NCBI GenBank assembly: GCA_027310185.1
Contig: DAIDBH010000010.1
Location: forward strand, 19,137-83,136
Length of the DNA: 64,000 nucleotides
Source of the DNA: Thermoplasmatales archaeon
GTDB lineage: Archaea; Thermoplasmatota; Thermoplasmata; Thermoplasmatales; Thermoplasmataceae
Direction: 5' to 3'
Shown: positions 1-64,000 of the stretch, one piece after another
How the letters are laid out: each line of letters opens with the position of its first letter
Numbering within the stretch: position 1 is the stretch's first letter
Made by a program: the position numbers and the translations under genes
The notes under the pieces: generated by a model
The model's input: the letters and a program-made list of their open reading frames with translations, nothing else
Database searches by the model: none
Told to the model about the DNA's origin: nothing

Positions 1-2689
1 GGGGAATTATCCATTGCCCTTCTTCATTTTCAACATAACTCTTAACATTAGCGGATGTTGAATTACTGAATGTTCCAAGGTATCCTGAAGGCCCTCCAAC
101 AAGACCGAATTCAGGGTCCAGACCACCCTGATATTTATTGTTGGGAAATGGCCCGTTGTAAATCAGTTTACTTTGATAATAATATGAATAGTTTCTTTCC
201 CCTATTATGAATGCAGCCCCTGTAACGTTCATTTTTATCTCTTGCCTGTTAACGAAAAACTTGAGATAGCTATTCATAGGGTTTCCACTGTTTATGAGCT
301 GTGTTGAAATATTGAAGCTGTGCGGTAGAGTGATTATCCTACCTGAAGGGAAGGTATAGTGATATACCGTGGAAGTTTGATATATACCAAAAAATGGGTA
401 ATTAACCCAACCAGTATAATTCACCACATATCCTCCTGAAACTGTTCTGTTCAAATAAATTACGTTCTGGATCCAGTAGAGCGGCTGTCCCATCTCATTG
501 GAGAGAAATAGATTTTGTTGAATGGACGCGTTATAGAAAGTGTTTAGAGAACCTGTTGAGTTGTATGACCTGACATTGAGTGACTTCAGTGTGAAATTGT
601 TATCAACTCCCAAAAGATCAGATTGATTGTGCCTGAAATTTCTGTTCAGGACATAAACGGTTAGGTTATAGGCATTGATTGAACCCCATCCATCAAGTAA
701 ACTGTATCCGTATCTTGCCTGGTATAAGTGATTCCTTCCTGTAGAAACAGGAAGGAATGGAAGTGCAGGTAACGTGGAATTGTATATTCCTGTATCTATA
801 TATCCTGATGTGCTGTTGGAAACTTCCTTTTCGAACTGTTCTGTTCCAAGCTTATACAGCAATGGATCCAGGAAGCCGAGCCGGCTGTCATTGTTCTCGC
901 CTAACACAAAATCGATATCTGCAATTATTCCAGCTGTGACCGGTGATGCAACACTTGTTCCCCATGCGTATTCAAAACGTCCGCCATAGGATGCGTTAGT
1001 TGCGTCGTAGGTATAACCTGATATTGAAATCGTTAAGAGAGTGTTATTGGCTATGGCTGAAACATCAGGAACCCCTCTTCCCTTTCCCTGTATTACATTA
1101 TTTGCTGACGAATCGCTTTGCCAGACAGGTTCCTTGAGACATGTGTCGATCCCAGAGCTTGTGCCGTATGGACCGCCTAACTGTGTATCTCCTTTCGGCA
1201 CATACCAGTTTTCCTGTGACTGTATTTCAAGAGATACTGGGTTCAATTTGAAGCTTGTTCCTCCAACTGCAACAACACCAAAATTGTTGTACCCAATTAC
1301 TGATGGGAACTCCACATCTGTTCCAACCCACTTTGTACTGTTAGCATTATCTCCAGCATCACCTGAAGATGCCAGAACGGTGATCCCCCTTGCCTGTGAT
1401 TCCATTACGTCTTCATAGTAAGCCGTACAGTTCGAGTTACAGCCCCCCCAAGAATTAGATATGACTGAAACATTGTTTAACTTTGATTTTTGGCTGCCCG
1501 GGTTCAGTATGTAGTTGAAGGCAAGATCTAGATTGTAATAGGAAGAACTGTTTCCGTATACGTTGTATATGGTTGACCCTGGTGCTGTACTTCCAAGCAT
1601 TTCCATGTCCAGTGTGTTTTCGATATTTGCTCCAGTGCTGTCATACTGTGCAAGATGCCCGGGTGATACTGCTCCGTTGAGTGGAACCCCGATAACCGTG
1701 GGGTGGGGTTCCCCTGCAGGCATTGTTTCGTTGAAATAACCATACACATTTGATGGTACAAATGATCCTACTCTTTCATCATGCACAAGATTTCCATATG
1801 GTGTGCTCATGCTTGTTCCATTGTACTCTCCACCCCATAAAATTGTGGCTTCAACCGATGAAGTGGGATAGCCATATTCCCTGAAGAGTGTTCCCTCATT
1901 ATAAGCAGACTGGAATTCAGGCCCATAGAAATACTGGGTATTGCCTACGCAGGCTGGAGAGATAATACTTCCCTGCAATAAGGTGTTCACTGAAGTGTTC
2001 TGCTGAATCATGACTTTGTGGTTGAGGTTAGTGCCCAGCACATATTGTGAATAATTCGAGAGTCCCGTTATGGATGTTATTTGATTGTTGAAGAATGAGG
2101 GTATCTCAGGGATTCCTGTAGCTGCATAATAGTTCTGTGACCCATTTACAAAATCTGCTGTTTGCACCCTGAACAAATTATCCACCGATTGCGTCGTGGA
2201 GCTGAATGTAAGTATAGATCTTCCTCTGTATGATGTTATATGATCTATTCCGTTTGCCTGAAGATACTTTATGAAATCATTATAGATTGTCTTTGATGGT
2301 TCAAATTTCCTGTCAAACTGAGTTCGTGAAAGATACTGGTGATATTGTGATGAGTTTTTATCTGATATATTTGACAGTAAGTTTTCCAGTGCTGAAATAT
2401 TTGAAAATTCAAAGCTTACAAGAATATTTTCGCTGTTGTTACCCTCTGTTGCGTTAACTTCTTTCGGACTCTCTATATGGTATTTTTTGGATGCGCTAAC
2501 ATAGTTTCTATAAGGAACTAAATTTGAGAAAATGACACTATCATTCTCCATTGATTTTTTTTGTGAACCGGATGAATGGACAATCAGTCCTGAAATCTGC
2601 TCCTGTCCTGATAGTACTGCCATGGATGAAATAATAAAAACAAGAACCATAAGGATGGAAATGATTTTTTTCATGCTTTTCAACATCAT
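1..2689 (-). CDS. Secreted S53 (sedolisin/kumamolisin) peptidase with pro-domain, fused to a C-terminal thermopsin-like domain; 3' end lies beyond the window
   Basis: Not in the ORF track because it has no stop in the window. Hand translation from ATG 2689 (alt. 2674): signal peptide MKKIISILMVLVFIISSMAVLS, pro-domain SSQYHQYLSRTQF, catalytic motifs ENTLDMEM, ASSGDAG, VVAVGGT, WGTSVASP, Ca-loop GYSLLDGWGS, then thermopsin-like YWIQNV and PEFGLVGGPSG. Confidence 0.88.
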   Translation of the reverse strand, partial: MMLKSMKKIISILMVLVFIISSMAVLSGQEQISGLIVHSSGSQKKSMENDSVIFSNLVPYRNYVSASKKYHIESPKEVNATEGNNSENILVSFEFSNISALENLLSNISDKNSSQYHQYLSRTQFDRKFEPSKTIYNDFIKYLQANGIDHITSYRGRSILTFSSTTQSVDNLFRVQTADFVNGSQNYYAATGIPEIPSFFNNQITSITGLSNYSQYVLGTNLNHKVMIQQNTSVNTLLQGSIISPACVGNTQYFYGPEFQSAYNEGTLFREYGYPTSSVEATILWGGEYNGTSMSTPYGNLVHDERVGSFVPSNVYGYFNETMPAGEPHPTVIGVPLNGAVSPGHLAQYDSTGANIENTLDMEMLGSTAPGSTIYNVYGNSSSYYNLDLAFNYILNPGSQKSKLNNVSVISNSWGGCNSNCTAYYEDVMESQARGITVLASSGDAGDNANSTKWVGTDVEFPSVIGYNNFGVVAVGGTSFKLNPVSLEIQSQENWYVPKGDTQLGGPYGTSSGIDTCLKEPVWQSDSSANNVIQGKGRGVPDVSAIANNTLLTISISGYTYDATNASYGGRFEYAWGTSVASPVTAGIIADIDFVLGENNDSRLGFLDPLLYKLGTEQFEKEVSNSTSGYIDTGIYNSTLPALPFLPVSTGRNHLYQARYGYSLLDGWGSINAYNLTVYVLNRNFRHNQSDLLGVDNNFTLKSLNVRSYNSTGSLNTFYNASIQQNLFLSNEMGQPLYWIQNVIYLNRTVSGGYVVNYTGWVNYPFFGIYQTSTVYHYTFPSGRIITLPHSFNISTQLINSGNPMNSYLKFFVNRQEIKMNVTGAAFIIGERNYSYYYQSKLIYNGPFPNNKYQGGLDPEFGLVGGPSGYLGTFSNSTSANVKSYVENEEGQWIIP

Positions 2690-2741
2690 CAGTTAAAATA
2701 TTCTGATCCTATAAAATGCTTCTGTGACATCCTCCCTCCAG

Positions 2742-2951
2742 CTAACAGGGAGCTTCCCGTTTCATTGATCGGAGTTCCCATTGCTGGCAGAGCTCCGATC
2801 TCCACGGACGTGATTTTTGGAGTGCCCATCCTACGGCGATCAATCCGGCATTATGGATATTTATTGCTGCTTTCAGGGTACGGTCCAATGTAATACTGCA
2901 TACTTTGCAGTTGTATATGCGATCTGATAGTTTCAGTTCCTTCCTTATGTT
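2742..2951 (-). pseudogene. tnpB: TnpB C-terminal fragment (second half of zinc ribbon and degenerate RuvC-III)
   Basis: NIRKELKLSDRIYNCKVCSITLDRTLKAAINI matches the TnpB C-terminal pattern LxLSDRxxxCxxCGxxxDRDxNAAxNI. The catalytic D and N are substituted and the rest of the gene is absent. Confidence 0.85.
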
Positions 2952-3287
2952 ACGAGGAAGTATGAAGGGGGCCACGACTTCCCCTTCCACAGTTCTATCT
3001 TAACTTCTGGGAAGTTACGCTGTATCTTCCTTGATGTTATTGTTTTGACTGCGTTGATGAATGTAAAGGAGAGGTGTGGTTTTGAAAAGCATGTGGAAGT
3101 GATCCATATCGCATTCTATGTCCAGAATATCAACATTGAATGTTTCTGCTATTTCCATGGTTTTTGTCCTGAGAAGATCCACGATGGCATCATTGGCAAA
3201 TACCTTCCTCCTTTACTTTACAACCTGTATGAAGTGGTAGTATAATGAATATACAGAATGTGCCCCTTTATCCAGTTTATATGGAAT
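2950..3287 (-). pseudogene. tnpA: IS200-type Y1 (HUH) transposase pseudogene
   Basis: Hand translation IPYKLDKGAHSVYSLYYHFIQVVK*RRKVF...ECDMDHFHMLF (HUH motif), then after a frameshift FINAVKTITSRKIQRNFPEVK..LWKGKSWPPSYFL. In-frame TAA at 3213-3215, apparent start ATT, truncated before the catalytic Tyr helix. Confidence 0.88.
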
Positions 3288-3483
3288 AGTTACTGTATTA
3301 TATAATATATCATTAGGATTTAGTTCGCCTTCATCCTCTCTCTTGCGAAAGGGGACTTCTCGCCCACATATGTTAAACTGATTTCATCTATCGTTTTTCG
3401 TTTGATGTTTTAAATCTAGAATGGGTATAAAAATTAAAGATTCCATTGAAAATGGCTATATAATATAATTACACTACAGAACA

Positions 3484-6400
3484 ATGGTATTTTACAAACA
3501 TGCGCCAGACATCATGGGTAACGAATTTCTTTTTGTTTCCAATGACAAGATCTGGGTAGGTGATTTGAATAGTGGAACCTCAAGAGTTGTAGTGTCCAAT
3601 GAAGGCATAATAAATAATGCAAGATTTTCTCCAGACGGAAATAAGATAATTTTCAGGTCAATGCGGGGTAAGGATGCATCGCTAGCCGATCTGTATGTGT
3701 ATGACAGGGTCGGTGGCATTGTCAAAAGAGTCACTTTCCTTAACGGTAAAAGTGTCCCGAGAAGAATGTTCACAGATATAGCAGGATGGAAAGGAAGTAC
3801 ACCTATCATCTCAACAGATGCTATGTCATCCTTTGGGGCACTTACCTTCTTTTATGAACTTGATGCAGACACGCTCAACCTGAGTCCCCTCAATCTTGGC
3901 CCCGGTTCTCACATAATGTTCCATGGAGACGATGTGGTCATAGGAAGATATACATATGATATGCCACACTGGAAGGGCTATAAAGGTGGAACCAGAGGTG
4001 TTATCTGGTCAGGAAAACAGGGAGGCAAATTCAGCAAGATAGTTGACCTGGATGGACATGTGTCATCCCCATGCATCCTTAAAGATAGGGTCTTCTTTGT
4101 TTCCGATCACGAGGGAACTGGACAGATATATTCCATTGGAATAAAGGGAGGAAAATTGACAAAGCATTCAGACTTCAAGACATATTATCCGAGGCATCTT
4201 TCATCCAATGGGGTACTACTTATGTATTCAATGGGTGGAGAGCTATTCACACTGAACCCTGAAAAAAAGGAGGAGAAGAGGCTGGAGATCAGGATGAGTT
4301 CCGGGATAACTGTTCCCAGACCAAAGTTTCCGGATCCTGCAAATTATCTTGAGGAATATTCCCTGAACGGAAACGATGATACATATGGATTCGTCCTTAG
4401 AGGGAGGGGTGTCTTTACATCGGAAGAAATGGCTCCACAGTTACATATCCCATCACACGGAAGAGTTAGGCTGATCAGGTTCCTGGATGAAAAAAGGGTC
4501 TCTTACGTAAGGCAGGATAAGGATGGAGAATTTCTATGCATTTCTGAAATTTCAGATCTGTCGAAGCACACTCAGCTGGAGAAAAACATTGGATTGATAG
4601 ATAACATATTTCCCTCACCGGATGGAAAGAAGATAGCGGTGACAAATATCCTGTTTGAACTTTATATGGTAAACCTGGAGAATATGTCATGCGATCTGGT
4701 TGATGAAAGTGAAGCTGGAAAGATAAGGGATGTTGCATGGTCAAGTGACTCCAGCAGGATTGCGTATACGTTCCCGTACATGACTGGAGGATTCGGGCAG
4801 AGAGACGGTTCCATTGTTAAAAGTGCAATCCTTGATAAGATGGAGAAGAAGGAAGTAACAGAGAGAACAGCTAATGATTACTCACCATCCTTCGATCCAT
4901 CCGGTTCCTATCTTTATTACCTTTCTGATAGAACGTTTGATCCAGTGGAGGACAGGGCAACTTTCAACTATTCGTTCCCCCTGATGACCAGACCGTATTA
5001 CCTGAAGATGGACGATAGAGAGTTTTCACCTACGGTCAGGATACCTGAAGCAATGAAATTAAAACCAGAGAGGGAGAACGCAGGCTCTTTTACTGACTCA
5101 TTACCCATAGATTCTGGCAATTACAATTCCCTTAAGGCCATAAAGGGAGGACTGCTTTACCTCTCCTACAGGGCAGAGGGCCTGTTGAAGAACGCAGCTT
5201 CTGGAAGGCAGAGAGCTGGTAAACTTGTTTTCTTCAGTTTTGAAACAAAGAAACCAAAGACTGTTGCAGAAAAAGTCCTCGATTTCAGAGTTTCCAGGGA
5301 TGAGAAGTCAGTCCTGATCAGGAAGGAAAAGAACAAGCTGTTCAGGCTGCAGGTGAAAATTACAAAGGATTTGGTGAGTGGCTTTGATGAGGAAAAGGAG
5401 ATCCACCTTAAGAACCTGAAGATAAGGATCGAGCCCCAGGAGGAGTGGAGACAGATGTTCAACGAGACATGGCTCCTGGCAACAAGCTTCTTCTGGAAGG
5501 AGGAATTTGCAACGAGGAATGCGAGAGAAATATATGAGAAATATGAGCCACTTGTCAGCATGATCACTACGAGATTTGAACTGTCTGAAATACTGAGAGA
5601 AATGCAGGGGGAGTTCAGGACTTCACATTCATATGAAACAGGAGGAGACTTCCTTTCTTCTGATGCCATTCCCATAGGGCAACTGGGAGCTGATTTCCTC
5701 TTCAAGGGAAAGAAATACTACATAAAGAAGATCTATCACGGAGACCTCTCAAACGATAATGAGAAGAGTCCATTGCTTCTTGGTGGTTTCAGGGAAGGTG
5801 ACGAGATCGTTTCAATTAATGGTGAATCCCCAGGAAATGAGGGAAAAACAATAGATGAAATATTACTGAACCTACCTTCGGATATAATCAGGATTGACGT
5901 TAAAACTACTGACAAAAAGATGTTTTCCAACTACGTTAAAACCATTCCTGATGACAGGTATCTGAGATACAGGAACTGGGTGGAGGAGAACAGGAAGATG
6001 GTGCATGAAAAAACTGGTGGAAAGGTTGGATACGTTCATATACCCAACATGATGCTTGATGGACTTGCAGAATTCTACAGGCTCTATACAAGGGAATTCA
6101 AGAGATTTGGCCTCATTGTTGATGTCAGGTTTAACGGAGGTGGGAATGTTTCGCAACTCGTCCTTGAAAAACTCATGAGGGAGAGAATTGCCCTTACCCA
6201 CCCCAGAATGGGACAGGATTCTCCCTATCCATCATATTCTGTTGAGGGGCCAATGATTGCACTCACCAATGAGAATGCAGGATCAGACGGGGATATATTC
6301 AGCCACTCATTCAAGTTGCTGAGCCTGGGACCGCTCATCGGCACAAGAACATGGGGAGGCGTGATTGGGATAAGTCCTGAAAGAAGGCTTGCGGACGGCA

Positions 6401-6591
6401 CTCAGGTGACCCAGCCAAGGTTTGGGATGAAGTTCAGGGATGTTGGATTTGGTGTTGAAAATTACGGAACAGACCCCACTTATGAAGTAGAGATCAGCCC
6501 AGAGGACTGGAACAATGGAAAAGACGCACAAATGGAGCTGGCCCTGAGCAAAATAATGGAAATGATCGAACTCAGCGAAAAGAAGAAATGA
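3484..6591 (+). CDS. tri: Tricorn protease (S41)
   Basis: 1035 aa with beta-propeller repeats, PDZ-like region, TSHSY, DVRFNGGG, catalytic NENAGSDGDIF and GTRTWGG. Confidence 0.96.
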   Translation: MVFYKHAPDIMGNEFLFVSNDKIWVGDLNSGTSRVVVSNEGIINNARFSPDGNKIIFRSMRGKDASLADLYVYDRVGGIVKRVTFLNGKSVPRRMFTDIAGWKGSTPIISTDAMSSFGALTFFYELDADTLNLSPLNLGPGSHIMFHGDDVVIGRYTYDMPHWKGYKGGTRGVIWSGKQGGKFSKIVDLDGHVSSPCILKDRVFFVSDHEGTGQIYSIGIKGGKLTKHSDFKTYYPRHLSSNGVLLMYSMGGELFTLNPEKKEEKRLEIRMSSGITVPRPKFPDPANYLEEYSLNGNDDTYGFVLRGRGVFTSEEMAPQLHIPSHGRVRLIRFLDEKRVSYVRQDKDGEFLCISEISDLSKHTQLEKNIGLIDNIFPSPDGKKIAVTNILFELYMVNLENMSCDLVDESEAGKIRDVAWSSDSSRIAYTFPYMTGGFGQRDGSIVKSAILDKMEKKEVTERTANDYSPSFDPSGSYLYYLSDRTFDPVEDRATFNYSFPLMTRPYYLKMDDREFSPTVRIPEAMKLKPERENAGSFTDSLPIDSGNYNSLKAIKGGLLYLSYRAEGLLKNAASGRQRAGKLVFFSFETKKPKTVAEKVLDFRVSRDEKSVLIRKEKNKLFRLQVKITKDLVSGFDEEKEIHLKNLKIRIEPQEEWRQMFNETWLLATSFFWKEEFATRNAREIYEKYEPLVSMITTRFELSEILREMQGEFRTSHSYETGGDFLSSDAIPIGQLGADFLFKGKKYYIKKIYHGDLSNDNEKSPLLLGGFREGDEIVSINGESPGNEGKTIDEILLNLPSDIIRIDVKTTDKKMFSNYVKTIPDDRYLRYRNWVEENRKMVHEKTGGKVGYVHIPNMMLDGLAEFYRLYTREFKRFGLIVDVRFNGGGNVSQLVLEKLMRERIALTHPRMGQDSPYPSYSVEGPMIALTNENAGSDGDIFSHSFKLLSLGPLIGTRTWGGVIGISPERRLADGTQVTQPRFGMKFRDVGFGVENYGTDPTYEVEISPEDWNNGKDAQMELALSKIMEMIELSEKKK

Positions 6592-6653
6592 AACATTTCA
6601 TTTCTAAAATAAATTTTTCCCACTAACTAAAGTAGATTAATTTTTCAGGAGTA

Positions 6654-7538
6654 TCAGACTCCCCTGAGGGCGAGTGCAATTATAAATCCTATTAGAACCC
6701 CGGTGTTAAGGAATGGCAATCCTGGAGCAGGTCTTTTAATGAAGCTGAAGAGGATGAACATTGCTATTATACCTCCAAGGAGCGGTAGTATGAAAAATGA
6801 AAGGCTGGAGGTGGTTGCCCCGGAGTAGAGGAATGATGAAATTACCATGACGTTTGGAATTGCGATATCCCCGAAACCTATCATTATTGCACCTCTTTCC
6901 CTTCCCTCTTCTCGTGGTGTGTCTATATCTGCATCCTTCATGTCAAAGTTCATGTTTTCAGGCACTATGAAAAATAATGGCATGTTTGAGGATGTTGTGG
7001 CTCTTGCAATATCAAGCATGTGTTTTGTCTTGTAAACTGCAATATAGTCATAGATGGCAAAAACGATCATGAGAACAATTGCTGCGTAAAGCCCAAGATC
7101 TACACCCCATATGGCTGCCAGGCCGGCGGCCGTGAGGATTCCTGCAATATTTATAACAATCCAGTTCTGCCTGAAAAGGAGCAGGTAGAGGAAGAGTACA
7201 GGTGTTCCGAAACTAAGGAAATAATATTCAGGGTACGTGATTGGAAGAAGTGCATAAAGAAGACTTGATACTATATAGATCACAAAAACCATGGACAGGA
7301 CAAAAATAATCCTGAGTATTCCAAGCCTCTTCTTTTTTGAGATATAGAGAATCACGACTGACATCAGTATAACTGCAACTATGAAATATATCACGTATCC
7401 AAATCCTGCAGAGGTGTTCTGGCTTGGGTTCGTAGGACTGACGCTCTCCAGCTCAAGTGCCATCACGAGGCCGATCAGAGATGCCACCAGAAACAATACT
7501 GCTGTACCGATTTCTGTTGCTATTCTCCTGTTAAGCAT
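6654..7538 (-). CDS. Presenilin/SPP-family (A22) intramembrane aspartyl protease
   Basis: Multi-pass membrane protein with YD (AIYDYIAV), GxGD (IGFGDI) and PAL-like PAPGLPFL motifs. Confidence 0.92.
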   Translation of the reverse strand: MLNRRIATEIGTAVLFLVASLIGLVMALELESVSPTNPSQNTSAGFGYVIYFIVAVILMSVVILYISKKKRLGILRIIFVLSMVFVIYIVSSLLYALLPITYPEYYFLSFGTPVLFLYLLLFRQNWIVINIAGILTAAGLAAIWGVDLGLYAAIVLMIVFAIYDYIAVYKTKHMLDIARATTSSNMPLFFIVPENMNFDMKDADIDTPREEGRERGAIMIGFGDIAIPNVMVISSFLYSGATTSSLSFFILPLLGGIIAMFILFSFIKRPAPGLPFLNTGVLIGFIIALALRGV

Positions 7539-9930
7539 TTTTTACACTCTTCCTGACTCTTTTTGTTTTAGTTGCACCTGAAGCTGGTCTTTTTGTACTC
7601 TTCTTCTGGATCGATGGTTTCTTCACTGCAGTACTTTTCACTTTTTCCATATCTGATTTTGGCTTTTTATTACTTTCGCATGATATGTTCGGACACATTT
7701 CCCTGAATCCGCTTCCGAAAGAAACAGCTATTATTGGTGCGTGACAGTATTCACATATCTTTCCTGTCATCTTAATTTCACCCTTCTGCGGGAGCGCATA
7801 TGTCTGCCTGCACTTTGGAAAGTTTGAGCATCCAAGAAATCTCTTCCCGTATTTTGATTGCCTGATTATCATGTGCCCGCCATCAAGAGGACAGAGACCG
7901 ATGTCTTTCTTTTCCGTGTTGAACTTGCATGAAGGATCAATGCATAATTTTTCCGGTGATTGACCTCTTCTTATCACAGTTATTACAGGTTTTCCACATA
8001 CCTCACAGTTCTCTTCAGAAGGCTTGATCAATCCCCTAATCTTATGATAATAGTCAATACAGTTTTCCCTCTCACACCTGAACCTTATTGTGTCCCTGAT
8101 CTTTATGGCCTGTATCTTTGTTCCATCAATATTGCATGTACCGACCACTGTTCCTGTTTCAAGCGCCCCCCTTATTATTTTCGCTATGGAATCCTTATTA
8201 TTTTCCAGTTCCTCCAATACACTTGAAAGCATGTTCCTGGATGTTGAAACGACTGAATCCTTTGTTTTCTCCCCCGCAGCGATGTTGTTCATGAACGATT
8301 CTAGCTCTGCAGTCATATCAGGCTCAGCTATCTTTGAATCCACTGTTGTAACTCCCACTATGAGAGATGAGCCAAGGGCTGTTGGCCTGACAGGGTTACC
8401 TTCAATGAACCCCCTGCTCTGAAGCTTATCTATAATATCATGCCTCGTACTCTTCGTTCCAAGATTGAGGTTTTCCATCTCCTTGATGAGCGAGGCCATA
8501 TCAAATCTTGATGGTGGCTTTGTTTCACCTTCTTCATTTCTCCAGTTTTCAGCCTTTACTTTCTCGTCTTTCTCAAGATCGGGGTGAAAGATGTCCTTGA
8601 ATTTTCTATATGTATATATTGACAGCCATCCAGGATCAACCACCCTCGTTCCGTTTGTCTTGAAATCATAACTTTCAATAGCTATCTTTGATGACTTTAC
8701 CTCCCTTGTACCTTCCCTGTAAAGTGTGGCCAGAAATCTCCTTGCTATGAGTTCATAGACCTTGGCTTCATCTGCTCTCAGGCTCCCACTCTTTGGAACC
8801 TCTGTTGGATAGATTGGTGGATGATCTGTTGCCTCCATCCTGCCCCTTGATGGGATTATTTTCTCCTGGGAAAGAACCATTTCAGCCTCTTTCTTCCATT
8901 CGCTATTTTTCAGCTTCTCAACAACGGCCTTGAGGTTTATGCTTCTCTGATATACCGTGTTGTCTGTTCTCGGATAGCTAATGAATCCCTTCACATATAG
9001 TGATTCGGCGATCTTCATTGCTCTTGACGGCATGACTCCTATTCTCGAAGCCTCTCTCATGAACTCAGTTGTATTGAAAGGTGCAGGCTTGTATATCCTC
9101 TCCATTCCTTTTTCGAACTCCTTTACAATTCCATCCTTTCCGATGATGTTATCAAGGATTTCCTTTGCCCTTTTCTCATCCTTTATTCTTCCTTCCTCGT
9201 AAATACCGGTAAAAACATCATCCTTGAGAAAATCAACCTTGACCTCCCAGAACTTTTCCGGGATGAAGTTTTCTATCTCTCTTTCCCTCTTAACGATCAG
9301 TCCAAGAGTGGGTGTCTGCACCCTTCCTATGGATAGAAAATTCTTTCCCAGCCTGTTCGTTATGAGTGAGAAAAACCTTGTAAGTACTGCTCCCCAGTAA
9401 AGATCGATCTCTTCCCTTGCAGCAGCTGAATCTGAAAGGTTATAATCCACATCTATGAAGTTTGCAAAAGCGTCCTTGATTTCCTTGCCTGTCAGGGCAC
9501 TGAACTTTGCCCTTTTAATTTCTCCGTTGAAAGATTTGTCCTTCTTGACAATATCCAGTGCTTCTGTACCGATGAGTTCCCCTTCCCTATCATAATCTGT
9601 AGCAATTATGACTCTTTTGACGCCCACTGAAAGTGTTTTTAGACTCTCATAGGCAGTCTTGTTCTTTACATTATGAATGACGTTAGATGAAATGAGTTCT
9701 TTCAGGTTTTCCAGTTTCCAGTCCTTGAGTGTTTTTGGAAAATCAATTTCGACAATGTGCCCACTCAGAGGGACTAGATAGAATCCACCAACGTCATTCT
9801 CATATTCTATGTAACTCAGGCCCTTGGATCTTTTCTGTTTTGATTTACCATCGGATAGAAAATAGGCAATTCTTCTTCCTGCATCAGCTTTCTCTGAAAT
9901 TATTAATGTATCTGGCAATAGATATCCCAA
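7531..9930 (-). CDS. topA: DNA topoisomerase IA
   Basis: TOPRIM SEK...ATDYDREGE, GRVQTPTL, active-site ISYPRTD, C-terminal Cys4 zinc ribbons and Lys-rich tail. Confidence 0.96.
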   Translation of the reverse strand: MGYLLPDTLIISEKADAGRRIAYFLSDGKSKQKRSKGLSYIEYENDVGGFYLVPLSGHIVEIDFPKTLKDWKLENLKELISSNVIHNVKNKTAYESLKTLSVGVKRVIIATDYDREGELIGTEALDIVKKDKSFNGEIKRAKFSALTGKEIKDAFANFIDVDYNLSDSAAAREEIDLYWGAVLTRFFSLITNRLGKNFLSIGRVQTPTLGLIVKREREIENFIPEKFWEVKVDFLKDDVFTGIYEEGRIKDEKRAKEILDNIIGKDGIVKEFEKGMERIYKPAPFNTTEFMREASRIGVMPSRAMKIAESLYVKGFISYPRTDNTVYQRSINLKAVVEKLKNSEWKKEAEMVLSQEKIIPSRGRMEATDHPPIYPTEVPKSGSLRADEAKVYELIARRFLATLYREGTREVKSSKIAIESYDFKTNGTRVVDPGWLSIYTYRKFKDIFHPDLEKDEKVKAENWRNEEGETKPPSRFDMASLIKEMENLNLGTKSTRHDIIDKLQSRGFIEGNPVRPTALGSSLIVGVTTVDSKIAEPDMTAELESFMNNIAAGEKTKDSVVSTSRNMLSSVLEELENNKDSIAKIIRGALETGTVVGTCNIDGTKIQAIKIRDTIRFRCERENCIDYYHKIRGLIKPSEENCEVCGKPVITVIRRGQSPEKLCIDPSCKFNTEKKDIGLCPLDGGHMIIRQSKYGKRFLGCSNFPKCRQTYALPQKGEIKMTGKICEYCHAPIIAVSFGSGFREMCPNISCESNKKPKSDMEKVKSTAVKKPSIQKKSTKRPASGATKTKRVRKSVKNA

Positions 9931-10013
9931 TGTATTTTTATGATATATAATATTTTTTATTCAATCCTCTTATTTTAGGAAACATTTAAAATTAGATTGA
10001 AATATGATGACTC

Positions 10014-11222
10014 ATGGCAGGAAAGATAAAAGAGATAGAAATATACAATGTAAGCGAGAAAACATCTGAAAAATCATCACCATGGAGTTCTACCATGATC
10101 ATTGTCAAGGTAACAACGAGTGACGGCATAGTTGGATACGGAGAGGCACCAACAACCCTGATGACACTTCCAGTGAAGGAAAGTGCTGAGGAAGTAAAAA
10201 GGGTTTTCCTGAATAAGGATGTAAATGAAATCTACAAAAACACAATGGAGTTTTACAAGCATTCATTCTATCTTTCAAGGTCCATGGAAGCTACATCAGC
10301 CCTGAGTGCTGTGGAAATGGCATGCTGGGATATAGTTGGGAAAAGCTGCAAGGAACCCGTTTACAATCTTCTCGGAGGCAAGATGAGGGATAGTGTCAGG
10401 GCTTACAGCAATGGCTGGTATTCCGATTGTGTCACCGCTGATGACTTCGTAGACAAGGCAAAGGAGATAAGGAAGAAGGGTTTTGATGCCGTAAAGTTCG
10501 ATCCCTTTGGAAATAATTATGATACAATTAACAAGAAAGGACTGGAAAGCGCAGAGAACATTGTTTCAGGTCTAAGGGAATCATTTGGGGACTCCATGGA
10601 CCTGCTAATAGAATTTCATGGAAGATTCTCCATGGAAGCTGCAAAAAAGGCCACACAGATCCTTGAGCCATACGACTGCTTCTTCTTTGAGGAACCCCTT
10701 CATCCTGAACTTGAAATGAGGCTTCCTGAGCTGAGAAGTACTGTGAATACTCCAATAGCACTTGGAGAAAGAGTTCTTAATGCAAGAGATTTCATGAGGA
10801 ATATTGTTGAAGGCAAGGTGGATATAATCCAGCCAGATGTAACGAACTCAAGAGGAATTCTTGAATCCTTCAAGATTGCCACAATTGCTGATGCATGGGG
10901 AATTCCAGTGGCATATCACAATGCCTTTGGACCAGTCCAGACTGCAGCCACCCTTAACCTTGATACAACAATTAATAATTTCATCATACAGGAGAGTTTT
11001 GAGGAATCCTGGCCAGACTGGAAGAAAAAGCTGCTTAAAAGTGGATATAAGCTGGAAAACGGTCATTTCAAGCTATCTGGGAAACCAGGTCTTGGAATTG
11101 AGATGGATGAAAAGTCTTTAAAGGATCATATGGTTAATGGAATGGAACCGTTTGATCCAGAATCACCCCCATGGGTAGTGTCTGGTACATATGTAGGGGA
11201 GGGAACCGATGGAAAGCAATGA
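10014..11222 (+). CDS. Enolase-superfamily (mandelate racemase type) sugar-acid dehydratase, probably gluconate/galactonate dehydratase
   Basis: KxD (KFDPFG), EFHGR, FFEEP, GER, QPD, HNAFGP, QES motifs as in Gad/DgoD. Confidence 0.85.
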   Translation: MAGKIKEIEIYNVSEKTSEKSSPWSSTMIIVKVTTSDGIVGYGEAPTTLMTLPVKESAEEVKRVFLNKDVNEIYKNTMEFYKHSFYLSRSMEATSALSAVEMACWDIVGKSCKEPVYNLLGGKMRDSVRAYSNGWYSDCVTADDFVDKAKEIRKKGFDAVKFDPFGNNYDTINKKGLESAENIVSGLRESFGDSMDLLIEFHGRFSMEAAKKATQILEPYDCFFFEEPLHPELEMRLPELRSTVNTPIALGERVLNARDFMRNIVEGKVDIIQPDVTNSRGILESFKIATIADAWGIPVAYHNAFGPVQTAATLNLDTTINNFIIQESFEESWPDWKKKLLKSGYKLENGHFKLSGKPGLGIEMDEKSLKDHMVNGMEPFDPESPPWVVSGTYVGEGTDGKQ

Positions 11223-12162
11223 GATTGGAATTAAGATAGCCGAACTGCAACAGGTCAAGGAAAACCTGGAAAAAACCATTAAGATGGCAGAAGAGAAGAA
11301 GAGGGAAATAGAAAACATGCTCCAGGGTCTGGTGAAGATAGACTCTGCTTCTGTGCCACAGGTAAAGGTGGAAGAGGCGAAGAAAGTGCTTGTGGATCTG
11401 AAAGAGCCAATGGTACCCAGAAAAAACCAGAAAATTTCAACAGGTATTTCCAAGATAGATGAATTGCTTCTAGGTGGTTTACCCATGCCGTCGAACGTTG
11501 TTCTGTTTGGTGCGCCATTCACCTCGAAGGATATACTTGCAACTAATTTCATGGCTAATTCTATCAAGGAAAACGTTCCAGTGGTAATAATCACAGCAGA
11601 TAAAGATCTTAACCAGGTAAAATATGAAATAGCACAGACGCTCAGTGTAGAACCGGAAGTTGTTGACGGTTTCGAAGATGATGGGATGATTAGGTTTGTT
11701 GACCTTTATTCAAAATCGATCCAGTCCCAGAGCCCGTCAAAAAGAGCGGTTGTTATAGATAACATATCTAACCTCAGCGTTCTTTTGAAATCTGTGGAGA
11801 CCATTGAACAGGAATTGCTCAGGACCTATCCTTTTTACAGACTTGTATTCATTTCTCTTACAGCCTTCGTTCCGCAGTTTGACGAGAAGGTTTTCATGAA
11901 ATTCACGCAGCAGTTCACACAGAAGAGGAAGGCAAACAGGTGCACAGCACTGTATATGCTTGAAGATGGACTCTTTGATCAGAAGGTTTTTGAAACAATC
12001 AGCTACATAATGGATGGCACCATAGAATTCAAGATAGTGAATGCAAAACAGTATGTAAAAGTGGTCGGTTTATCAAATGCAAGAACAAGAGAATGGGTTG
12101 AAGTCTACAACAGGGGAGAAACCTTTGATCTTGGATCCTTCTCACTGGAAAGAGTGAGATAA
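11209..12162 (+). CDS. KaiC/RAD55-like RecA-fold ATPase domain with N-terminal coiled coil, Walker A degenerate
   Basis: ISTGISKIDELLLGGLP entry motif; GAPFTSKD in place of GxxGxGK[T/S]; YIMDGTIEF near the C-terminus. Confidence 0.82.
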   Translation: MESNEIGIKIAELQQVKENLEKTIKMAEEKKREIENMLQGLVKIDSASVPQVKVEEAKKVLVDLKEPMVPRKNQKISTGISKIDELLLGGLPMPSNVVLFGAPFTSKDILATNFMANSIKENVPVVIITADKDLNQVKYEIAQTLSVEPEVVDGFEDDGMIRFVDLYSKSIQSQSPSKRAVVIDNISNLSVLLKSVETIEQELLRTYPFYRLVFISLTAFVPQFDEKVFMKFTQQFTQKRKANRCTALYMLEDGLFDQKVFETISYIMDGTIEFKIVNAKQYVKVVGLSNARTREWVEVYNRGETFDLGSFSLERVR

Positions 12163-12203
12163 ACCAAATTTTTGTCCACTCACCTTAGTTTCAGATTAAT
12201 TTT

Positions 12204-12265
12204 AACCGCTCAGTCTGCCTGTCATTCATCACAAATCAGTCAAGGCTGAATTCATCACAGCGGTT
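12204..12265 (-). ncRNA. Box C/D 2'-O-methylation guide sRNA
   Basis: Minus strand AACCGCT-GTGATGA(C)-ATTCAGCCTTGA-CTGA(D')-TTT-GTGATGA(C')-ATGACAGGCAGA-CTGA(D)-GCGGTT: four consensus boxes, two 12-nt guides, terminal stem AACCGC/GCGGTT. Confidence 0.92.
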
Positions 12266-12410
12266 GTATAGGTATTGGATACCTTTTCTTAAGTGTTCGC
12301 TGTCCTGGTTCCAGATAATACAAGTTCGTGAAAGCAAGATAGATGACTAAAAGATGGACATATTATTTCTGCTCACCATATGTTAAAATATTTCCCACGC
12401 ATCAATATCT

Positions 12411-13700
12411 ATGGATAAATTTTTCAAGGATGCGTTGGAAATCAGGGAACTTGCAAAGGAACATAATAAACTGTTTGAAGAAAGCGTTCCCCTGATCGCC
12501 TCAGAAAATGTGATGAGTCCGCTTGCAATGGAGATGCTTCTCACTGACTTTGGTCACAGGTATGCAGAAGGGTTGCCTCACCAGAGATACTACCAGGGAA
12601 ACTTCTTTGTAGATCAGCTTGAAGATAAGGTTATAGAACTGGGAAAGAAGCTGTATAATGCACCACAGTTTGACCCCAGGCCAGTATCTGGAACAAATGC
12701 TAATATGGGAGTTATTTTTGGGCTTACAAAACCCATGGAGAAGATCTGTGCCCCAGATCTTTCAGGTGGTGGCCATATAAGTGCTGCAAAATTCGGCGCA
12801 CTTGGATTCAGGGGTCTTGATATCGTGAATTACCCATATGATGAGGAAACAATGACTATTGATGTTGACGGTGCAAGAAAAACAATTCTTGAGACAAAGC
12901 CAAATTTGTGTTTATTCGGGCAATCTGTATTCTTATTCCCTGCACCGCTGAAGGAACTGAGAGACACCTTTCAGGAAGTTGGCTGCAAGGTGTGGTATGA
13001 TGGTGCCCACGTAGCAGGACTAATAGCAGGAAAGAAGTTCCAGGATCCCCTGAGAGAAGGGGCTGATGTCATAACTGGTTCTACTCACAAAACCCTTCCT
13101 GGGCCTCAGCATGGCATGGTAATTGGGAATACTGATGACAGGACATGGAAAAAGGTTCAGAAGGGAGTATTCCCTGGAGTCCTGAGCAATCATCATCTTA
13201 ATACAATGGCAGCTCTCGGTATAACACTCGCAGAAATGTTGGATTATGGAGAAGCATATGCACAGAAGATAATAGATAATGCAAGAACTCTTGCAGAGGA
13301 GCTTCACGCGCTTGGTATGGATGTCCTGGCAGAGAAAAGAGGTTTTACAAGATCACACACACTGGTGGCTGATGTTAGAAAATTCGGAGGGGGGAAGGAA
13401 GTTGCTGAAAAGCTTGAAAGATGTAACATCATACTAAACAAGAACCTCATTCCTGTTGATAAAAATAGAAATTCACAGGATCCAAGTGGCATAAGAATTG
13501 GAACTCAGGAGATCACAAGAATAGGATTTGAAAAGAATGATGTTAAAGCCCTTGCAGAAATTATGATGAAGATCCTCAATAACAATCTCAGTGAAGAAAA
13601 AGCAAAAGAAGAGGTCATGAATTTGAAATCCGGGTTTAAAGAAGTTAAATTCTGTTATGGAAAGGCAAATCCATATGAATATATAGAATTATTCAAATAA
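12411..13700 (+). CDS. glyA: Serine hydroxymethyltransferase
   Basis: LIASEN, RYAEG, YDGAH and PLP-lysine motif STHKTLPGP. Confidence 0.97.
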   Translation: MDKFFKDALEIRELAKEHNKLFEESVPLIASENVMSPLAMEMLLTDFGHRYAEGLPHQRYYQGNFFVDQLEDKVIELGKKLYNAPQFDPRPVSGTNANMGVIFGLTKPMEKICAPDLSGGGHISAAKFGALGFRGLDIVNYPYDEETMTIDVDGARKTILETKPNLCLFGQSVFLFPAPLKELRDTFQEVGCKVWYDGAHVAGLIAGKKFQDPLREGADVITGSTHKTLPGPQHGMVIGNTDDRTWKKVQKGVFPGVLSNHHLNTMAALGITLAEMLDYGEAYAQKIIDNARTLAEELHALGMDVLAEKRGFTRSHTLVADVRKFGGGKEVAEKLERCNIILNKNLIPVDKNRNSQDPSGIRIGTQEITRIGFEKNDVKALAEIMMKILNNNLSEEKAKEEVMNLKSGFKEVKFCYGKANPYEYIELFK

Positions 13701-13773
13701 TTTTTTCATTTAACCATACATAAATCAATCAAGTATTTCATAACTATTTTTAACCTATTCAAAATGCTGTTGT

Positions 13774-14397
13774 GTGAAGATTGGTGTAATTGGGTTCCAG
13801 GGTGATGTGGAAGAGCATATCAATATCCTGAAGAGGCTCCATGATAAGGGAGAAGATATAGAACCAGTAAGGGTGAAGAATAAAGATCAGTTAAGGGAAG
13901 TTTCCGCCATAATAATACCAGGAGGAGAAAGTACAACTATTTATAAGCTCATAAAAGAGTATGGAATTTATGAAGATATAATAAGTTCTGTGAAGGGAGG
14001 GAAACCATTAATGGGTACCTGTGCTGGTATCATTCTGGCGTCAGCAAAAACCAATGATACAAGAGTTGAAGGAATGGGTTTGCTTGATGTTGAGATAGAA
14101 AGGAATGCCTACGGAAGGCAGGGAGAATCTTTCATTGATTATGTTGAAATTAAAAATGTTGGGAACTACATGGCTGTTTTTATAAGAGCCCCAATTATTA
14201 AATCAGTTAACCATGGTGATATAATGGCATACCAGGCTGGAAAACCAGTAATGGTAAAAGATGGAAATGTCCTAGGACTCACGTTTCATCCAGAATTAAC
14301 AGATGATACGAGGATACATGAATATTTTATAAAGATGATAGGGGGAGAGGGGGGTATTTCCAATGGAACAAATGAAGAGAGGGTGACTGTAAAATGA
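13774..14397 (+). CDS. pdxT: Pyridoxal 5'-phosphate synthase glutaminase subunit
   Basis: QGDVEEH, PGGESTT, GTCAG, RNAYGRQ, FIRAP, FHPEL. Confidence 0.96.
   Translation: MKIGVIGFQGDVEEHINILKRLHDKGEDIEPVRVKNKDQLREVSAIIIPGGESTTIYKLIKEYGIYEDIISSVKGGKPLMGTCAGIILASAKTNDTRVEGMGLLDVEIERNAYGRQGESFIDYVEIKNVGNYMAVFIRAPIIKSVNHGDIMAYQAGKPVMVKDGNVLGLTFHPELTDDTRIHEYFIKMIGGEGGISNGTNEERVTVK
14341..14369 (-). repeat. ORB-like element, left copy (inverted relative to 15444-15472)
   Basis: Minus strand GTTCCATTGGAAATACCCCCCTCTCCCCC. Core resembles archaeal ORB TCCAnTnGAAA; lies within the pdxT 3' end. Confidence 0.6.
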
Positions 14398-15443
14398 GAA
14401 CGATTCTATACGATGAACATGTAAAAATGAATGCAAATATTGTCGACTTTCACGGTTGGGATATGCCACTATATTATGAATCAATAATAAAGGAACATAT
14501 GTATGTTAGACAGAAGTGTGGAGTTTTTGATGTTTCCCATATGGGTGACGTATTCATAACCGGTGCAGGGGCTGAAGAAACTCTCATGAAACTTCTACCA
14601 TCAGATATATCAAAAATGAATGATGGAGACTGTTTATACACTGCGTTCCTCAATAATGATGGAAATATGATTGATGATACAATAATATATAGATTTAGTA
14701 AACAAAAATTTCTATGTGTTCCCAATGCTGCAACCACAGACAGGATACTGGATCATATAATAAAAAATAAGATGAACAACTGTGAAGTTAAGAATTCTTC
14801 AAATGAATTATCATGTATAGCAATTCAGGGTAAGGATTCTGTAGATATCATGAAACATCTCGACTTAAAGTTTCCAGAACCTTTCAAGTTTTACGAAGAA
14901 AAAGGAATGATAATTTCAGGCACTGGATATACCGGTGAAACAGGATGTGAAATAATTATAAGAAATAGTGAAGCAGTGAATTTATGGGAAAAAATAGTGA
15001 ATGACTTGCGGAAGATTGGATGCGGTCCATGTGGTTTGGGTGCCAGAGATACATTGAGAATGGAAAAGGGAATGCTTCTTTCAGGCCAGGACTTCAATTC
15101 AGATAGAAATCCATATGAAGCTTCTGTTTCCTTCATTGTAAATAATGATCATGAGTATATTGGAAAAGAGAATCTTTTATCAAAACAGAAACCTGAAAGA
15201 ATATTCAGAGGAATTGTGATGGATGAAAAGGGTTCATTTCCAAGACATGGTAATTTAATTTATGATGAATCTGGCAAGGAAATAGGTCTAATCACAAGTG
15301 GCAGTATTTCACCAATTCTTGGAAAGGGAATAGGCCTCGGTTACATAAACAGGAATAATTCAAAAAGTGATACTTCAATCATGGTTGGTATAAGGGATAA
15401 AAAATTCAATGGAAAAGTTTCAAGGCCAAGGATAGTTCCTTAG
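14394..15443 (+). CDS. gcvT: Glycine cleavage system aminomethyltransferase T
   Basis: FHGWDMP, FDVSHMG, GYTGETG, GLGARDTLRMEKG. Confidence 0.95.
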   Translation: MRTILYDEHVKMNANIVDFHGWDMPLYYESIIKEHMYVRQKCGVFDVSHMGDVFITGAGAEETLMKLLPSDISKMNDGDCLYTAFLNNDGNMIDDTIIYRFSKQKFLCVPNAATTDRILDHIIKNKMNNCEVKNSSNELSCIAIQGKDSVDIMKHLDLKFPEPFKFYEEKGMIISGTGYTGETGCEIIIRNSEAVNLWEKIVNDLRKIGCGPCGLGARDTLRMEKGMLLSGQDFNSDRNPYEASVSFIVNNDHEYIGKENLLSKQKPERIFRGIVMDEKGSFPRHGNLIYDESGKEIGLITSGSISPILGKGIGLGYINRNNSKSDTSIMVGIRDKKFNGKVSRPRIVP

Positions 15444-15472
15444 GCTCCACTTGAAACATACCCCCCTCCCCC
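15444..15472 (+). repeat. ORB-like element, right copy
   Basis: GCTCCACTTGAAACATACCCCCCTCCCCC directly after the gcvT stop; imperfect inverted repeat of 14341-14369. Confidence 0.6.
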
Positions 15473-15639
15473 TAATATAATTGATTTACAATTTCTTCTT
15501 TCTTCTTTTTCCAGAGATCTATTTCATAATTATAATATCCCTGCTGGTCTCTATTCTGTCTGATCTGGTCAAGCCTCTCATTAACATAGGCGAGCTCACC
15601 CTGGAGCTTCATTCTCATTTGTTTATCTACAACAGGCAT
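15472..15639 (-). CDS. Small hypothetical protein (55 aa, helical/charged)
   Basis: Hand translation MPVVDKQMRMKLQGELAYVNERLDQIRQNRDQQGYYNYEIDLWKKKKEEIVNQLY*. Fills the intergenic gap; below the ORF-track cutoff. Confidence 0.6.
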   Translation of the reverse strand: MPVVDKQMRMKLQGELAYVNERLDQIRQNRDQQGYYNYEIDLWKKKKEEIVNQLY

Positions 15640-15694
15640 GATCTGTAATTGCAGATTATATGAATAAGTTTACTATTTTATGGAATGTTTTTTT

Positions 15695-15720
15695 ATATGT
15701 TATCAAATATGATAACATAT
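15695..15720. promoter_or_regulatory. Perfect 11-bp inverted repeat, candidate operator between the small ORF and nrdJ
   Basis: ATATGTTATCA-AATA-TGATAACATAT. Confidence 0.45.
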
Positions 15721-15819
15721 TGTTACCTTTTTCAAAATTAATTTTGATATTTATAATGGTATTAAAATTGCTATCAGTGTTACATTAAAATTAAATAGAA
15801 ACACAACATCTAATTTGTA

Positions 15820-18171
15820 ATGATAAAATCAATCAAAAAAAGAGACGGAAAGATCGAGGATTTCGATCAAACAAAAATATCAAGGGCAATCTACAAAGCA
15901 ATGCTTTCATTGAAGTTCGGTAATATGCACGATGCAGAAATTCTATCTGATAAAGTAGTGAAGGAATTGAGTGCAAGGAAGGAAATTCCAACAGTAGAGA
16001 ATATACAGGACACAGTAGAATCTGTTCTTATGGAAACACAAATAGATGGAAGAAAATTCAACGAGGTTGCAAAGGCTTACATACTATACAGGGAAAAGAG
16101 GAGATTCATCAGAGAGGAGAAGGAAAGGCTTGGTGTGAAAGATGATCTCAAATTAACCCTGAATGCTGTAAAGGTTCTTGAAGCCAGATATTTACTCAAG
16201 GACGAGGAAGGCAAGATCATAGAAACTCCTGACCAGATGTTCAGGAGAGTGGCAAACCACGTTGGAGTTATTGATGCGCTTTATGATTACGCCAACTACC
16301 AGAAAAAAGGAACAGTAAGGGAGGATGGAAAGAAGATATCAAACCTCTTAAACACCCAGATTGAAGTTCTTGAAAGAGGATTCAATGAGCTTGTAAATGA
16401 TGGTGTACTGAAAGGAACGTTTGGACAGTTCATGGATTTCATATACACAAAGCCAACCAGTGCAGAGGACACAATTGAAAAATTCCACAAAATGATGAAG
16501 AGCCTGGAATATGTTCCAAACTCACCAACAATGATGAATGCAGGTGCAAGACTGGGTCAGCTTTCAGCATGTTTCGTTCTACCAGTTGGAGACAGTATAG
16601 AAGAAATTTTCGAAGCAGTGAAACAGACAGCAGAAATTCACAAGTCTGGAGGAGGTACAGGGTTCTCATTCTCCAGACTGAGAAATAAGGATGACATTGT
16701 TGGTTCTACCAAGGGAGTAGCATCAGGCCCGGTATCATTCATGAAAATTTTCGATACCACAACAGAAGTCATTAAGCAGGGAGGAAAGAGAAGAGGAGCC
16801 AACATGGGAATCCTCAGGTATGATCATCCAGACATAATGGAATTCATAACAAGCAAGGACTCTGAAAATACCATTCTTAGAAATTTCAACATTTCAGTGG
16901 GAATGGAAGACGAATTCTTTGAAAAACTTGACAGTGACGGATATGTTGATCTCAAGAACCCGAAGACTGGAAAGGTCGTATCAAGAATAAAGGCAAGAAC
17001 CATGTGGGATTCCATAATAACTCATGCATGGAAAACTGCGGACCCTGGACTGATTTTCCTTGATGAAATCAACAGGGCAAATCCTGTAAAAAATATAGCG
17101 GATATCGAGGCAACAAACCCATGTGGTGAACAGCCTCTCATGCCATATGAATCATGCAATCTTGGATCAATAAATCTCGCAAAGTTTGTCAAGGAAGACA
17201 ACACAATTGACTGGGAAAGATTGAGGGACACAGTTCATTTATCAACAAGATTCCTTGATAATGTTGTGGATGCCAATAACTTTCCAGTTAGGCAGATAAA
17301 GGAAATGACAAGAAAAACAAGAAAGATTGGACTTGGAATAATGGGCTTTGCAGATATGCTCATCATGCTGGGTGTTCCATATGACAGTGAGGAAGCATTG
17401 AAGATAGCTGAGAATGTAATGAGCTTCCTGGATATAGAATCACACAAGGAATCTCAGAATCTTGCTAACGAAAGGGGAGTATTCCCGGGATGGTATGGTT
17501 CAGAATATGAAAAGGAAGACATACTCATGAGGAACTCCACAACCACAACAATAGCACCAACAGGTACAATTTCCATTATAGCTGGTTGTTCTTCCTCAAT
17601 AGAACCTCTCTTTGCTATCGCATTCATGAGGCATGTATTGAATGGCCAGGAGCTTATCGAAGTGAACCCACTGTTTGAAGAGGTAATGAAAAAGAGAAAT
17701 CTATACTCTGAGAAGCTGATGCAGGATGTAGCAACAACTGGAAACCTTTCAAAGATAGACCTTCCCCTGGATCTCAAGAGACTCTTCAAAACTGCCCACG
17801 AGATTGATCCAGAATGGCATGTACTGATGCAGGCAACATTCCAGAAATATTGTGACTCAGGTGTTTCAAAGACAATCAATCTGCCTAACGATGCAACACC
17901 GGAAGATATCGGTAAGGCTTACAGGCTGGCCAAGGACCTTCACTGCAAAGGAATAACTGTGTACAGGGACAGAAGCAAGACAGAACAGGTTCTATATTCT
18001 GGAACATCGGGTAAGAAGGAGGAAGCTTCAAAAGAAGAGAAAAAGGAAAAAATCGCCATTATAGAAAAGATGACCTCTGAGGGAAAGGAGAGAAAGAAGA
18101 TGGATACTAAGTACCTCAGACTTGAGGCTACTTTCGATCCAGCATGCCCAGACGGAAAGTGCGATAAGTAG
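15820..18171 (+). CDS. nrdJ: Adenosylcobalamin-dependent (class II) ribonucleotide reductase with N-terminal ATP cone
   Basis: IKKRDG ATP cone, PNSPT, LSACFV, TNPCGEQ, CNLGSIN, IAPTGT, C-terminal Cys pair CPDGKC. Confidence 0.95.
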
Positions 18172-18482
18172 TGGGCTTCCAGGAGATTAAGGAGGAGGTA
18201 ATATCCAGAAAACTCCTCAATTATTCGGATGAAATACACACATTAAAACCATTGATCAACGAGATGCTTATAGGTCTGTCAAGAAAGAATATATTTCTGA
18301 CTGCTGTTAGAGATTACAGCAACGATTTCAACGTAAGGGAATTTTCAATTTTTCTTGAATCACTTCTGGAGGGAAAGGGAGATGAATACCAGAAGAAACT
18401 CTATTACGAAGAAAATTTTGATGGAATAATCCAATCATCAATAGAATGGATAAAGGGTCATACAAAAGAAAACAAGATCTGA
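18171..18482 (+). CDS. Hypothetical protein, translationally coupled to nrdJ
   Basis: 103-aa ORF whose GTG overlaps the nrdJ stop; normal codon style. Confidence 0.65.
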   Translation: MGFQEIKEEVISRKLLNYSDEIHTLKPLINEMLIGLSRKNIFLTAVRDYSNDFNVREFSIFLESLLEGKGDEYQKKLYYEENFDGIIQSSIEWIKGHTKENKI

Positions 18483-18539
18483 TAAATCATAATCAATGTA
18501 AAAAGAAAATCTTATTAGCGCAAAACTCATTTATCTGTA

Positions 18540-19025
18540 TTGGCAATAGAATCATTCCTAAACAGTAATGTCACGGTGGTGTACGATGGCAACATGACCC
18601 GCCTAGTCTGTACTCTTCTTACCTATGATGACATGGGCATAATGGTAGCTTATCGAAATCACAAGTTATTCATCCCGTGGAGATTTATTGAGGAAATAAG
18701 GGATGTAACGGAACAGGACAGAATTGAAGACTCAAACAAAATGAAAGAGGAAACGAAGAAAAAGACAAATCCTGTGATCATCTTTTCTATCACAACACTG
18801 TTCATAGGTGGTCTAGTTACTTATCTTGCCTACACATTCCTGAGCCAAATACCACAGTATGGTTTTCAGAGAGGAGTGACCGCGGCAATTGCATCACCAA
18901 TAATAGTTGTAGGGATTCTAGGAACGTTCCTGGCAATGTTTGCAGGAAAGGGAAAAATAGCCACAGTTCTTTCAATGGTTTCGGTAATCGCCGTAGTAAT
19001 AATATTGATATTTTTTGGCTCCTGA
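18540..19025 (+). CDS. Membrane protein with a possible N-terminal Sm/Hfq-like domain and about 3 TM helices
   Basis: N-terminal FLNSNVTVVY...CTLLTYDD...LFIPWRFIEEI pattern; hydrophobic C-terminal half. Confidence 0.65.
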   Translation: MAIESFLNSNVTVVYDGNMTRLVCTLLTYDDMGIMVAYRNHKLFIPWRFIEEIRDVTEQDRIEDSNKMKEETKKKTNPVIIFSITTLFIGGLVTYLAYTFLSQIPQYGFQRGVTAAIASPIIVVGILGTFLAMFAGKGKIATVLSMVSVIAVVIILIFFGS

Positions 19026-19041
19026 AAATCTCAAAATTTTA

Positions 19042-19746
19042 CTATGAGGTTTCAGGCACATTGAGTTTCTTCAGTCCATGTATTGAAAAGGCATAAACCG
19101 CCAGGAAGAAGACAATGAAGAACGGTATTATCAAAAGCTCATCTATAGGTTTCACAGTTTCTATGTACCAGAATGCGGAAAATGAGAACAGTAAGGATGA
19201 AACGACCACTTTCATTATTGCCTGCTTGATCTTCCTTATCTGTGATCTCAATACTATGGAGAAAACTATTACAATTCCAATTCCGAGGAATATTCCATAT
19301 GCAGTAGAGGAATAACTTTCAGGATAGAGCCCAACAAGTACAATAGCAGCCTCGAAAGCTTCTATAACTCCGGCTGTGTAAGCTGTAAGGGAAACACCAG
19401 AATCAGTTGGCTCTTCCTTATGGGATTTGGGGAAGCTTTTCAGGTGCTGAAATTTCATGGACCTTTTGGCACTCTTGGCCAGTCTTTGAGCGAAATACAG
19501 CAGGAGAGTGGCGGAAACAAGTCTCACATAAATCAGTGGAAGCAGTGAAATTGCACTACCTATAAATGCCGTAGGAATAAGAACAGTAATTACGCCAAGA
19601 GACGCAGCCAGTAGTGGAATATTGCTCTTAGCATCAACTGACAGGGACATGGAAATTGCAGATGCTTCTGACATTTCCAGTACTATTATACCAGTTGCTG
19701 CAAGGAATATGGCAGGATCGAAATATGACACGTTGCAGCATGACAT
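19042..19746 (-). CDS. COG4280/GDT1-FTR1-like membrane protein (putative cation transporter)
   Basis: Two repeated halves, each opening with an intramembrane ExxE motif (VLEMSEAS; VIEAFEAA); 6-7 TM segments. Confidence 0.7.
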   Translation of the reverse strand: MSCCNVSYFDPAIFLAATGIIVLEMSEASAISMSLSVDAKSNIPLLAASLGVITVLIPTAFIGSAISLLPLIYVRLVSATLLLYFAQRLAKSAKRSMKFQHLKSFPKSHKEEPTDSGVSLTAYTAGVIEAFEAAIVLVGLYPESYSSTAYGIFLGIGIVIVFSIVLRSQIRKIKQAIMKVVVSSLLFSFSAFWYIETVKPIDELLIIPFFIVFFLAVYAFSIHGLKKLNVPETS

Positions 19747-19787
19747 TCAAATTAAAAAGTTTTTATGTTACGACACTATGGCAATTA

Positions 19788-19907
19788 ATGTGTTCTGATT
19801 GTTTCGAGGAGCAGTGCACATGCGAATACTGTGTGGAATACAGGCATCAGCAGGCATGCCCCGTATGTGGTCACCTTGTATTCCTGGACTGCTGCCAGGG
19901 ATTTTAG
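19788..19907 (+). CDS. Cys-rich micro-protein (39 aa, metallothionein/zinc-finger-like)
   Basis: MCSDCFEEQCTCEYCVEYRHQQACPVCGHLVFLDCCQGF. TATA-like TTTTTAT ~25 nt upstream of ATG 19788. The ORF track extends it upstream into the opposite-strand gene. Confidence 0.7.
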   Translation: MCSDCFEEQCTCEYCVEYRHQQACPVCGHLVFLDCCQGF

Positions 19908-20024
19908 GAAGAAAACGTGAATAAAAAATGCATTATGCAATATGATGTTTTCCAGTGATTTTTTTGGAGTGAGAATCAGTGATAAAAGAGAAAAATTATA
20001 TTTCCAATCTGAAATTATCCATGG

Positions 20025-21053
20025 TTGGTTGACCTACAGACATTCATATTAAGGGTAAAAAAGGCATTAAAACACAATATAGGTAAAACCATACTTATGG
20101 CAGTGTTAGTACTAATATACAGCGTGTTCTCTGAATATTACATAGAAAACCCAATTGGAAGCTCCGGCATTCACTCTCTTTTCGAATCGCTCTGGTGGAC
20201 AATGCAGACAGTTACGACGGTTGGGTATGGGGACGTAACAATTGTTGGATTCATGGGAAAATTAAATGCCATATTCATAATGATTATCGGTGTGGGAAGT
20301 TTCAGTCTATTGCTCGTGTCAATAGGAGCTGAACTTATAGACGCCAAGCTTCTCAGAAGATTTGGAGAGGTGAGAACAAAAATGAAGGATCATGTAATAA
20401 TATGTAATTACTCAGAAAAGCAGGCAGACATAATTGAGGCCATAATGAAGGATAAGAATCCCTTTATAGTACTTGGTCAGGATCCCCCGGCAAAGGAAAA
20501 GGAAAACATGGAGTTTGTGAAGGGAAACCCCCTGGATTATAATGACCTCAAGAGGGCTGGTATTGAAAACAGTCACACAGCAATAATTTTTCCAAACGAG
20601 AAATATGGCTCAGAAAATTCACTTGCTGTAGATGCTGAATCGATTCTTATCGTGATGACAGTCAAAAAATTAAATCCGGAAATCAACACGATTGTGGAAC
20701 TCATGAATAAATCAAGCAGAGAGCATGCCATTGAATCAGGCGCAGACGAAATTATAGTGAGAGGGGATATGAGTTCCTCAGCTATTGTTAAACTGATAAA
20801 TAATCCCGGGTCCTGGAAATTCATTTCAAAAATATTTTCTCAATCAGACGGCATGGACTTCATAGAAACAACAGAAGATGATTATAAGGGAAAAAGTTTC
20901 AGTGAACTATACCGGTCAGTGGAAAATGACTGGAGGAAAATAATTGCCATTAGAAAGGGTGATGATTACCTGTTAAGGCCTGATGAGAACTCTATATATC
21001 AGGGAGAATTACTCATTATTCTGGAGAAATCCAAGAAAACAATGAAAAATTAA
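20025..21053 (+). CDS. MthK-like potassium channel (2TM pore + RCK/TrkA-N domain)
   Basis: Selectivity filter TTVGYGD; RCK domain starting DHVIICN. Confidence 0.93.
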   Translation: MVDLQTFILRVKKALKHNIGKTILMAVLVLIYSVFSEYYIENPIGSSGIHSLFESLWWTMQTVTTVGYGDVTIVGFMGKLNAIFIMIIGVGSFSLLLVSIGAELIDAKLLRRFGEVRTKMKDHVIICNYSEKQADIIEAIMKDKNPFIVLGQDPPAKEKENMEFVKGNPLDYNDLKRAGIENSHTAIIFPNEKYGSENSLAVDAESILIVMTVKKLNPEINTIVELMNKSSREHAIESGADEIIVRGDMSSSAIVKLINNPGSWKFISKIFSQSDGMDFIETTEDDYKGKSFSELYRSVENDWRKIIAIRKGDDYLLRPDENSIYQGELLIILEKSKKTMKN

Positions 21054-21084
21054 ATAAGGTTTGCAACATTGCAGTAAAAAAGAA

Positions 21085-21169
21085 GCAGAGGTTGTCGAGA
21101 TTGGTCAAAGGCGCCAGATTGAGGGTCTGGTTTCGTAGGGATACGAGGGTTCAAATCCCTCCCTCTGCA
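21085..21169 (+). tRNA. tRNA-Leu (GAG)
   Basis: GCAGAGG/CCTCTGC acceptor stem, anticodon arm CCAGA-TTGAGGG-TCTGG, long variable arm, GGTTCAAATCC T-loop, discriminator A, no encoded CCA. Confidence 0.96.
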
Positions 21170-21271
21170 TAGTTGTTTTTATGAATCTACTTAGATATCT
21201 TCCCTAAAAACTATATTTTGAACTGATTAAAACCAGATATATACACAAATTAAATTGTTATTCAAATAAAA

Positions 21272-21418
21272 CTACTTGTCAAGCTTCTTCTTCAGGTCAT
21301 TAATTTCATTCTGAATATTCTTGTCCTTTGGATTTCGCCTTGCCCTTTCTTCCAGTTCCTCGATCTTTGATTCTATACTCTTTTTCTTTCTTGTGAGATC
21401 TCTTTTGCTAAGCCCCAT
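21272..21418 (-). CDS. Small basic helical protein (48 aa)
   Basis: Hand translation MGLSKRDLTRKKKSIESKIEELEERARRNPKDKNIQNEINDLKKKLDK*. Purine-rich coding style; AT-rich promoter-like region upstream. Confidence 0.75.
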   Translation of the reverse strand: MGLSKRDLTRKKKSIESKIEELEERARRNPKDKNIQNEINDLKKKLDK

Positions 21419-21542
21419 ACGTACTAATTTAATCAGGTAAAATAAATATTTGCATTTGGAAGAATATTCAAATTCAATAATTACTATTAAAATGACTGTG
21501 GCAAAACAATAAAGTTTTACACATTAAATTCATAGTGGAACT

Positions 21543-23924
21543 ATGGAAGTTCTAAACTACTGGATAAAACTGGAATATGATCACAGTAACAAGACATATA
21601 GTGGAAAGGAAAAGATACAGCTTGAAGGAAAGGAAGACAAACTAATTCTGAACACTCTGGAACAGAAAATAAGCAAGATAACTCTTGACGGAAAGAATGT
21701 GGAACTTCTGGCAGGCAGGAGGGACGACGAAAAGGTGATCGAGGCAAAATTAAATGGAAAATCACTTCTTGAAATCGAATTCACTTCAAAACTTAATGAC
21801 GCATTAACTGGACTTTATCTGGCAAGGGCATCAGACGGCTCAGAGATGGCAACTACCCAGTTCGAGTCCATAGGTGCCAGAAGGGCGTTTCCATGTTTTG
21901 ACAATCCATCCATGAAAGCAACTTTTGATATAGAGATCACCACAGGCTCAGATCTTGATGTGATTTCCAATATGCCTGAAAAGGAGGTAGTCAAATCAGG
22001 CAGCGTGAAGACTGTCAAGTTCCAGAGAACACCAAGAATGTCAACCTACCTTGTTTACATAGGAATAGGAAAGTTCGAGACAAAGGAGAGCAGCTTTGAA
22101 AATGTAAAGTTATATCTTTCTGGACTCAGGGGAAACCTTGATACTACAGATTTCCCTCTGGTAATGGCAGCACAGTCTCTCGAATTTTTTAACAAATACT
22201 TCGGAATAAAATACCCATTGCCAAAGATGCATCTCATATCTGTTCCAGAATTTGCAGCAGGTGCGATGGAAAACTGGGGCGCAATAACATTCAGGGAGGT
22301 TGCAATCCTGGTCAACAAGAGTACCGGAGGGGCAACAAAAAAGAGGGTTGCAGCTGTAATTGCTCACGAGATAGCACATCAGTGGTTCGGGAACCTTGTA
22401 ACAATGAAATGGTGGAATGATCTGTGGCTGAATGAGAGTTTTGCAACATTCATGATGTATAAGGTCGTGGAAAATTACTATCCTGAATGGAAGGTTACCG
22501 GTGATATGCTATTATCAAGGGGAAGAGGGGCTTTCACCGATGACTCACTTGAAAGCACTCACCCAATAGAAGCTAATGTGAAGGAACCCGAAGAAATTGA
22601 GCAGATATTCGATCAGATAAGCTATGGAAAGGGGGGAATGATCCTGAGAATGATTGAATCCTACGCAGGCAATGAGAGCTTCCAGGATGGGTTACACAAT
22701 TATCTGGAGAAATTTTCATACTCAAACGCAGAAGGACAGGACCTCTGGAAAAGCATTGCTAAATCATCAGGAAAGCCGGTTGATAGAATAATGGAATCCT
22801 GGGTGAAGAGGGAAGGGTACCCCATGTTGAAATTAAAATATGATTCCAACAGGATAAAGATAACCCAGTCAAGGTTCTATCTTGATGGCAGGGAAGGCAG
22901 GGATATATGGCCTGTTCCACTTACTGTTCTGAGGGAAAACGGCGTAGAAAGCAACCTTATGGAAACAAGGGAAATCACGATTCCAGGAGATGGATTTGTT
23001 AAGCTGAACGTTGGAGAAACAGGATTCTATAGGGTACTTTATCCTGAGGAATTTTACGCAAACATTTACAGCAGATCAGAAGAGCTCGACTACAAGGATT
23101 TCATAGGAATACTGTCTGATCTTTATGCATTTGTTGTATCCGGGAAGATAGATCTAAAGGTATACCTTGATGTGGTAAAGCAATTCTCAAATTCCTCAGA
23201 TCTTAATGTTGTAACCCAGATATCAAACGACCTCGCAGAATTGAGAAACATATTAACATCCAGTAATGCCCTTGATGAAACGTACCTAAACTTCCACAGG
23301 GAGCAGGTAAGGAGACTCGAAGCAAAGAAATCAACAGACGTAAATGATTCTATTCTATACGGAACAGTACTCAGAAGACTTGTTGATGTTGATGGCGAGA
23401 AGGCAGGGGAAATGGCTGCAAAATTCAAAAATATGGAAAACGAAATTCCCGATATAAGAGATTCCATAGCAGTTGCATATGCAAAGGAGACAAAGAACCT
23501 GCAGGAAATACAAAAGAAGATGTTTGCACTTAAGAGCGATGAAGATAAGGTAAAGCTCATAGTGGCCGCAGGGCATATTCCAGGGGAGGACGCATTCAAT
23601 TCAATGTACGGTCTGATAGAAGAGGGAAAGATAAAGAAACAGGATGTGGCTTCATACTTTACCTCATTTGGGGCCTATAGAGAGAACAGGGACCTTGCGA
23701 TGAAGGAATTCGGCAAAATGGTTTCAAAACTTCAGGACATCTTCAGTGGATCTGGAACCGCATCAAACCTGGTCTTTGCCCTTGCACCCCTTGTTGGCCT
23801 TAACAGGGTTAAGGAAATGGAAACTCTTCTAAACAGCATACGAAATCCGAAGGTGGAAAGAGGAATAATGAAAGGCATGGAAAGACTGAAAATAAACCAA
23901 AAACTTCTGGATAGAATGCAGTGA
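21543..23924 (+). CDS. M1 zinc aminopeptidase, tricorn-interacting factor F2/F3 type
   Basis: TQFE, AFPCFD, GAMENWG, HEIAHQW-x18-E (WLNESFA), ISYGKG. Confidence 0.95.
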   Translation: MEVLNYWIKLEYDHSNKTYSGKEKIQLEGKEDKLILNTLEQKISKITLDGKNVELLAGRRDDEKVIEAKLNGKSLLEIEFTSKLNDALTGLYLARASDGSEMATTQFESIGARRAFPCFDNPSMKATFDIEITTGSDLDVISNMPEKEVVKSGSVKTVKFQRTPRMSTYLVYIGIGKFETKESSFENVKLYLSGLRGNLDTTDFPLVMAAQSLEFFNKYFGIKYPLPKMHLISVPEFAAGAMENWGAITFREVAILVNKSTGGATKKRVAAVIAHEIAHQWFGNLVTMKWWNDLWLNESFATFMMYKVVENYYPEWKVTGDMLLSRGRGAFTDDSLESTHPIEANVKEPEEIEQIFDQISYGKGGMILRMIESYAGNESFQDGLHNYLEKFSYSNAEGQDLWKSIAKSSGKPVDRIMESWVKREGYPMLKLKYDSNRIKITQSRFYLDGREGRDIWPVPLTVLRENGVESNLMETREITIPGDGFVKLNVGETGFYRVLYPEEFYANIYSRSEELDYKDFIGILSDLYAFVVSGKIDLKVYLDVVKQFSNSSDLNVVTQISNDLAELRNILTSSNALDETYLNFHREQVRRLEAKKSTDVNDSILYGTVLRRLVDVDGEKAGEMAAKFKNMENEIPDIRDSIAVAYAKETKNLQEIQKKMFALKSDEDKVKLIVAAGHIPGEDAFNSMYGLIEEGKIKKQDVASYFTSFGAYRENRDLAMKEFGKMVSKLQDIFSGSGTASNLVFALAPLVGLNRVKEMETLLNSIRNPKVERGIMKGMERLKINQKLLDRMQ

Positions 23925-24016
23925 AGAATCAAAATTTTCATTATTTTCATCCTAATAATGCAAAGCCAATGGGGAGAATTATAAAGAATATCAACATGAA
24001 GTTAGAGGTGTGAACT

Positions 24017-24577
24017 TTGAGTGGAGAATTAACAAGAAGTCAGAAAAATTTTTTGAACAAACTTATGGAGGAATCCTCTGAAAGACTTGAAGCTTCAGAA
24101 AAATTCATGAGAAATCTTGGAAAGGGAGAGATATCTGAACTGAGTGTACAGGAGGCATCCAGACTTATTGATGAACTGCAAAAGATAAAGACTGAGGGTG
24201 GCAGTTCCATTGGAGGCAATGGGCCAACGAAGAAGCAGAAAACATTCATTTCAAACTTGCAGGATAGTGAAGAGAGAATAGCGTTCACAAGAAAGTATCT
24301 CGAGAAGGCTGGGAAGAAAAGTGTAGATGAGTTGAATGTGAAGGAGGCATCGGCCCTTATAGACGGTCTAATGGAAAAGAAAGGAGATCCTGAAAGATCA
24401 AGGGCACAGACAGATTTCCAGGCAACACCAAAGCAGATAAATTATATCAGGAGTCTTCAGAAATCTGAAAAAGATCAAAAAACAGTTACAGAGTACCTGA
24501 AATCAATAGGCAAGAAGTCCCTGGATGAGATCACGAGAACAGAGGCAAGTACAATTATTGAAAAACTTAAAATTTAG
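24017..24577 (+). CDS. Hypothetical protein made of three tandem ~60-aa helical repeats
   Basis: Three copies of TxxQxx[FY][IL]xxL...GK..[IVL][SD]E[LI]...EASx[LI]I[DE]xL. Confidence 0.8.
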   Translation: MSGELTRSQKNFLNKLMEESSERLEASEKFMRNLGKGEISELSVQEASRLIDELQKIKTEGGSSIGGNGPTKKQKTFISNLQDSEERIAFTRKYLEKAGKKSVDELNVKEASALIDGLMEKKGDPERSRAQTDFQATPKQINYIRSLQKSEKDQKTVTEYLKSIGKKSLDEITRTEASTIIEKLKI

Positions 24578-24673
24578 AACCGTTTTCAAAGAAATTTTTA
24601 AAAATCCATATGACTTCATGATTTTTTCAATTAATCACAGATATGATTTTATTTCCATATAGTATCAGGTATT

Positions 24674-25240
24674 ATGAAAGGAGTCAATAATGCAACAGAT
24701 CTGATAATTGAAAACAATCCCATGTACTCACTCATGATAAAGAGTGGTATTGTGAATTATACAAGTCTCGCAAGGAAGATAAAGAAGCAGGTAGAATCAA
24801 TGACCGGAAAAGAGGTAAAACTCAATACACTTGTAAAATACATCACATCCATAACACCAAGTGAAAAGGAGGATTACCAGATCAACTACCTGAAGAAATC
24901 CAATCTAGATGTGGAATTCAAGTTTGCAGAAAAGGAGGGAAAGGAATTTGATCCTGAACGGGAAGACATATTCCTGGTTTATAAAACACAGGATGGCTTC
25001 AAGTTTCTGGTCAGAAATGATCCCGAAGGAAATCTGGCATGTATACGAATAACCCTTCCCCCAGAGGCAAAGAAGGCGCCAGGAATAACTCTTTTTGTTG
25101 TGGAATTCCTCAGCATGCAACAGATTTCGATTGAAAAGATATACAGGTTTGATCTTGAAATCATTCTTGTATGCGCAGTGGATGTAGCAAGCAAGGTAAT
25201 ATCAAGCCTGAGTGATCTGATATTCAAATCCTACCTCTGA
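24674..25240 (+). CDS. Conserved archaeal protein with N-terminal helical domain and ACT-like C-terminus
   Basis: GIVNYTSLARKI motif and 'I.LPPE...PGI' ACT-like segment; lies upstream of the met genes. Confidence 0.7.
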   Translation: MKGVNNATDLIIENNPMYSLMIKSGIVNYTSLARKIKKQVESMTGKEVKLNTLVKYITSITPSEKEDYQINYLKKSNLDVEFKFAEKEGKEFDPEREDIFLVYKTQDGFKFLVRNDPEGNLACIRITLPPEAKKAPGITLFVVEFLSMQQISIEKIYRFDLEIILVCAVDVASKVISSLSDLIFKSYL

Positions 25241-25439
25241 CATCCTCTCAATTGACAGTACCATCAAAAACCAATCTGAAATTTGCTTTCCTGCCAGAAT
25301 GTTCAAAAGGTTGGAATGTAATTGATTAGACATACCAGTCTATGATTTCAGGGGATCATCTTAATATTTTGAAAAGTAAAATTACTCACACTAATTTTTT
25401 ATAATTTAAAAACTTAATACAAAGCCAATATATGAAAAA

Positions 25440-26252
25440 GTGCAGATTTCAAATTTCCAGAGCAGGCAGAAAATACTTAAATCAGTTGAAATAGTTCCAA
25501 GAAGGAACGGGAATATTGACGATCTGCTGGAAGCAAGGGAAATTTTCTCAGATCTTGCCGACATGGTTACAGCTCCAGAAAATCAGATGGGAAGGCCTGG
25601 AATAGATCCGCTTGCTGCACTTTATATAATCACTCAGGGAACGAACATGGTTGCTATGCCACACGTTACCCCGCGAGACAAGAACTCTCTTTATATATCG
25701 TCCCAGGTTCTGACATCGATGAAACTTGGAATCAATCATTTCTTTGTAATCGGGGGAGATCCAATATCAAATAATATGGGGAGGGAAGTAAGGGAACTGG
25801 ATACTAATGAAACTATCAGGCACATCAGGAAGGTTTCTCTGGGACTTGAACTGAATATGGAGGCAGTAATAGGAGGTGCACTGAATCCATACAGGAATTC
25901 AGAAGAGGAAATAGTCGGTTCAAAAATAGATTCTGGTGCCACACTATTCATAAGCCAGATGTGTTATAACAGTGAACCGTTCAAGAAGAAATGGATCAGG
26001 CAGAGAAAATTCAAGCTCTTCATAGGTTTTATGCCAATCCTGAAGAAAAGCAGCGTGGAATCCCTATCTAAAATGGGAGTTGTACTGCCAGAAAGCATAA
26101 AATCACTTATCGAGGATTCAGAAAATCTGAGAGACACATCCATGAAACTCATAGATGACCTTGTGAATGACTTGAAAGGATATATTGATGGAATTCATAT
26201 TATGCCAATTGGAAATAATGAAATTGCAAAAGAAATAATGGAGATCTTATAA
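25440..26252 (+). CDS. metF: Methylenetetrahydrofolate reductase
   Basis: SVEIVP, PHVTPRDKN, VIGGDP, KIDSGATLFISQ, GIHIM. Confidence 0.85.
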   Translation: MQISNFQSRQKILKSVEIVPRRNGNIDDLLEAREIFSDLADMVTAPENQMGRPGIDPLAALYIITQGTNMVAMPHVTPRDKNSLYISSQVLTSMKLGINHFFVIGGDPISNNMGREVRELDTNETIRHIRKVSLGLELNMEAVIGGALNPYRNSEEEIVGSKIDSGATLFISQMCYNSEPFKKKWIRQRKFKLFIGFMPILKKSSVESLSKMGVVLPESIKSLIEDSENLRDTSMKLIDDLVNDLKGYIDGIHIMPIGNNEIAKEIMEIL

Positions 26253-27152
26253 ATGAATGTTAAAACACTTGTATATGGAATATACCCGAGAAGTGACAGG
26301 CTGAGACTGGATTATGGAAGACATGAAAGAGGAGTACTTTCTACTGAAAAGTTGAAAGCCATAATCAGAGAGGAAAAGGAGACATTCTACGGATTGACTG
26401 ATGGAATCGATCTTGTAACGGATCCTCTCTTCAACTGGTATGACATTTTCAGGCCAATAGTCCTATCTGTGGGGGGAATACAGTTAGGGCCACTGAGAAG
26501 GTATGGGGAGACAAACACATTTTACAGGGAACCCCTAATCGAGGGGAAAGGAGAACTGAAGCTTGATGTTTTCACCGAGCATGAATTTGAGGAAAACCCA
26601 CCTTTCCCAATGTTCTACGGAGGCAGGAGAAAAATTATACCAATTTTTCCTTCGCCGGTAGTGATGTACAGAATGTCATCCAGTGAAGGAAATTATTCCG
26701 TCCAGGACTTTTCAGAAAATCTGCTTGAAATATATGGTAAATTGGCTGACAGGATGGGGTCAAGAAAAATATTGATATTCTCACCACAAATTGTTGAAAA
26801 TGATATTTCATCTATGAAAAAAATATGCTCAACACATGAGATCATACTCCTTTCACCAGAAGGGATAAGGCATGAGGATTTTCATAGCATCAACTTCAAG
26901 TTTAACTCTATTATTGTCAACAGGAAAGAGGATTTACATGTGGCAGGGGATCATTCCATGACTCCGGGTTTCGGGATCCTTGATGCACACAATACAAGAG
27001 TAGAATCTGGGAAAGACATAGAAAAACTGATAGGGGAAATTGAAAATGAATTCAGCTTCAATGATCTGATAGCAACCCATAACGATTACATGGATTTCCT
27101 TCCAAGAACAATAGCAGACAGGAAGGTTAAGATACTTAAGGAGGTAAATTAG
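26253..27152 (+). CDS. N-terminal (folate-binding) half of split cobalamin-independent methionine synthase
   Basis: GIYPR, TDPLFNWYD, RYGETNTFYREP, C-terminal MDFLP...A..K; abuts the MetE catalytic half. Confidence 0.8.
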   Translation: MNVKTLVYGIYPRSDRLRLDYGRHERGVLSTEKLKAIIREEKETFYGLTDGIDLVTDPLFNWYDIFRPIVLSVGGIQLGPLRRYGETNTFYREPLIEGKGELKLDVFTEHEFEENPPFPMFYGGRRKIIPIFPSPVVMYRMSSSEGNYSVQDFSENLLEIYGKLADRMGSRKILIFSPQIVENDISSMKKICSTHEIILLSPEGIRHEDFHSINFKFNSIIVNRKEDLHVAGDHSMTPGFGILDAHNTRVESGKDIEKLIGEIENEFSFNDLIATHNDYMDFLPRTIADRKVKILKEVN

Positions 27153-28184
27153 ATGTCAGAGAGACTTATAACACAGGAGATAGGAAGTTTCAGGAAGCCA
27201 GAATACCTGAGCAGGAAATTTCACAGCATAGAGGGAACAGATGAATACAGTGAACTCTGCCAGAAAGCAACGGATGAAACTCTGGAAACGTTCAACAGGG
27301 CAGGTCTTCATAACGTAGGAGTTGGTGGGGAAATGTACAGGTGGGAAATGTATGAACATTTTGCTAAAAGGGTTTCAAACATTGAATTTTACGGTCTGGT
27401 AAGATCATTTGATAACAGGTATTACAAGAAGGGAAGCGTGATGGGAATTCCTGAAAGAAAAACATCACTTCATCTTGAAGAACTAGAATATTTACTGAGG
27501 ACAACCAGGAAACCTTTGAAGGTTCCAATCACAGGTGCCTATACAATGATGGACTGGTCTTTCAATGAACATTACCACAGCAGGAGGGAACTGGCCATGA
27601 GATTTGCAGAACTAATCCACGAGGAAATAGAAACACTTCAGAATTCATGGAACAAATCAGGCAGAAAGGAGAAGCTGGAGATACAGATAGATGAGCCAGC
27701 AACAACAACACATCCATCAGAAATGGATATAGTGGTAGATTCCATGAATGCATCCATGGAAAAATTCAGGAATATTGAGTTCACGATCCATGTGTGTTAC
27801 AGCAAGGATTATCGTATTCTCTATGACAGAATTCCTGAAATGGGATTTCATGGATATAACCTGGAATATGCCAACAGGGATTCCCTTTCAGTCAATAAGA
27901 AGATCAGGGAAGGATATGAGGACCTGAAATATTTCAGGGACATTAACGACACACTTCAGGAAAAGAGGTTCATAGGACTTGGAGTCACGGATGTACATAT
28001 TGACACCATTGAATCTCCCGAATTGATTGAAAACAGGATTCATTATGCACTGGATATACTTCAGGATCCAGAACTCGTGAGGATAAATCCAGATTGCGGA
28101 TTGAGAACCAGATCCAGGGAAGTAGGATTTGAGAAACTAGCCAACATGGTAGAGGCAGCTAACAGGATTGGAGAAAAACTCTGA
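27153..28184 (+). CDS. metE: Cobalamin-independent methionine synthase, catalytic half
   Basis: EIGSFRKP, IQIDEPA, Zn ligands HVC, E and INPDCGLRT. Confidence 0.92.
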   Translation: MSERLITQEIGSFRKPEYLSRKFHSIEGTDEYSELCQKATDETLETFNRAGLHNVGVGGEMYRWEMYEHFAKRVSNIEFYGLVRSFDNRYYKKGSVMGIPERKTSLHLEELEYLLRTTRKPLKVPITGAYTMMDWSFNEHYHSRRELAMRFAELIHEEIETLQNSWNKSGRKEKLEIQIDEPATTTHPSEMDIVVDSMNASMEKFRNIEFTIHVCYSKDYRILYDRIPEMGFHGYNLEYANRDSLSVNKKIREGYEDLKYFRDINDTLQEKRFIGLGVTDVHIDTIESPELIENRIHYALDILQDPELVRINPDCGLRTRSREVGFEKLANMVEAANRIGEKL

Positions 28185-28246
28185 GGATTCAACAAATCCA
28201 TAACCGAACTGTGAAAAATTTATAATCATAACAGCCATAGGAAAGC

Positions 28247-29119
28247 ATGAAGGACCAGAATCCAATTGAGAGACTATCTTTTGCCGAACTCAAGACAATT
28301 GCAAAAAAATCCGGACTAAAAACAATTCCCAGGACCTACAAAAAAGCTGACCTGATAAAATATATTACAGAAAATTCAACAGAAGAGAAAAGAAAATCAT
28401 GGATCGACGAACTTTCAGAAGGCGAAAGGATAGTAGATGGTAGAGACAGGACCGCTACAAGAAAGGATGAGAAGAATGAAACATTCTCAAGAAAGGAATA
28501 TATGGTGGATCTTCAAAAAGAAAAGATACACAGAATTGTGGTTGAGGCAGCATGTGAACATTTCAAGGAGCCTCTGCCAAAGGGTACCGGTGTCAATTTT
28601 TATGATGGAATGAGTGACGAACTCCTAAAGCATCTCCATGATGTATTTGTAAAAAAGCTGGACGATCCTGAAGGAAAAAACTTTGAGCTTAGGAGTGCAA
28701 ACTGGCTCGTATACAGGGTCAAGGAGGTTGGCGCAATCAGGACAAGGCACACATTGCCAAATACCCAGGAATTACGGCTTGTAGGTTTTGATGTTGAGGG
28801 ATTGCCTTACTTTATCGGGGAATTTTCAAACGTGGGAATGACAGATCAAAATTTCAGGAAGGGAATTGAAAACGCCAGGAAGGTTCTGGAAAACTACGGT
28901 CCAAGGCTTATGAAGAAATACAAAAGTGCCTGGATGAGAGTTTACTATTTTGTTCCAGAGGAGCATTCTGATAACTTCCTCAAGCTTATCACCAGTGATA
29001 AATCCATAGCTGGTGATGGAACAATAAGGGTGAAGCGGGGATTCCTGAAGCAGGACTATTTCATAAAGATTTCAGCATTTAAGGTCAACGGGAACAAATA
29101 TACTGAGATCCATCCCTGA
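28247..29119 (+). CDS. Hypothetical protein: Rho-N/HeH-like N-terminus plus degenerate PD-(D/E)XK restriction-endonuclease-like domain
   Basis: LSFAELKTIAKKSGL...KKADLIKYI; GKNFE...QELRLVG...FIGEFS. Confidence 0.55.
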   Translation: MKDQNPIERLSFAELKTIAKKSGLKTIPRTYKKADLIKYITENSTEEKRKSWIDELSEGERIVDGRDRTATRKDEKNETFSRKEYMVDLQKEKIHRIVVEAACEHFKEPLPKGTGVNFYDGMSDELLKHLHDVFVKKLDDPEGKNFELRSANWLVYRVKEVGAIRTRHTLPNTQELRLVGFDVEGLPYFIGEFSNVGMTDQNFRKGIENARKVLENYGPRLMKKYKSAWMRVYYFVPEEHSDNFLKLITSDKSIAGDGTIRVKRGFLKQDYFIKISAFKVNGNKYTEIHP

Positions 29120-29190
29120 TAATTTTTTTTATTCTATACGAAAAATCCCCATTTCTCCCTATAAAAATCTCTTAAGTTTTATTAACAGAT

Positions 29191-30348
29191 TTGAAATTGA
29201 AGAAAATGAGAAAAGGGTTCCTGGTCATCGGAATTCTAATTATGTCAATGAATTCTCTATATCAGTACTCCTGGAATGTTTTTGAACCATTGCTCAAAAC
29301 TGGCCTTGGCGTTACTCTTATCCAGGTTCAGGTTGGATTTTCACTTTTTGCAATATTTTCCACAGGATTTCAGGGAATTGGCGGGTATTTTGCAGACAAG
29401 AATGGCCCTAGGAATATTGGCATACTTTCATCATTTCTTTCAGCTGCGGGATTCCTTGGCACGTCCGTAAGTGGCAATCTTGCAATGTTCTATATATTCT
29501 GGTCCATTGGAAGTATAGGAGAAGGCATTCTGTATGGTATTGCCACCAACCTTGCAGTAAAGTGGTTCAAGGAAAACCGTGGACTTGCAGTTGGTTTCGT
29601 ATCCTTTGGATTTGGACTCGGTGCAGCTGTGGCCAATATATTCCTCCTGAAGGCAACAAGTTTCAGGGAACCTATGCTCATTATCGGCCTGACTGAATTG
29701 GTTCTCTTCCCCATACTCCTCAGCATGGTAAAGTATCCAGAAACACAGGTAACTGGTGATAGACCGTCAAGAAACCTAAGAAACAGGAGATTCTGGATAT
29801 TATATGTCTCATTTGTACTTGGTGCTGTACCACTGATAGTGATATCATCCTCCCTTGGAATTCTTGGCGAGAGGATACCCATAGTCGAATTTGCAATCCT
29901 AGTATCTTTATTTCCATTGCTAAGTGGAATGAGCAGGCCTATTCTTGGGTTTTTATCAGACAGAATTGGAAGGATCAGGATGGTTTCAATAATCGACATT
30001 TTTCTCATTGCAGGGTCATTGCTTCTCCTCAACGGCTATCTTCTGGAATCAATCATTCTTATCGGATTCTTTGGAGGATCAATGATTTCCCAGTACATGT
30101 CTTTGATAGGAGACGTTTTTGGCACGAAGTTCTCAACATCAAACAATGGTGTATTCTACACGGGAAAAGCAATTTCAGGGTTCATAGGAAGCACATTCTT
30201 TTCGGCACTTTTTATAGTAAATGAGGCAGAATCGTTTCAGTTCATATTGATATGTATAGTCGTTGCACTGGCATTTCTTCTTCTTTCCACCTACGATCCG
30301 GAAAAACGAAAAAGAGGTTCAGGAGAGAATGCAGTAGATTTAACATGA
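29191..30348 (+). CDS. MFS transporter, oxalate/formate antiporter (OFA) family
   Basis: QYSWNVF, GYFADKNGPR, KWFKENRGLAVG, GFLSDRIGR; about 12 TM. Confidence 0.9.
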   Translation: MKLKKMRKGFLVIGILIMSMNSLYQYSWNVFEPLLKTGLGVTLIQVQVGFSLFAIFSTGFQGIGGYFADKNGPRNIGILSSFLSAAGFLGTSVSGNLAMFYIFWSIGSIGEGILYGIATNLAVKWFKENRGLAVGFVSFGFGLGAAVANIFLLKATSFREPMLIIGLTELVLFPILLSMVKYPETQVTGDRPSRNLRNRRFWILYVSFVLGAVPLIVISSSLGILGERIPIVEFAILVSLFPLLSGMSRPILGFLSDRIGRIRMVSIIDIFLIAGSLLLLNGYLLESIILIGFFGGSMISQYMSLIGDVFGTKFSTSNNGVFYTGKAISGFIGSTFFSALFIVNEAESFQFILICIVVALAFLLLSTYDPEKRKRGSGENAVDLT

Positions 30349-30374
30349 GTATTATGGAATGACATCATCTAAAA

Positions 30375-31178
30375 TTAATGGAAAATAAGCTTGTCAAGCC
30401 CCCTGGTCAGCCCTTTCATGTTTATGACATTTCTTGTTGCCATCAGGGTACCTTCAACGTATGTATCTGGCTTCGTTCCAGCGTCAAATTTTAAAGTCAA
30501 TCTTTCATCATCTCCTCCAAATATTACATCTGTCCCTATGATGAATCCGGGGAGTCTCACAGAATGGACCCTTGTACCTCCAAGATCCACACCCCTGCTT
30601 TCTTTCAACCCTGTCATCTGTTCATCTGAAACCCTGATCTCAGGCCTGCTGATTGAAGACAATCTGCTGGCAATTTCAAGTGCAGTACCACTGGGAGAGT
30701 CTATTTTATTCCAGGACGCGTAGTCTATAATTTCCCAGCCAGGCATATACCTGGATGCAATTGACGAAAAGTGAAGAAGCAGTGCAGCCGAAATTGCAAA
30801 GTTCCCTGCAGCGAAAACTCCAACATTCCTGTTCTTTGCCCTACGGTCAATTTCTCCATAATCTTCATCAATAAGACCAGATGTGCCCACAACAACATTG
30901 ACACCATGATCAATGGCATAAAGCACATTTTCCTTAACAACATCGGGAGATGTATAATCAATCAGGACATCAGTTTCTTCATTTAGAGCCCTTTTTACTG
31001 AAGGCTCAAATTTCAACTCTTTACCGCTTCCTGGAAAAACACTTCTCAAATTCATCCCTGAAGCTTTTCTTGAAACTGCTCCGGAAAGATTGAGATCACT
31101 TGATTCAAGGACTTTTTCTGTGAGGACTTTTCCAACCCATCCTGTTGCTCCTGCTATGCAGACATTAATTCTTTTCAT
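30375..31178 (-). CDS. dapB: 4-hydroxy-tetrahydrodipicolinate reductase (DapB family)
   Basis: GATGWVG, IDYT, VVGTSG, GNFAI, KIDSPSGTA, VHSVRLPG. The usual ExHH motif reads DYAS. Confidence 0.8.
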   Translation of the reverse strand: MKRINVCIAGATGWVGKVLTEKVLESSDLNLSGAVSRKASGMNLRSVFPGSGKELKFEPSVKRALNEETDVLIDYTSPDVVKENVLYAIDHGVNVVVGTSGLIDEDYGEIDRRAKNRNVGVFAAGNFAISAALLLHFSSIASRYMPGWEIIDYASWNKIDSPSGTALEIASRLSSISRPEIRVSDEQMTGLKESRGVDLGGTRVHSVRLPGFIIGTDVIFGGDDERLTLKFDAGTKPDTYVEGTLMATRNVINMKGLTRGLDKLIFH

Positions 31179-31329
31179 AATGTTTCATCAATGATACTAT
31201 GTATATATGTTCATTCCTGATGTTTGAACCTTTCTTTAAAATGAAAATGCCAGGCTTACAGATGTTGATATTAGGGATTAATTGAATCGTAAAAAGATTG
31301 GAAGAAATTTACTTATGTTCAAACAGTTT

Positions 31330-33279
31330 TTATCTGCTTGTTTCTTTCTTGAATGTTTCTATGGCTGCCCTTATCTCATCAACCGATACGGAACTCTCAA
31401 GGGTACTGATATCTCCTGGCAGTTGACCAAGGAACACCGCTTTCACCACCCTCCTCATTATCTTTCCACTTCTTGTTTTAGGAAGGGTGTTTACAATGTG
31501 TATCTCGTCCGGAACATATATTGGTCCAAGTTCTTCCCTGATTCTCTTACGGAGAGTGGATATAATTTCAGGGGTTCCCCTGAATTCATCCTTAATGACC
31601 ACAAAAGTCACTATACTCTCTCCCTTTGTCTCGTCGGGTTTACCAAATGCGGCAGCTTCTGCAACTTCCCTTGAGGAAATGAGTGCGTCCTCTATTTCTA
31701 TTGTACCCAGCCTGTGGCCAGACACCTTGAGAACTTCATCTGCTCTTCCAAGCAACCAGTAATATCCATCGCTGTCCTTAACCGCATAGTCACCGCAATA
31801 ATACTTTCCGTTAAACTTCTCAAAGTATACACTCTTGAATCTACCAGGATCATTATTCAGTGTCAGAAACATTCCAGGCCACGGTTTCCTGTAGGCTATG
31901 AATCCCTTCTCACCAGTCTTTACCTCCTTTCCGTTATCGTCCAGAATTACCGGGTCAATGCCGGGCATTGGGAAAGTTGCTGATCCTGGTTTCAGAGGTG
32001 GCAGCCCTATTCCCAGGGCAGGAGCAATTACAAAGCCTCCTGTTTCTGTCTGCCAGTAAGTGTCAATGATTGGGCACTTTGAATTGCCTATATTCTCATA
32101 GTACCATTTCCATGCGGCAGGGTTTATTGGTTCTCCAACGGTTCCAAGCGTTTTCAGCGTAGACAGATCGTGCATTTTTGGATACTTTTCTCCAAAACGC
32201 ATGAGAGTCCTGATTGCGGTTGGGGAAGTATACAGTATATTCACCCTGTAACGCTCTATAATCTCCCACATCCGATCAGGTTCTGGATATGTTATTGATC
32301 CCTCATACATTACTGAGGTGAGGCCAAGGATAAGGGGGGCAAAAACAATATAACTGTGACCAGTAACCCATCCTATATCTGCTGCACACCACCACCTGTC
32401 ATCCTCATCGGGATTAAAAGCCCATTTCAGCGTATTTGCAACCCACACTGCATATCCACCGTTTCCATGGACAACACCCTTTGGCTTCCCTGTTGTTCCA
32501 GAGGTGTAAAGAATATACAGGGGATCATTAGAGTCCATTTCTACAGGCTTTACATAGTTCATCCCATCCCTTACTACATCATGATACCATATATCCCTGT
32601 CTTCCTGCATGGATACGTTATGGCCCGTTCTTCTTACAACTATGACGTTTGATACAGTGGAGGTCTGTTCCAGCGCTTCATCAATAATCTTCTTCAGTTC
32701 CACGATTTTTCCGTTCCTGTAACCTCCGTCTGCTGTTATTACCATCTTCGCCTTCGCATCTTCAATCCTTTCCGCCACTGCTGAGGCCCCAAAACCTGCA
32801 AAGACGAATGAGAAAGTTGCTCCTATCCTTGCTGCTGCAAGCATTGCAACTGGAGCTTCAAGAATCATTGGAAGATAAATCAGTATCCTGTCTCCCTTCT
32901 TTATTCCAAGATTCAGAAGTGCAAAGGCAAGATTGTTAACCCTTCTGTAAAGACCATCATATGTTATGATCTTTTCCTCCCCATTCTCGCCTACCCAAAT
33001 GAAGGCGGCCTTGTTCCTCCTGTGTGAAAGCAGGTGTCTGTCTACTGCATTATAAGAAACATTCAATTTTCCATTGACAAACCATCTGTAAAATGGAGGG
33101 TTGCTATCATCCAGAACCATATCCCAGCGCCTGTCCCAGTCAAGAATTGTGGCTGCCTTGGACCAGAATTCATCAGGATGTTCTATGGAATCCCTGTATG
33201 TCCTTTCAAAGGAACCCATGCCGGGGTGATATCTCTCTTCAGTTGGAAGTACTTCCCTGTTTTCAGTTCTTTCTGCCAT
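31330..33279 (-). CDS. acs: Acetyl-CoA synthetase (AMP-forming)
   Basis: YTSGTTGKPKG, ADIGWVTGH, VGEPINP, DTYWQTETG, PKTRSGKIMRR. Confidence 0.96.
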   Translation of the reverse strand: MAERTENREVLPTEERYHPGMGSFERTYRDSIEHPDEFWSKAATILDWDRRWDMVLDDSNPPFYRWFVNGKLNVSYNAVDRHLLSHRRNKAAFIWVGENGEEKIITYDGLYRRVNNLAFALLNLGIKKGDRILIYLPMILEAPVAMLAAARIGATFSFVFAGFGASAVAERIEDAKAKMVITADGGYRNGKIVELKKIIDEALEQTSTVSNVIVVRRTGHNVSMQEDRDIWYHDVVRDGMNYVKPVEMDSNDPLYILYTSGTTGKPKGVVHGNGGYAVWVANTLKWAFNPDEDDRWWCAADIGWVTGHSYIVFAPLILGLTSVMYEGSITYPEPDRMWEIIERYRVNILYTSPTAIRTLMRFGEKYPKMHDLSTLKTLGTVGEPINPAAWKWYYENIGNSKCPIIDTYWQTETGGFVIAPALGIGLPPLKPGSATFPMPGIDPVILDDNGKEVKTGEKGFIAYRKPWPGMFLTLNNDPGRFKSVYFEKFNGKYYCGDYAVKDSDGYYWLLGRADEVLKVSGHRLGTIEIEDALISSREVAEAAAFGKPDETKGESIVTFVVIKDEFRGTPEIISTLRKRIREELGPIYVPDEIHIVNTLPKTRSGKIMRRVVKAVFLGQLPGDISTLESSVSVDEIRAAIETFKKETSR

Positions 33280-33405
33280 ATAGCTTCTATTAAAAGAATT
33301 GTACTTAAACCTTCGCCCATCTGCTAAAAAATTAAATATGAATCATATGTATATTTTGTATGGCAAAGAATTGTTCTATCTTGCTGAAAGGAAGGTGGTA
33401 GGTTT

Positions 33406-34020
33406 ATGGAAACTACAGAAGCAAACCCATTTAACAAAGCACTTGCTGCTGACCCGGCTCCACTGGGTCTTGCAGCTTTTGCTTTTACAACATTCCTGTT
33501 GAGCTTTATAAACGCTGGTTTTATAAGCTCAGCGGGTGTCGGAGTTGTGGTTCCCCTAGCAGTTGCCTACGGTGGATTAGCACAGCTTATCGCTGGCTCC
33601 TGGGAAATGAGACGTGGAAACACTTTTGGATTTACTGCATTCAGCAGTTATGGAGCATTCTGGTTATTCTATGCTTTTCTCAACCTGCTCGCAGACACGC
33701 ATATTGTATCTACTTTACCAGCGGTCGCTGTAGGATGGGCACTTGTATTATGGGGAATATTTACGCTTTATATGTGGGCTGGGGCAATGATGCTAAACGT
33801 GACTCTGAATCTGACATTCCTTACCCTCTGGATTACATTCATACTGCTCGGGGCAGGCGCAATTTATAACAGCACAATAATGACACATCTTGGAGGATAC
33901 TTTGGAATACTTGCAGCATTTTTCGCGGCTTATACCAGTTTTGCAATTATTGTTAACAGCATAAGACCCAGGACAATTCCAGTGGGTCCGGGTTTAAAAT
34001 TCTCAAAAAAATCTCCATAA
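33406..34020 (+). CDS. satP: Acetate uptake transporter (GPR1/FUN34/YaaH-SatP family)
   Basis: ADPAPLGLAAF, YGGLAQLIAG.WE, GNTFG.TAFSSYGAFW; divergent from acs. Confidence 0.93.
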   Translation: METTEANPFNKALAADPAPLGLAAFAFTTFLLSFINAGFISSAGVGVVVPLAVAYGGLAQLIAGSWEMRRGNTFGFTAFSSYGAFWLFYAFLNLLADTHIVSTLPAVAVGWALVLWGIFTLYMWAGAMMLNVTLNLTFLTLWITFILLGAGAIYNSTIMTHLGGYFGILAAFFAAYTSFAIIVNSIRPRTIPVGPGLKFSKKSP

Positions 34021-34148
34021 GACATAGATTATCAAATTCATTTTTAAGATACTACAATTTTTTTATGTTCTTATTTAAAAACATTTACCAGACCATCCTA
34101 TTTCATATGGTAAAGATAATTTTATACTAAACTTTTTAATAAGGAAAC

Positions 34149-35087
34149 ATGGAGTATATGTCTTTAGGTGGAAACAAAGAATTAAAGGTTTCAAGAGTTG
34201 GCATGGGGTTATGGCAGGCAAGCAATGCCTGGAATGCTGATGAAGATGGTGTTATAGAAGCAGTAGGTGAGGCAAAGAAGAATGGAATCAATTTTGTGGA
34301 TACGGCAGAGCAATATGGAAATGGAAACAGTGAAAAGGTACTGGGAAGGGCATTAAAAAAATATGGCAGGGAAAATTTCTTCGTGGCAACAAAAGTCTAT
34401 GGGGCGCACCTCAGATATGATGAACTGCAAAGGGCTGCAAGTGCTAGTATTCAGAGACTCGGTATAGACCATATAGATCTTTATCAGATTCACTGGCCAG
34501 ATCCATGGGAACAGATCCCTCTTAGCCATACGTTTAAAGCTATGAAAAAACTATACGAAGAGGGTAAAATCAGGGCAATAGGGGTAAGCAACTTTGCAGT
34601 CAGGGACATAGAAGAGGCGAGAGGGATACTGGGAGACGTTCCAATAGTCTCAAATCAGGTAAGGTATAATTTGCTGCAGAGAAACATAGAAGAAGAGGTG
34701 ATTCCATACTGTAGAAAGCACCACATAAGCATAATTGCATGGAGTCCACTGGCACAGGGTGTTCTGACCGGAAAGTACAACACGGGCAATATACCAAAAG
34801 GTGACGTTAGGGAAGGAAATGAGCTTTTTGCCCCAAAGAATCTCGAAGCCGTAAAGGATGTCCTTACCCTGTTAAGGTCCCTAGGTGAGAAATACTCAAA
34901 GACACCAGCGCAGATTGCTCTGAACTGGTTGATTTCAAAGAAGGATGTTATACCAATTCCAGGTGCTAAGAACATTAAGCAGGCAAAGGAAAATGCTGAT
35001 TCAGTATCATTCAAACTTACGGGAAGTGAGATTTCAGAAATGGAATCGTTATCTAGTGCTGCGTTGATTGACTATCTGCCGCAATGA
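34149..35087 (+). CDS. Aldo/keto reductase
   Basis: DTAEQYG, ATK, IDLYQIHWP, IGVSNF, AWSPLAQG, PIPG. Confidence 0.95.
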   Translation: MEYMSLGGNKELKVSRVGMGLWQASNAWNADEDGVIEAVGEAKKNGINFVDTAEQYGNGNSEKVLGRALKKYGRENFFVATKVYGAHLRYDELQRAASASIQRLGIDHIDLYQIHWPDPWEQIPLSHTFKAMKKLYEEGKIRAIGVSNFAVRDIEEARGILGDVPIVSNQVRYNLLQRNIEEEVIPYCRKHHISIIAWSPLAQGVLTGKYNTGNIPKGDVREGNELFAPKNLEAVKDVLTLLRSLGEKYSKTPAQIALNWLISKKDVIPIPGAKNIKQAKENADSVSFKLTGSEISEMESLSSAALIDYLPQ

Positions 35088-35236
35088 CATGATATAAGTG
35101 GCATTTCTTATATTTTCTACATCTTAATTATAAACTCATAAAAATTGAGAATTACAGAAATGATATCCTTTGATAATGAGAATATCATCCCAAGGAGTGG
35201 CAATTAAGCTTATATAACCCGGGCAAATGAATATTC

Positions 35237-35764
35237 ATGAGCTACAGGGACTCAATGAATTTTAAAGGCTCTAAAGCAACACAGTTATTGAGGGATCAGC
35301 ATTATACGACAGTTGGAATAACAGAGGATTTCCTGGGCAACAAAATTGATATCACTGAATTTTTAAAGCATATCGATTATACGATAAAAGTTCATTTTTC
35401 ACTGGAAGATACTGTTCTCATACCCATATTTAGCCCCTATCTGAGGCAATATATGGAATTCGAGGAGCCCATACGAATAATTTCTGCAGAACACGTATCT
35501 GTGAAAAGTATGTTCAACGGAATTCATAAACCAAGGATATATGAAGGAGAACAGGAAATAGCACCTACACAGGAGGAGATAATAGGCAAAAGTGGGCAGA
35601 TTGCAAGGATAATGCTTCAGCATGTTTACAAGGAAGAAAACGGGCTTTTTGGACTTGTGGAACAGTATCTACCTGGACCTGAAAAGGACAATGTAGCCAA
35701 CCAGTTGACTGCGAAGTTCACAACACTGGACAGTGAGTACAGAAGCAGATCAAAAACTCAATAG
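35237..35764 (+). CDS. Hemerythrin-like (HHE) domain protein
   Basis: LRDQH, HFSLED, EH and HVYKEENGLF motifs. Confidence 0.85.
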   Translation: MSYRDSMNFKGSKATQLLRDQHYTTVGITEDFLGNKIDITEFLKHIDYTIKVHFSLEDTVLIPIFSPYLRQYMEFEEPIRIISAEHVSVKSMFNGIHKPRIYEGEQEIAPTQEEIIGKSGQIARIMLQHVYKEENGLFGLVEQYLPGPEKDNVANQLTAKFTTLDSEYRSRSKTQ

Positions 35765-35866
35765 GGCTAAAATGGAAAATCATCATCTACTTGGGTTGTA
35801 AATATCCATTTAATCAGGATTATTTTGCTTGTTTAGGATGGCAAAAAAGACTTACAGCTAATTAAA

Positions 35867-36058
35867 TTGAGTGAAAAAAGTACTTCAGTCGTTATATTCA
35901 CAGGACCTGATGAAAAAATGACGATGACTGAGGGACCTGAACCAAACAGTCATCAACATGAAAATAAAGTGATGGAAGAAATTTACTGGGGATCACTTCG
36001 TGGCCACTATGAATGGCTGTTCAAGTATCATTTCAAGGAGGACTATTTTCAGGATTAA
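35867..36058 (+). CDS. Small hypothetical protein
   Basis: 63-aa ORF in otherwise empty space; no recognisable motif. Confidence 0.3.
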   Translation: MSEKSTSVVIFTGPDEKMTMTEGPEPNSHQHENKVMEEIYWGSLRGHYEWLFKYHFKEDYFQD

Positions 36059-36089
36059 TTATCCCCAGATTTTAGGTTTGGGAGTTAAT

Positions 36090-37070
36090 TTATCCAACAA
36101 TTTCCTTCAATTTTCTCACATTCTTTATCAATCTCGAGAACCCATTGAAATCTAGCTGTTGTTTTGCATCAGAAAGAGCCTTATCAGGATTGTTATGTAC
36201 TTCGATTTCCAGCATATCCGCTCCAGAAGCTACTGCTGCCATAGCGAGAGTCTCTACATACTCTCTCTTTCCTGCAGGATGGCTTGGATCTGCACAAACT
36301 GGTAAATGCGATCTTTCCCTGAGGACAGGTACGGCACCACTATCCATCATGAATCGTGTGCTGTCCTCGAAGCTTCTCACACCGCGATAGCACATTACAA
36401 CGTTTCCATTACCACCTGAGAGAATGTATTCAGCAGAGTTGAGCCATTCTGATATTGTATTTCCCATTCCGTTCTTCAGAAGTACCGGCACTTCTCTCTG
36501 GCCGAGGAATCGCAGAAGTGAAAAGTTCTGTGAATTCCTTGAGCCTACCTGAAGCATGTCAATATTTCCTTCAAAATGCTTGTAATCTGATATATCCATA
36601 ATTTCAGAAACAGTTGGGAGTCCAGTGGAATCACTAACTTTCTTCATCATTTTAATTCCTTTCATCCCGAGACCCTGGAAGGAATATGGAGTTGTCCTGG
36701 GTTTGAAAGCTCCACCCCTCAGCAAGTCTGCACCCAATTCCTTAACCCTCTCACCAATTTCCATCAACTGTTCATCCGATTCAACTGCGCATGGCCCAGC
36801 AGCAACCACAAGTTTCCCGCTGCCTATCTTCACGTTTCCCACAGTGACAAAAGTAGACTCCTGTTTTACCTTTCTTGAATAAAGGCCATCAGGGATCACC
36901 GTTGCATCCTTGATAGGTATGTATTCCACATCTGTGGAGGAGTAATTAGTGATGAAAAGGCTCTTTCCATAAAGATTGACCTTCCGGAACGTCATTGAAG
37001 AATCCATAAGTGCATCTTTCACGAAGGGTTCATTCGCTTCATCATTCGGTATTATTATCAAAGATCTCAC
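36090..37070 (-). CDS. aroF: DAHP synthase (class I-beta)
   Basis: AGPCAVES, RGGAFKPRT.PYSFQG, QVGSRN.QNF, DPSH, EVH, ALSD. Confidence 0.93.
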   Translation of the reverse strand: MRSLIIIPNDEANEPFVKDALMDSSMTFRKVNLYGKSLFITNYSSTDVEYIPIKDATVIPDGLYSRKVKQESTFVTVGNVKIGSGKLVVAAGPCAVESDEQLMEIGERVKELGADLLRGGAFKPRTTPYSFQGLGMKGIKMMKKVSDSTGLPTVSEIMDISDYKHFEGNIDMLQVGSRNSQNFSLLRFLGQREVPVLLKNGMGNTISEWLNSAEYILSGGNGNVVMCYRGVRSFEDSTRFMMDSGAVPVLRERSHLPVCADPSHPAGKREYVETLAMAAVASGADMLEIEVHNNPDKALSDAKQQLDFNGFSRLIKNVRKLKEIVG

Positions 37071-37731
37071 CTCTCAGATCATCAATGGTTCTTCTCATTG
37101 TCTCTAGTGCGTCATTTGAAAATGGATTCAATCTGATGGTGTCAATAAGTGTTGAGGGACCCTGCAGCGAACAGATATCAGACACCTGATCCATAATGAT
37201 TCTCGATCTTGTTTTCAGTTCAGTTTTATTGGAAATTCTTGAAGATAACATGGAAATCAGGTATGGGATTACCTGGAGTTCTATCATCAGGCGATCATGC
37301 TCTTCAGACTTCATGGAAATGACATTATAACCCGGGAATAGGGTGGAGATAATATCTTCTGAGCCATGAAATGAAATGTCTGTAATAAACAGGATATTTC
37401 TTAATTTCTGGTCATCTATTGAAAGAGGGCCAAAAAGTGGATGTATACTTATTATCCTGTCTGCAAATTTCCGGAACGGATCCTTCGAGGAAGATACTTC
37501 GATAATCTTCCTGGAAGCCCCAAACTTTTCTATAATGTCCATAGCAACAGAAGCTGGAACGGCCAGAAAGATGAAATCAGATTTTTTCATTTCTTCGTTT
37601 AACATCCCGTAATTCTGGATATCCACCCCTTCCACATCATGACCATAGTTACTGAATAAATGCATCAAGGTGGTACCAAACCTACCGGAAGAACCCACGA
37701 TCAGTATCTTCATTTCAGTCACACTCCACAA
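37042..37731 (-). CDS. tyrA: Prephenate/arogenate dehydrogenase
   Basis: VGSSGRFG Rossmann motif, LAVP, SIHPLFGP, EEHDRLM. Confidence 0.85.
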   Translation of the reverse strand: MWSVTEMKILIVGSSGRFGTTLMHLFSNYGHDVEGVDIQNYGMLNEEMKKSDFIFLAVPASVAMDIIEKFGASRKIIEVSSSKDPFRKFADRIISIHPLFGPLSIDDQKLRNILFITDISFHGSEDIISTLFPGYNVISMKSEEHDRLMIELQVIPYLISMLSSRISNKTELKTRSRIIMDQVSDICSLQGPSTLIDTIRLNPFSNDALETMRRTIDDLRGEIFDNNTE

Positions 37732-38296
37732 GAATTTTCTTGAATCCGCCCTTTTCCATCAAACTATCAAAGGAAAATTTCCTCAGTTCACTATTGAAAG
37801 CATCTATCCTGAGATTTAGCTCATCTGTTTTTATACTGATTTTTAGGTCATAATTATCAGTGCTCCCCCTTATTATATGCGAACCTCTTGAAATTGCCGC
37901 CTTAATGAAGGGATGCTCCCTGTCACAAGTGTGGTATATTTCATCTCCTGTAAGACAGACAATTCTTCCAATTTCATATTCTGCCGTCCTGCATTCACGC
38001 TCCTCTGGGGAATATTCGCTTATCAACCCAGCCTGGGCACGGGTAGTGAGTTCAAACAACGCATTAATAAAACTGCGCTCCTCAGCTGACCGTACACCAA
38101 TTCTCCGGATGACTTTCAATTCCTGGTTCCTGTCCCGGAGATCAGCCCCTTTCCTTAGTTTTTCCTGAAATATAAGGCGTGATATCTCTATCCTCTTCCT
38201 GAACATTTCTGTAATTTCTCTGGTGTTCGATAGAAGCTCTTCCCTTAATTTTTCAAGATTGTCCTCTGCTTTTTCATTACCTATAAAATAAACCAC
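37715..38296 (-). CDS. Chorismate mutase (AroQ) with C-terminal extension
   Basis: LEKLREEL...RIEISRLI..K...LRDRNQE pattern; first gene of the CM-tyrA-aroF operon. Confidence 0.75.
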   Translation of the reverse strand: MVYFIGNEKAEDNLEKLREELLSNTREITEMFRKRIEISRLIFQEKLRKGADLRDRNQELKVIRRIGVRSAEERSFINALFELTTRAQAGLISEYSPEERECRTAEYEIGRIVCLTGDEIYHTCDREHPFIKAAISRGSHIIRGSTDNYDLKISIKTDELNLRIDAFNSELRKFSFDSLMEKGGFKKILVECD

Positions 38297-38616
38297 TTCT
38301 TTTTGTGTTCATCGTGCTAGATATTATCTAGCAATATAAACTTTTCTTTAAAAGATTTCACTATGATTTCATCACGAATCAGCATTGTTTTTACATAAAA
38401 TCCAAAATATATCTCATGCAGTCATATCCAATGGGCATTACTTACTGACACTCAAATTCTTAATACACACGTTTGTTGTTTCGCTTTTCAACAGAGAGTC
38501 AAATAACCATGAATAAGCCACTCCAGAGTTGGACTTCTTCCCATCAAGTACCTATCTAATATAAAATACAACTACAATCTATAATTATGTCAAAGGAAGA
38601 CTTTGAGATAAACTTC

Positions 38617-39828
38617 CTACCTACTATACTGAATGGTCTGAGGAATTTTAACAGATGAAGCATTCAGGAATTCTGACAGCAAATTTATGGATTCAGTCAT
38701 TGCTCCCAGTGTCCTCTTCCTGGAAAAATTTCTACCTTCATCATAGATCGCATTTATCTTAAGCTCTCTATTCTTGCGATCTAATTTAAGGTCAACTCTT
38801 CCTACAATTTTATCACCATGAAGGAACGGCATGCAGTAGAAGCCGTATTTTCTTTTTTGCTCTGGAACATACATTTCCATCCTGCTATCAAAATTGAATA
38901 TCTCCTGTGTCCTCTTCCTGTCTATAGTTAAATTATCAAAGGGGGAAAGTAATACAGATACCGGTCTCCAATTATTTTCCAGTTTTTCTAGATTTGGTAA
39001 ATCCTTTTTCAGTATGAACCATTTCTTCCTTGTCCCTGAACTATTTTCTTTTATCTCTACAGGTACTATCACTGATCCATCCTGAAGTTCTTTCACAACC
39101 TGCATCAGATGGGGAAAAGTAACAGGAGCATAATGCCTGCTGATCTGTTCTGGAGTAGCAATTCCCAGCGCCTCAAGAGATTTCTGGAACACTATCTTTT
39201 CTGCCTCCTTCCTTTCAATCAAGTCCTTCTTCATTGAGCAGTCGAAGTAATTTTCAGGAATATCCCACACTTTCTGGTTTGATGATGTCCTATCACTTAC
39301 AATGAGATCACCAGTCCTGTGCATCAGATCAAGAAGTAGGTTCACCTTTCTTTCATGCCCCCACCCACTGAGTTCTGATTTGATTTTTAACTCTGAAAGT
39401 TTATTTGAAGTAGTAGGACCATTAGATCTTACAAACTCTTTAATTTCATCAATTGAAGACTTAATCTCAGGATGTGCCATCAAGTAATTCTTCCTTCTTT
39501 CATTCATACTCATTCTCAAGATATGGAAATCCTCAGCAATTGAAATAGATGCCTGATGAGCATAGGACTCAACCAGAAGATGATCTCTGTATATCAGGTC
39601 CAGAAGGTTCTGCCTGTTGAAACTACCAATTCTGCTCCAGAGGGTAAGGTAATGACTTCTTTCAACTGTATATACAGGATCCAGCTGGACGTATTTTAAA
39701 TCATGAAAAACTTCTAAAATTTTTTGCTTTTCATTCGACTTCTTGCGGTTGCTTCCAGAGAGATGCTGTCGCAAGATAGAAAATCTGGCAACATCTTTCA
39801 TCGATACCTGAACAACATCACTTCCCAT
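38617..39828 (-). CDS. YcaQ/AlkZ-family (HTH_42) interstrand-crosslink DNA glycosylase
   Basis: VQLDPV..VERSHYLTLWSR (QxD), LLSPFD, EMYVPEQKRKYGFY, GRVDLK. Confidence 0.92.
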   Translation of the reverse strand: MGSDVVQVSMKDVARFSILRQHLSGSNRKKSNEKQKILEVFHDLKYVQLDPVYTVERSHYLTLWSRIGSFNRQNLLDLIYRDHLLVESYAHQASISIAEDFHILRMSMNERRKNYLMAHPEIKSSIDEIKEFVRSNGPTTSNKLSELKIKSELSGWGHERKVNLLLDLMHRTGDLIVSDRTSSNQKVWDIPENYFDCSMKKDLIERKEAEKIVFQKSLEALGIATPEQISRHYAPVTFPHLMQVVKELQDGSVIVPVEIKENSSGTRKKWFILKKDLPNLEKLENNWRPVSVLLSPFDNLTIDRKRTQEIFNFDSRMEMYVPEQKRKYGFYCMPFLHGDKIVGRVDLKLDRKNRELKINAIYDEGRNFSRKRTLGAMTESINLLSEFLNASSVKIPQTIQYSR

Positions 39829-40010
39829 TTTGAATGCATAATATACAGTATAATAATAAAGAGATCATTTGTTTCAATGGAAATTCATTCATGTGACATC
39901 TTCCGATCCGTATGTGGGATTTTGCTTCCAATCAACGCCAGATTAAATTTTCAACAGGCATTCTCCGTGGAAGGTATAGGAGACTAAATTAGAATGATAG
40001 ACCAGTCCAT

Positions 40011-40748
40011 TCAGGCATTTCCAAATTTATCAATTTTTTCAATTATTGAGTTCTGAACTCCCCTTGAATCAAACGAAATCATGTATCTGTCAAAGTATTT
40101 TTGGAGAGAAGATAACCCCTTAATAAGGGCACTTCTTGCCTCCTCCAATCTTAACCACGGAGGGATACCAAGTCGATCCGCTCTGATTGCATCCGCCAGA
40201 TCAATGAACCATGGCTCATCATCCAACACAAGTATGTTGAAAGGACTCAGATCTGTATGTATAATCCCTGCTACTGCCAATTGTTCAATTCCGTTCAAGG
40301 TCAGCTTCATGAAATTATCCGGATCTCTGAGTTCAACTCGTTGAAGTAAAGGTGCAGGAGACATTTCTGTTCCAAGATATTGCATGGAAAACATATTTTC
40401 AACTCTCTTAAATGGTTCCGGAACACTCGCACCTCCTTGATACGCGTAATTAAGAAGTTCAAATTCTCTTACGGCTATATTGCTTATTGTGTCCAGCTTT
40501 ATTGTGCTATGATCCCTGTGAGATGTCCTGTATTGACGATATACTTTTACAGAGATGAGATCGTTCCTATCCATGCACAGATAAACATCGGCCTCCTTTC
40601 CAGAGCCCAATAGTTTCCCTACTCTTGTCGCGAGTCCACTGTCAATTATTGCTTCTGTCACATCGCTGTATGATGGCTCCTCGAAGCTGATCTTGCCATT
40701 CTTTATCTTCCATTTTGTACTTTTGTCTAGATATTCCCTATTAGGCAT
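40011..40748 (-). CDS. RIO-family Ser/Thr kinase
   Basis: GSGKEADVY, VKVYR, IHTDLSPFNIL, FID; SD-like GGAGG upstream. Confidence 0.9.
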   Translation of the reverse strand: MPNREYLDKSTKWKIKNGKISFEEPSYSDVTEAIIDSGLATRVGKLLGSGKEADVYLCMDRNDLISVKVYRQYRTSHRDHSTIKLDTISNIAVREFELLNYAYQGGASVPEPFKRVENMFSMQYLGTEMSPAPLLQRVELRDPDNFMKLTLNGIEQLAVAGIIHTDLSPFNILVLDDEPWFIDLADAIRADRLGIPPWLRLEEARSALIKGLSSLQKYFDRYMISFDSRGVQNSIIEKIDKFGNA

Positions 40749-41109
40749 TTTTCCTCCCTTAAAAAGATGAATAGAACACGTTTTTCATTCCGTAAAGTTA
40801 AAGGAAGCATGTACGCACCATAATGCAACCCAATCTATTGATTTCAAAAACCTGATCTTTTGGAAATCTAAAAATCATTCAACACAAAACCAGGCATCTA
40901 ACTTAACTGAAACGTTACTATAATAAAACATGTCATTCAAACCTCCTGGCTTTTTGCCATATATATATTTCTAAATGTTATTTAATTATTTCCAGGAAAC
41001 ATTGAAAAAATTCAGAATCCTGTCCTAAATGGCCGGTTGTTTCATTTTTGATCTAGTGTCTATGGGGGGTTAATATTTTTCATTCATTGGGAAATAATTT
41101 ATACTTAGA

Positions 41110-41463
41110 ATGTTTTTAAGGATCATGATGTCTGTAACAGTATCAGGAAAGATAGAGCATGGAGATTTGGAAAATATTTTCAGCAGGAATGTTCAGGAAG
41201 TGTCATTCACAAAATTCTATAAATCTGGAAATGTGGAAGCACTAAATATGGCAGGCTCAACCTTTTTCTTCAGAAGTAACGATACAATTGGATTCATCTT
41301 TCTATCTTTCTATGATGGCTCTGAGCAGAAGATAGATTTTGGCAGAGTAGGGGGTGGATCAGGCATTCTTAACATACGATGGGGTGCAGGAAACAAACTT
41401 GAAGAAAATATACTTCAGGAAATTAAACAGGCAGCTGATGGTGCTGGGGTCACAGTAACCTAA
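41110..41463 (+). CDS. Hypothetical protein (DUF6054-like)
   Basis: FFFRSN...VGGGSG...WGA pattern; the true start may be Met7/8. Confidence 0.6.
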   Translation: MFLRIMMSVTVSGKIEHGDLENIFSRNVQEVSFTKFYKSGNVEALNMAGSTFFFRSNDTIGFIFLSFYDGSEQKIDFGRVGGGSGILNIRWGAGNKLEENILQEIKQAADGAGVTVT

Positions 41464-41605
41464 TCTTCCTGGGAAGTTCTGTCAACGAACTTCTCTAGAT
41501 GGCATTGAAAAAATCTCCACGTCATGATCATCTCTGGTGAACTAGAACAGTGAATTCCTTAAACAAGCGGCTCTTTTGAATATTTTGCTAATAAGTCTCT
41601 GATAG

Positions 41606-41620
41606 GTTCAAAATTTGAAC
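41606..41620. promoter_or_regulatory. Palindrome upstream of the ABC operon, candidate operator
   Basis: GTTCAAA-A-TTTGAAC, ~40 nt before ATG 41660. Confidence 0.45.
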
Positions 41621-41659
41621 GCATCTGACAGGTTTTAACTAAGCGCATGATTAAGCTAT

Positions 41660-42511
41660 ATGAACAGGACACTAGCAGTTGCAAGATATCAGGCATTGTT
41701 GGATCTAAAAGCGGTGAAAACATATGTATTGTTAGCTATAGTTGTATTTCTTTCCCTGTCTTATGATTATCTGCTCCCAAAATTTGCTTCTGGTTACTTT
41801 TTTGTTTATGTGAGAACCACATCTGCATGGATGTATACCACTTCAGAAATCTTTACGACTATAATAACCGGACTAATGGCACTATTTGTAGGAGGAATGC
41901 TTGGGACAGATGTCATGGCAGAGGAATTTGAAAATGGTACAATTTCTAAGTTGTTTTCCCTGCCATTACATCGTAGTGAAATCTACCTTGGGAAACTTCT
42001 TGAAAAGTTTTTGCTCTCTTTATTGTATGGGTTGTTATTCATTACCATTTCCATTGCCTGTGCATATATCTTATCAGGCCAGCAGGGTTATTTTGTATGG
42101 TCCCCTGTATTCCTGCTTGGGTTAACACTTCTACTTATTGGATTCGCATCACTAGGATTCCTCCTTGGGACTTTTATCAGGCAAACTTCCTTTGTTTTTG
42201 GGATACTCTTTGGTATATGGGTACTATTCACGGTAGTTTATGGCATTGTTACTCTGAAGGGTGGCACATTGTACGAAACCTTCGCAATTCCATTTGTAAA
42301 TATGTCTCTGATTCCAGCCGCAATCCATGTTTACATAATCGACCCAAATAAAGTACTTCACTTTTCTTATACTGCATTAAACTCCACTACGAAATTAAAT
42401 GTGCAGGCATGGAAATTTGCAGCATTAATCATTTCTTCTGCCTCAATTGAAGTATTTTTCATTTTGTTGGCAGGCTTCATCAAATTCCGTAAAATGGAAT
42501 TGAAGGGATGA
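41660..42511 (+). CDS. ABC-2 type exporter permease
   Basis: AEEFENGTI..LFSLPLHRSEIYLGK signature; 6 TM. Confidence 0.9.
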   Translation: MNRTLAVARYQALLDLKAVKTYVLLAIVVFLSLSYDYLLPKFASGYFFVYVRTTSAWMYTTSEIFTTIITGLMALFVGGMLGTDVMAEEFENGTISKLFSLPLHRSEIYLGKLLEKFLLSLLYGLLFITISIACAYILSGQQGYFVWSPVFLLGLTLLLIGFASLGFLLGTFIRQTSFVFGILFGIWVLFTVVYGIVTLKGGTLYETFAIPFVNMSLIPAAIHVYIIDPNKVLHFSYTALNSTTKLNVQAWKFAALIISSASIEVFFILLAGFIKFRKMELKG

Positions 42512-43455
42512 TGAAAATGGAAGCGTTAACTGTAGAAAATCTGAGTAAAATCTATTCAAACGGGAAAGGAATAAGAGAGGTAAATCTGAATGTTGAAAAG
42601 GGAAAAATACACGCCTTGCTGGGAAACAATGGCGCGGGGAAGAGCACAACCATGAAATGTATTATGGGTATAATATTTCCTGAAAACGGAAGGATAGAAA
42701 TAGATGGTGAAGAACTCATAAACAACAATCCAAAGGTAAAATCCCGAATTGGGTACTCATCAGATATTCCATCTTTTCCCAGAAATTTAACGGGGAAGGA
42801 GTGCATGCAAACTTATGGGTATTTGAAGGGACTGGACAAAGCAGAGATTAAGAATGATACGAACAATTTATTGGAGGAAGTTGATCTACTGGATGTTTCA
42901 GAAATAAAGGTTTCAAAGTACAGTAGAGGCATGATGCAAAGACTTGATCTTGCTGTTGCCATGCTGGGTAACCCAGATTTGCTAATTCTTGATGAACCTA
43001 CAGCAGGTCTGGATCCATCTTCCGCCTCCAAATTAAGATATTTATTAAGAGAATTCGTTTCAGAAGGTAAGACTGTTCTACTCTCAGATCATCAGCTTAC
43101 TGAAGTTGAGAAGTTATGTTCAAATGCGACAATTATAGATGGGGGTCGAACAGTGTTGCAGTCTAAAATGTCTGATCTTCTAAAAAACATGAAAGGGAGC
43201 TTCAAATATGTTGCAGAATTTTCTTTTTTAAACGATGAGATCATCAAGCTCATTGGTAAAATAGAGGGTGTTGTCAGTGTAGACATCGACAAAAATTTAA
43301 GAAATGTCATCTCTATCTATACTGAAAAACAGAATGGATATTTTGATGAAATTACAAGAATTTCTAGAAACACTGGAAGTTCTCTGTATTCATTAACCGA
43401 GGGCAAGATTTCACTGGAGGATATATTTCTATCAATTGTCAACAACGAAAAATAG
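42508..43455 (+). CDS. ABC exporter ATP-binding protein
   Basis: GNNGAGKST, YSRGM, LILDEPT, SDH. Confidence 0.95.
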   Translation: MMKMEALTVENLSKIYSNGKGIREVNLNVEKGKIHALLGNNGAGKSTTMKCIMGIIFPENGRIEIDGEELINNNPKVKSRIGYSSDIPSFPRNLTGKECMQTYGYLKGLDKAEIKNDTNNLLEEVDLLDVSEIKVSKYSRGMMQRLDLAVAMLGNPDLLILDEPTAGLDPSSASKLRYLLREFVSEGKTVLLSDHQLTEVEKLCSNATIIDGGRTVLQSKMSDLLKNMKGSFKYVAEFSFLNDEIIKLIGKIEGVVSVDIDKNLRNVISIYTEKQNGYFDEITRISRNTGSSLYSLTEGKISLEDIFLSIVNNEK

Positions 43456-43582
43456 ATGTCAAACCAAATAAATATTTATGCATCATCTTCGTCATTACAA
43501 GAGGAGAAATAGAACAAAGTTGAACAAGAAATGGGAAACGTGAAAAAAAGGAATGTACTAGGGGAAAGTTAAACGAAGGCTA

Positions 43583-44326
43583 ATGAGGTACAGTAATATG
43601 GATGAAGATGTAGAGGACTCCACTCAAATATTGATGTCCGTGATGCAAATAAATGATCACGTTCTAGGGTTTCAAAATTATGTAATGCGACGGGTTTGGG
43701 GTATACTGTTTGGATTAATTGCAATTCTGGTTTTAGTTGACATTATATTTCTGCCACTAATCAGTTTTTTCATTAGTCCCGGTTATTGGATCAAAGCTCT
43801 AAACCAGGCAGTTCAGATAGGGACTTTCTTCCTGGTGATTTTTTATTGGTTCAGATTATTTGAGAATTTCAAGAGGATAGTTAAATTCAGGGAACGCACT
43901 GCTCAGAATCCTTCCTATCGGAACAGAAACAGAACAAAAGCTTGGAGAAATGTCATCCTCGGGTTATTTCTTCTATCTATTTTTGCAGCAATAGCTGTAA
44001 ATATAATAGATATCCCCTTAAAAGGTGTAATATCTAACATAATCTTCATGCTCGTTTATTTGATCTTTGATATTATACTCCTTCAGGGTCTTCTTAACAC
44101 ATTCGGAAAGGTCCCTTTTGAAGGATATACAGTCTTCTTTTCATATTTAGTTTTAGTAATTTTCAGCATCTTTAGTTCTATTGCAAGCACATATGTTTCT
44201 ACAGTAAAGATACCAGAAATTGTCGCGTATCTAATAGTATGTGTTGTTCTATCAATTCTGCTGCTAAGTTCCTTCAGTTTTATTTATCATGCTCCAGATT
44301 ACTTGGAGGGATTAAATGGGCAGTGA
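43583..44326 (+). CDS. Hypothetical multi-pass membrane protein
   Basis: About 6 hydrophobic segments; overlaps the start of the downstream regulator. Confidence 0.75.
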   Translation: MRYSNMDEDVEDSTQILMSVMQINDHVLGFQNYVMRRVWGILFGLIAILVLVDIIFLPLISFFISPGYWIKALNQAVQIGTFFLVIFYWFRLFENFKRIVKFRERTAQNPSYRNRNRTKAWRNVILGLFLLSIFAAIAVNIIDIPLKGVISNIIFMLVYLIFDIILLQGLLNTFGKVPFEGYTVFFSYLVLVIFSIFSSIASTYVSTVKIPEIVAYLIVCVVLSILLLSSFSFIYHAPDYLEGLNGQ

Positions 44327-44711
44327 ACCTGTTGATCCGGATAGCTTCAGGCGTTTCATTCTCTCTCAACTCGCAGAGGAGATAACCACAACACCTTTCA
44401 AATCTTCCATAAGACTTATTATAATCATGTCTCTTGGTATAGGTAAGAGAATGAGACTTACAGATCTTATGAAACTTACTGGATGTGGGAAGGGGAGCAT
44501 TTCAAACCATATTAACAAACTTGAGAAGTTTGGATTTGTAACTACTCGCGACGTTTCCATATTCACCTCACCACGTATAGTTGTTGAAATAACGAACAAA
44601 GGTGAGGAATTTTATAACAGCTACCTTGATATGCTTGAAAGAATAATAAACGGTTCGAATCAAGTTTCCAGTGATAAGACAAGCACAGACCCGAAATCTG
44701 GAGGCAGTTGA
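44316..44711 (+). CDS. Winged-helix transcriptional regulator (ArsR/MarR, HTH_34-like)
   Basis: RLII..L...DL..LTG..KGSISNHINKLEKFGFV...ITNKG. Confidence 0.88.
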   Translation: MGSEPVDPDSFRRFILSQLAEEITTTPFKSSIRLIIIMSLGIGKRMRLTDLMKLTGCGKGSISNHINKLEKFGFVTTRDVSIFTSPRIVVEITNKGEEFYNSYLDMLERIINGSNQVSSDKTSTDPKSGGS

Positions 44712-44804
44712 AGTTTAGATCAATTCATTCTGCAACATTAGATTTATCATTTCATATCAAGTAGGATGATAATTCAAGGTTTCTTGCTTCATAAAGTAAA
44801 AAAG

Positions 44805-44877
44805 AGCCACTGGAGGGATTTGAACCCCCGACCTGCTGATTACAAATCAGCTGCTCTACCTACTAAGCCACAGTGGC
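44805..44877 (-). tRNA. tRNA-Thr (TGT)
   Basis: GCCACTG/CAGTGGC acceptor stem, anticodon arm GCTGA-TTTGTAA-TCAGC, GGTTCAAATCC T-loop, discriminator U. Confidence 0.96.
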
Positions 44878-45062
44878 GTTAAACTGGTAATCTTTCTTAT
44901 TAGAAATACTTTAAGAAAAATCTGATCACAGTGGTCACCAGTTCAATGCATATTCGCATTGTATTATGTTACAAACACACGAAATCTCCTACGTATAATA
45001 AAAGTAAAGGGAGTAATCGTGAGCCTTAAATAATTATAAATATCAGGAATCAATGATTCAAG

Positions 45063-46895
45063 ATGTCAAGAGAACCTGTTATTGAAAGCATTTTCGAGCT
45101 CTACACTGTAACTGGGAAAACTGTAAGCGGTGATGGAAAATTATTAAGTTACGCGCTAGGCAGGGGATATAAGGAGTTCAAGAAACCTCAGGAAAGCAAA
45201 ATCGTTGTGAAGAATCTTGAGTCTGGATCTGAGGAATTAATCACAGAAACAGGTCATCAACTCTCTCTTCCGCAATTTTCTATGGACGGAAACTATCTGT
45301 CTTATATCTCCAGCACAGATGATAGCTGGAATCTTCACATAAGGAAATTGAAGGAGAAATCTGAAATGGAGTTAAAGTGCCCCGGTTCTCCCATTGACTA
45401 CAGGTGGGGCTTGGAAAATGAGATCATAATGCTTACATTACCTGAGTCAAAGGAAAAGATCGAGAAGGCAGATGATGGGCATTTCTTTGAAGAATCTGAT
45501 GAAAAAAACAGAATATTCATGCTCAGGCTAACAGAGGGTTTCACTGAACTTAAGGATATACCCCAGGTATGGGAGTTCGATTATAAAAGCGGTAAGATTT
45601 ACACAGTTTCATCGGATTCTCCCAGAGAAGGGAGCTGGTTTGAGAATTATCTTGCAGAAATAAATATGAACGGATCATGGAAGAAAATCTACAGACCGGG
45701 CAATGGACAGGTGGCACTACCCTCAATTTCATTCGATGCTTCCAAGCTGAGCTTTGTTGAATCCATATGGAGTGACAGGGGTGTAACAACAGGAGATCTA
45801 ATGCTCCTTGAGACCAGTTCAGGCAAAGTTACAGATCTGACCTCTGATGCAGAAAGAAGCTACAGCGGCTCCAGATGGGATGAGAATGGCAGTCTACTTG
45901 CAATCTGTCAGGAAAAAGAATATTTTATGATTGAGAGATTCTCCAATGGCAGTCAGGAAATATTGTGGAAAAAGCGTGGAAATGTGGGACCTGGAATAGC
46001 CCCTGATTTTATTTATGTCCAGGGAAAGATATTCATAGATTTTTCAGATCAGAGCACTCCACCGGAGATTGCAGTAATTAATGTTGCTGATAGTAAGGAT
46101 CACCAGATCACGTCACACAATGAGAAAATGAAAGACATAAAAAGCTATGAGTGGAAGTCAGTATCCTGGAAATCCACTGATGGTCTTGACATAAACGGTT
46201 TCCTTAGAAACCCAGGAAAAAATTTGCCAACTCTTGTAATTGTTCATGGAGGTCCAACAGGTTCTGTAAAGGAAACATTCCTGGACAGGTATTCATTCCT
46301 TCATCCCGAAGGATACTCTATTTTCATGCCAAATTTCAGAGGAAGTACAGGAAGAGGAAGGAAGTTCGCAGGGCTCAACTACGGTGACATGGGAGGAATG
46401 GATCTGAATGATGTGCTTACAGGCATTCAATTCCTCATTAATGAAGGATATTCTGACAGGAATAAAATAGCTATTACAGGTGGTTCCTACGGTGGGTTCA
46501 TGACGCAGTGGACTATTACACAGTCAGACATATTCAGGTCAGCAATAGCACTTTTTGGAATTTCTGACTGGGTCAGTTTCCATGGTACGACAAACATTCC
46601 CGAGTGGGATGAAATCCAGTACGCCCAGAAAGCCCTTGATTTTGATAAGTTCGTGAAATTCTCACCCATCAGGTACGTAAAAAACATAAAGACCCCGCTT
46701 CTCATAATGCATGGAGAATCCGATCCATGCGTTCCACCCGGCCAGTCATTCCAGTTCTACCGTGCTCTAAAGGAAAACGGAAAGGATGTAAGATTGCTTC
46801 TATTTCCAAGGGAGGGTCATGGCTTCACGGAGAAGGAACATATAGCGCAATCAATGATAGAAACAAAGAATTTTCTGGAAAAAACAATGAATTAA
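45063..46895 (+). CDS. S9 family acylaminoacyl/prolyl oligopeptidase
   Basis: Beta-propeller N-terminus, HGGP, GGSYGG, HGESD, EGH triad. Confidence 0.94.
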   Translation: MSREPVIESIFELYTVTGKTVSGDGKLLSYALGRGYKEFKKPQESKIVVKNLESGSEELITETGHQLSLPQFSMDGNYLSYISSTDDSWNLHIRKLKEKSEMELKCPGSPIDYRWGLENEIIMLTLPESKEKIEKADDGHFFEESDEKNRIFMLRLTEGFTELKDIPQVWEFDYKSGKIYTVSSDSPREGSWFENYLAEINMNGSWKKIYRPGNGQVALPSISFDASKLSFVESIWSDRGVTTGDLMLLETSSGKVTDLTSDAERSYSGSRWDENGSLLAICQEKEYFMIERFSNGSQEILWKKRGNVGPGIAPDFIYVQGKIFIDFSDQSTPPEIAVINVADSKDHQITSHNEKMKDIKSYEWKSVSWKSTDGLDINGFLRNPGKNLPTLVIVHGGPTGSVKETFLDRYSFLHPEGYSIFMPNFRGSTGRGRKFAGLNYGDMGGMDLNDVLTGIQFLINEGYSDRNKIAITGGSYGGFMTQWTITQSDIFRSAIALFGISDWVSFHGTTNIPEWDEIQYAQKALDFDKFVKFSPIRYVKNIKTPLLIMHGESDPCVPPGQSFQFYRALKENGKDVRLLLFPREGHGFTEKEHIAQSMIETKNFLEKTMN

Positions 46896-46981
46896 ACTTA
46901 ATTCAGTACACATTTCCATTTTGATTATTAAATGAAATTAATTTATAGTATAGTTTAAATTCTATAAGTCACTGATATTTT

Positions 46982-47566
46982 ATGGCATCAAGTAATAATA
47001 AAGCCTTCAAATATGGAGGGTTGTTCCTTTTCCTAGGTATAGCCCAGTTTTTCATATTCCTTAATATAGCTGCTTTTGTGGACAAGGGATACAGTATATC
47101 AAACAATACCATAAGCCATCTTGGAATTGATAGTACGCCCTATATTTTTGACATCAGCATTATAGTGCTGGGAATATTTGAGGTGTTATCCGGTATATTT
47201 CTAAAAAATTATTCCAGGGGGGTAACAGTATCTCTTATCCTTTCAGGAATAGGGGCAGCAGGTGTTGGAACATTCAATGAACATTTTGGAGACATCCACC
47301 TAATATTTGCATTATTTGCATTCGTGTTCGCATCAATCGCCTCATTCTTTGTCCTGTCGAAAAAGAGGGATGGAATGGCAATAATATGGGCCATTCTCGG
47401 AGCTTTTGGCCTGATAGCGTTGATTCTCTTTACCCTGACCATAGAAGTCTCCAACAACTATGACCTGGGGCTCGGAGTAGGAGGAATCGAGAGACTGATA
47501 TTAATTCCAAATATAATATGGGCTCTGGCATTTGGTGGGAGTCTTTACTATTCCAGCAAAGACTGA
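46982..47566 (+). CDS. DUF998-like membrane protein
   Basis: GYSISNNTISHLG, GVGTF..IH, GLGVGGIERL. Confidence 0.8.
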   Translation: MASSNNKAFKYGGLFLFLGIAQFFIFLNIAAFVDKGYSISNNTISHLGIDSTPYIFDISIIVLGIFEVLSGIFLKNYSRGVTVSLILSGIGAAGVGTFNEHFGDIHLIFALFAFVFASIASFFVLSKKRDGMAIIWAILGAFGLIALILFTLTIEVSNNYDLGLGVGGIERLILIPNIIWALAFGGSLYYSSKD

Positions 47567-47657
47567 GAAATATGTTCGTAAACCGAATACAGTAATCAAC
47601 GAATCTTACCCTTATTAGGTGAAGAAGAGTTATTAAACTATTTTTCCTTACACAATT

Positions 47658-49331
47658 ATGAGAGAATATAAAGAAATAAGGGCTCCAAGAGGTAAAAAAT
47701 TAAACGCCAGGGGTTGGCAGCAGGAAGCCGCACTTCGTCTACTCATGAATAATCTTGATCCAGAAGTGGCAAAGGACCCTGAAAATCTGATAGTTTATGG
47801 AGGGAAGGGGAAGGCCGCGAGGACATGGAAGGATTTTGATGAAATCGTTGCAATGCTGAAGGAACTGTATAATGATGAAACATTACTTATACAGTCAGGC
47901 AAGCCAGTGGGCGCATTCAAAACAACAAAGGAAGCACCACGTGTCTTAATAGTAAATGCCCAGATAGTACCAAGATGGGCAACAGATGATATATTCTGGG
48001 ACCTTGAAAAAAGGGGTCTTACAATGTTCGGGCAGATGACTGCCGGATCATGGATTTATATTGGGAGCCAGGGCGTTCTTCAGGGCACATATGAAACATT
48101 GCACGCAATGGCAAGGAAGGACTTCAATCAGCCTGATCTCGAGGGAAAATGGGTACTGACAGCTGGTCTCGGAGAGATGGGGGGTGCACAGCCACTGGCA
48201 ATCACGATGAACAACGGTGTGGGAATAGTAGTGGATGTGGATCAGGAGAAGATAGACAGAAGGTTGAAGGGAAAATATTTAGATGTACAGGCGAAGGACC
48301 TTGAGGACGCCCTAAGGATCAAGGATGAATATGTGAAGAATAAGAAACCTGTATCAATTGGCTTACTGGGAAACGCGGCAACAATTTTTGATGAACTTGC
48401 CAGAAAGAAAATAGTCCCGGATGTAGTGACGGATCAGACAGCGGCCCATGATCTCAATTTAGGTTACATACCCGAAGGATATACTGTTGATAGTGCTGCA
48501 AAGTTCAGGGAAGATGATTTCGAGGCATACAGGAAGAAGGTTTATGAATCCATAGTCAAAGAAGTTAGGGCAATCCTGAAGATGAAGGAATATGGTTCTA
48601 AGGTTTTTGATTATGGCAACAATCTGAGAACAAGGGCAAAGGAGGGCGGAGAAAACAGGGCGTTTGAGATACAGGGATATGTGCCTGCCTATATAAGGGA
48701 CCTGTTTGCAGTGGGCTCAGGTCCATTCAGGTGGGTTGCACTCTCCGGCGATCCGGAAGATATTTACAAACTTGACGAGGCAATTTCATATCATCTCGGA
48801 TACAACGATCATCTCGTGAAATGGTTGAAGCTTGCAAGGGAAAAGGTAAAGTTCCAGGGATTACCAGCGAGGATATGTTACGCTGCATATGGAGAAAGAG
48901 AAAAAATCGGACTAATAATGAACGACATGGTAAAGGATGGAGATCTTTCTGCTCCCATTGCAATTGGAAGAGATCATCATGATACAGGATCTGTTGCATC
49001 CCCTTACAGGGAAACGGAAAACATGAAGGATGGTTCTGATGCTATTGCAGACTGGCCAATACTAAATGCTTTACTGAACACAGCTTCGGGAGCTACATGG
49101 GTTTCAGTGCACCATGGCGGAGGTACAGGCATAGGCAACGCAATCCATTCAGGGTTTGTACTTGTTGCTGATGGAACAAAGGAGGCCGAGGAGAAGATTA
49201 AGAGGGTACTTAACGCTGATCCTGGAATTGGAGTTATAAGGCATGCAGATGCAGGGTATGAATCATCAAAGGAACTACTTAGAAAGGGAGTGAAATTTAA
49301 GGTTCCATATTACGGAAAAGAGGAGCAATAA
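47658..49331 (+). CDS. hutU: Urocanate hydratase
   Basis: [45 protein letters not shown]. Confidence 0.97.
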
Positions 49332-49414
49332 GATGAATCTATTTCATTCATCCTGAAGTTAACTTTGTGGAATAATATTTTAAAAAATTTGTGTTAAAAT
49401 CTACACATAAAAAA

Positions 49415-50353
49415 TCATCTATCGGAGGTCAAATAGGTGACCTCGTAATCATTTTCAACATAGTAAGGGTTGAATGAAACTTTTATGTTAGGAGTTCCAC
49501 ATTTCTGACACAAATTATATTTAGCATAACTCCCAGTGCAGTGTGAATTAGATCCTGATATGCTTTCCCCACCACTGTAATAGCAAAGTGTGTTAACTTC
49601 AAATTGGCTGAATGTTGGAACCGACGTTAGTTGCCCATAATGCAGAGGAGTTTCTATAACAGATAGAAAGAATTTTGGGCTAAGAGGCTGATTGATAAAG
49701 TTTCTTGACATGTGGTAACTCTCACCATTTGTTTCATCTGTTATAACTGAACAGAATTTATTGCCATTGAAAGTTAGGTAGATGTAAAGATTTGATCCAG
49801 GAGTTACAGGCTTTTTATCGTTATTTGTGTAGTTGTAGAAACATGCTCCATAACTGGCAGCACAGTAGAAATGTTCTGAAAATAGTTTCACTTGATCACT
49901 ATAAGGATTTACTATGAATCCAGATTGCCACATGTTATCACCTTGATTGTTTGAAGATAGCGCATCCCAACCTGATATACAAGATCTTACACTAGTTTCA
50001 GAGGAAGGAGCGGGTTTGACACAGTTAGGAACATGAACGCATTCAGACACCCAATTTATTTCCTCAGGATGACCAAAAGTGTCCCATGGCATGTTGAAGA
50101 ACCCATATCCTGCCCAATTATTGTCCTTGCAGTTGTTTACGAAAGATAAGTCACGAGAGAATTCCGAAGAAGCCAGTTCAAAACTTCTTACTTTATTATT
50201 TTTAATATGCAGGGTCACTGAATCGTTTCTCAAGGAATTCCCACTTATAGCGAGAGTTGCACCAGACATTGCAATGAATAAAATAACCACTGCAAAGGAT
50301 GCAATCTTTATCACTTTTCCATGTAGAATACTTTTCTTAGAATTGCAATACAC
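49415..50353 (-). CDS. Secreted protein, probable G1 (eqolisin) glutamic peptidase
   Basis: Signal/anchor segment, NNWAGY, NMWQSG (catalytic Gln position), SVIETP (catalytic Glu position); 12 Cys. Confidence 0.65.
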   Translation of the reverse strand: MYCNSKKSILHGKVIKIASFAVVILFIAMSGATLAISGNSLRNDSVTLHIKNNKVRSFELASSEFSRDLSFVNNCKDNNWAGYGFFNMPWDTFGHPEEINWVSECVHVPNCVKPAPSSETSVRSCISGWDALSSNNQGDNMWQSGFIVNPYSDQVKLFSEHFYCAASYGACFYNYTNNDKKPVTPGSNLYIYLTFNGNKFCSVITDETNGESYHMSRNFINQPLSPKFFLSVIETPLHYGQLTSVPTFSQFEVNTLCYYSGGESISGSNSHCTGSYAKYNLCQKCGTPNIKVSFNPYYVENDYEVTYLTSDR

Positions 50354-50429
50354 TAATATTTATAAATATATATTATTAAGTTTTCAAATTAACAAAAGAG
50401 TTAAGTAAGAAATTTATCATGCAAAATTA

Positions 50430-51362
50430 TTGTCTATTATTATACAGAACATCTCAAGGGAGTTTGGAAAGAAGAAGATCCTGAAGGATGTATCCATCGA
50501 GATATCTCCCGGAGAGATAGTTGGTTTTGCCGGACTGAATGGTGCCGGCAAGACGACAACAATGAAGATTGCCTGTGGTGTATTGCATCCGTCCGCAGGT
50601 GATGTACTCATCAATGATATCTCAATAATCAAGAGAAAGCTGGATATTGCTTCAGAGGTATCATGGATACCTGAATTCCCCATGCTTGATGCCATGGAAA
50701 AACCCAGGGATATTTTCCATGAGATCGGAAATTATCTTTCATACAGCAGGAAGGAGATAAGGGAACGTTTCGAGGAATCCATGGCAAAGGTATCAATGAC
50801 TGAAAACATGAACAAGAGAATAGGAAGCATGTCCAATGGCATGAAGAAGAGAATACACATTGCCATTGGCCTGTTTCAGGATTCAGGAAACTATCTCATG
50901 GATGAGACATTCAACGGGCTTGATCCAGATGGCACTGAATTTTTAAGAAACCATATACTTGATCTGAAGAAGCAGGGGAAATCCATACTCCTATCAACAC
51001 ACATACTGAGTGAGATAAAGGGTATATGTGACAGGATCGTGATAATAAAGGATGGAAAGATTGTAAGGGATGCAAAGGTATCATCCCTTGATCTTGAGGG
51101 TGTGACAAGGATAAAGATACAGTCGCATGATCATGATATAACAAAGAAATTAGAAAAGGAACTGGGTGAATATGGTGAGGTGAGTATAGAACCATTGCCT
51201 GTTGAGTCACTGTATGAGATAGTGATAAGGAAACCTACCCTTGGATCCGGGAAATCGTACAGGATCGCTGAAAGGCTTGACGCCATGGGCATGAATGTAA
51301 TATCTGTGAAGGAGGAGAGTGAGGACATTGAGGAATTCTTCAGGAAAGCGATCAGGGAATAA
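50430..51362 (+). CDS. ABC exporter ATP-binding protein
   Basis: GLNGAGKTT, MSNGM, LMDETFNGLD, STH. Confidence 0.93.
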   Translation: MSIIIQNISREFGKKKILKDVSIEISPGEIVGFAGLNGAGKTTTMKIACGVLHPSAGDVLINDISIIKRKLDIASEVSWIPEFPMLDAMEKPRDIFHEIGNYLSYSRKEIRERFEESMAKVSMTENMNKRIGSMSNGMKKRIHIAIGLFQDSGNYLMDETFNGLDPDGTEFLRNHILDLKKQGKSILLSTHILSEIKGICDRIVIIKDGKIVRDAKVSSLDLEGVTRIKIQSHDHDITKKLEKELGEYGEVSIEPLPVESLYEIVIRKPTLGSGKSYRIAERLDAMGMNVISVKEESEDIEEFFRKAIRE

Positions 51363-52803
51363 AACATATAAGATAATAAGGAACAGCTTAACAAAGAAAT
51401 CCTTTGCACTCATAGTTGTTCTCTTCATCATAACCGGTTCACTGCTTGCGTTTGCAGACTCCCCCATAGAAAACAACAGCATTGGTGCGAATCCGCAGCT
51501 TGAATGTACAGAGGTATACCATAACGGCACCTATTATGTAACTGTACAGTACTACCATGCAACATGTGGAAGGCCATATTCGGGTCTTAATGTGAAGGTT
51601 TCCTTTTCACCAGCTAAAGCGGCTAATGGTTATATCAGCGGAAATAAAACGCATAACATAAACATGACACTGAACCAGTCAGGCATGGGACAGGTATCAT
51701 TCAGATCAGACAGGATGTGGAACCTGTTCGTATCTTATAGTAATAAAGGAGTTACCGTATTCCCAAAGAACTCCTCAAACTACAGTTACATGTTCTATAC
51801 AGCAGTATATGACAGGGGACTTGCATATAAGGGATACCTTGAACTCATATATGCATCAAGCAACTTCACAAAGTCTCCCATGAGGCAGTACAGGCTACTT
51901 GAATCAGATGGTGCCATTGTCAACCTGGGTTCCATGGGTGGTTTCTACCATAAGATCATAAAACTGTCCTATCCACCAACAAGCAAGGACATTGCAGGAA
52001 TCCTGCAGGATAAGGTGAATGGGACATGGACATCTGATAATCTGGTAACAAACGAGAATTATCTCACATATGCAGTTGTGAAACAGAATGAAGAATCGTC
52101 AGGCACAGATTATAGGGTGCTTCTATATTCCGTTCCTTCAGTTTATGTACTCACATCTGGAATGTTCTATGAATACCTGAATTCACTTTCCATATTCTTC
52201 CTTCTCTTTGTGATCATACTATCCATATTCACATTTGGCATTCCAGTATCATCTGGCCAGGCAGAGTTCTATCTATCATTGCCATACAATAAGAGGCAGT
52301 ACTTCACAGGCAAATACCTCACTGCGATCATGGTGCTGCTTGCAACAACACTGATCACATTGTTTGTATCCTATGAATCTGTGGAGTTTCTTGATGGAAC
52401 ATTTCCATCACTATACAACATTATGCGTTTGTTCACTCTCTTCACACTGCTTGGCATAATGGGCATATCACTCACATTCATGTTCGCATCAAGAACAAGG
52501 AGTCTCACCAAGATTATTGCCTATCCATTAGTTTCCATAATGTTCCTGTATTATATCTTTGGAGGGTTGATAACATCAACGTCTGAAATAATGGGAATTA
52601 CTGATGGATCCACAGTCAAAGCGATATCCCTAGTTGATCCATTCAGAGCTTACAGACTTTGGGTAAGCTCGAGATTTCACGCCATAGGACCTGAGCTCAT
52701 ATGTAAATTCTCCATTTCTTTCACCGAAGCCCTGTATTTTATACTTCCATGGGCTATTATCCCGCTAATTATAGGTGTGATAATGTGGCACAGGAAGCTT
52801 TGA
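51319..52803 (+). CDS. ABC-2 permease with large extracellular domain
   Basis: N-terminal TM, Asn/Ser/Thr/Tyr-rich loop, SGQAEFYLSLPYNKRQYFTGK signature, 5 C-terminal TMs; start uncertain. Confidence 0.82.
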   Translation: MRTLRNSSGKRSGNKTYKIIRNSLTKKSFALIVVLFIITGSLLAFADSPIENNSIGANPQLECTEVYHNGTYYVTVQYYHATCGRPYSGLNVKVSFSPAKAANGYISGNKTHNINMTLNQSGMGQVSFRSDRMWNLFVSYSNKGVTVFPKNSSNYSYMFYTAVYDRGLAYKGYLELIYASSNFTKSPMRQYRLLESDGAIVNLGSMGGFYHKIIKLSYPPTSKDIAGILQDKVNGTWTSDNLVTNENYLTYAVVKQNEESSGTDYRVLLYSVPSVYVLTSGMFYEYLNSLSIFFLLFVIILSIFTFGIPVSSGQAEFYLSLPYNKRQYFTGKYLTAIMVLLATTLITLFVSYESVEFLDGTFPSLYNIMRLFTLFTLLGIMGISLTFMFASRTRSLTKIIAYPLVSIMFLYYIFGGLITSTSEIMGITDGSTVKAISLVDPFRAYRLWVSSRFHAIGPELICKFSISFTEALYFILPWAIIPLIIGVIMWHRKL

Positions 52804-52892
52804 ACTATATCTAGAGAAACTGGATTTTCATCTATTTTCTTCCATAGCTTCTATATACTCAATATTTTTAATATTAATAAGTATGTAGAGCT

Positions 52893-53981
52893 ATGTCTCT
52901 AAAGGGAGTTTTAATGGCCGGTGGAAGGGGAACAAGGTTGAGGCCAATAACCTATGCCATACCGAAACCGCTGGTACCCATAGCGGGTGTACCGTGTATG
53001 GAATATCCGATCAGATCATTTGCACAGGCAGGTATTGAAGATATCATAGTTACTACAGGATATAAATTTGAAGCGTTGATCTCAGGACTGATAAAAACAA
53101 AGCACCAGAAGCAGAGTATACTTTATTCTGTTGAGAGAGAACCGGCAGGAACCGCAGGCTCCGTAAAAATGGTTGAGGGGTTTCTGAATGATACCTTTGT
53201 TGTTGCAAGTGGGGATGTTCTTGCAGATTTCGATATAGATGAAGCAGTGAGGTCCCATAGGGAGAGTGGAAAGATTGCAACAATAGTTCTGACAGAAGTT
53301 GAGGACCCAACCCAGTTTGGGATCGTCGAGGATGAAAATAACATCGTCAAGAGGTTCCTGGAGAAACCAACTGCTGCTGAAGTTTTCACAAATATGGTGA
53401 ATGCAGGAATATACGTTCTGGAACCTGAGATATTCAATCATATACCGGAGGGACAGACATATGACTTTGCCAAGGAGCTCTTCCCTAAACTGCTCAGAGA
53501 GGGAATTGAGATAAACACTTATCATGGCAAGGGAGCATGGCTTGATACTGGAAGACCAAGGGAACTGATCCTTGCAAACCAGCTCATGTCTGAAAAATAT
53601 GGGAATGAAATAAACGAGGTCAATTTTAAAGGGAAGATGATCATAAGGGAAAGACCTGCAGGATCAGATTTTAAAGTTACAGGAAGTTGCTATATAGGAG
53701 AAGGCGTTAAAATTGGGAAGAATGCCGTAATAGAGAATTCAACAGTTTATGACAACGCAGTAATAGCAGAAAACTGCACAGTCAAAGATTCAATTATCTT
53801 TGAAAATTGCAGTATAGGAAAAAAATCTACCGTTTCAAAATCTGTAATCATGAAGGGGACATCCATAGGAAAGGACTGTGAGGTAATAGAGAGCGCGCTT
53901 TCATCAAATATAAATATACAGGATGGGTCAAGAATTTATAATGTGTCTCTCTCTTCAGAAAGTAACAATAGCCTGGATTAG
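52893..53981 (+). CDS. Sugar-1-phosphate nucleotidylyltransferase (mannose-1-P guanylyltransferase-like)
   Basis: MAGGRGTRLRPIT...PKPL, EKP, WLDTG, left-handed beta-helix repeats. Confidence 0.92.
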   Translation: MSLKGVLMAGGRGTRLRPITYAIPKPLVPIAGVPCMEYPIRSFAQAGIEDIIVTTGYKFEALISGLIKTKHQKQSILYSVEREPAGTAGSVKMVEGFLNDTFVVASGDVLADFDIDEAVRSHRESGKIATIVLTEVEDPTQFGIVEDENNIVKRFLEKPTAAEVFTNMVNAGIYVLEPEIFNHIPEGQTYDFAKELFPKLLREGIEINTYHGKGAWLDTGRPRELILANQLMSEKYGNEINEVNFKGKMIIRERPAGSDFKVTGSCYIGEGVKIGKNAVIENSTVYDNAVIAENCTVKDSIIFENCSIGKKSTVSKSVIMKGTSIGKDCEVIESALSSNINIQDGSRIYNVSLSSESNNSLD

Positions 53982-54892
53982 AGGAATCCAGCTTTCTGGA
54001 GGATAAGTAGATCCTCTGTTGTGAGCTGTTCCCCATTCTTGAATTTATCAAAAAGAACATTTGCCTTATTCTGCAGTTCCCCTTCCTTCTCCTTCTTTCT
54101 TGTGGCCCTGGTTTTTGCTGCCATTCCACCAAGTATTTTTTCTAAGTCCCTGAGTTCGGTCTTTGCCTTTATGAATCCTTCATGTTCTTTTTCTGATTCT
54201 TTATTGAATTTTATAAACATTTCGTGAAATTCATCCGCTTTCTTTCTTGTTTCATCAAGTTCCTGGAGGCCCTTACTTATTTCATCTCCCAGTGCATTGA
54301 TCTGTTTAGATATCTCATCAATTTCCTTCTTGAACTGATCTACAACCTTTCTCTTCTCATTTATCTTTCCTGATAAATCCTTGACACTATCGTTTTCCTT
54401 CAGCTCCTTTTCAACAGCTTCCCGTGTTTTCCTGATATCGTTGCTGAGCTTCCTGATTTCGAGAACTATCCTGTTTTCTTCCTCTTTCTTGAGTTGGGTT
54501 GTCTGCTGCGTCTTCTCGAGTCTTTGAAGTTCCTTTTCCTTTCTTCTTAATTCAGAAGGATCAGCACCCTGTGATTTAAATGAATCACGGTATTTTCTTA
54601 ACTCCCTTCTCAATTCAGAAAGTTCCTTAAAATGATCTTCTTTCTCATTTCTCATTTTCTGAATTTTTTCGATAAGCTGTCCCTTATCGTCAATCTTTTT
54701 CATAACAATTTCTCGCATAGATTTAGATTTCTGGTTAAGTTTATCCCTCTCTTCAGCGTAATAATGGGCTTCTTGCGAAAGCTCATCTCGCCTCTTGATG
54801 TGGTCTTCGACCAGATTTCTTAAAATCTCTCTTTTCTGTTCTAGTTCAGGAAGGACGTCACTCATAATGATCAGTCTTTGTAGTGATATCAC
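53978..54892 (-). CDS. Conserved archaeal coiled-coil protein (COG1340-like)
   Basis: Almost entirely heptad E/K/R-rich; C-terminal KFKNGEQLTTEDLLILQK; probable start MSDVL (54865). Confidence 0.85.
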   Translation of the reverse strand: MISLQRLIIMSDVLPELEQKREILRNLVEDHIKRRDELSQEAHYYAEERDKLNQKSKSMREIVMKKIDDKGQLIEKIQKMRNEKEDHFKELSELRRELRKYRDSFKSQGADPSELRRKEKELQRLEKTQQTTQLKKEEENRIVLEIRKLSNDIRKTREAVEKELKENDSVKDLSGKINEKRKVVDQFKKEIDEISKQINALGDEISKGLQELDETRKKADEFHEMFIKFNKESEKEHEGFIKAKTELRDLEKILGGMAAKTRATRKKEKEGELQNKANVLFDKFKNGEQLTTEDLLILQKAGFL

Positions 54893-55027
54893 CTGTATTT
54901 TTGATTACAATATATAACTTTCGTAGTTAATTTGCATAAATACTCACGCACATCTTATTTCAAAGTTCAAAACTGTTAGCTTAAAGACATCACCGAATAA
55001 TTAAGTGTCAATGACATCTACAGGGGA

Positions 55028-55654
55028 TCAGTTTTCACCTTCCAGATCTAATATGTATTTTAATGGATCAGGGTTCTCATAAATACTTCTCCCTATTATT
55101 ACGTAATCTGACCCAGACCTTACTGCCATTTTATATCCTCCACCCTGCGCACCAACTCCAGGTGAAAAAATCTTTAAGAGTCCTTTCATTCCTGATATTT
55201 TTCCAAGAAGTTCATAATCATTTCCAGGGGCCACGATGCCGTAACATCCAAGAGATCTGGCATCATTCACGAGTTTCTCAAAGTATGGGTTAAGGTATAA
55301 ATTCGATCCTGGATTGCTCATTGATGCCACTCCAATTATTTTTACATCACCTGAATTCTCAACAAGAGACTTCATGGAATCAGGTCCAGGAAACAGGTGC
55401 CCAATCACTGCCCAGGGATTTTCCTTTGAAATCTGTTCAATAATAAGCCTGTTGGTATTGGGTATATCAGCAATTTTCAGATCACAAATCACCTTTGAGA
55501 ACATAGACAGTTTACCAATAATTGACTTTCCAAGGCTTAATATTGTTGGCCAGTTAATCTTAATGGCAAATACATTGTTGCTGATTTGCTCAGCAATGGA
55601 CATCAATTTTTTCTCATCTGTAAGATCAAGGGATGCAACAATTCTATGATTCAT
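55028..55654 (-). CDS. pyrF: Orotidine 5'-phosphate decarboxylase
   Basis: SLD, DLKIADIPNT, SPGVGAQGG, IIGRSI. Confidence 0.95.
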   Translation of the reverse strand: MNHRIVASLDLTDEKKLMSIAEQISNNVFAIKINWPTILSLGKSIIGKLSMFSKVICDLKIADIPNTNRLIIEQISKENPWAVIGHLFPGPDSMKSLVENSGDVKIIGVASMSNPGSNLYLNPYFEKLVNDARSLGCYGIVAPGNDYELLGKISGMKGLLKIFSPGVGAQGGGYKMAVRSGSDYVIIGRSIYENPDPLKYILDLEGEN

Positions 55655-55714
55655 TATGGGGCTTAATTTGAAATAATATAAAAAAATTGGTTAAATTTGG
55701 ATTTTTATCCCCAC

Positions 55715-56779
55715 TCATGCTATTCTATTGTCGTTATCGTCATCTCCAAAGAGATGAGGATCGATATCATCTCCATTACCAATAATGAAGTTGGAATCTA
55801 CACCTGTTATGATGAGGAAAATCTTTACTGCATCTCCCATCTCTTCCTTTATGTCAGCCCCAACTATAAATTCACAATCCTCATTCATCATTCCCAGCAT
55901 TTTCTTTGATATATCATCAAATTCATCAATGGTAAAGTTTCCTCCAATAACTCTCATCAGGCATCCCTTCGCCTTTGATATATCCACGTCTATCAGCTGG
56001 TTTGTGAGAGCATCAGTAAGGGCAAAATCCATTCTCTTCTCCCCGCCAGAAGATTCCCCAACTCCAACATAAGCAGCCCTGGAGTGGGACAGTACCCTCA
56101 TCAGATCAGAGAATTCAACATTTATCAGACTTGTATCTGTAATCGTGTTGACTATCCCTGAAATCTGATCTACTATGAACTTATCAGCCATAGCATAGCT
56201 TTCCTCTTCATTTTTCTTGTTATTTATCTGCTTGAGCCTCTCGTTTGAAATAACTATCACAGTGTGGGATACTTTGGTGAGGCTTTCCAGGCCTATCTTT
56301 GCATTCTGTTTTCTTATTTCACCCTCGCTTCTTGTTGGAAGGGTCACAAAACAGATCACCTGAGCACCGTTAGCTTTTGCCGCCTGGGCTACTATGGGTG
56401 CGCTTCCAGTACCAGTACCTCCACCCATGCCTGCAATGATGAAGACAAGATCTGCATTTGCAGTAGCCTTCATGATTGAATCTCTGCTTTCTATAGCTGC
56501 ATCTCTCCCCACATTTGGATCCGCTTTTGCGCCGTGTCCATTTGTCAATCTTTCACCAATGAGCATAAGCACGTCAGAATCAGTCTTGTCCTTTAGGTGT
56601 GCAGCATCAGTATTAAGTGCTATTAGTCTTGCACCCGATAGTCCGAATTTCTTAAGGTTTGTAACAGAATTACATCCGGCACCACCGCAACCTATTACCT
56701 TAATCCTTACTCTCGCTGTCTTAAGGATTTTTTCCATCTCACTGTCATATTCCATCATTGATAGACAATTGACAGACAA
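55715..56779 (-). CDS. ftsZ: Cell division protein FtsZ
   Basis: IGCGGAGCN, NTD, GMGGGTGTG, INVEFSD (T7 loop), IITG; probable start at MMEYD (~56758). Confidence 0.92.
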   Translation of the reverse strand: MSVNCLSMMEYDSEMEKILKTARVRIKVIGCGGAGCNSVTNLKKFGLSGARLIALNTDAAHLKDKTDSDVLMLIGERLTNGHGAKADPNVGRDAAIESRDSIMKATANADLVFIIAGMGGGTGTGSAPIVAQAAKANGAQVICFVTLPTRSEGEIRKQNAKIGLESLTKVSHTVIVISNERLKQINNKKNEEESYAMADKFIVDQISGIVNTITDTSLINVEFSDLMRVLSHSRAAYVGVGESSGGEKRMDFALTDALTNQLIDVDISKAKGCLMRVIGGNFTIDEFDDISKKMLGMMNEDCEFIVGADIKEEMGDAVKIFLIITGVDSNFIIGNGDDIDPHLFGDDDNDNRIA

Positions 56780-56916
56780 ATATATAAACTTTTTTTAAAT
56801 TTGAAACACAAATATCAGACATGTATATGACATCAGATAGAAATCACCGGTGGCACCGATAATAGAGCTCCAGAATTTCTGGAATAACATCATTTCAACT
56901 AGGCCAATGTTTATGA

Positions 56917-57795
56917 GTGCAATATAATTGCGTCCATATGAAATTCTGTATGCTTAAAAATCCGTTAGGGTTGTTTCCTTCCATATGTTTGAATGGAAAG
57001 TTTCTTCAGTTCGGCGATATAGAGAAAATGACCGGCACAAAGCTGCCAGACACACTTGATGATCTCATAAGAAATAATGCGATTGTGGATTATTTGAAGC
57101 GCCTTGATTATCGTGGAAGAAAATCTTTTAATTTCATGGAGTTAGGAAAAAATGAGATAGAATATGCCATACCTATTTCAAATCCTGGAAAGATATGGTC
57201 AATAGGACTGAACTACATTGAACATGCAGAAGATTTAAAAGTGAAGCAACCGGCCATGCCCGCCAGTTTCATGAAACCAAGAACATCAATGATAACACAG
57301 GGGAAAAATATTGTAGTTCCAGAAGGATGGGGTAGAGTTACTGCAGAGGCAGAACTGGGTATAATAATTGGAAGGAAGGGAAAAAATATCAGGGAAGAGG
57401 ATGCAATGGCCCATGTTTTTGGCATAGCACCCATCATAGATATGACTGCTCTTGATGTACTGGAGCAAAACCCACGTTTCCTAACAATGTCCAAAAGCTT
57501 TGATACATTTTTCAGCATAGGCCCGGAGATTGCAACGCTGGAAGATTTTCCTGATCTTCAGTCACTGAAAATAAGTACGTTCAGAAATGGAAAGACTGAG
57601 CATTCAAACCTGGTGAAAAATATGCTCTTCTCACCTCAAAAACTTATTTCTTTCCATTCACGGATATTCACATTAGAACCTGGAGACATAATATCCACAG
57701 GAACTCCTGGTGCAGTGGAAATACAGAGAGGAGACAATGTGAGATGCGTTATTGAAGGTAAGGATAGTCTTTCACTGGAGAATAACGTAACATAA
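56917..57795 (+). CDS. Fumarylacetoacetate hydrolase family protein
   Basis: IGLNY..H, FMKP, EAEL, KSFDTF, GDIISTGTP. Confidence 0.92.
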   Translation: MQYNCVHMKFCMLKNPLGLFPSICLNGKFLQFGDIEKMTGTKLPDTLDDLIRNNAIVDYLKRLDYRGRKSFNFMELGKNEIEYAIPISNPGKIWSIGLNYIEHAEDLKVKQPAMPASFMKPRTSMITQGKNIVVPEGWGRVTAEAELGIIIGRKGKNIREEDAMAHVFGIAPIIDMTALDVLEQNPRFLTMSKSFDTFFSIGPEIATLEDFPDLQSLKISTFRNGKTEHSNLVKNMLFSPQKLISFHSRIFTLEPGDIISTGTPGAVEIQRGDNVRCVIEGKDSLSLENNVT

Positions 57796-57870
57796 GATTC
57801 TTTTCAAACTATGGGTAAATTGCATCACGTAATTCAGTTAATTCTAAATATACCTAAATTTTATCCATTT

Positions 57871-58374
57871 ATGCTTAAGGAACTTCTTATGGAAGAAAAT
57901 GCAGTAAAGAAAGGTAACTTCACCCTTACATCAGGTAAGCAGTCTGAATATTACGTTGATATAAAGGATGCATGCACGAAACCCCACATCATGAAGGAAA
58001 TTGTACATGAGATAATAAAGAAGCTTAACGCAAAGATAGTTGCAGGCGTGGAGCTTGGTGCAGTGCCCATAGTTATAGGCGTATCATATCAGATGAACAT
58101 ACCCTATCTCATCATAAGGAAGGAATCAAAGCATGGCATGAAGAAATTGATCATAGGAAACCCTGAAAAAGGATCAGAGATAAATATAATTGAGGATGTT
58201 GTAACAACAGGAAATTCTGTGCTTAAGGCAGTTAACCTCCTGAGAGAAAATGGATGCATTGTAAAGAGGGCAATCACGGTGGTAGATAGGGAGGAAGGAG
58301 GATATGAACTCCTGAAAGATAATGGTGTTGAACTGATATCTCTTGTAAAGTTAAAGGAAATATTCGAAAAATAA
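57871..58374 (+). CDS. pyrE: Orotate phosphoribosyltransferase
   Basis: GNFTLTSGK.S.YY.D, RKE.KHG, IEDVVTTG. Start placed at MLKEL (57871) rather than 57811. Confidence 0.94.
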   Translation: MLKELLMEENAVKKGNFTLTSGKQSEYYVDIKDACTKPHIMKEIVHEIIKKLNAKIVAGVELGAVPIVIGVSYQMNIPYLIIRKESKHGMKKLIIGNPEKGSEINIIEDVVTTGNSVLKAVNLLRENGCIVKRAITVVDREEGGYELLKDNGVELISLVKLKEIFEK

Positions 58375-58378
58375 AGCA

Positions 58379-59032
58379 TCAGGAAAGTGTATCATCTATT
58401 GCCGTAAGTTCTATGGAGGTTGTATCGTTACCAACAATTATCCCATTTTTATTTGCCACAATGCTTGAACCAACCATTGGACTTCCAAAGTTTGCGGTTC
58501 CAAGCCTTACAGATACCTTGAAGAAATCTTTCAGAATTTCAATCTCATCATCCGTTGTTTCCGGGTTAACTATCATCCCCTTGCTTGTGAGAACAGAACT
58601 GGAACCAACAGTTGGAAAACCGCCAATAGTTCCCTGAATAGTTTCTACACCTAGAGCATCTTCAATTGCCATAACGCTTTTTTTGGAAAAGTCTTCATGA
58701 ACCATTGCTCCATGATCATTAGCCACTATGTCATTTCCCACAGCGTTTATCATGTCTTTCAGGAAAAGCACATTCCTCTGTCCAGTGTCAAAATCCAGGT
58801 CCTTATTTTTATACATTCCACTTACGATTATACCATTGGAATTCATAACTGAAAATATACCATACATCCCAGAATCATCCATGCGACTCTTTTTGATATC
58901 AACCTGAAGACATTCTCTTATGGCCTCTATTTCATTCTCTTCGAGTGATGATGGTACCAAAGCAATATCATCCCATGTTCGGAGATATAGCCCAATATAA
59001 TTGTTCTCAAAGAGAGAAAGTTTCTTAATCAT
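58379..59032 (-). CDS. eif6: Translation initiation factor 6 (aIF6)
   Basis: Pentein repeats IGLY, NSNG, GN...ND.GA, GTANFG, DTT..EL; ribosomal operon context. Confidence 0.92.
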   Translation of the reverse strand: MIKKLSLFENNYIGLYLRTWDDIALVPSSLEENEIEAIRECLQVDIKKSRMDDSGMYGIFSVMNSNGIIVSGMYKNKDLDFDTGQRNVLFLKDMINAVGNDIVANDHGAMVHEDFSKKSVMAIEDALGVETIQGTIGGFPTVGSSSVLTSKGMIVNPETTDDEIEILKDFFKVSVRLGTANFGSPMVGSSIVANKNGIIVGNDTTSIELTAIDDTLS

Positions 59033-59302
59033 TTATGGCATCAAAACTTCGATTTCTTCATTCTGTAGTTTTAGAACCTTTACCTGGATACTTGTTGGAA
59101 TCTTGAATCTTCCTCTCTTCCAGATCTCTTCATTGATTTTGCTGTCAATCCAGACGTTTTCAATATCTGATTTAGTAAATTTTGCAACATTTTCCCTTAT
59201 TAGCTTTATAGCTGTATCAGCCCTTCTTCTCTTGGAGCTGGCAAAGGCTTTTCTCAATGGGATATTCATAAGCATTTCATCATTAACACTATCTTCTGCC
59301 AT
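59033..59302 (-). CDS. rpl31e: 50S ribosomal protein eL31
   Basis: IPLR...RRA..AIKLIR...INEEIWKRG...P..IQVK. Confidence 0.93.
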   Translation of the reverse strand: MAEDSVNDEMLMNIPLRKAFASSKRRRADTAIKLIRENVAKFTKSDIENVWIDSKINEEIWKRGRFKIPTSIQVKVLKLQNEEIEVLMP

Positions 59303-59311
59303 TTCATTCCC

Positions 59312-59467
59312 TCAAAGTTTCAGGTTATTCCTTCTCCAGTGTCTCCTGTATGGATTCTGGGTTACCTTTCTATCAGTTCTCATTATCACCCAACCAGGAA
59401 CTCTTCTATTCTGGTTGACCTTTCTCATTAATCTTATTTTTCTGCCTGTTTCTTTATTCCTGCTCAT
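59312..59467 (-). CDS. rpl39e: 50S ribosomal protein eL39 (missing from ORF track)
   Basis: Hand translation [51 protein letters not shown]. Confidence 0.96.
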
Positions 59468-59469
59468 CT

Positions 59470-59811
59470 TCATCTCCTCTCTATATGCGTTTCTCTTTTT
59501 GTTTCTGTCATCCGTCCAAGTATCTGCTTTATCTCCTCATCGGAAATTACTCTGTTGATTCTTCCCATGCCATACAACTGAATAAGCTGATTTTCTACAT
59601 TTTCAGCAACATCTGGTCTTACGAGCCTGACATTCGCAAGCCTTTCTCTGGCCGCAATATCAAGAATCTGCCTCAATATTTGCTGTTTTCTCGCTTTCTC
59701 TGCTTCCTGAGCGTTTTTCTGTTCTTCTTCTGCCTGTTCCTGACCCTGAGCCCTCTGCATCTCTTCCATTCTTTTTCTTCTTAATTCTTCAAGCTCCCTG
59801 TCCGAATCCAT
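59470..59811 (-). CDS. PDCD5/TFAR19-like DNA-binding protein
   Basis: [10 protein letters not shown]...ILRQIL...ARERL.NVRLVRP..A..VE.QLIQL. Confidence 0.92.
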
Positions 59812-59823
59812 GCTAACGCGCCC

Positions 59824-60276
59824 CTAAAGATATTTCTTTAATTCTACCTGTTTTTCAGAAAGTGATTCCATTACCTGCTTTGATGCTTTCTGAAGCATTG
59901 CCTCTCCACCTGGGGATACCGATCTTCCCGTTTCTTTCTTGACCAGTAAGCCAAGGGTTTGAAGTTCGTTGAGAATGTGTCTCACTATGCTTCTACTGCC
60001 AGATGCAGGGTGATAAGGCTTGGATCCACCATCCTTTTTTCCACCATATTCTTCGCTAAGTCTCTGTATACCTATATTTCCTCTAACATACACTTTTCTC
60101 AGTGTTGATGCCAGTCTCCTGTAATACCAGTCTTCCTGTACCCAGCTCTTCTCTCTGTGAACACCTGATTTTAGGAATTCTGCCCATTCTGGAACCTTAA
60201 TCTTCTCATTCTTGCTGAATTCCTCAGTAAGCTTTTCAATCAAAAGGTCAGCAGGAACTTCTTTAACATTTACCAT
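59824..60276 (-). CDS. rps19e: 30S ribosomal protein eS19
   Basis: PEWA.F.KSG.HRE, DWYY.R.AS.LRK.Y, YGG.K. Confidence 0.95.
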   Translation of the reverse strand: MVNVKEVPADLLIEKLTEEFSKNEKIKVPEWAEFLKSGVHREKSWVQEDWYYRRLASTLRKVYVRGNIGIQRLSEEYGGKKDGGSKPYHPASGSRSIVRHILNELQTLGLLVKKETGRSVSPGGEAMLQKASKQVMESLSEKQVELKKYL

Positions 60277-60445
60277 TAACTATCACTCAGTCAATGTGCA
60301 TATAAAAACCATTAATAACTTTTTCTTAAGAACCATACATGATTTCTAATACCTGATGAGAAGTAGTGGAAAGTTTTTAGATCATTTATAAAATTGGAGT
60401 GTTATCACACTCTTACCGGTAAAAATTTTAGTTTGGGGTGCTGAA

Positions 60446-61777
60446 TCATAAGGTTCCGAGATATCTGTTCAATTCCCACTCAGTCACATATGACCTGAAC
60501 GCGTCCCATTCCTTCTGCTTCACCGTAAGATAGTTATGATAGACATGTTTTCCAAGAATCTGTTCCATCAGCTTGCTCCCTCTAAGGTGATGAATGGCTT
60601 CACCAAGGCTTTCAGGCATTGAATCGATTCCCTCCTTCTTCCTCATTTCTGCATCCATATGGAAGATATCCTTCTCGGTGGGGTCTGGAAGTTCATATTC
60701 ATTCTCTACTCCGTCCATTCCCATCCCCAGCACGGTTGCAAACTGCAGATATGGATTTCCAGCTGGATCCGGGCATCTTAGTTCTATCCTCTTCCTCATA
60801 TTGACTCCTGCTGGCACCCTTATGAGGGCCGATCTGTTCTTGTTTGCCCATGATATGTAAACTGGGGCTTCATATCCAGGTATAAGTCTCTTGTATGAAT
60901 TTACAGTGGAGGCCAGTATTGCAGATCCCTGGTTAATGTTTTTCAGTATTCCGGCAGTATAGTTCTTGGCAAGTTTGCTCAATCCATACTTGTCTTTTTC
61001 GTCATAGAAGAAGTTCTTTTTCTGATCCTTTCCCATGAGGCTCTGGTGTATGTGCATTCCAGAACCATTCAGACCATTCAGGGGCTTCGGCATGAAGGAT
61101 GCAAATAGATTCTGGTTTTCTGCAGCATTTTTTATCACGCTTTTTAGAACTGTTATCCTGTCAGCCATGAGCATTGCGTTTGAATATCTAAGATCTATTT
61201 CGTGCTGGCCAAAGGAAACCTCATGATGTGCCGCTTCAGGTTCATACCCAAGAATTCTGAGCTGTGTCAGGATCTCCAGCCTCACCTGGGCTGCCCTGTC
61301 ATTTGGCGTGTGATCAAAATAGCCACTGTGATCGCTCGGTTCTGGAATAGGTTCTCCGTGCTCATTCTTCTTGAAAATAAAAAATTCAAATTCAGGACCA
61401 ACATAAAATTCCATTCCCCTGTCCCAGACTCTCTTCAGGTTTCTTTCCAGCACATATCTTGGATCACCGGGGAATCTGGTACCATCTGGATTGTAAATGT
61501 TGCACAGATATCTTGCCGCGTTTCCCTGACTGCTATAGGGATATACAGCATAGGTATCCAGATCAGGAACAGCCCTCATATCAGACTCCTCTATCTGAGC
61601 ATAGCCGGCCACCGAACTGCCATCAAAGACAACCCCCTCATTCAAGGCATCTTCAAACCTGTTCTTCGGCAGAGTAAGTGTTTTCACTCTTCCGAGAATA
61701 TCGGTGAACTGCATATACAAAAACTCAACCTGTTCCTTTCTCAGTCTCTCCAGACTGGTTTGGATTTTATCTTCCAT
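60446..61777 (-). CDS. glnA: Glutamine synthetase type I
   Basis: FDGSS, GPEFEFF, HHEV..GQHEI, FMPKP...NGSGMH.HQS, NSYKRL.PGYEAP, ELRCPD. Confidence 0.97.
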   Translation of the reverse strand: MEDKIQTSLERLRKEQVEFLYMQFTDILGRVKTLTLPKNRFEDALNEGVVFDGSSVAGYAQIEESDMRAVPDLDTYAVYPYSSQGNAARYLCNIYNPDGTRFPGDPRYVLERNLKRVWDRGMEFYVGPEFEFFIFKKNEHGEPIPEPSDHSGYFDHTPNDRAAQVRLEILTQLRILGYEPEAAHHEVSFGQHEIDLRYSNAMLMADRITVLKSVIKNAAENQNLFASFMPKPLNGLNGSGMHIHQSLMGKDQKKNFFYDEKDKYGLSKLAKNYTAGILKNINQGSAILASTVNSYKRLIPGYEAPVYISWANKNRSALIRVPAGVNMRKRIELRCPDPAGNPYLQFATVLGMGMDGVENEYELPDPTEKDIFHMDAEMRKKEGIDSMPESLGEAIHHLRGSKLMEQILGKHVYHNYLTVKQKEWDAFRSYVTEWELNRYLGTL

Positions 61778-61835
61778 GTTGATCCCATGTGAATAAACAT
61801 AAAGTTTTTTCTAAAAGAAAGGGCTACATTATGTC

Positions 61836-63242
61836 ATGATGGAAAATATTGAAGGAAAAAGAATAGATTTCAATTATAAATGGAATCACGGTGATCTATT
61901 CCCTCTTATGGAAAATGCAGGAAGGGCAGTGAGTGAGTATATCAGCGAAAAATATGGAGAACGCCGGAATATACTTGTTTTCAGTGGGAGTGGGAACAAC
62001 GGCGGAGATGGTATAATCACAGCCCGTAACCTGGATACTGTCAGTAATTTAAAATTAATAGTGATAACGAGGAGTGACGGTTCTGTAAGTTCCCTTTCCA
62101 GGAGGGCAATGAAGGAATTCGGTGAAGAAAGGATAATAAAAAATCCTAAAATGGAAGAAATAAAGGAGATGATCTCTGAGGCTGATATTATTGTAGATGC
62201 TATTTTTGGGACCGGAATCAGGGACCCGGTCAATGATCCTTATAGTACCATAATAGAGGAAATTAACTTAAGTAAAGCAGACGTTGTTTCCATAGATATT
62301 CCGTCCGGTTTGGGCACATCCCATAGCATTATTCCTGATGCAACAGTTACGTTTACAGATATAAAGGAAGGAATGAATCAGAAAAATTCAGGTTCAATCA
62401 ACGTAAGAAATATTGGTATAAGCGAAAGAGAAATCAATTATGCAGGTCCCGGTGACATGGTATATTTCCCTGATATTGAAAAAAATGGGCATAAGGGGCA
62501 GAACGGTAAGCTCCTGATCATGGCAGGGTGGAAGTTCAGCGGTGCAGGTTGCATGACAGCCAGGGCAGCCGAGAATGCACTCCCTGATCTCATAACAATG
62601 CTTGTTCCGAAACCATCATCAGTTATATTTTCTATCAAGCTTGAAGATCAGATAGTGGGAATCTATAATTCACAGAACATGAAAAAGGAGATGGAGAAAT
62701 GCACTGCGGTGTTAGCAGGTCCTGGAATGGGTATTACTGAAGATTCTGTGAAGGCTGTTCTTTCAGTATGCAGGAGCGGAAAGAAAGTCCTTTTTGATGC
62801 TGATGCAATTCATATAATGGGCGAGCACAGGGAACTGATAAACCAGAACATGTTATTCACACCCCACAGTCAGGAATTCAAAGCTCTCACAGGAACTGAT
62901 GCAAATAGGGAAAACGCAGAAAAATTCAGCAATAAGTATGGATGTACAGTACTGCTGAAGGGACCAACGGATATCATAACAAACGGCAAGAAGACAATTC
63001 TAAGTGAAGGGGGAAGTCCAAGAATGGCCATGGGAGGAACAGGTGACATTCTTGCGGGATTGTGCGCTGGTCTAATGGCAAGAAACATGGAGCCATTCAG
63101 AGCTGCTGTACTTGCTTCTTTCATAAACAAGAAGAATGGGGAAATGAAAGAAAAGGAAAACTCCTACTGGTTCAACACCTATGATCTACTTGAAAATATG
63201 GGAAAGACATTCAGGGATTATTATGAGTTCATATTGAACTAA
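61836..63242 (+). CDS. nnr: Bifunctional NAD(P)HX epimerase/dehydratase
   Basis: LMENAG, GNNGGDG, DAIFGTG, DIPSG, HKG.NG, GPGMG, TPH..EF, GGTGD.LAG. Confidence 0.93.
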   Translation: MMENIEGKRIDFNYKWNHGDLFPLMENAGRAVSEYISEKYGERRNILVFSGSGNNGGDGIITARNLDTVSNLKLIVITRSDGSVSSLSRRAMKEFGEERIIKNPKMEEIKEMISEADIIVDAIFGTGIRDPVNDPYSTIIEEINLSKADVVSIDIPSGLGTSHSIIPDATVTFTDIKEGMNQKNSGSINVRNIGISEREINYAGPGDMVYFPDIEKNGHKGQNGKLLIMAGWKFSGAGCMTARAAENALPDLITMLVPKPSSVIFSIKLEDQIVGIYNSQNMKKEMEKCTAVLAGPGMGITEDSVKAVLSVCRSGKKVLFDADAIHIMGEHRELINQNMLFTPHSQEFKALTGTDANRENAEKFSNKYGCTVLLKGPTDIITNGKKTILSEGGSPRMAMGGTGDILAGLCAGLMARNMEPFRAAVLASFINKKNGEMKEKENSYWFNTYDLLENMGKTFRDYYEFILN

Positions 63243-63650
63243 AATTTTACAACAGTTACTTTATATACTCTGTTTAGGTTTTTTTTATCTTAAACAATAT
63301 TACAACAATGCTGAATAACGGAAACACACATAACAAGACTATTTGTCTCTCTTAGTTCCAAACAATGAGATGAATCGTATGTCCCACATTATATGCACAT
63401 AATACTATGAAGTTGTAACATAGCTGCAAGGTAGACATTTCATGAAGAATTAACTTATAAAATATGTTGTTGACATTACACGAAAATATCAGAGATTATG
63501 ACACATCTGTGTATTATATGATACCTAATAATTGCACTCAACCCCATAAAATAGAGAAGTCTCCAAAACAAATAATGCACAATTTCCAGAGTAAGAAAGT
63601 AATCAAGCAGTAATAATAAAATTAAAATACAATAACCCATTATAATTTTC

Positions 63651-64000
63651 ATGGCAAATAAGATCACAAAAATAATGATCCTGATAAGTGTGTTTGCATT
63701 CTTCTCTCTCTCTTTCAGGAATACAGGCCCAATCCTCACCAGCATCAGAAACAAATGATATCATGAGCACATTACCATCCACAATGACATGGAAACTATC
63801 AGGATCATCAAAGATAACAGACGATGGAGGTATCACAACCCTCAGTATAGATGTCACATCATACAGTTCATCCACATCTCAAAGAGGAACATTCCTGTAC
63901 TTCATGGTGAAACAGGACAACGGATCATTCACAGACGTGAATGACATATCAGTAACAGGAACAGGCACATACACATACATCTGCATGAACATATACGGAA
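63651..64000 (+). pseudogene. Secreted/surface Ser/Thr-rich protein, frameshifted in a (TC)5 tract within the signal peptide; continues beyond the window
   Basis: ATG 63651 gives MANKITKIMILISVFAFFSLS and then stops after 35 codons. The +1 frame from 63712 (LSGIQAQSSPASETNDIMSTLPSTMTWKLSGSSKITDDGG...) is open to the window end. Confidence 0.7.

Follow-up and report, generated by a model that had tools for sequence, protein, structure and literature searches.

Conserved ORB-like boxes bracket gcvT in a Thermoplasmatales archaeon: a candidate replication origin embedded in coding DNA

In the canonical archaeal oriC, as described for oriC1 of Haloarcula hispanica (PMC3936714) and for the ORBs of Methanomassiliicoccales (PMC4153887), a dyad with a GAAAY extension stands next to a homopolymeric G:C run, and the boxes form an inverted pair with dyads facing inward, runs facing outward and AT-rich DNA between them. 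The predicted Methanomassiliicoccales ORBs are linked to orc1/cdc6.1 and their pairs are spaced by 39–256 nt; for Ca. M. intestinalis the listing also includes isolated ORBs distant from orc1/cdc6 (PMC4153887). The G-runs of the H. hispanica oriC are essential, a result that does not extend to a G-to-C swap (PMC3936714). The locus presented here, from a Thermoplasmatales archaeon, shares the dyad, the adjacent run, the inverted arrangement and the AT-rich interior with these systems, and its dyad-and-run layout is the same as that of the ORB(-)/DUE/ORB(+) pattern (preprint 10.64898/2026.08.15.744077). It is considered a candidate replication origin of the ORB-DUE-ORB type embedded in coding DNA, a reading which, judged from sequence, comes close to being probable. 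Origin predictors in current use search only intergenic DNA beside initiator genes, in regions of 120 bp or more (same preprint), and would therefore miss such a coding-embedded origin. No mapped Thermoplasmatales origin was found in the literature covered (Arora et al. 2014 on Picrophilus lay outside this coverage), nor was any earlier description linking ORBs with Thermoplasma, Thermoplasmatales or aminomethyltransferase. The features of the locus, within the 64 kb stretch of DNA that was analysed as a whole (the window), are as follows.

9970 to 15600, no strand: polarity change of the A-versus-T skew at fourfold sites (breakpoint profile t about 4)
13774 to 14397, plus strand: pdxT, with a Pfam SNO domain reaching residue 189 of 207
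14341 to 14369, minus strand: left ORB-like box, within the PdxT tail codons; on the minus strand it reads as a dyad, then a C-run
14394 to 15443, plus strand: gcvT (aminomethyltransferase; Pfam GCV_T and GCV_T_C), the candidate unwinding region between the boxes
15435 to 15472, plus strand: right ORB-like box, whose ancestral dyad half (15435–15444) includes the gcvT stop (15441–15443)
15472 to 15639, minus strand: predicted 55-aa ORF without a Pfam family, convergent with gcvT, its stop sharing the final base of the C-run
15640 to 15819, no strand: AT-rich intergenic DNA preceding the ribonucleotide reductase gene (GC 19.4%)
15820 to 18171, plus strand: ribonucleotide reductase with an ATP-cone domain (Pfam match)

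The initial annotation had placed two elements at 14341–14369 and 15444–15472 and described them as an imperfect inverted pair, and both coordinates and letters are correct. The final 18 codons of pdxT contain the left element, the right one starts one base past the gcvT stop, and together they form the longest (29 nt, 79% complementary) of 34 inverted repeats in the 13–17 kb interval. The position given for the right core holds as well, but the core as quoted there is partly made by an insertion, because the window carries an extra 9 nt (15444–15452) in comparison with four relatives, and the ancestral dyad begins at 15435. On the plus strand, the left box consists of a G-run (14341–14354) and a dyad (14358–14368), while the right box continues beyond its dyad half with the 9-nt insertion specific to the window lineage, a GAAAC with spacer (15453–15460) and the C-run (15461–15472). 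In the right boxes of the relatives the dyad is centred on the gcvT stop codon, and one homologue (P0174) reads through this box. The left box is held by PdxT residues 190–207, a non-conserved C-terminal tail outside the domain, and the stop codon of pdxT shares bases with the start codon of gcvT; the right box extends over the gcvT stop and fills a gap of 28 nt, so that the pair does not have an intergenic location.

Neither half of the motif is significant by itself in the window: TCCANTNGAAA occurs twice where 1.58 matches are expected (48 of 100 shuffled sequences have at least 2), and the C-run pattern likewise occurs twice, with 0.79 expected (at least 2 in 21 of 100 shuffled sequences). 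The two halves coincide at only two places within the 64 kb, which are the two boxes. With the ORB core pattern GTTCCANTGGAAAY, the left box is the sole match without mismatches in the window, and it scores 22.2 bits, compared with 16.3 for the best unrelated site, against a weight matrix built only from the boxes of the other genomes; across genomes, the boxes score 20–23 bits. Each genome has two strong boxes, and clusters of at least three ORBs or mini-ORBs were not found. A weight-matrix scan gave no match of at least 11 bits inside gcvT; a weak third copy (11.9–13.7 bits) is present about 450 nt downstream in the relative L063 and has a counterpart in L007. Within the interval of the skew switch, ORB-like sequence is absent from the other intergenic regions, 9930–10014 and 12162–12411.

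Judged by their letters, the dyads really are ORB-like. The TCCA..GAAA core with its GAAAY extension is present, and comparison with Table 2 of PMC4153887 shows that the left box agrees with the Methanomassiliicoccales ORB consensus at 13 of 14 positions and is identical to a predicted M. luminyensis ORB over 14 nt. The left box of L001 is equal to the first 15 nt of the pan-archaeal ORB consensus, and the right box of L063, with its G-run, agrees with 18 of the 22 positions of the Methanomassiliicoccales order consensus (same table). The inverted pair, with dyads proximal and inward and runs distal, surrounds AT-rich DNA; this interior is a 1.05-kb gene, unlike a short intergenic unwinding element, and the boxes are spaced by about 1.08–1.16 kb. 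The C-string in place of a G-string 3′ of the core had been pointed out as a departure from the norm. Across the five genomes, 8 of the 10 boxes have C next to the dyad when read on the ORB strand, namely every left box together with the right boxes of the window, L001 and L002. The canonical G-run is found only in the other two, which are the right boxes of L007 and L063.

A profile search of genome contigs with a PdxT alignment listed 80 loci, mostly bacterial, and the source genome of the window is not among them. GcvT is present in four of these (L001, L002, L007 and L063). All four, with GC contents of 31–50%, have the unit pdxT-box-gcvT-box with both boxes at equivalent places, while the other flanking genes differ, and the conservation of the boxes reaches across distant Thermoplasmata. 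The initial annotation had asked whether the nucleotide motif is kept even where the frame of the PdxT tail differs. Among the 120 PdxT homologues listed, the dyad is found in two reading frames: 83 have the full frame-A signature, 10 half of it, 2 are near frame A, 11 have the frame-B signature and 14 have no tail. Since the same dyad is encoded in two reading frames, the constraint is on the nucleotides and not on the peptide, and the conservation of the left box, as read from these sequences, is at the nucleotide level.

The DNA between the boxes is AT-rich, as previously counted by hand (16 of 60 GC at 14641–14700 and 14 of 60 at 14761–14820, both exact). The GC content of gcvT is 34.3%, and the inter-box segment falls at the 1.3rd GC percentile of windows of the same size. 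The GC content of gcvT tracks that of the host, and at fourfold sites it is the lowest of every locus (rank 1 of 53, 15, 18, 9 and 9 genes). When codon families are controlled for, the preference of gcvT for AT-ending synonymous codons amounts to z = -5.56 in the window, where the next gene has -2.82, and to -6.54, -4.16, -4.13 and -5.88 in the other loci, with the next-lowest gene of each locus between -2.82 and -1.12. The adjacent pdxT is not depleted in GC at synonymous sites. The inter-box DNA is selectively AT-enriched at synonymous sites in all five genomes. This enrichment could belong to gcvT itself (expression level or mRNA constraint), as all gcvT genes compared carry the boxes.

The ribonucleotide reductase gene, which had been placed about 350 nt away as nrdJ, starts 348 nt past the right box, and the lowest-GC 200 nt of the 64 kb (18.5%) start at 15642. 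The neighbourhood is rich in genes of one-carbon and dNTP metabolism (glyA, gcvT, ribonucleotide reductase, MTHFR and metE). The lack of cdc6 in the window, also stated earlier, is borne out by a Pfam scan of 56 ORFs (several without any match), none of which belongs to the Orc1/Cdc6 family; the same holds for 31 ORFs of L001, L002 and L007, up to 10 kb around the locus, so that no adjacent initiator gene is found in the window or in these three relatives. Rfam returned only two tRNAs in the window and nothing near threshold at 14200–15850. The promoter and terminator scan rested on bacterial consensus patterns, which are uninformative for an archaeon.

Strand asymmetry was to be checked according to the initial annotation, and the result is mixed. 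In the window, the fourfold-site A-T skew is reversed at approximately 10–16 kb: for minus-strand genes it is 0.255 left of the locus and 0.007 right of it (Fisher p = 7.5e-7). The fit of the best breakpoints (9970–15600) is equalled by only 1 of 2000 permutations, and a block test gives t = 4.13 compared with at most 2.49 (|t|) for non-overlapping blocks of 8 genes elsewhere. On the negative side, the G-C skew at fourfold sites has no switch in the window, L063 lacks the A-T switch, and L007 shows it weakly and at a displaced position. The breakpoint profile of L002 peaks at gcvT with t = 3.42; the same statistic is biased upward in 32 control loci (7 reach t ≥ 2 and one reaches 3.16), and the L002 result is therefore only suggestive. 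The whole-sequence GC skew was discarded as an origin signal, since it merely follows gene orientation. The sign of the skew alone cannot tell an origin from a terminus; gene orientation alone favours an origin, with 33 of the 48 genes to the right of the locus pointing away from it.

Taken as an oriC, the locus has the ORB likeness, the conservation, the AT-rich interior and the skew of the window in its favour, and the earlier proposal stands to that extent; against it are the lack of an adjacent cdc6, the run polarity, the box number, a spacing far above the 39–256 nt of the predicted Methanomassiliicoccales pairs, and the skew results of L007 and L063. The boxes would be ORB-type binding sites for an initiator of the Orc1/Cdc6 family, set in inverted orientation with their dyads pointing towards each other, and the approximately 1.05 kb of gcvT coding sequence between them would be the unwinding region of a chromosomal origin. 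Each box would be occupied by one initiator molecule, with the winged helix on the dyad and the AAA+ initiator-specific motif on the homopolymer run; MCM would then be loaded onto the AT-rich inter-box DNA, from which forks would depart both ways. With hardly any intergenic space available in these genomes, the boxes may have been absorbed into the gene ends, the left one being translated as a dispensable PdxT tail and the right one carrying the gcvT stop. In its fullest form, which we put forward tentatively but as a serious possibility, this would be an ancient chromosomal origin of Thermoplasmatales and related Thermoplasmata, unlinked to an initiator gene and wholly coding, with C-type ORBs; the gcvT frame would serve as the unwinding element, which would drive its use of A/T-ending codons, and the flipped run may mark sites recognised by the second Orc1/Cdc6 paralogue.

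The strongest alternative, although an unlikely one, is that the boxes are bound by an Orc1/Cdc6 paralogue or initiator acting as a regulator or architectural protein and not at a firing origin. Occupation of both gcvT ends would tie the one-carbon supply for dTMP to the replication state. The ORB likeness counts for this explanation as much as for an origin, and the gene neighbourhood fits it. Both boxes stay with the boundaries of a single gene, and the flanking gene order is variable, which would suit a gene-specific role and speaks against an origin. There are also precedents in the isolated ORBs without a nearby orc1/cdc6 in Ca. M. intestinalis (PMC4153887) and in Orc1-2, described as a non-initiator regulator (PMC9738581). 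Picrophilus, with a single Orc1/Cdc6, has a PdxT without tail, and T. acidophilum has two paralogues, with half a box in the Thermoplasma PdxT, a correlation based on a single case. Regulation leaves unexplained the synonymous AT enrichment of the whole gene in five of five loci and the polarity switch of the window, and it is hard to see what a box at the 3′ end of the gene would regulate.

It is improbable that an ordinary dimeric transcription factor dedicated to gcvT uses the dyads as its operators, the ORB likeness being convergent. The dyad core does form a 5-1-5 palindrome, 25–45 nt ahead of the gcvT start, the left dyad of L007 and L063 is followed by a TATA-like sequence, and the composite is found only at gcvT within the 64 kb. 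In the window, L001 and L002, however, no promoter-like sequence lies between dyad and start, and gcvT overlaps pdxT there. An identity of 14–15 nt with published ORBs, including the asymmetric GAAAY extension, is hard to obtain by convergence; no regulator gene is conserved nearby, and the AT enrichment is left unexplained.

A further explanation places the function in the mRNA, where the left G-run and dyad would pair with the dyad and C-run at the stop into a stem closing the gcvT cistron, its AU-rich interior being unstructured, with a role in processing, stability or ribosome recycling. The boxes do mark the limits of the cistron, G predominates in the left run on the sense strand of all five DNA sequences (with all tails in agreement), and the predicted left-right duplexes reach -44.7 (window), -42.1 (L001) and -42.9 (L002) kcal/mol. 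Any two copies of a palindrome pair automatically, however, and the sense strand of L007 and L063 has G in both runs, with duplexes of -20.6 and -28.7 kcal/mol. There is no Rfam match and no compensatory change, while three one-sided changes break pairs (in the left half-dyads of L002 and L007 and the right one of L007). An RNA stem was rejected as the leading idea for this lack of covariation, and we regard it as very unlikely. Hardly credible is the proposal that the boxes are relic terminal inverted repeats of a mobile cassette once carrying gcvT, or a chance repeat: one repeat just upstream of the start and one overlapping the stop do resemble the geometry of an insertion sequence, but the unit adjoins pdxT in all five genomes (the relatives being from the loci listed) with a single pair and no dispersed copies in the 64 kb, GcvT and PdxT identities fall in parallel across relatives, the GC content of gcvT tracks the host, and neutral relics and chance are excluded by the two-frame conservation in 104 to 106 of the 120 homologues listed, so the cassette was rejected.

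If the locus is an origin, it would mean that an archaeal origin can overlap the coding sequence of a housekeeping gene and shape its codon usage, and that the polarity of the ORB run is more flexible than in the textbook motif; it would also provide a concrete conserved site in the cultivable Thermoplasma and Cuniculiplasma. If it is not, the boxes would still rank with the most deeply conserved elements at nucleotide level that this clade has within coding sequence, and would suggest that one-carbon metabolism is controlled by an Orc1-family or other factor.

Compared with a canonical oriC, the candidate origin has the run on the opposite strand in 8 of 10 boxes, its boxes lie in or on coding sequence with a spacing of about 1.1 kb around a housekeeping gene, and it has neither an adjacent initiator gene nor a third strong box. 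The motif of Orc1-2 is a short promoter hexanucleotide, unlike the full ORB dyad pair at the gene ends seen here. The Orc1-2 of Sulfolobales, a non-initiator paralogue regulating DNA-damage genes at non-origin sites, offers a parallel to a regulatory role of the boxes (PMC9738581). ORB-type elements within a protein-coding gene are also known from Thermococcales, where the DP1 gene holds ORB/mini-ORB repeats; those adjoin a cdc6-linked origin, whereas here no cdc6 is near and a metabolic gene is flanked (PMC2643942). The main oriC of Hyperthermus butylicus has the ORB(-)/DUE/ORB(+) arrangement without a neighbouring initiator gene, as is the case for the locus described here, and it is counted among the typical oriC structures (preprint 10.64898/2026.08.15.744077).

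Both elements of the inverted pair stand in the sequence just as the initial annotation gave them, one at each end of gcvT, within a gene order taken from the ORF list and Pfam scans.

Features at the pdxT-gcvT locus of the window
12411-13700, glyA
13774-14397, pdxT
14341-14369, left box (plus-strand reading: G-run, 2-base spacer, 5-1-5 palindrome)
14394-15443, gcvT (start overlaps the pdxT stop)
15444-15472, right box (core, spacer, C-run)
15472-15639, minus strand, 55-aa ORF convergent with gcvT, no Pfam family
180 nt between the 55-aa ORF and the next gene, AT-rich spacer
15820-18171, ribonucleotide reductase gene with ATP-cone domain

Taken singly, neither part of the motif is remarkable in 64 kb (core: 2 matches, 1.58 expected; C-run: 2 matches, 0.79 expected); the two coincide at two places and nowhere else in this stretch, and among the 34 inverted repeats detected in 13-17 kb the resulting left/right pair is the longest. 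The left box, the sole perfect match to GTTCCANTGGAAAY in the window, scores 22.2 bits with a weight matrix derived from the other genomes' boxes alone, compared with 16.3 bits for the highest-scoring unrelated site of the window. This site is a dyad at 57709-57724, within a FAA-hydrolase gene and without an adjoining G- or C-run. Nothing else ORB-like (resembling the archaeal origin recognition box bound by Orc1/Cdc6) was found in the 10-16 kb interval. Compared with four relatives, the right box of the window is seen in the alignment to carry a 9-nt insertion (15444-15452) directly after the gcvT stop, which gives rise to another dyad-like core overlapping the first.

The best named protein relatives are from Cuniculiplasma and other Thermoplasmatales. 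A cluster of one-carbon and nucleotide-supply genes (glyA, gcvT, ribonucleotide reductase, MTHFR-like and cobalamin-independent methionine synthase) spans 12411-28184, and the ribonucleotide reductase gene has the fourth lowest fourfold-site GC among 53 genes (0.243). The C-terminal part of the 55-aa ORF resembles, by eye, the last part of a small ORF located on the minus strand 3' of gcvT in the related locus L007. Unexpectedly for an archaeon, the ORF at 24017-24577 weakly matches the Pfam family of bacteriophage Mu GemA (E = 7.7e-9). In line with the noted absence of cdc6, none of the 56 window ORFs scanned with Pfam matches the Orc1/Cdc6 family; the KaiC-like (RecA-superfamily) ATPase at 11209-12162, just 5' of glyA, is by Pfam no Orc1/Cdc6 homologue.

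The comparison with relatives proposed in the initial annotation used loci from a PdxT-based genome scan, for which the matches listed were mostly bacterial. Among these, tblastn found GcvT in 4 of 80 loci (L001, L002, L007 and L063, with 42, 50, 33 and 31% GC, respectively). The pair is conserved in all four: gcvT follows pdxT, the tail of pdxT contains the left box, and the right box is at the gcvT stop, while the other flanking genes vary among these lineages. The centre of the right dyad is the stop codon TAG in each, as in the window apart from its insertion. Four other Thermoplasmata loci in which pdxT has no gcvT 3' of it (L037, L041, L053 and L080) have neither tail nor box. Among the neighbouring genes, no orc1/cdc6 was found by Pfam in 31 ORFs of L001, L002 and L007. 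L007 (7914-8639, identified by Pfam) and probably L063 (7914-8639), the two low-GC relatives, also encode PCNA, on the strand opposite to pdxT and 1.4 kb upstream of it. The same two loci contain a third, weaker ORB-like copy (11.9-13.7 bits; L063 12202-12228, L007 about 12198-12225), made of a dyad, a 7-nt spacer and a C-run, about 450 nt 3' of the right box, where a small ORF on the minus strand has its 5' end; the copy in L007 is followed by AT-rich intergenic DNA.

At the protein level, the left box falls within PdxT residues 190-207, the Pfam domain ending at residue 189. Comparison of the C-termini of the best 120 PdxT homologues gave the frame-one signature of the dyad (Ser, Asn/Thr/Ser/Ile, Gly) in 83, preceded by Gly/Glu/Arg-rich residues as expected from a G-run, half of it in 10, a near match to it in 2, and the signature of the same dyad read in another frame (Pro, Leu/Met/Val, Glu) in 11; the tail is absent in 14 (mainly Ferroglobus-type, plus Picrophilus and a few others). 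The motif is thus kept where the frame of the PdxT tail differs, a point the initial annotation had singled out, and the same DNA word in two frames indicates constraint on nucleotides rather than on the peptide. A Val-Pro C-terminus is present in 82 of the best 120 GcvT homologues, and in one homologue, P0174, the protein continues past the stop with residues that the box and C-run would encode. The longest contigs are of identical size for 31 PdxT/GcvT cluster pairs (7 on contigs of at most 5,332 nt), an indirect sign that pdxT and gcvT are widely adjacent.

The DNA between the boxes is indeed AT-rich: it lies at the 1.3rd percentile of GC among same-size windows, and gcvT has 34.3% GC (window: 39.9%). 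The depletion is found at silent positions. Fourfold-site GC is lower in gcvT than in any other gene at all five loci assessed, each of them box-bearing (rank 1 of 53, 15, 18, 9 and 9), and is well below that of pooled neighbours (binomial p 0.0035 to 1.8e-7). With amino-acid and codon-family usage controlled over all synonymous families, gcvT has z = -5.56, -6.54, -4.16, -4.13 and -5.88, and the next-lowest gene per locus lies between -2.82 and -1.12; pdxT has no fourfold-site depletion. The GC of gcvT follows that of the host at a constant deficit, which argues for ongoing selection or mutation bias and not for recent transfer. Such silent enrichment would be expected of an unwinding element (DUE) selected to melt easily, and also of frequently single-stranded DNA prone to cytosine deamination.

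Since whole-sequence skews merely follow gene orientation, strand asymmetry was assessed gene by gene from A versus T at fourfold sites, with a coding-strand term. In the window, the best-fitting polarity switch lies at 9,970-15,600 (t about 4), a fit reached by 1 of 2000 permutations; the observed |t| is 4.13, compared with at most 2.49 in any block of 8 consecutive genes avoiding the leftmost 8. The skew of minus-strand genes is 0.255 left of the locus and 0.007 right of it (Fisher p = 7.5e-7), and that of plus-strand genes 0.115 and 0.195 (p = 0.07). To the right, 33 of 48 genes are directed away from the locus, which favours an origin over a terminus. The breakpoint profile of L002 peaks at gcvT (t = 3.42). 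L063 gives no A-T signal, and L007 has a weak one with its best breakpoint 4-6 kb upstream. G-C skew at fourfold sites gives no switch in the window. Among 32 control loci, t was at least 2 in 7 and 3.16 in 1, with a maximum of 3.28. The window result alone is counted as solid.

The boxes are real, ancient and constrained at the nucleotide level. Their best-supported reading, which we hold tentatively, is an origin of the ORB-DUE-ORB type embedded in the pdxT-gcvT coding DNA; flipped runs, a missing initiator gene, few boxes and the absence of skew in two relatives leave this candidate well short of established. It is unlikely that an Orc1/Cdc6 paralogue acts at the boxes as a regulator or architectural protein: their position at gene ends and the surrounding genes of one-carbon and dNTP supply would fit, as would the single observation that Picrophilus, without the PdxT tail, has one Orc1/Cdc6, but codon usage and the polarity switch would go unexplained. 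Binding by a dedicated transcription factor is quite improbable, since 14-15 nt of ORB sequence would have to have arisen convergently and the AT enrichment is left unaccounted for. We consider an RNA stem formed by the two boxes in the mRNA very improbable, as the pairing predicted at -42 to -45 kcal/mol in three genomes weakens to -21 and -29 in those with G in both runs, pairs are lost through three one-sided substitutions with none compensated, and no Rfam family matches. A mobile-element relic is ruled out by the constant position beside pdxT in all five loci and the deep conservation.

No prior description of the boxes was found in the literature covered, which excluded Arora et al. 2014 and the supplements of the Ori-Finder-Arch preprint; either could bear on the claim of novelty. 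Current origin predictors confine themselves to intergenic regions of 120 bp or more, according to a preprint (10.64898/2026.08.15.744077). In the account of the same preprint, the winged helix recognises the dyad, and the AAA+ initiator-specific motif recognises the G-rich element.

With the sequences in Table 2 of PMC4153887 as reference, the left box of the window does not differ over 14 nt from an ORB predicted for the Methanomassiliicoccales member M. luminyensis, and it agrees with the consensus of that order at 13 of 14 positions; the left box of L001 reproduces nucleotides 1-15 of the pan-archaeal consensus, and the right box of L063, including its G-run, matches the order consensus at 18 of 22 positions. 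The top strand of H. hispanica oriC1, as given in PMC3936714, has its runs on the outer side of the ORBs, C on the left one and G on the right one, and mutation of either run abolishes origin function. The runs are likewise outer here, but 8 of the 10 boxes (two per locus in the window and four relatives) have them on the opposite strand, the C-string in place of a G-string that had been remarked on initially; canonical polarity is limited to the right boxes of L007 and L063. As judged from sequence, this is the main departure from the textbook ORB.
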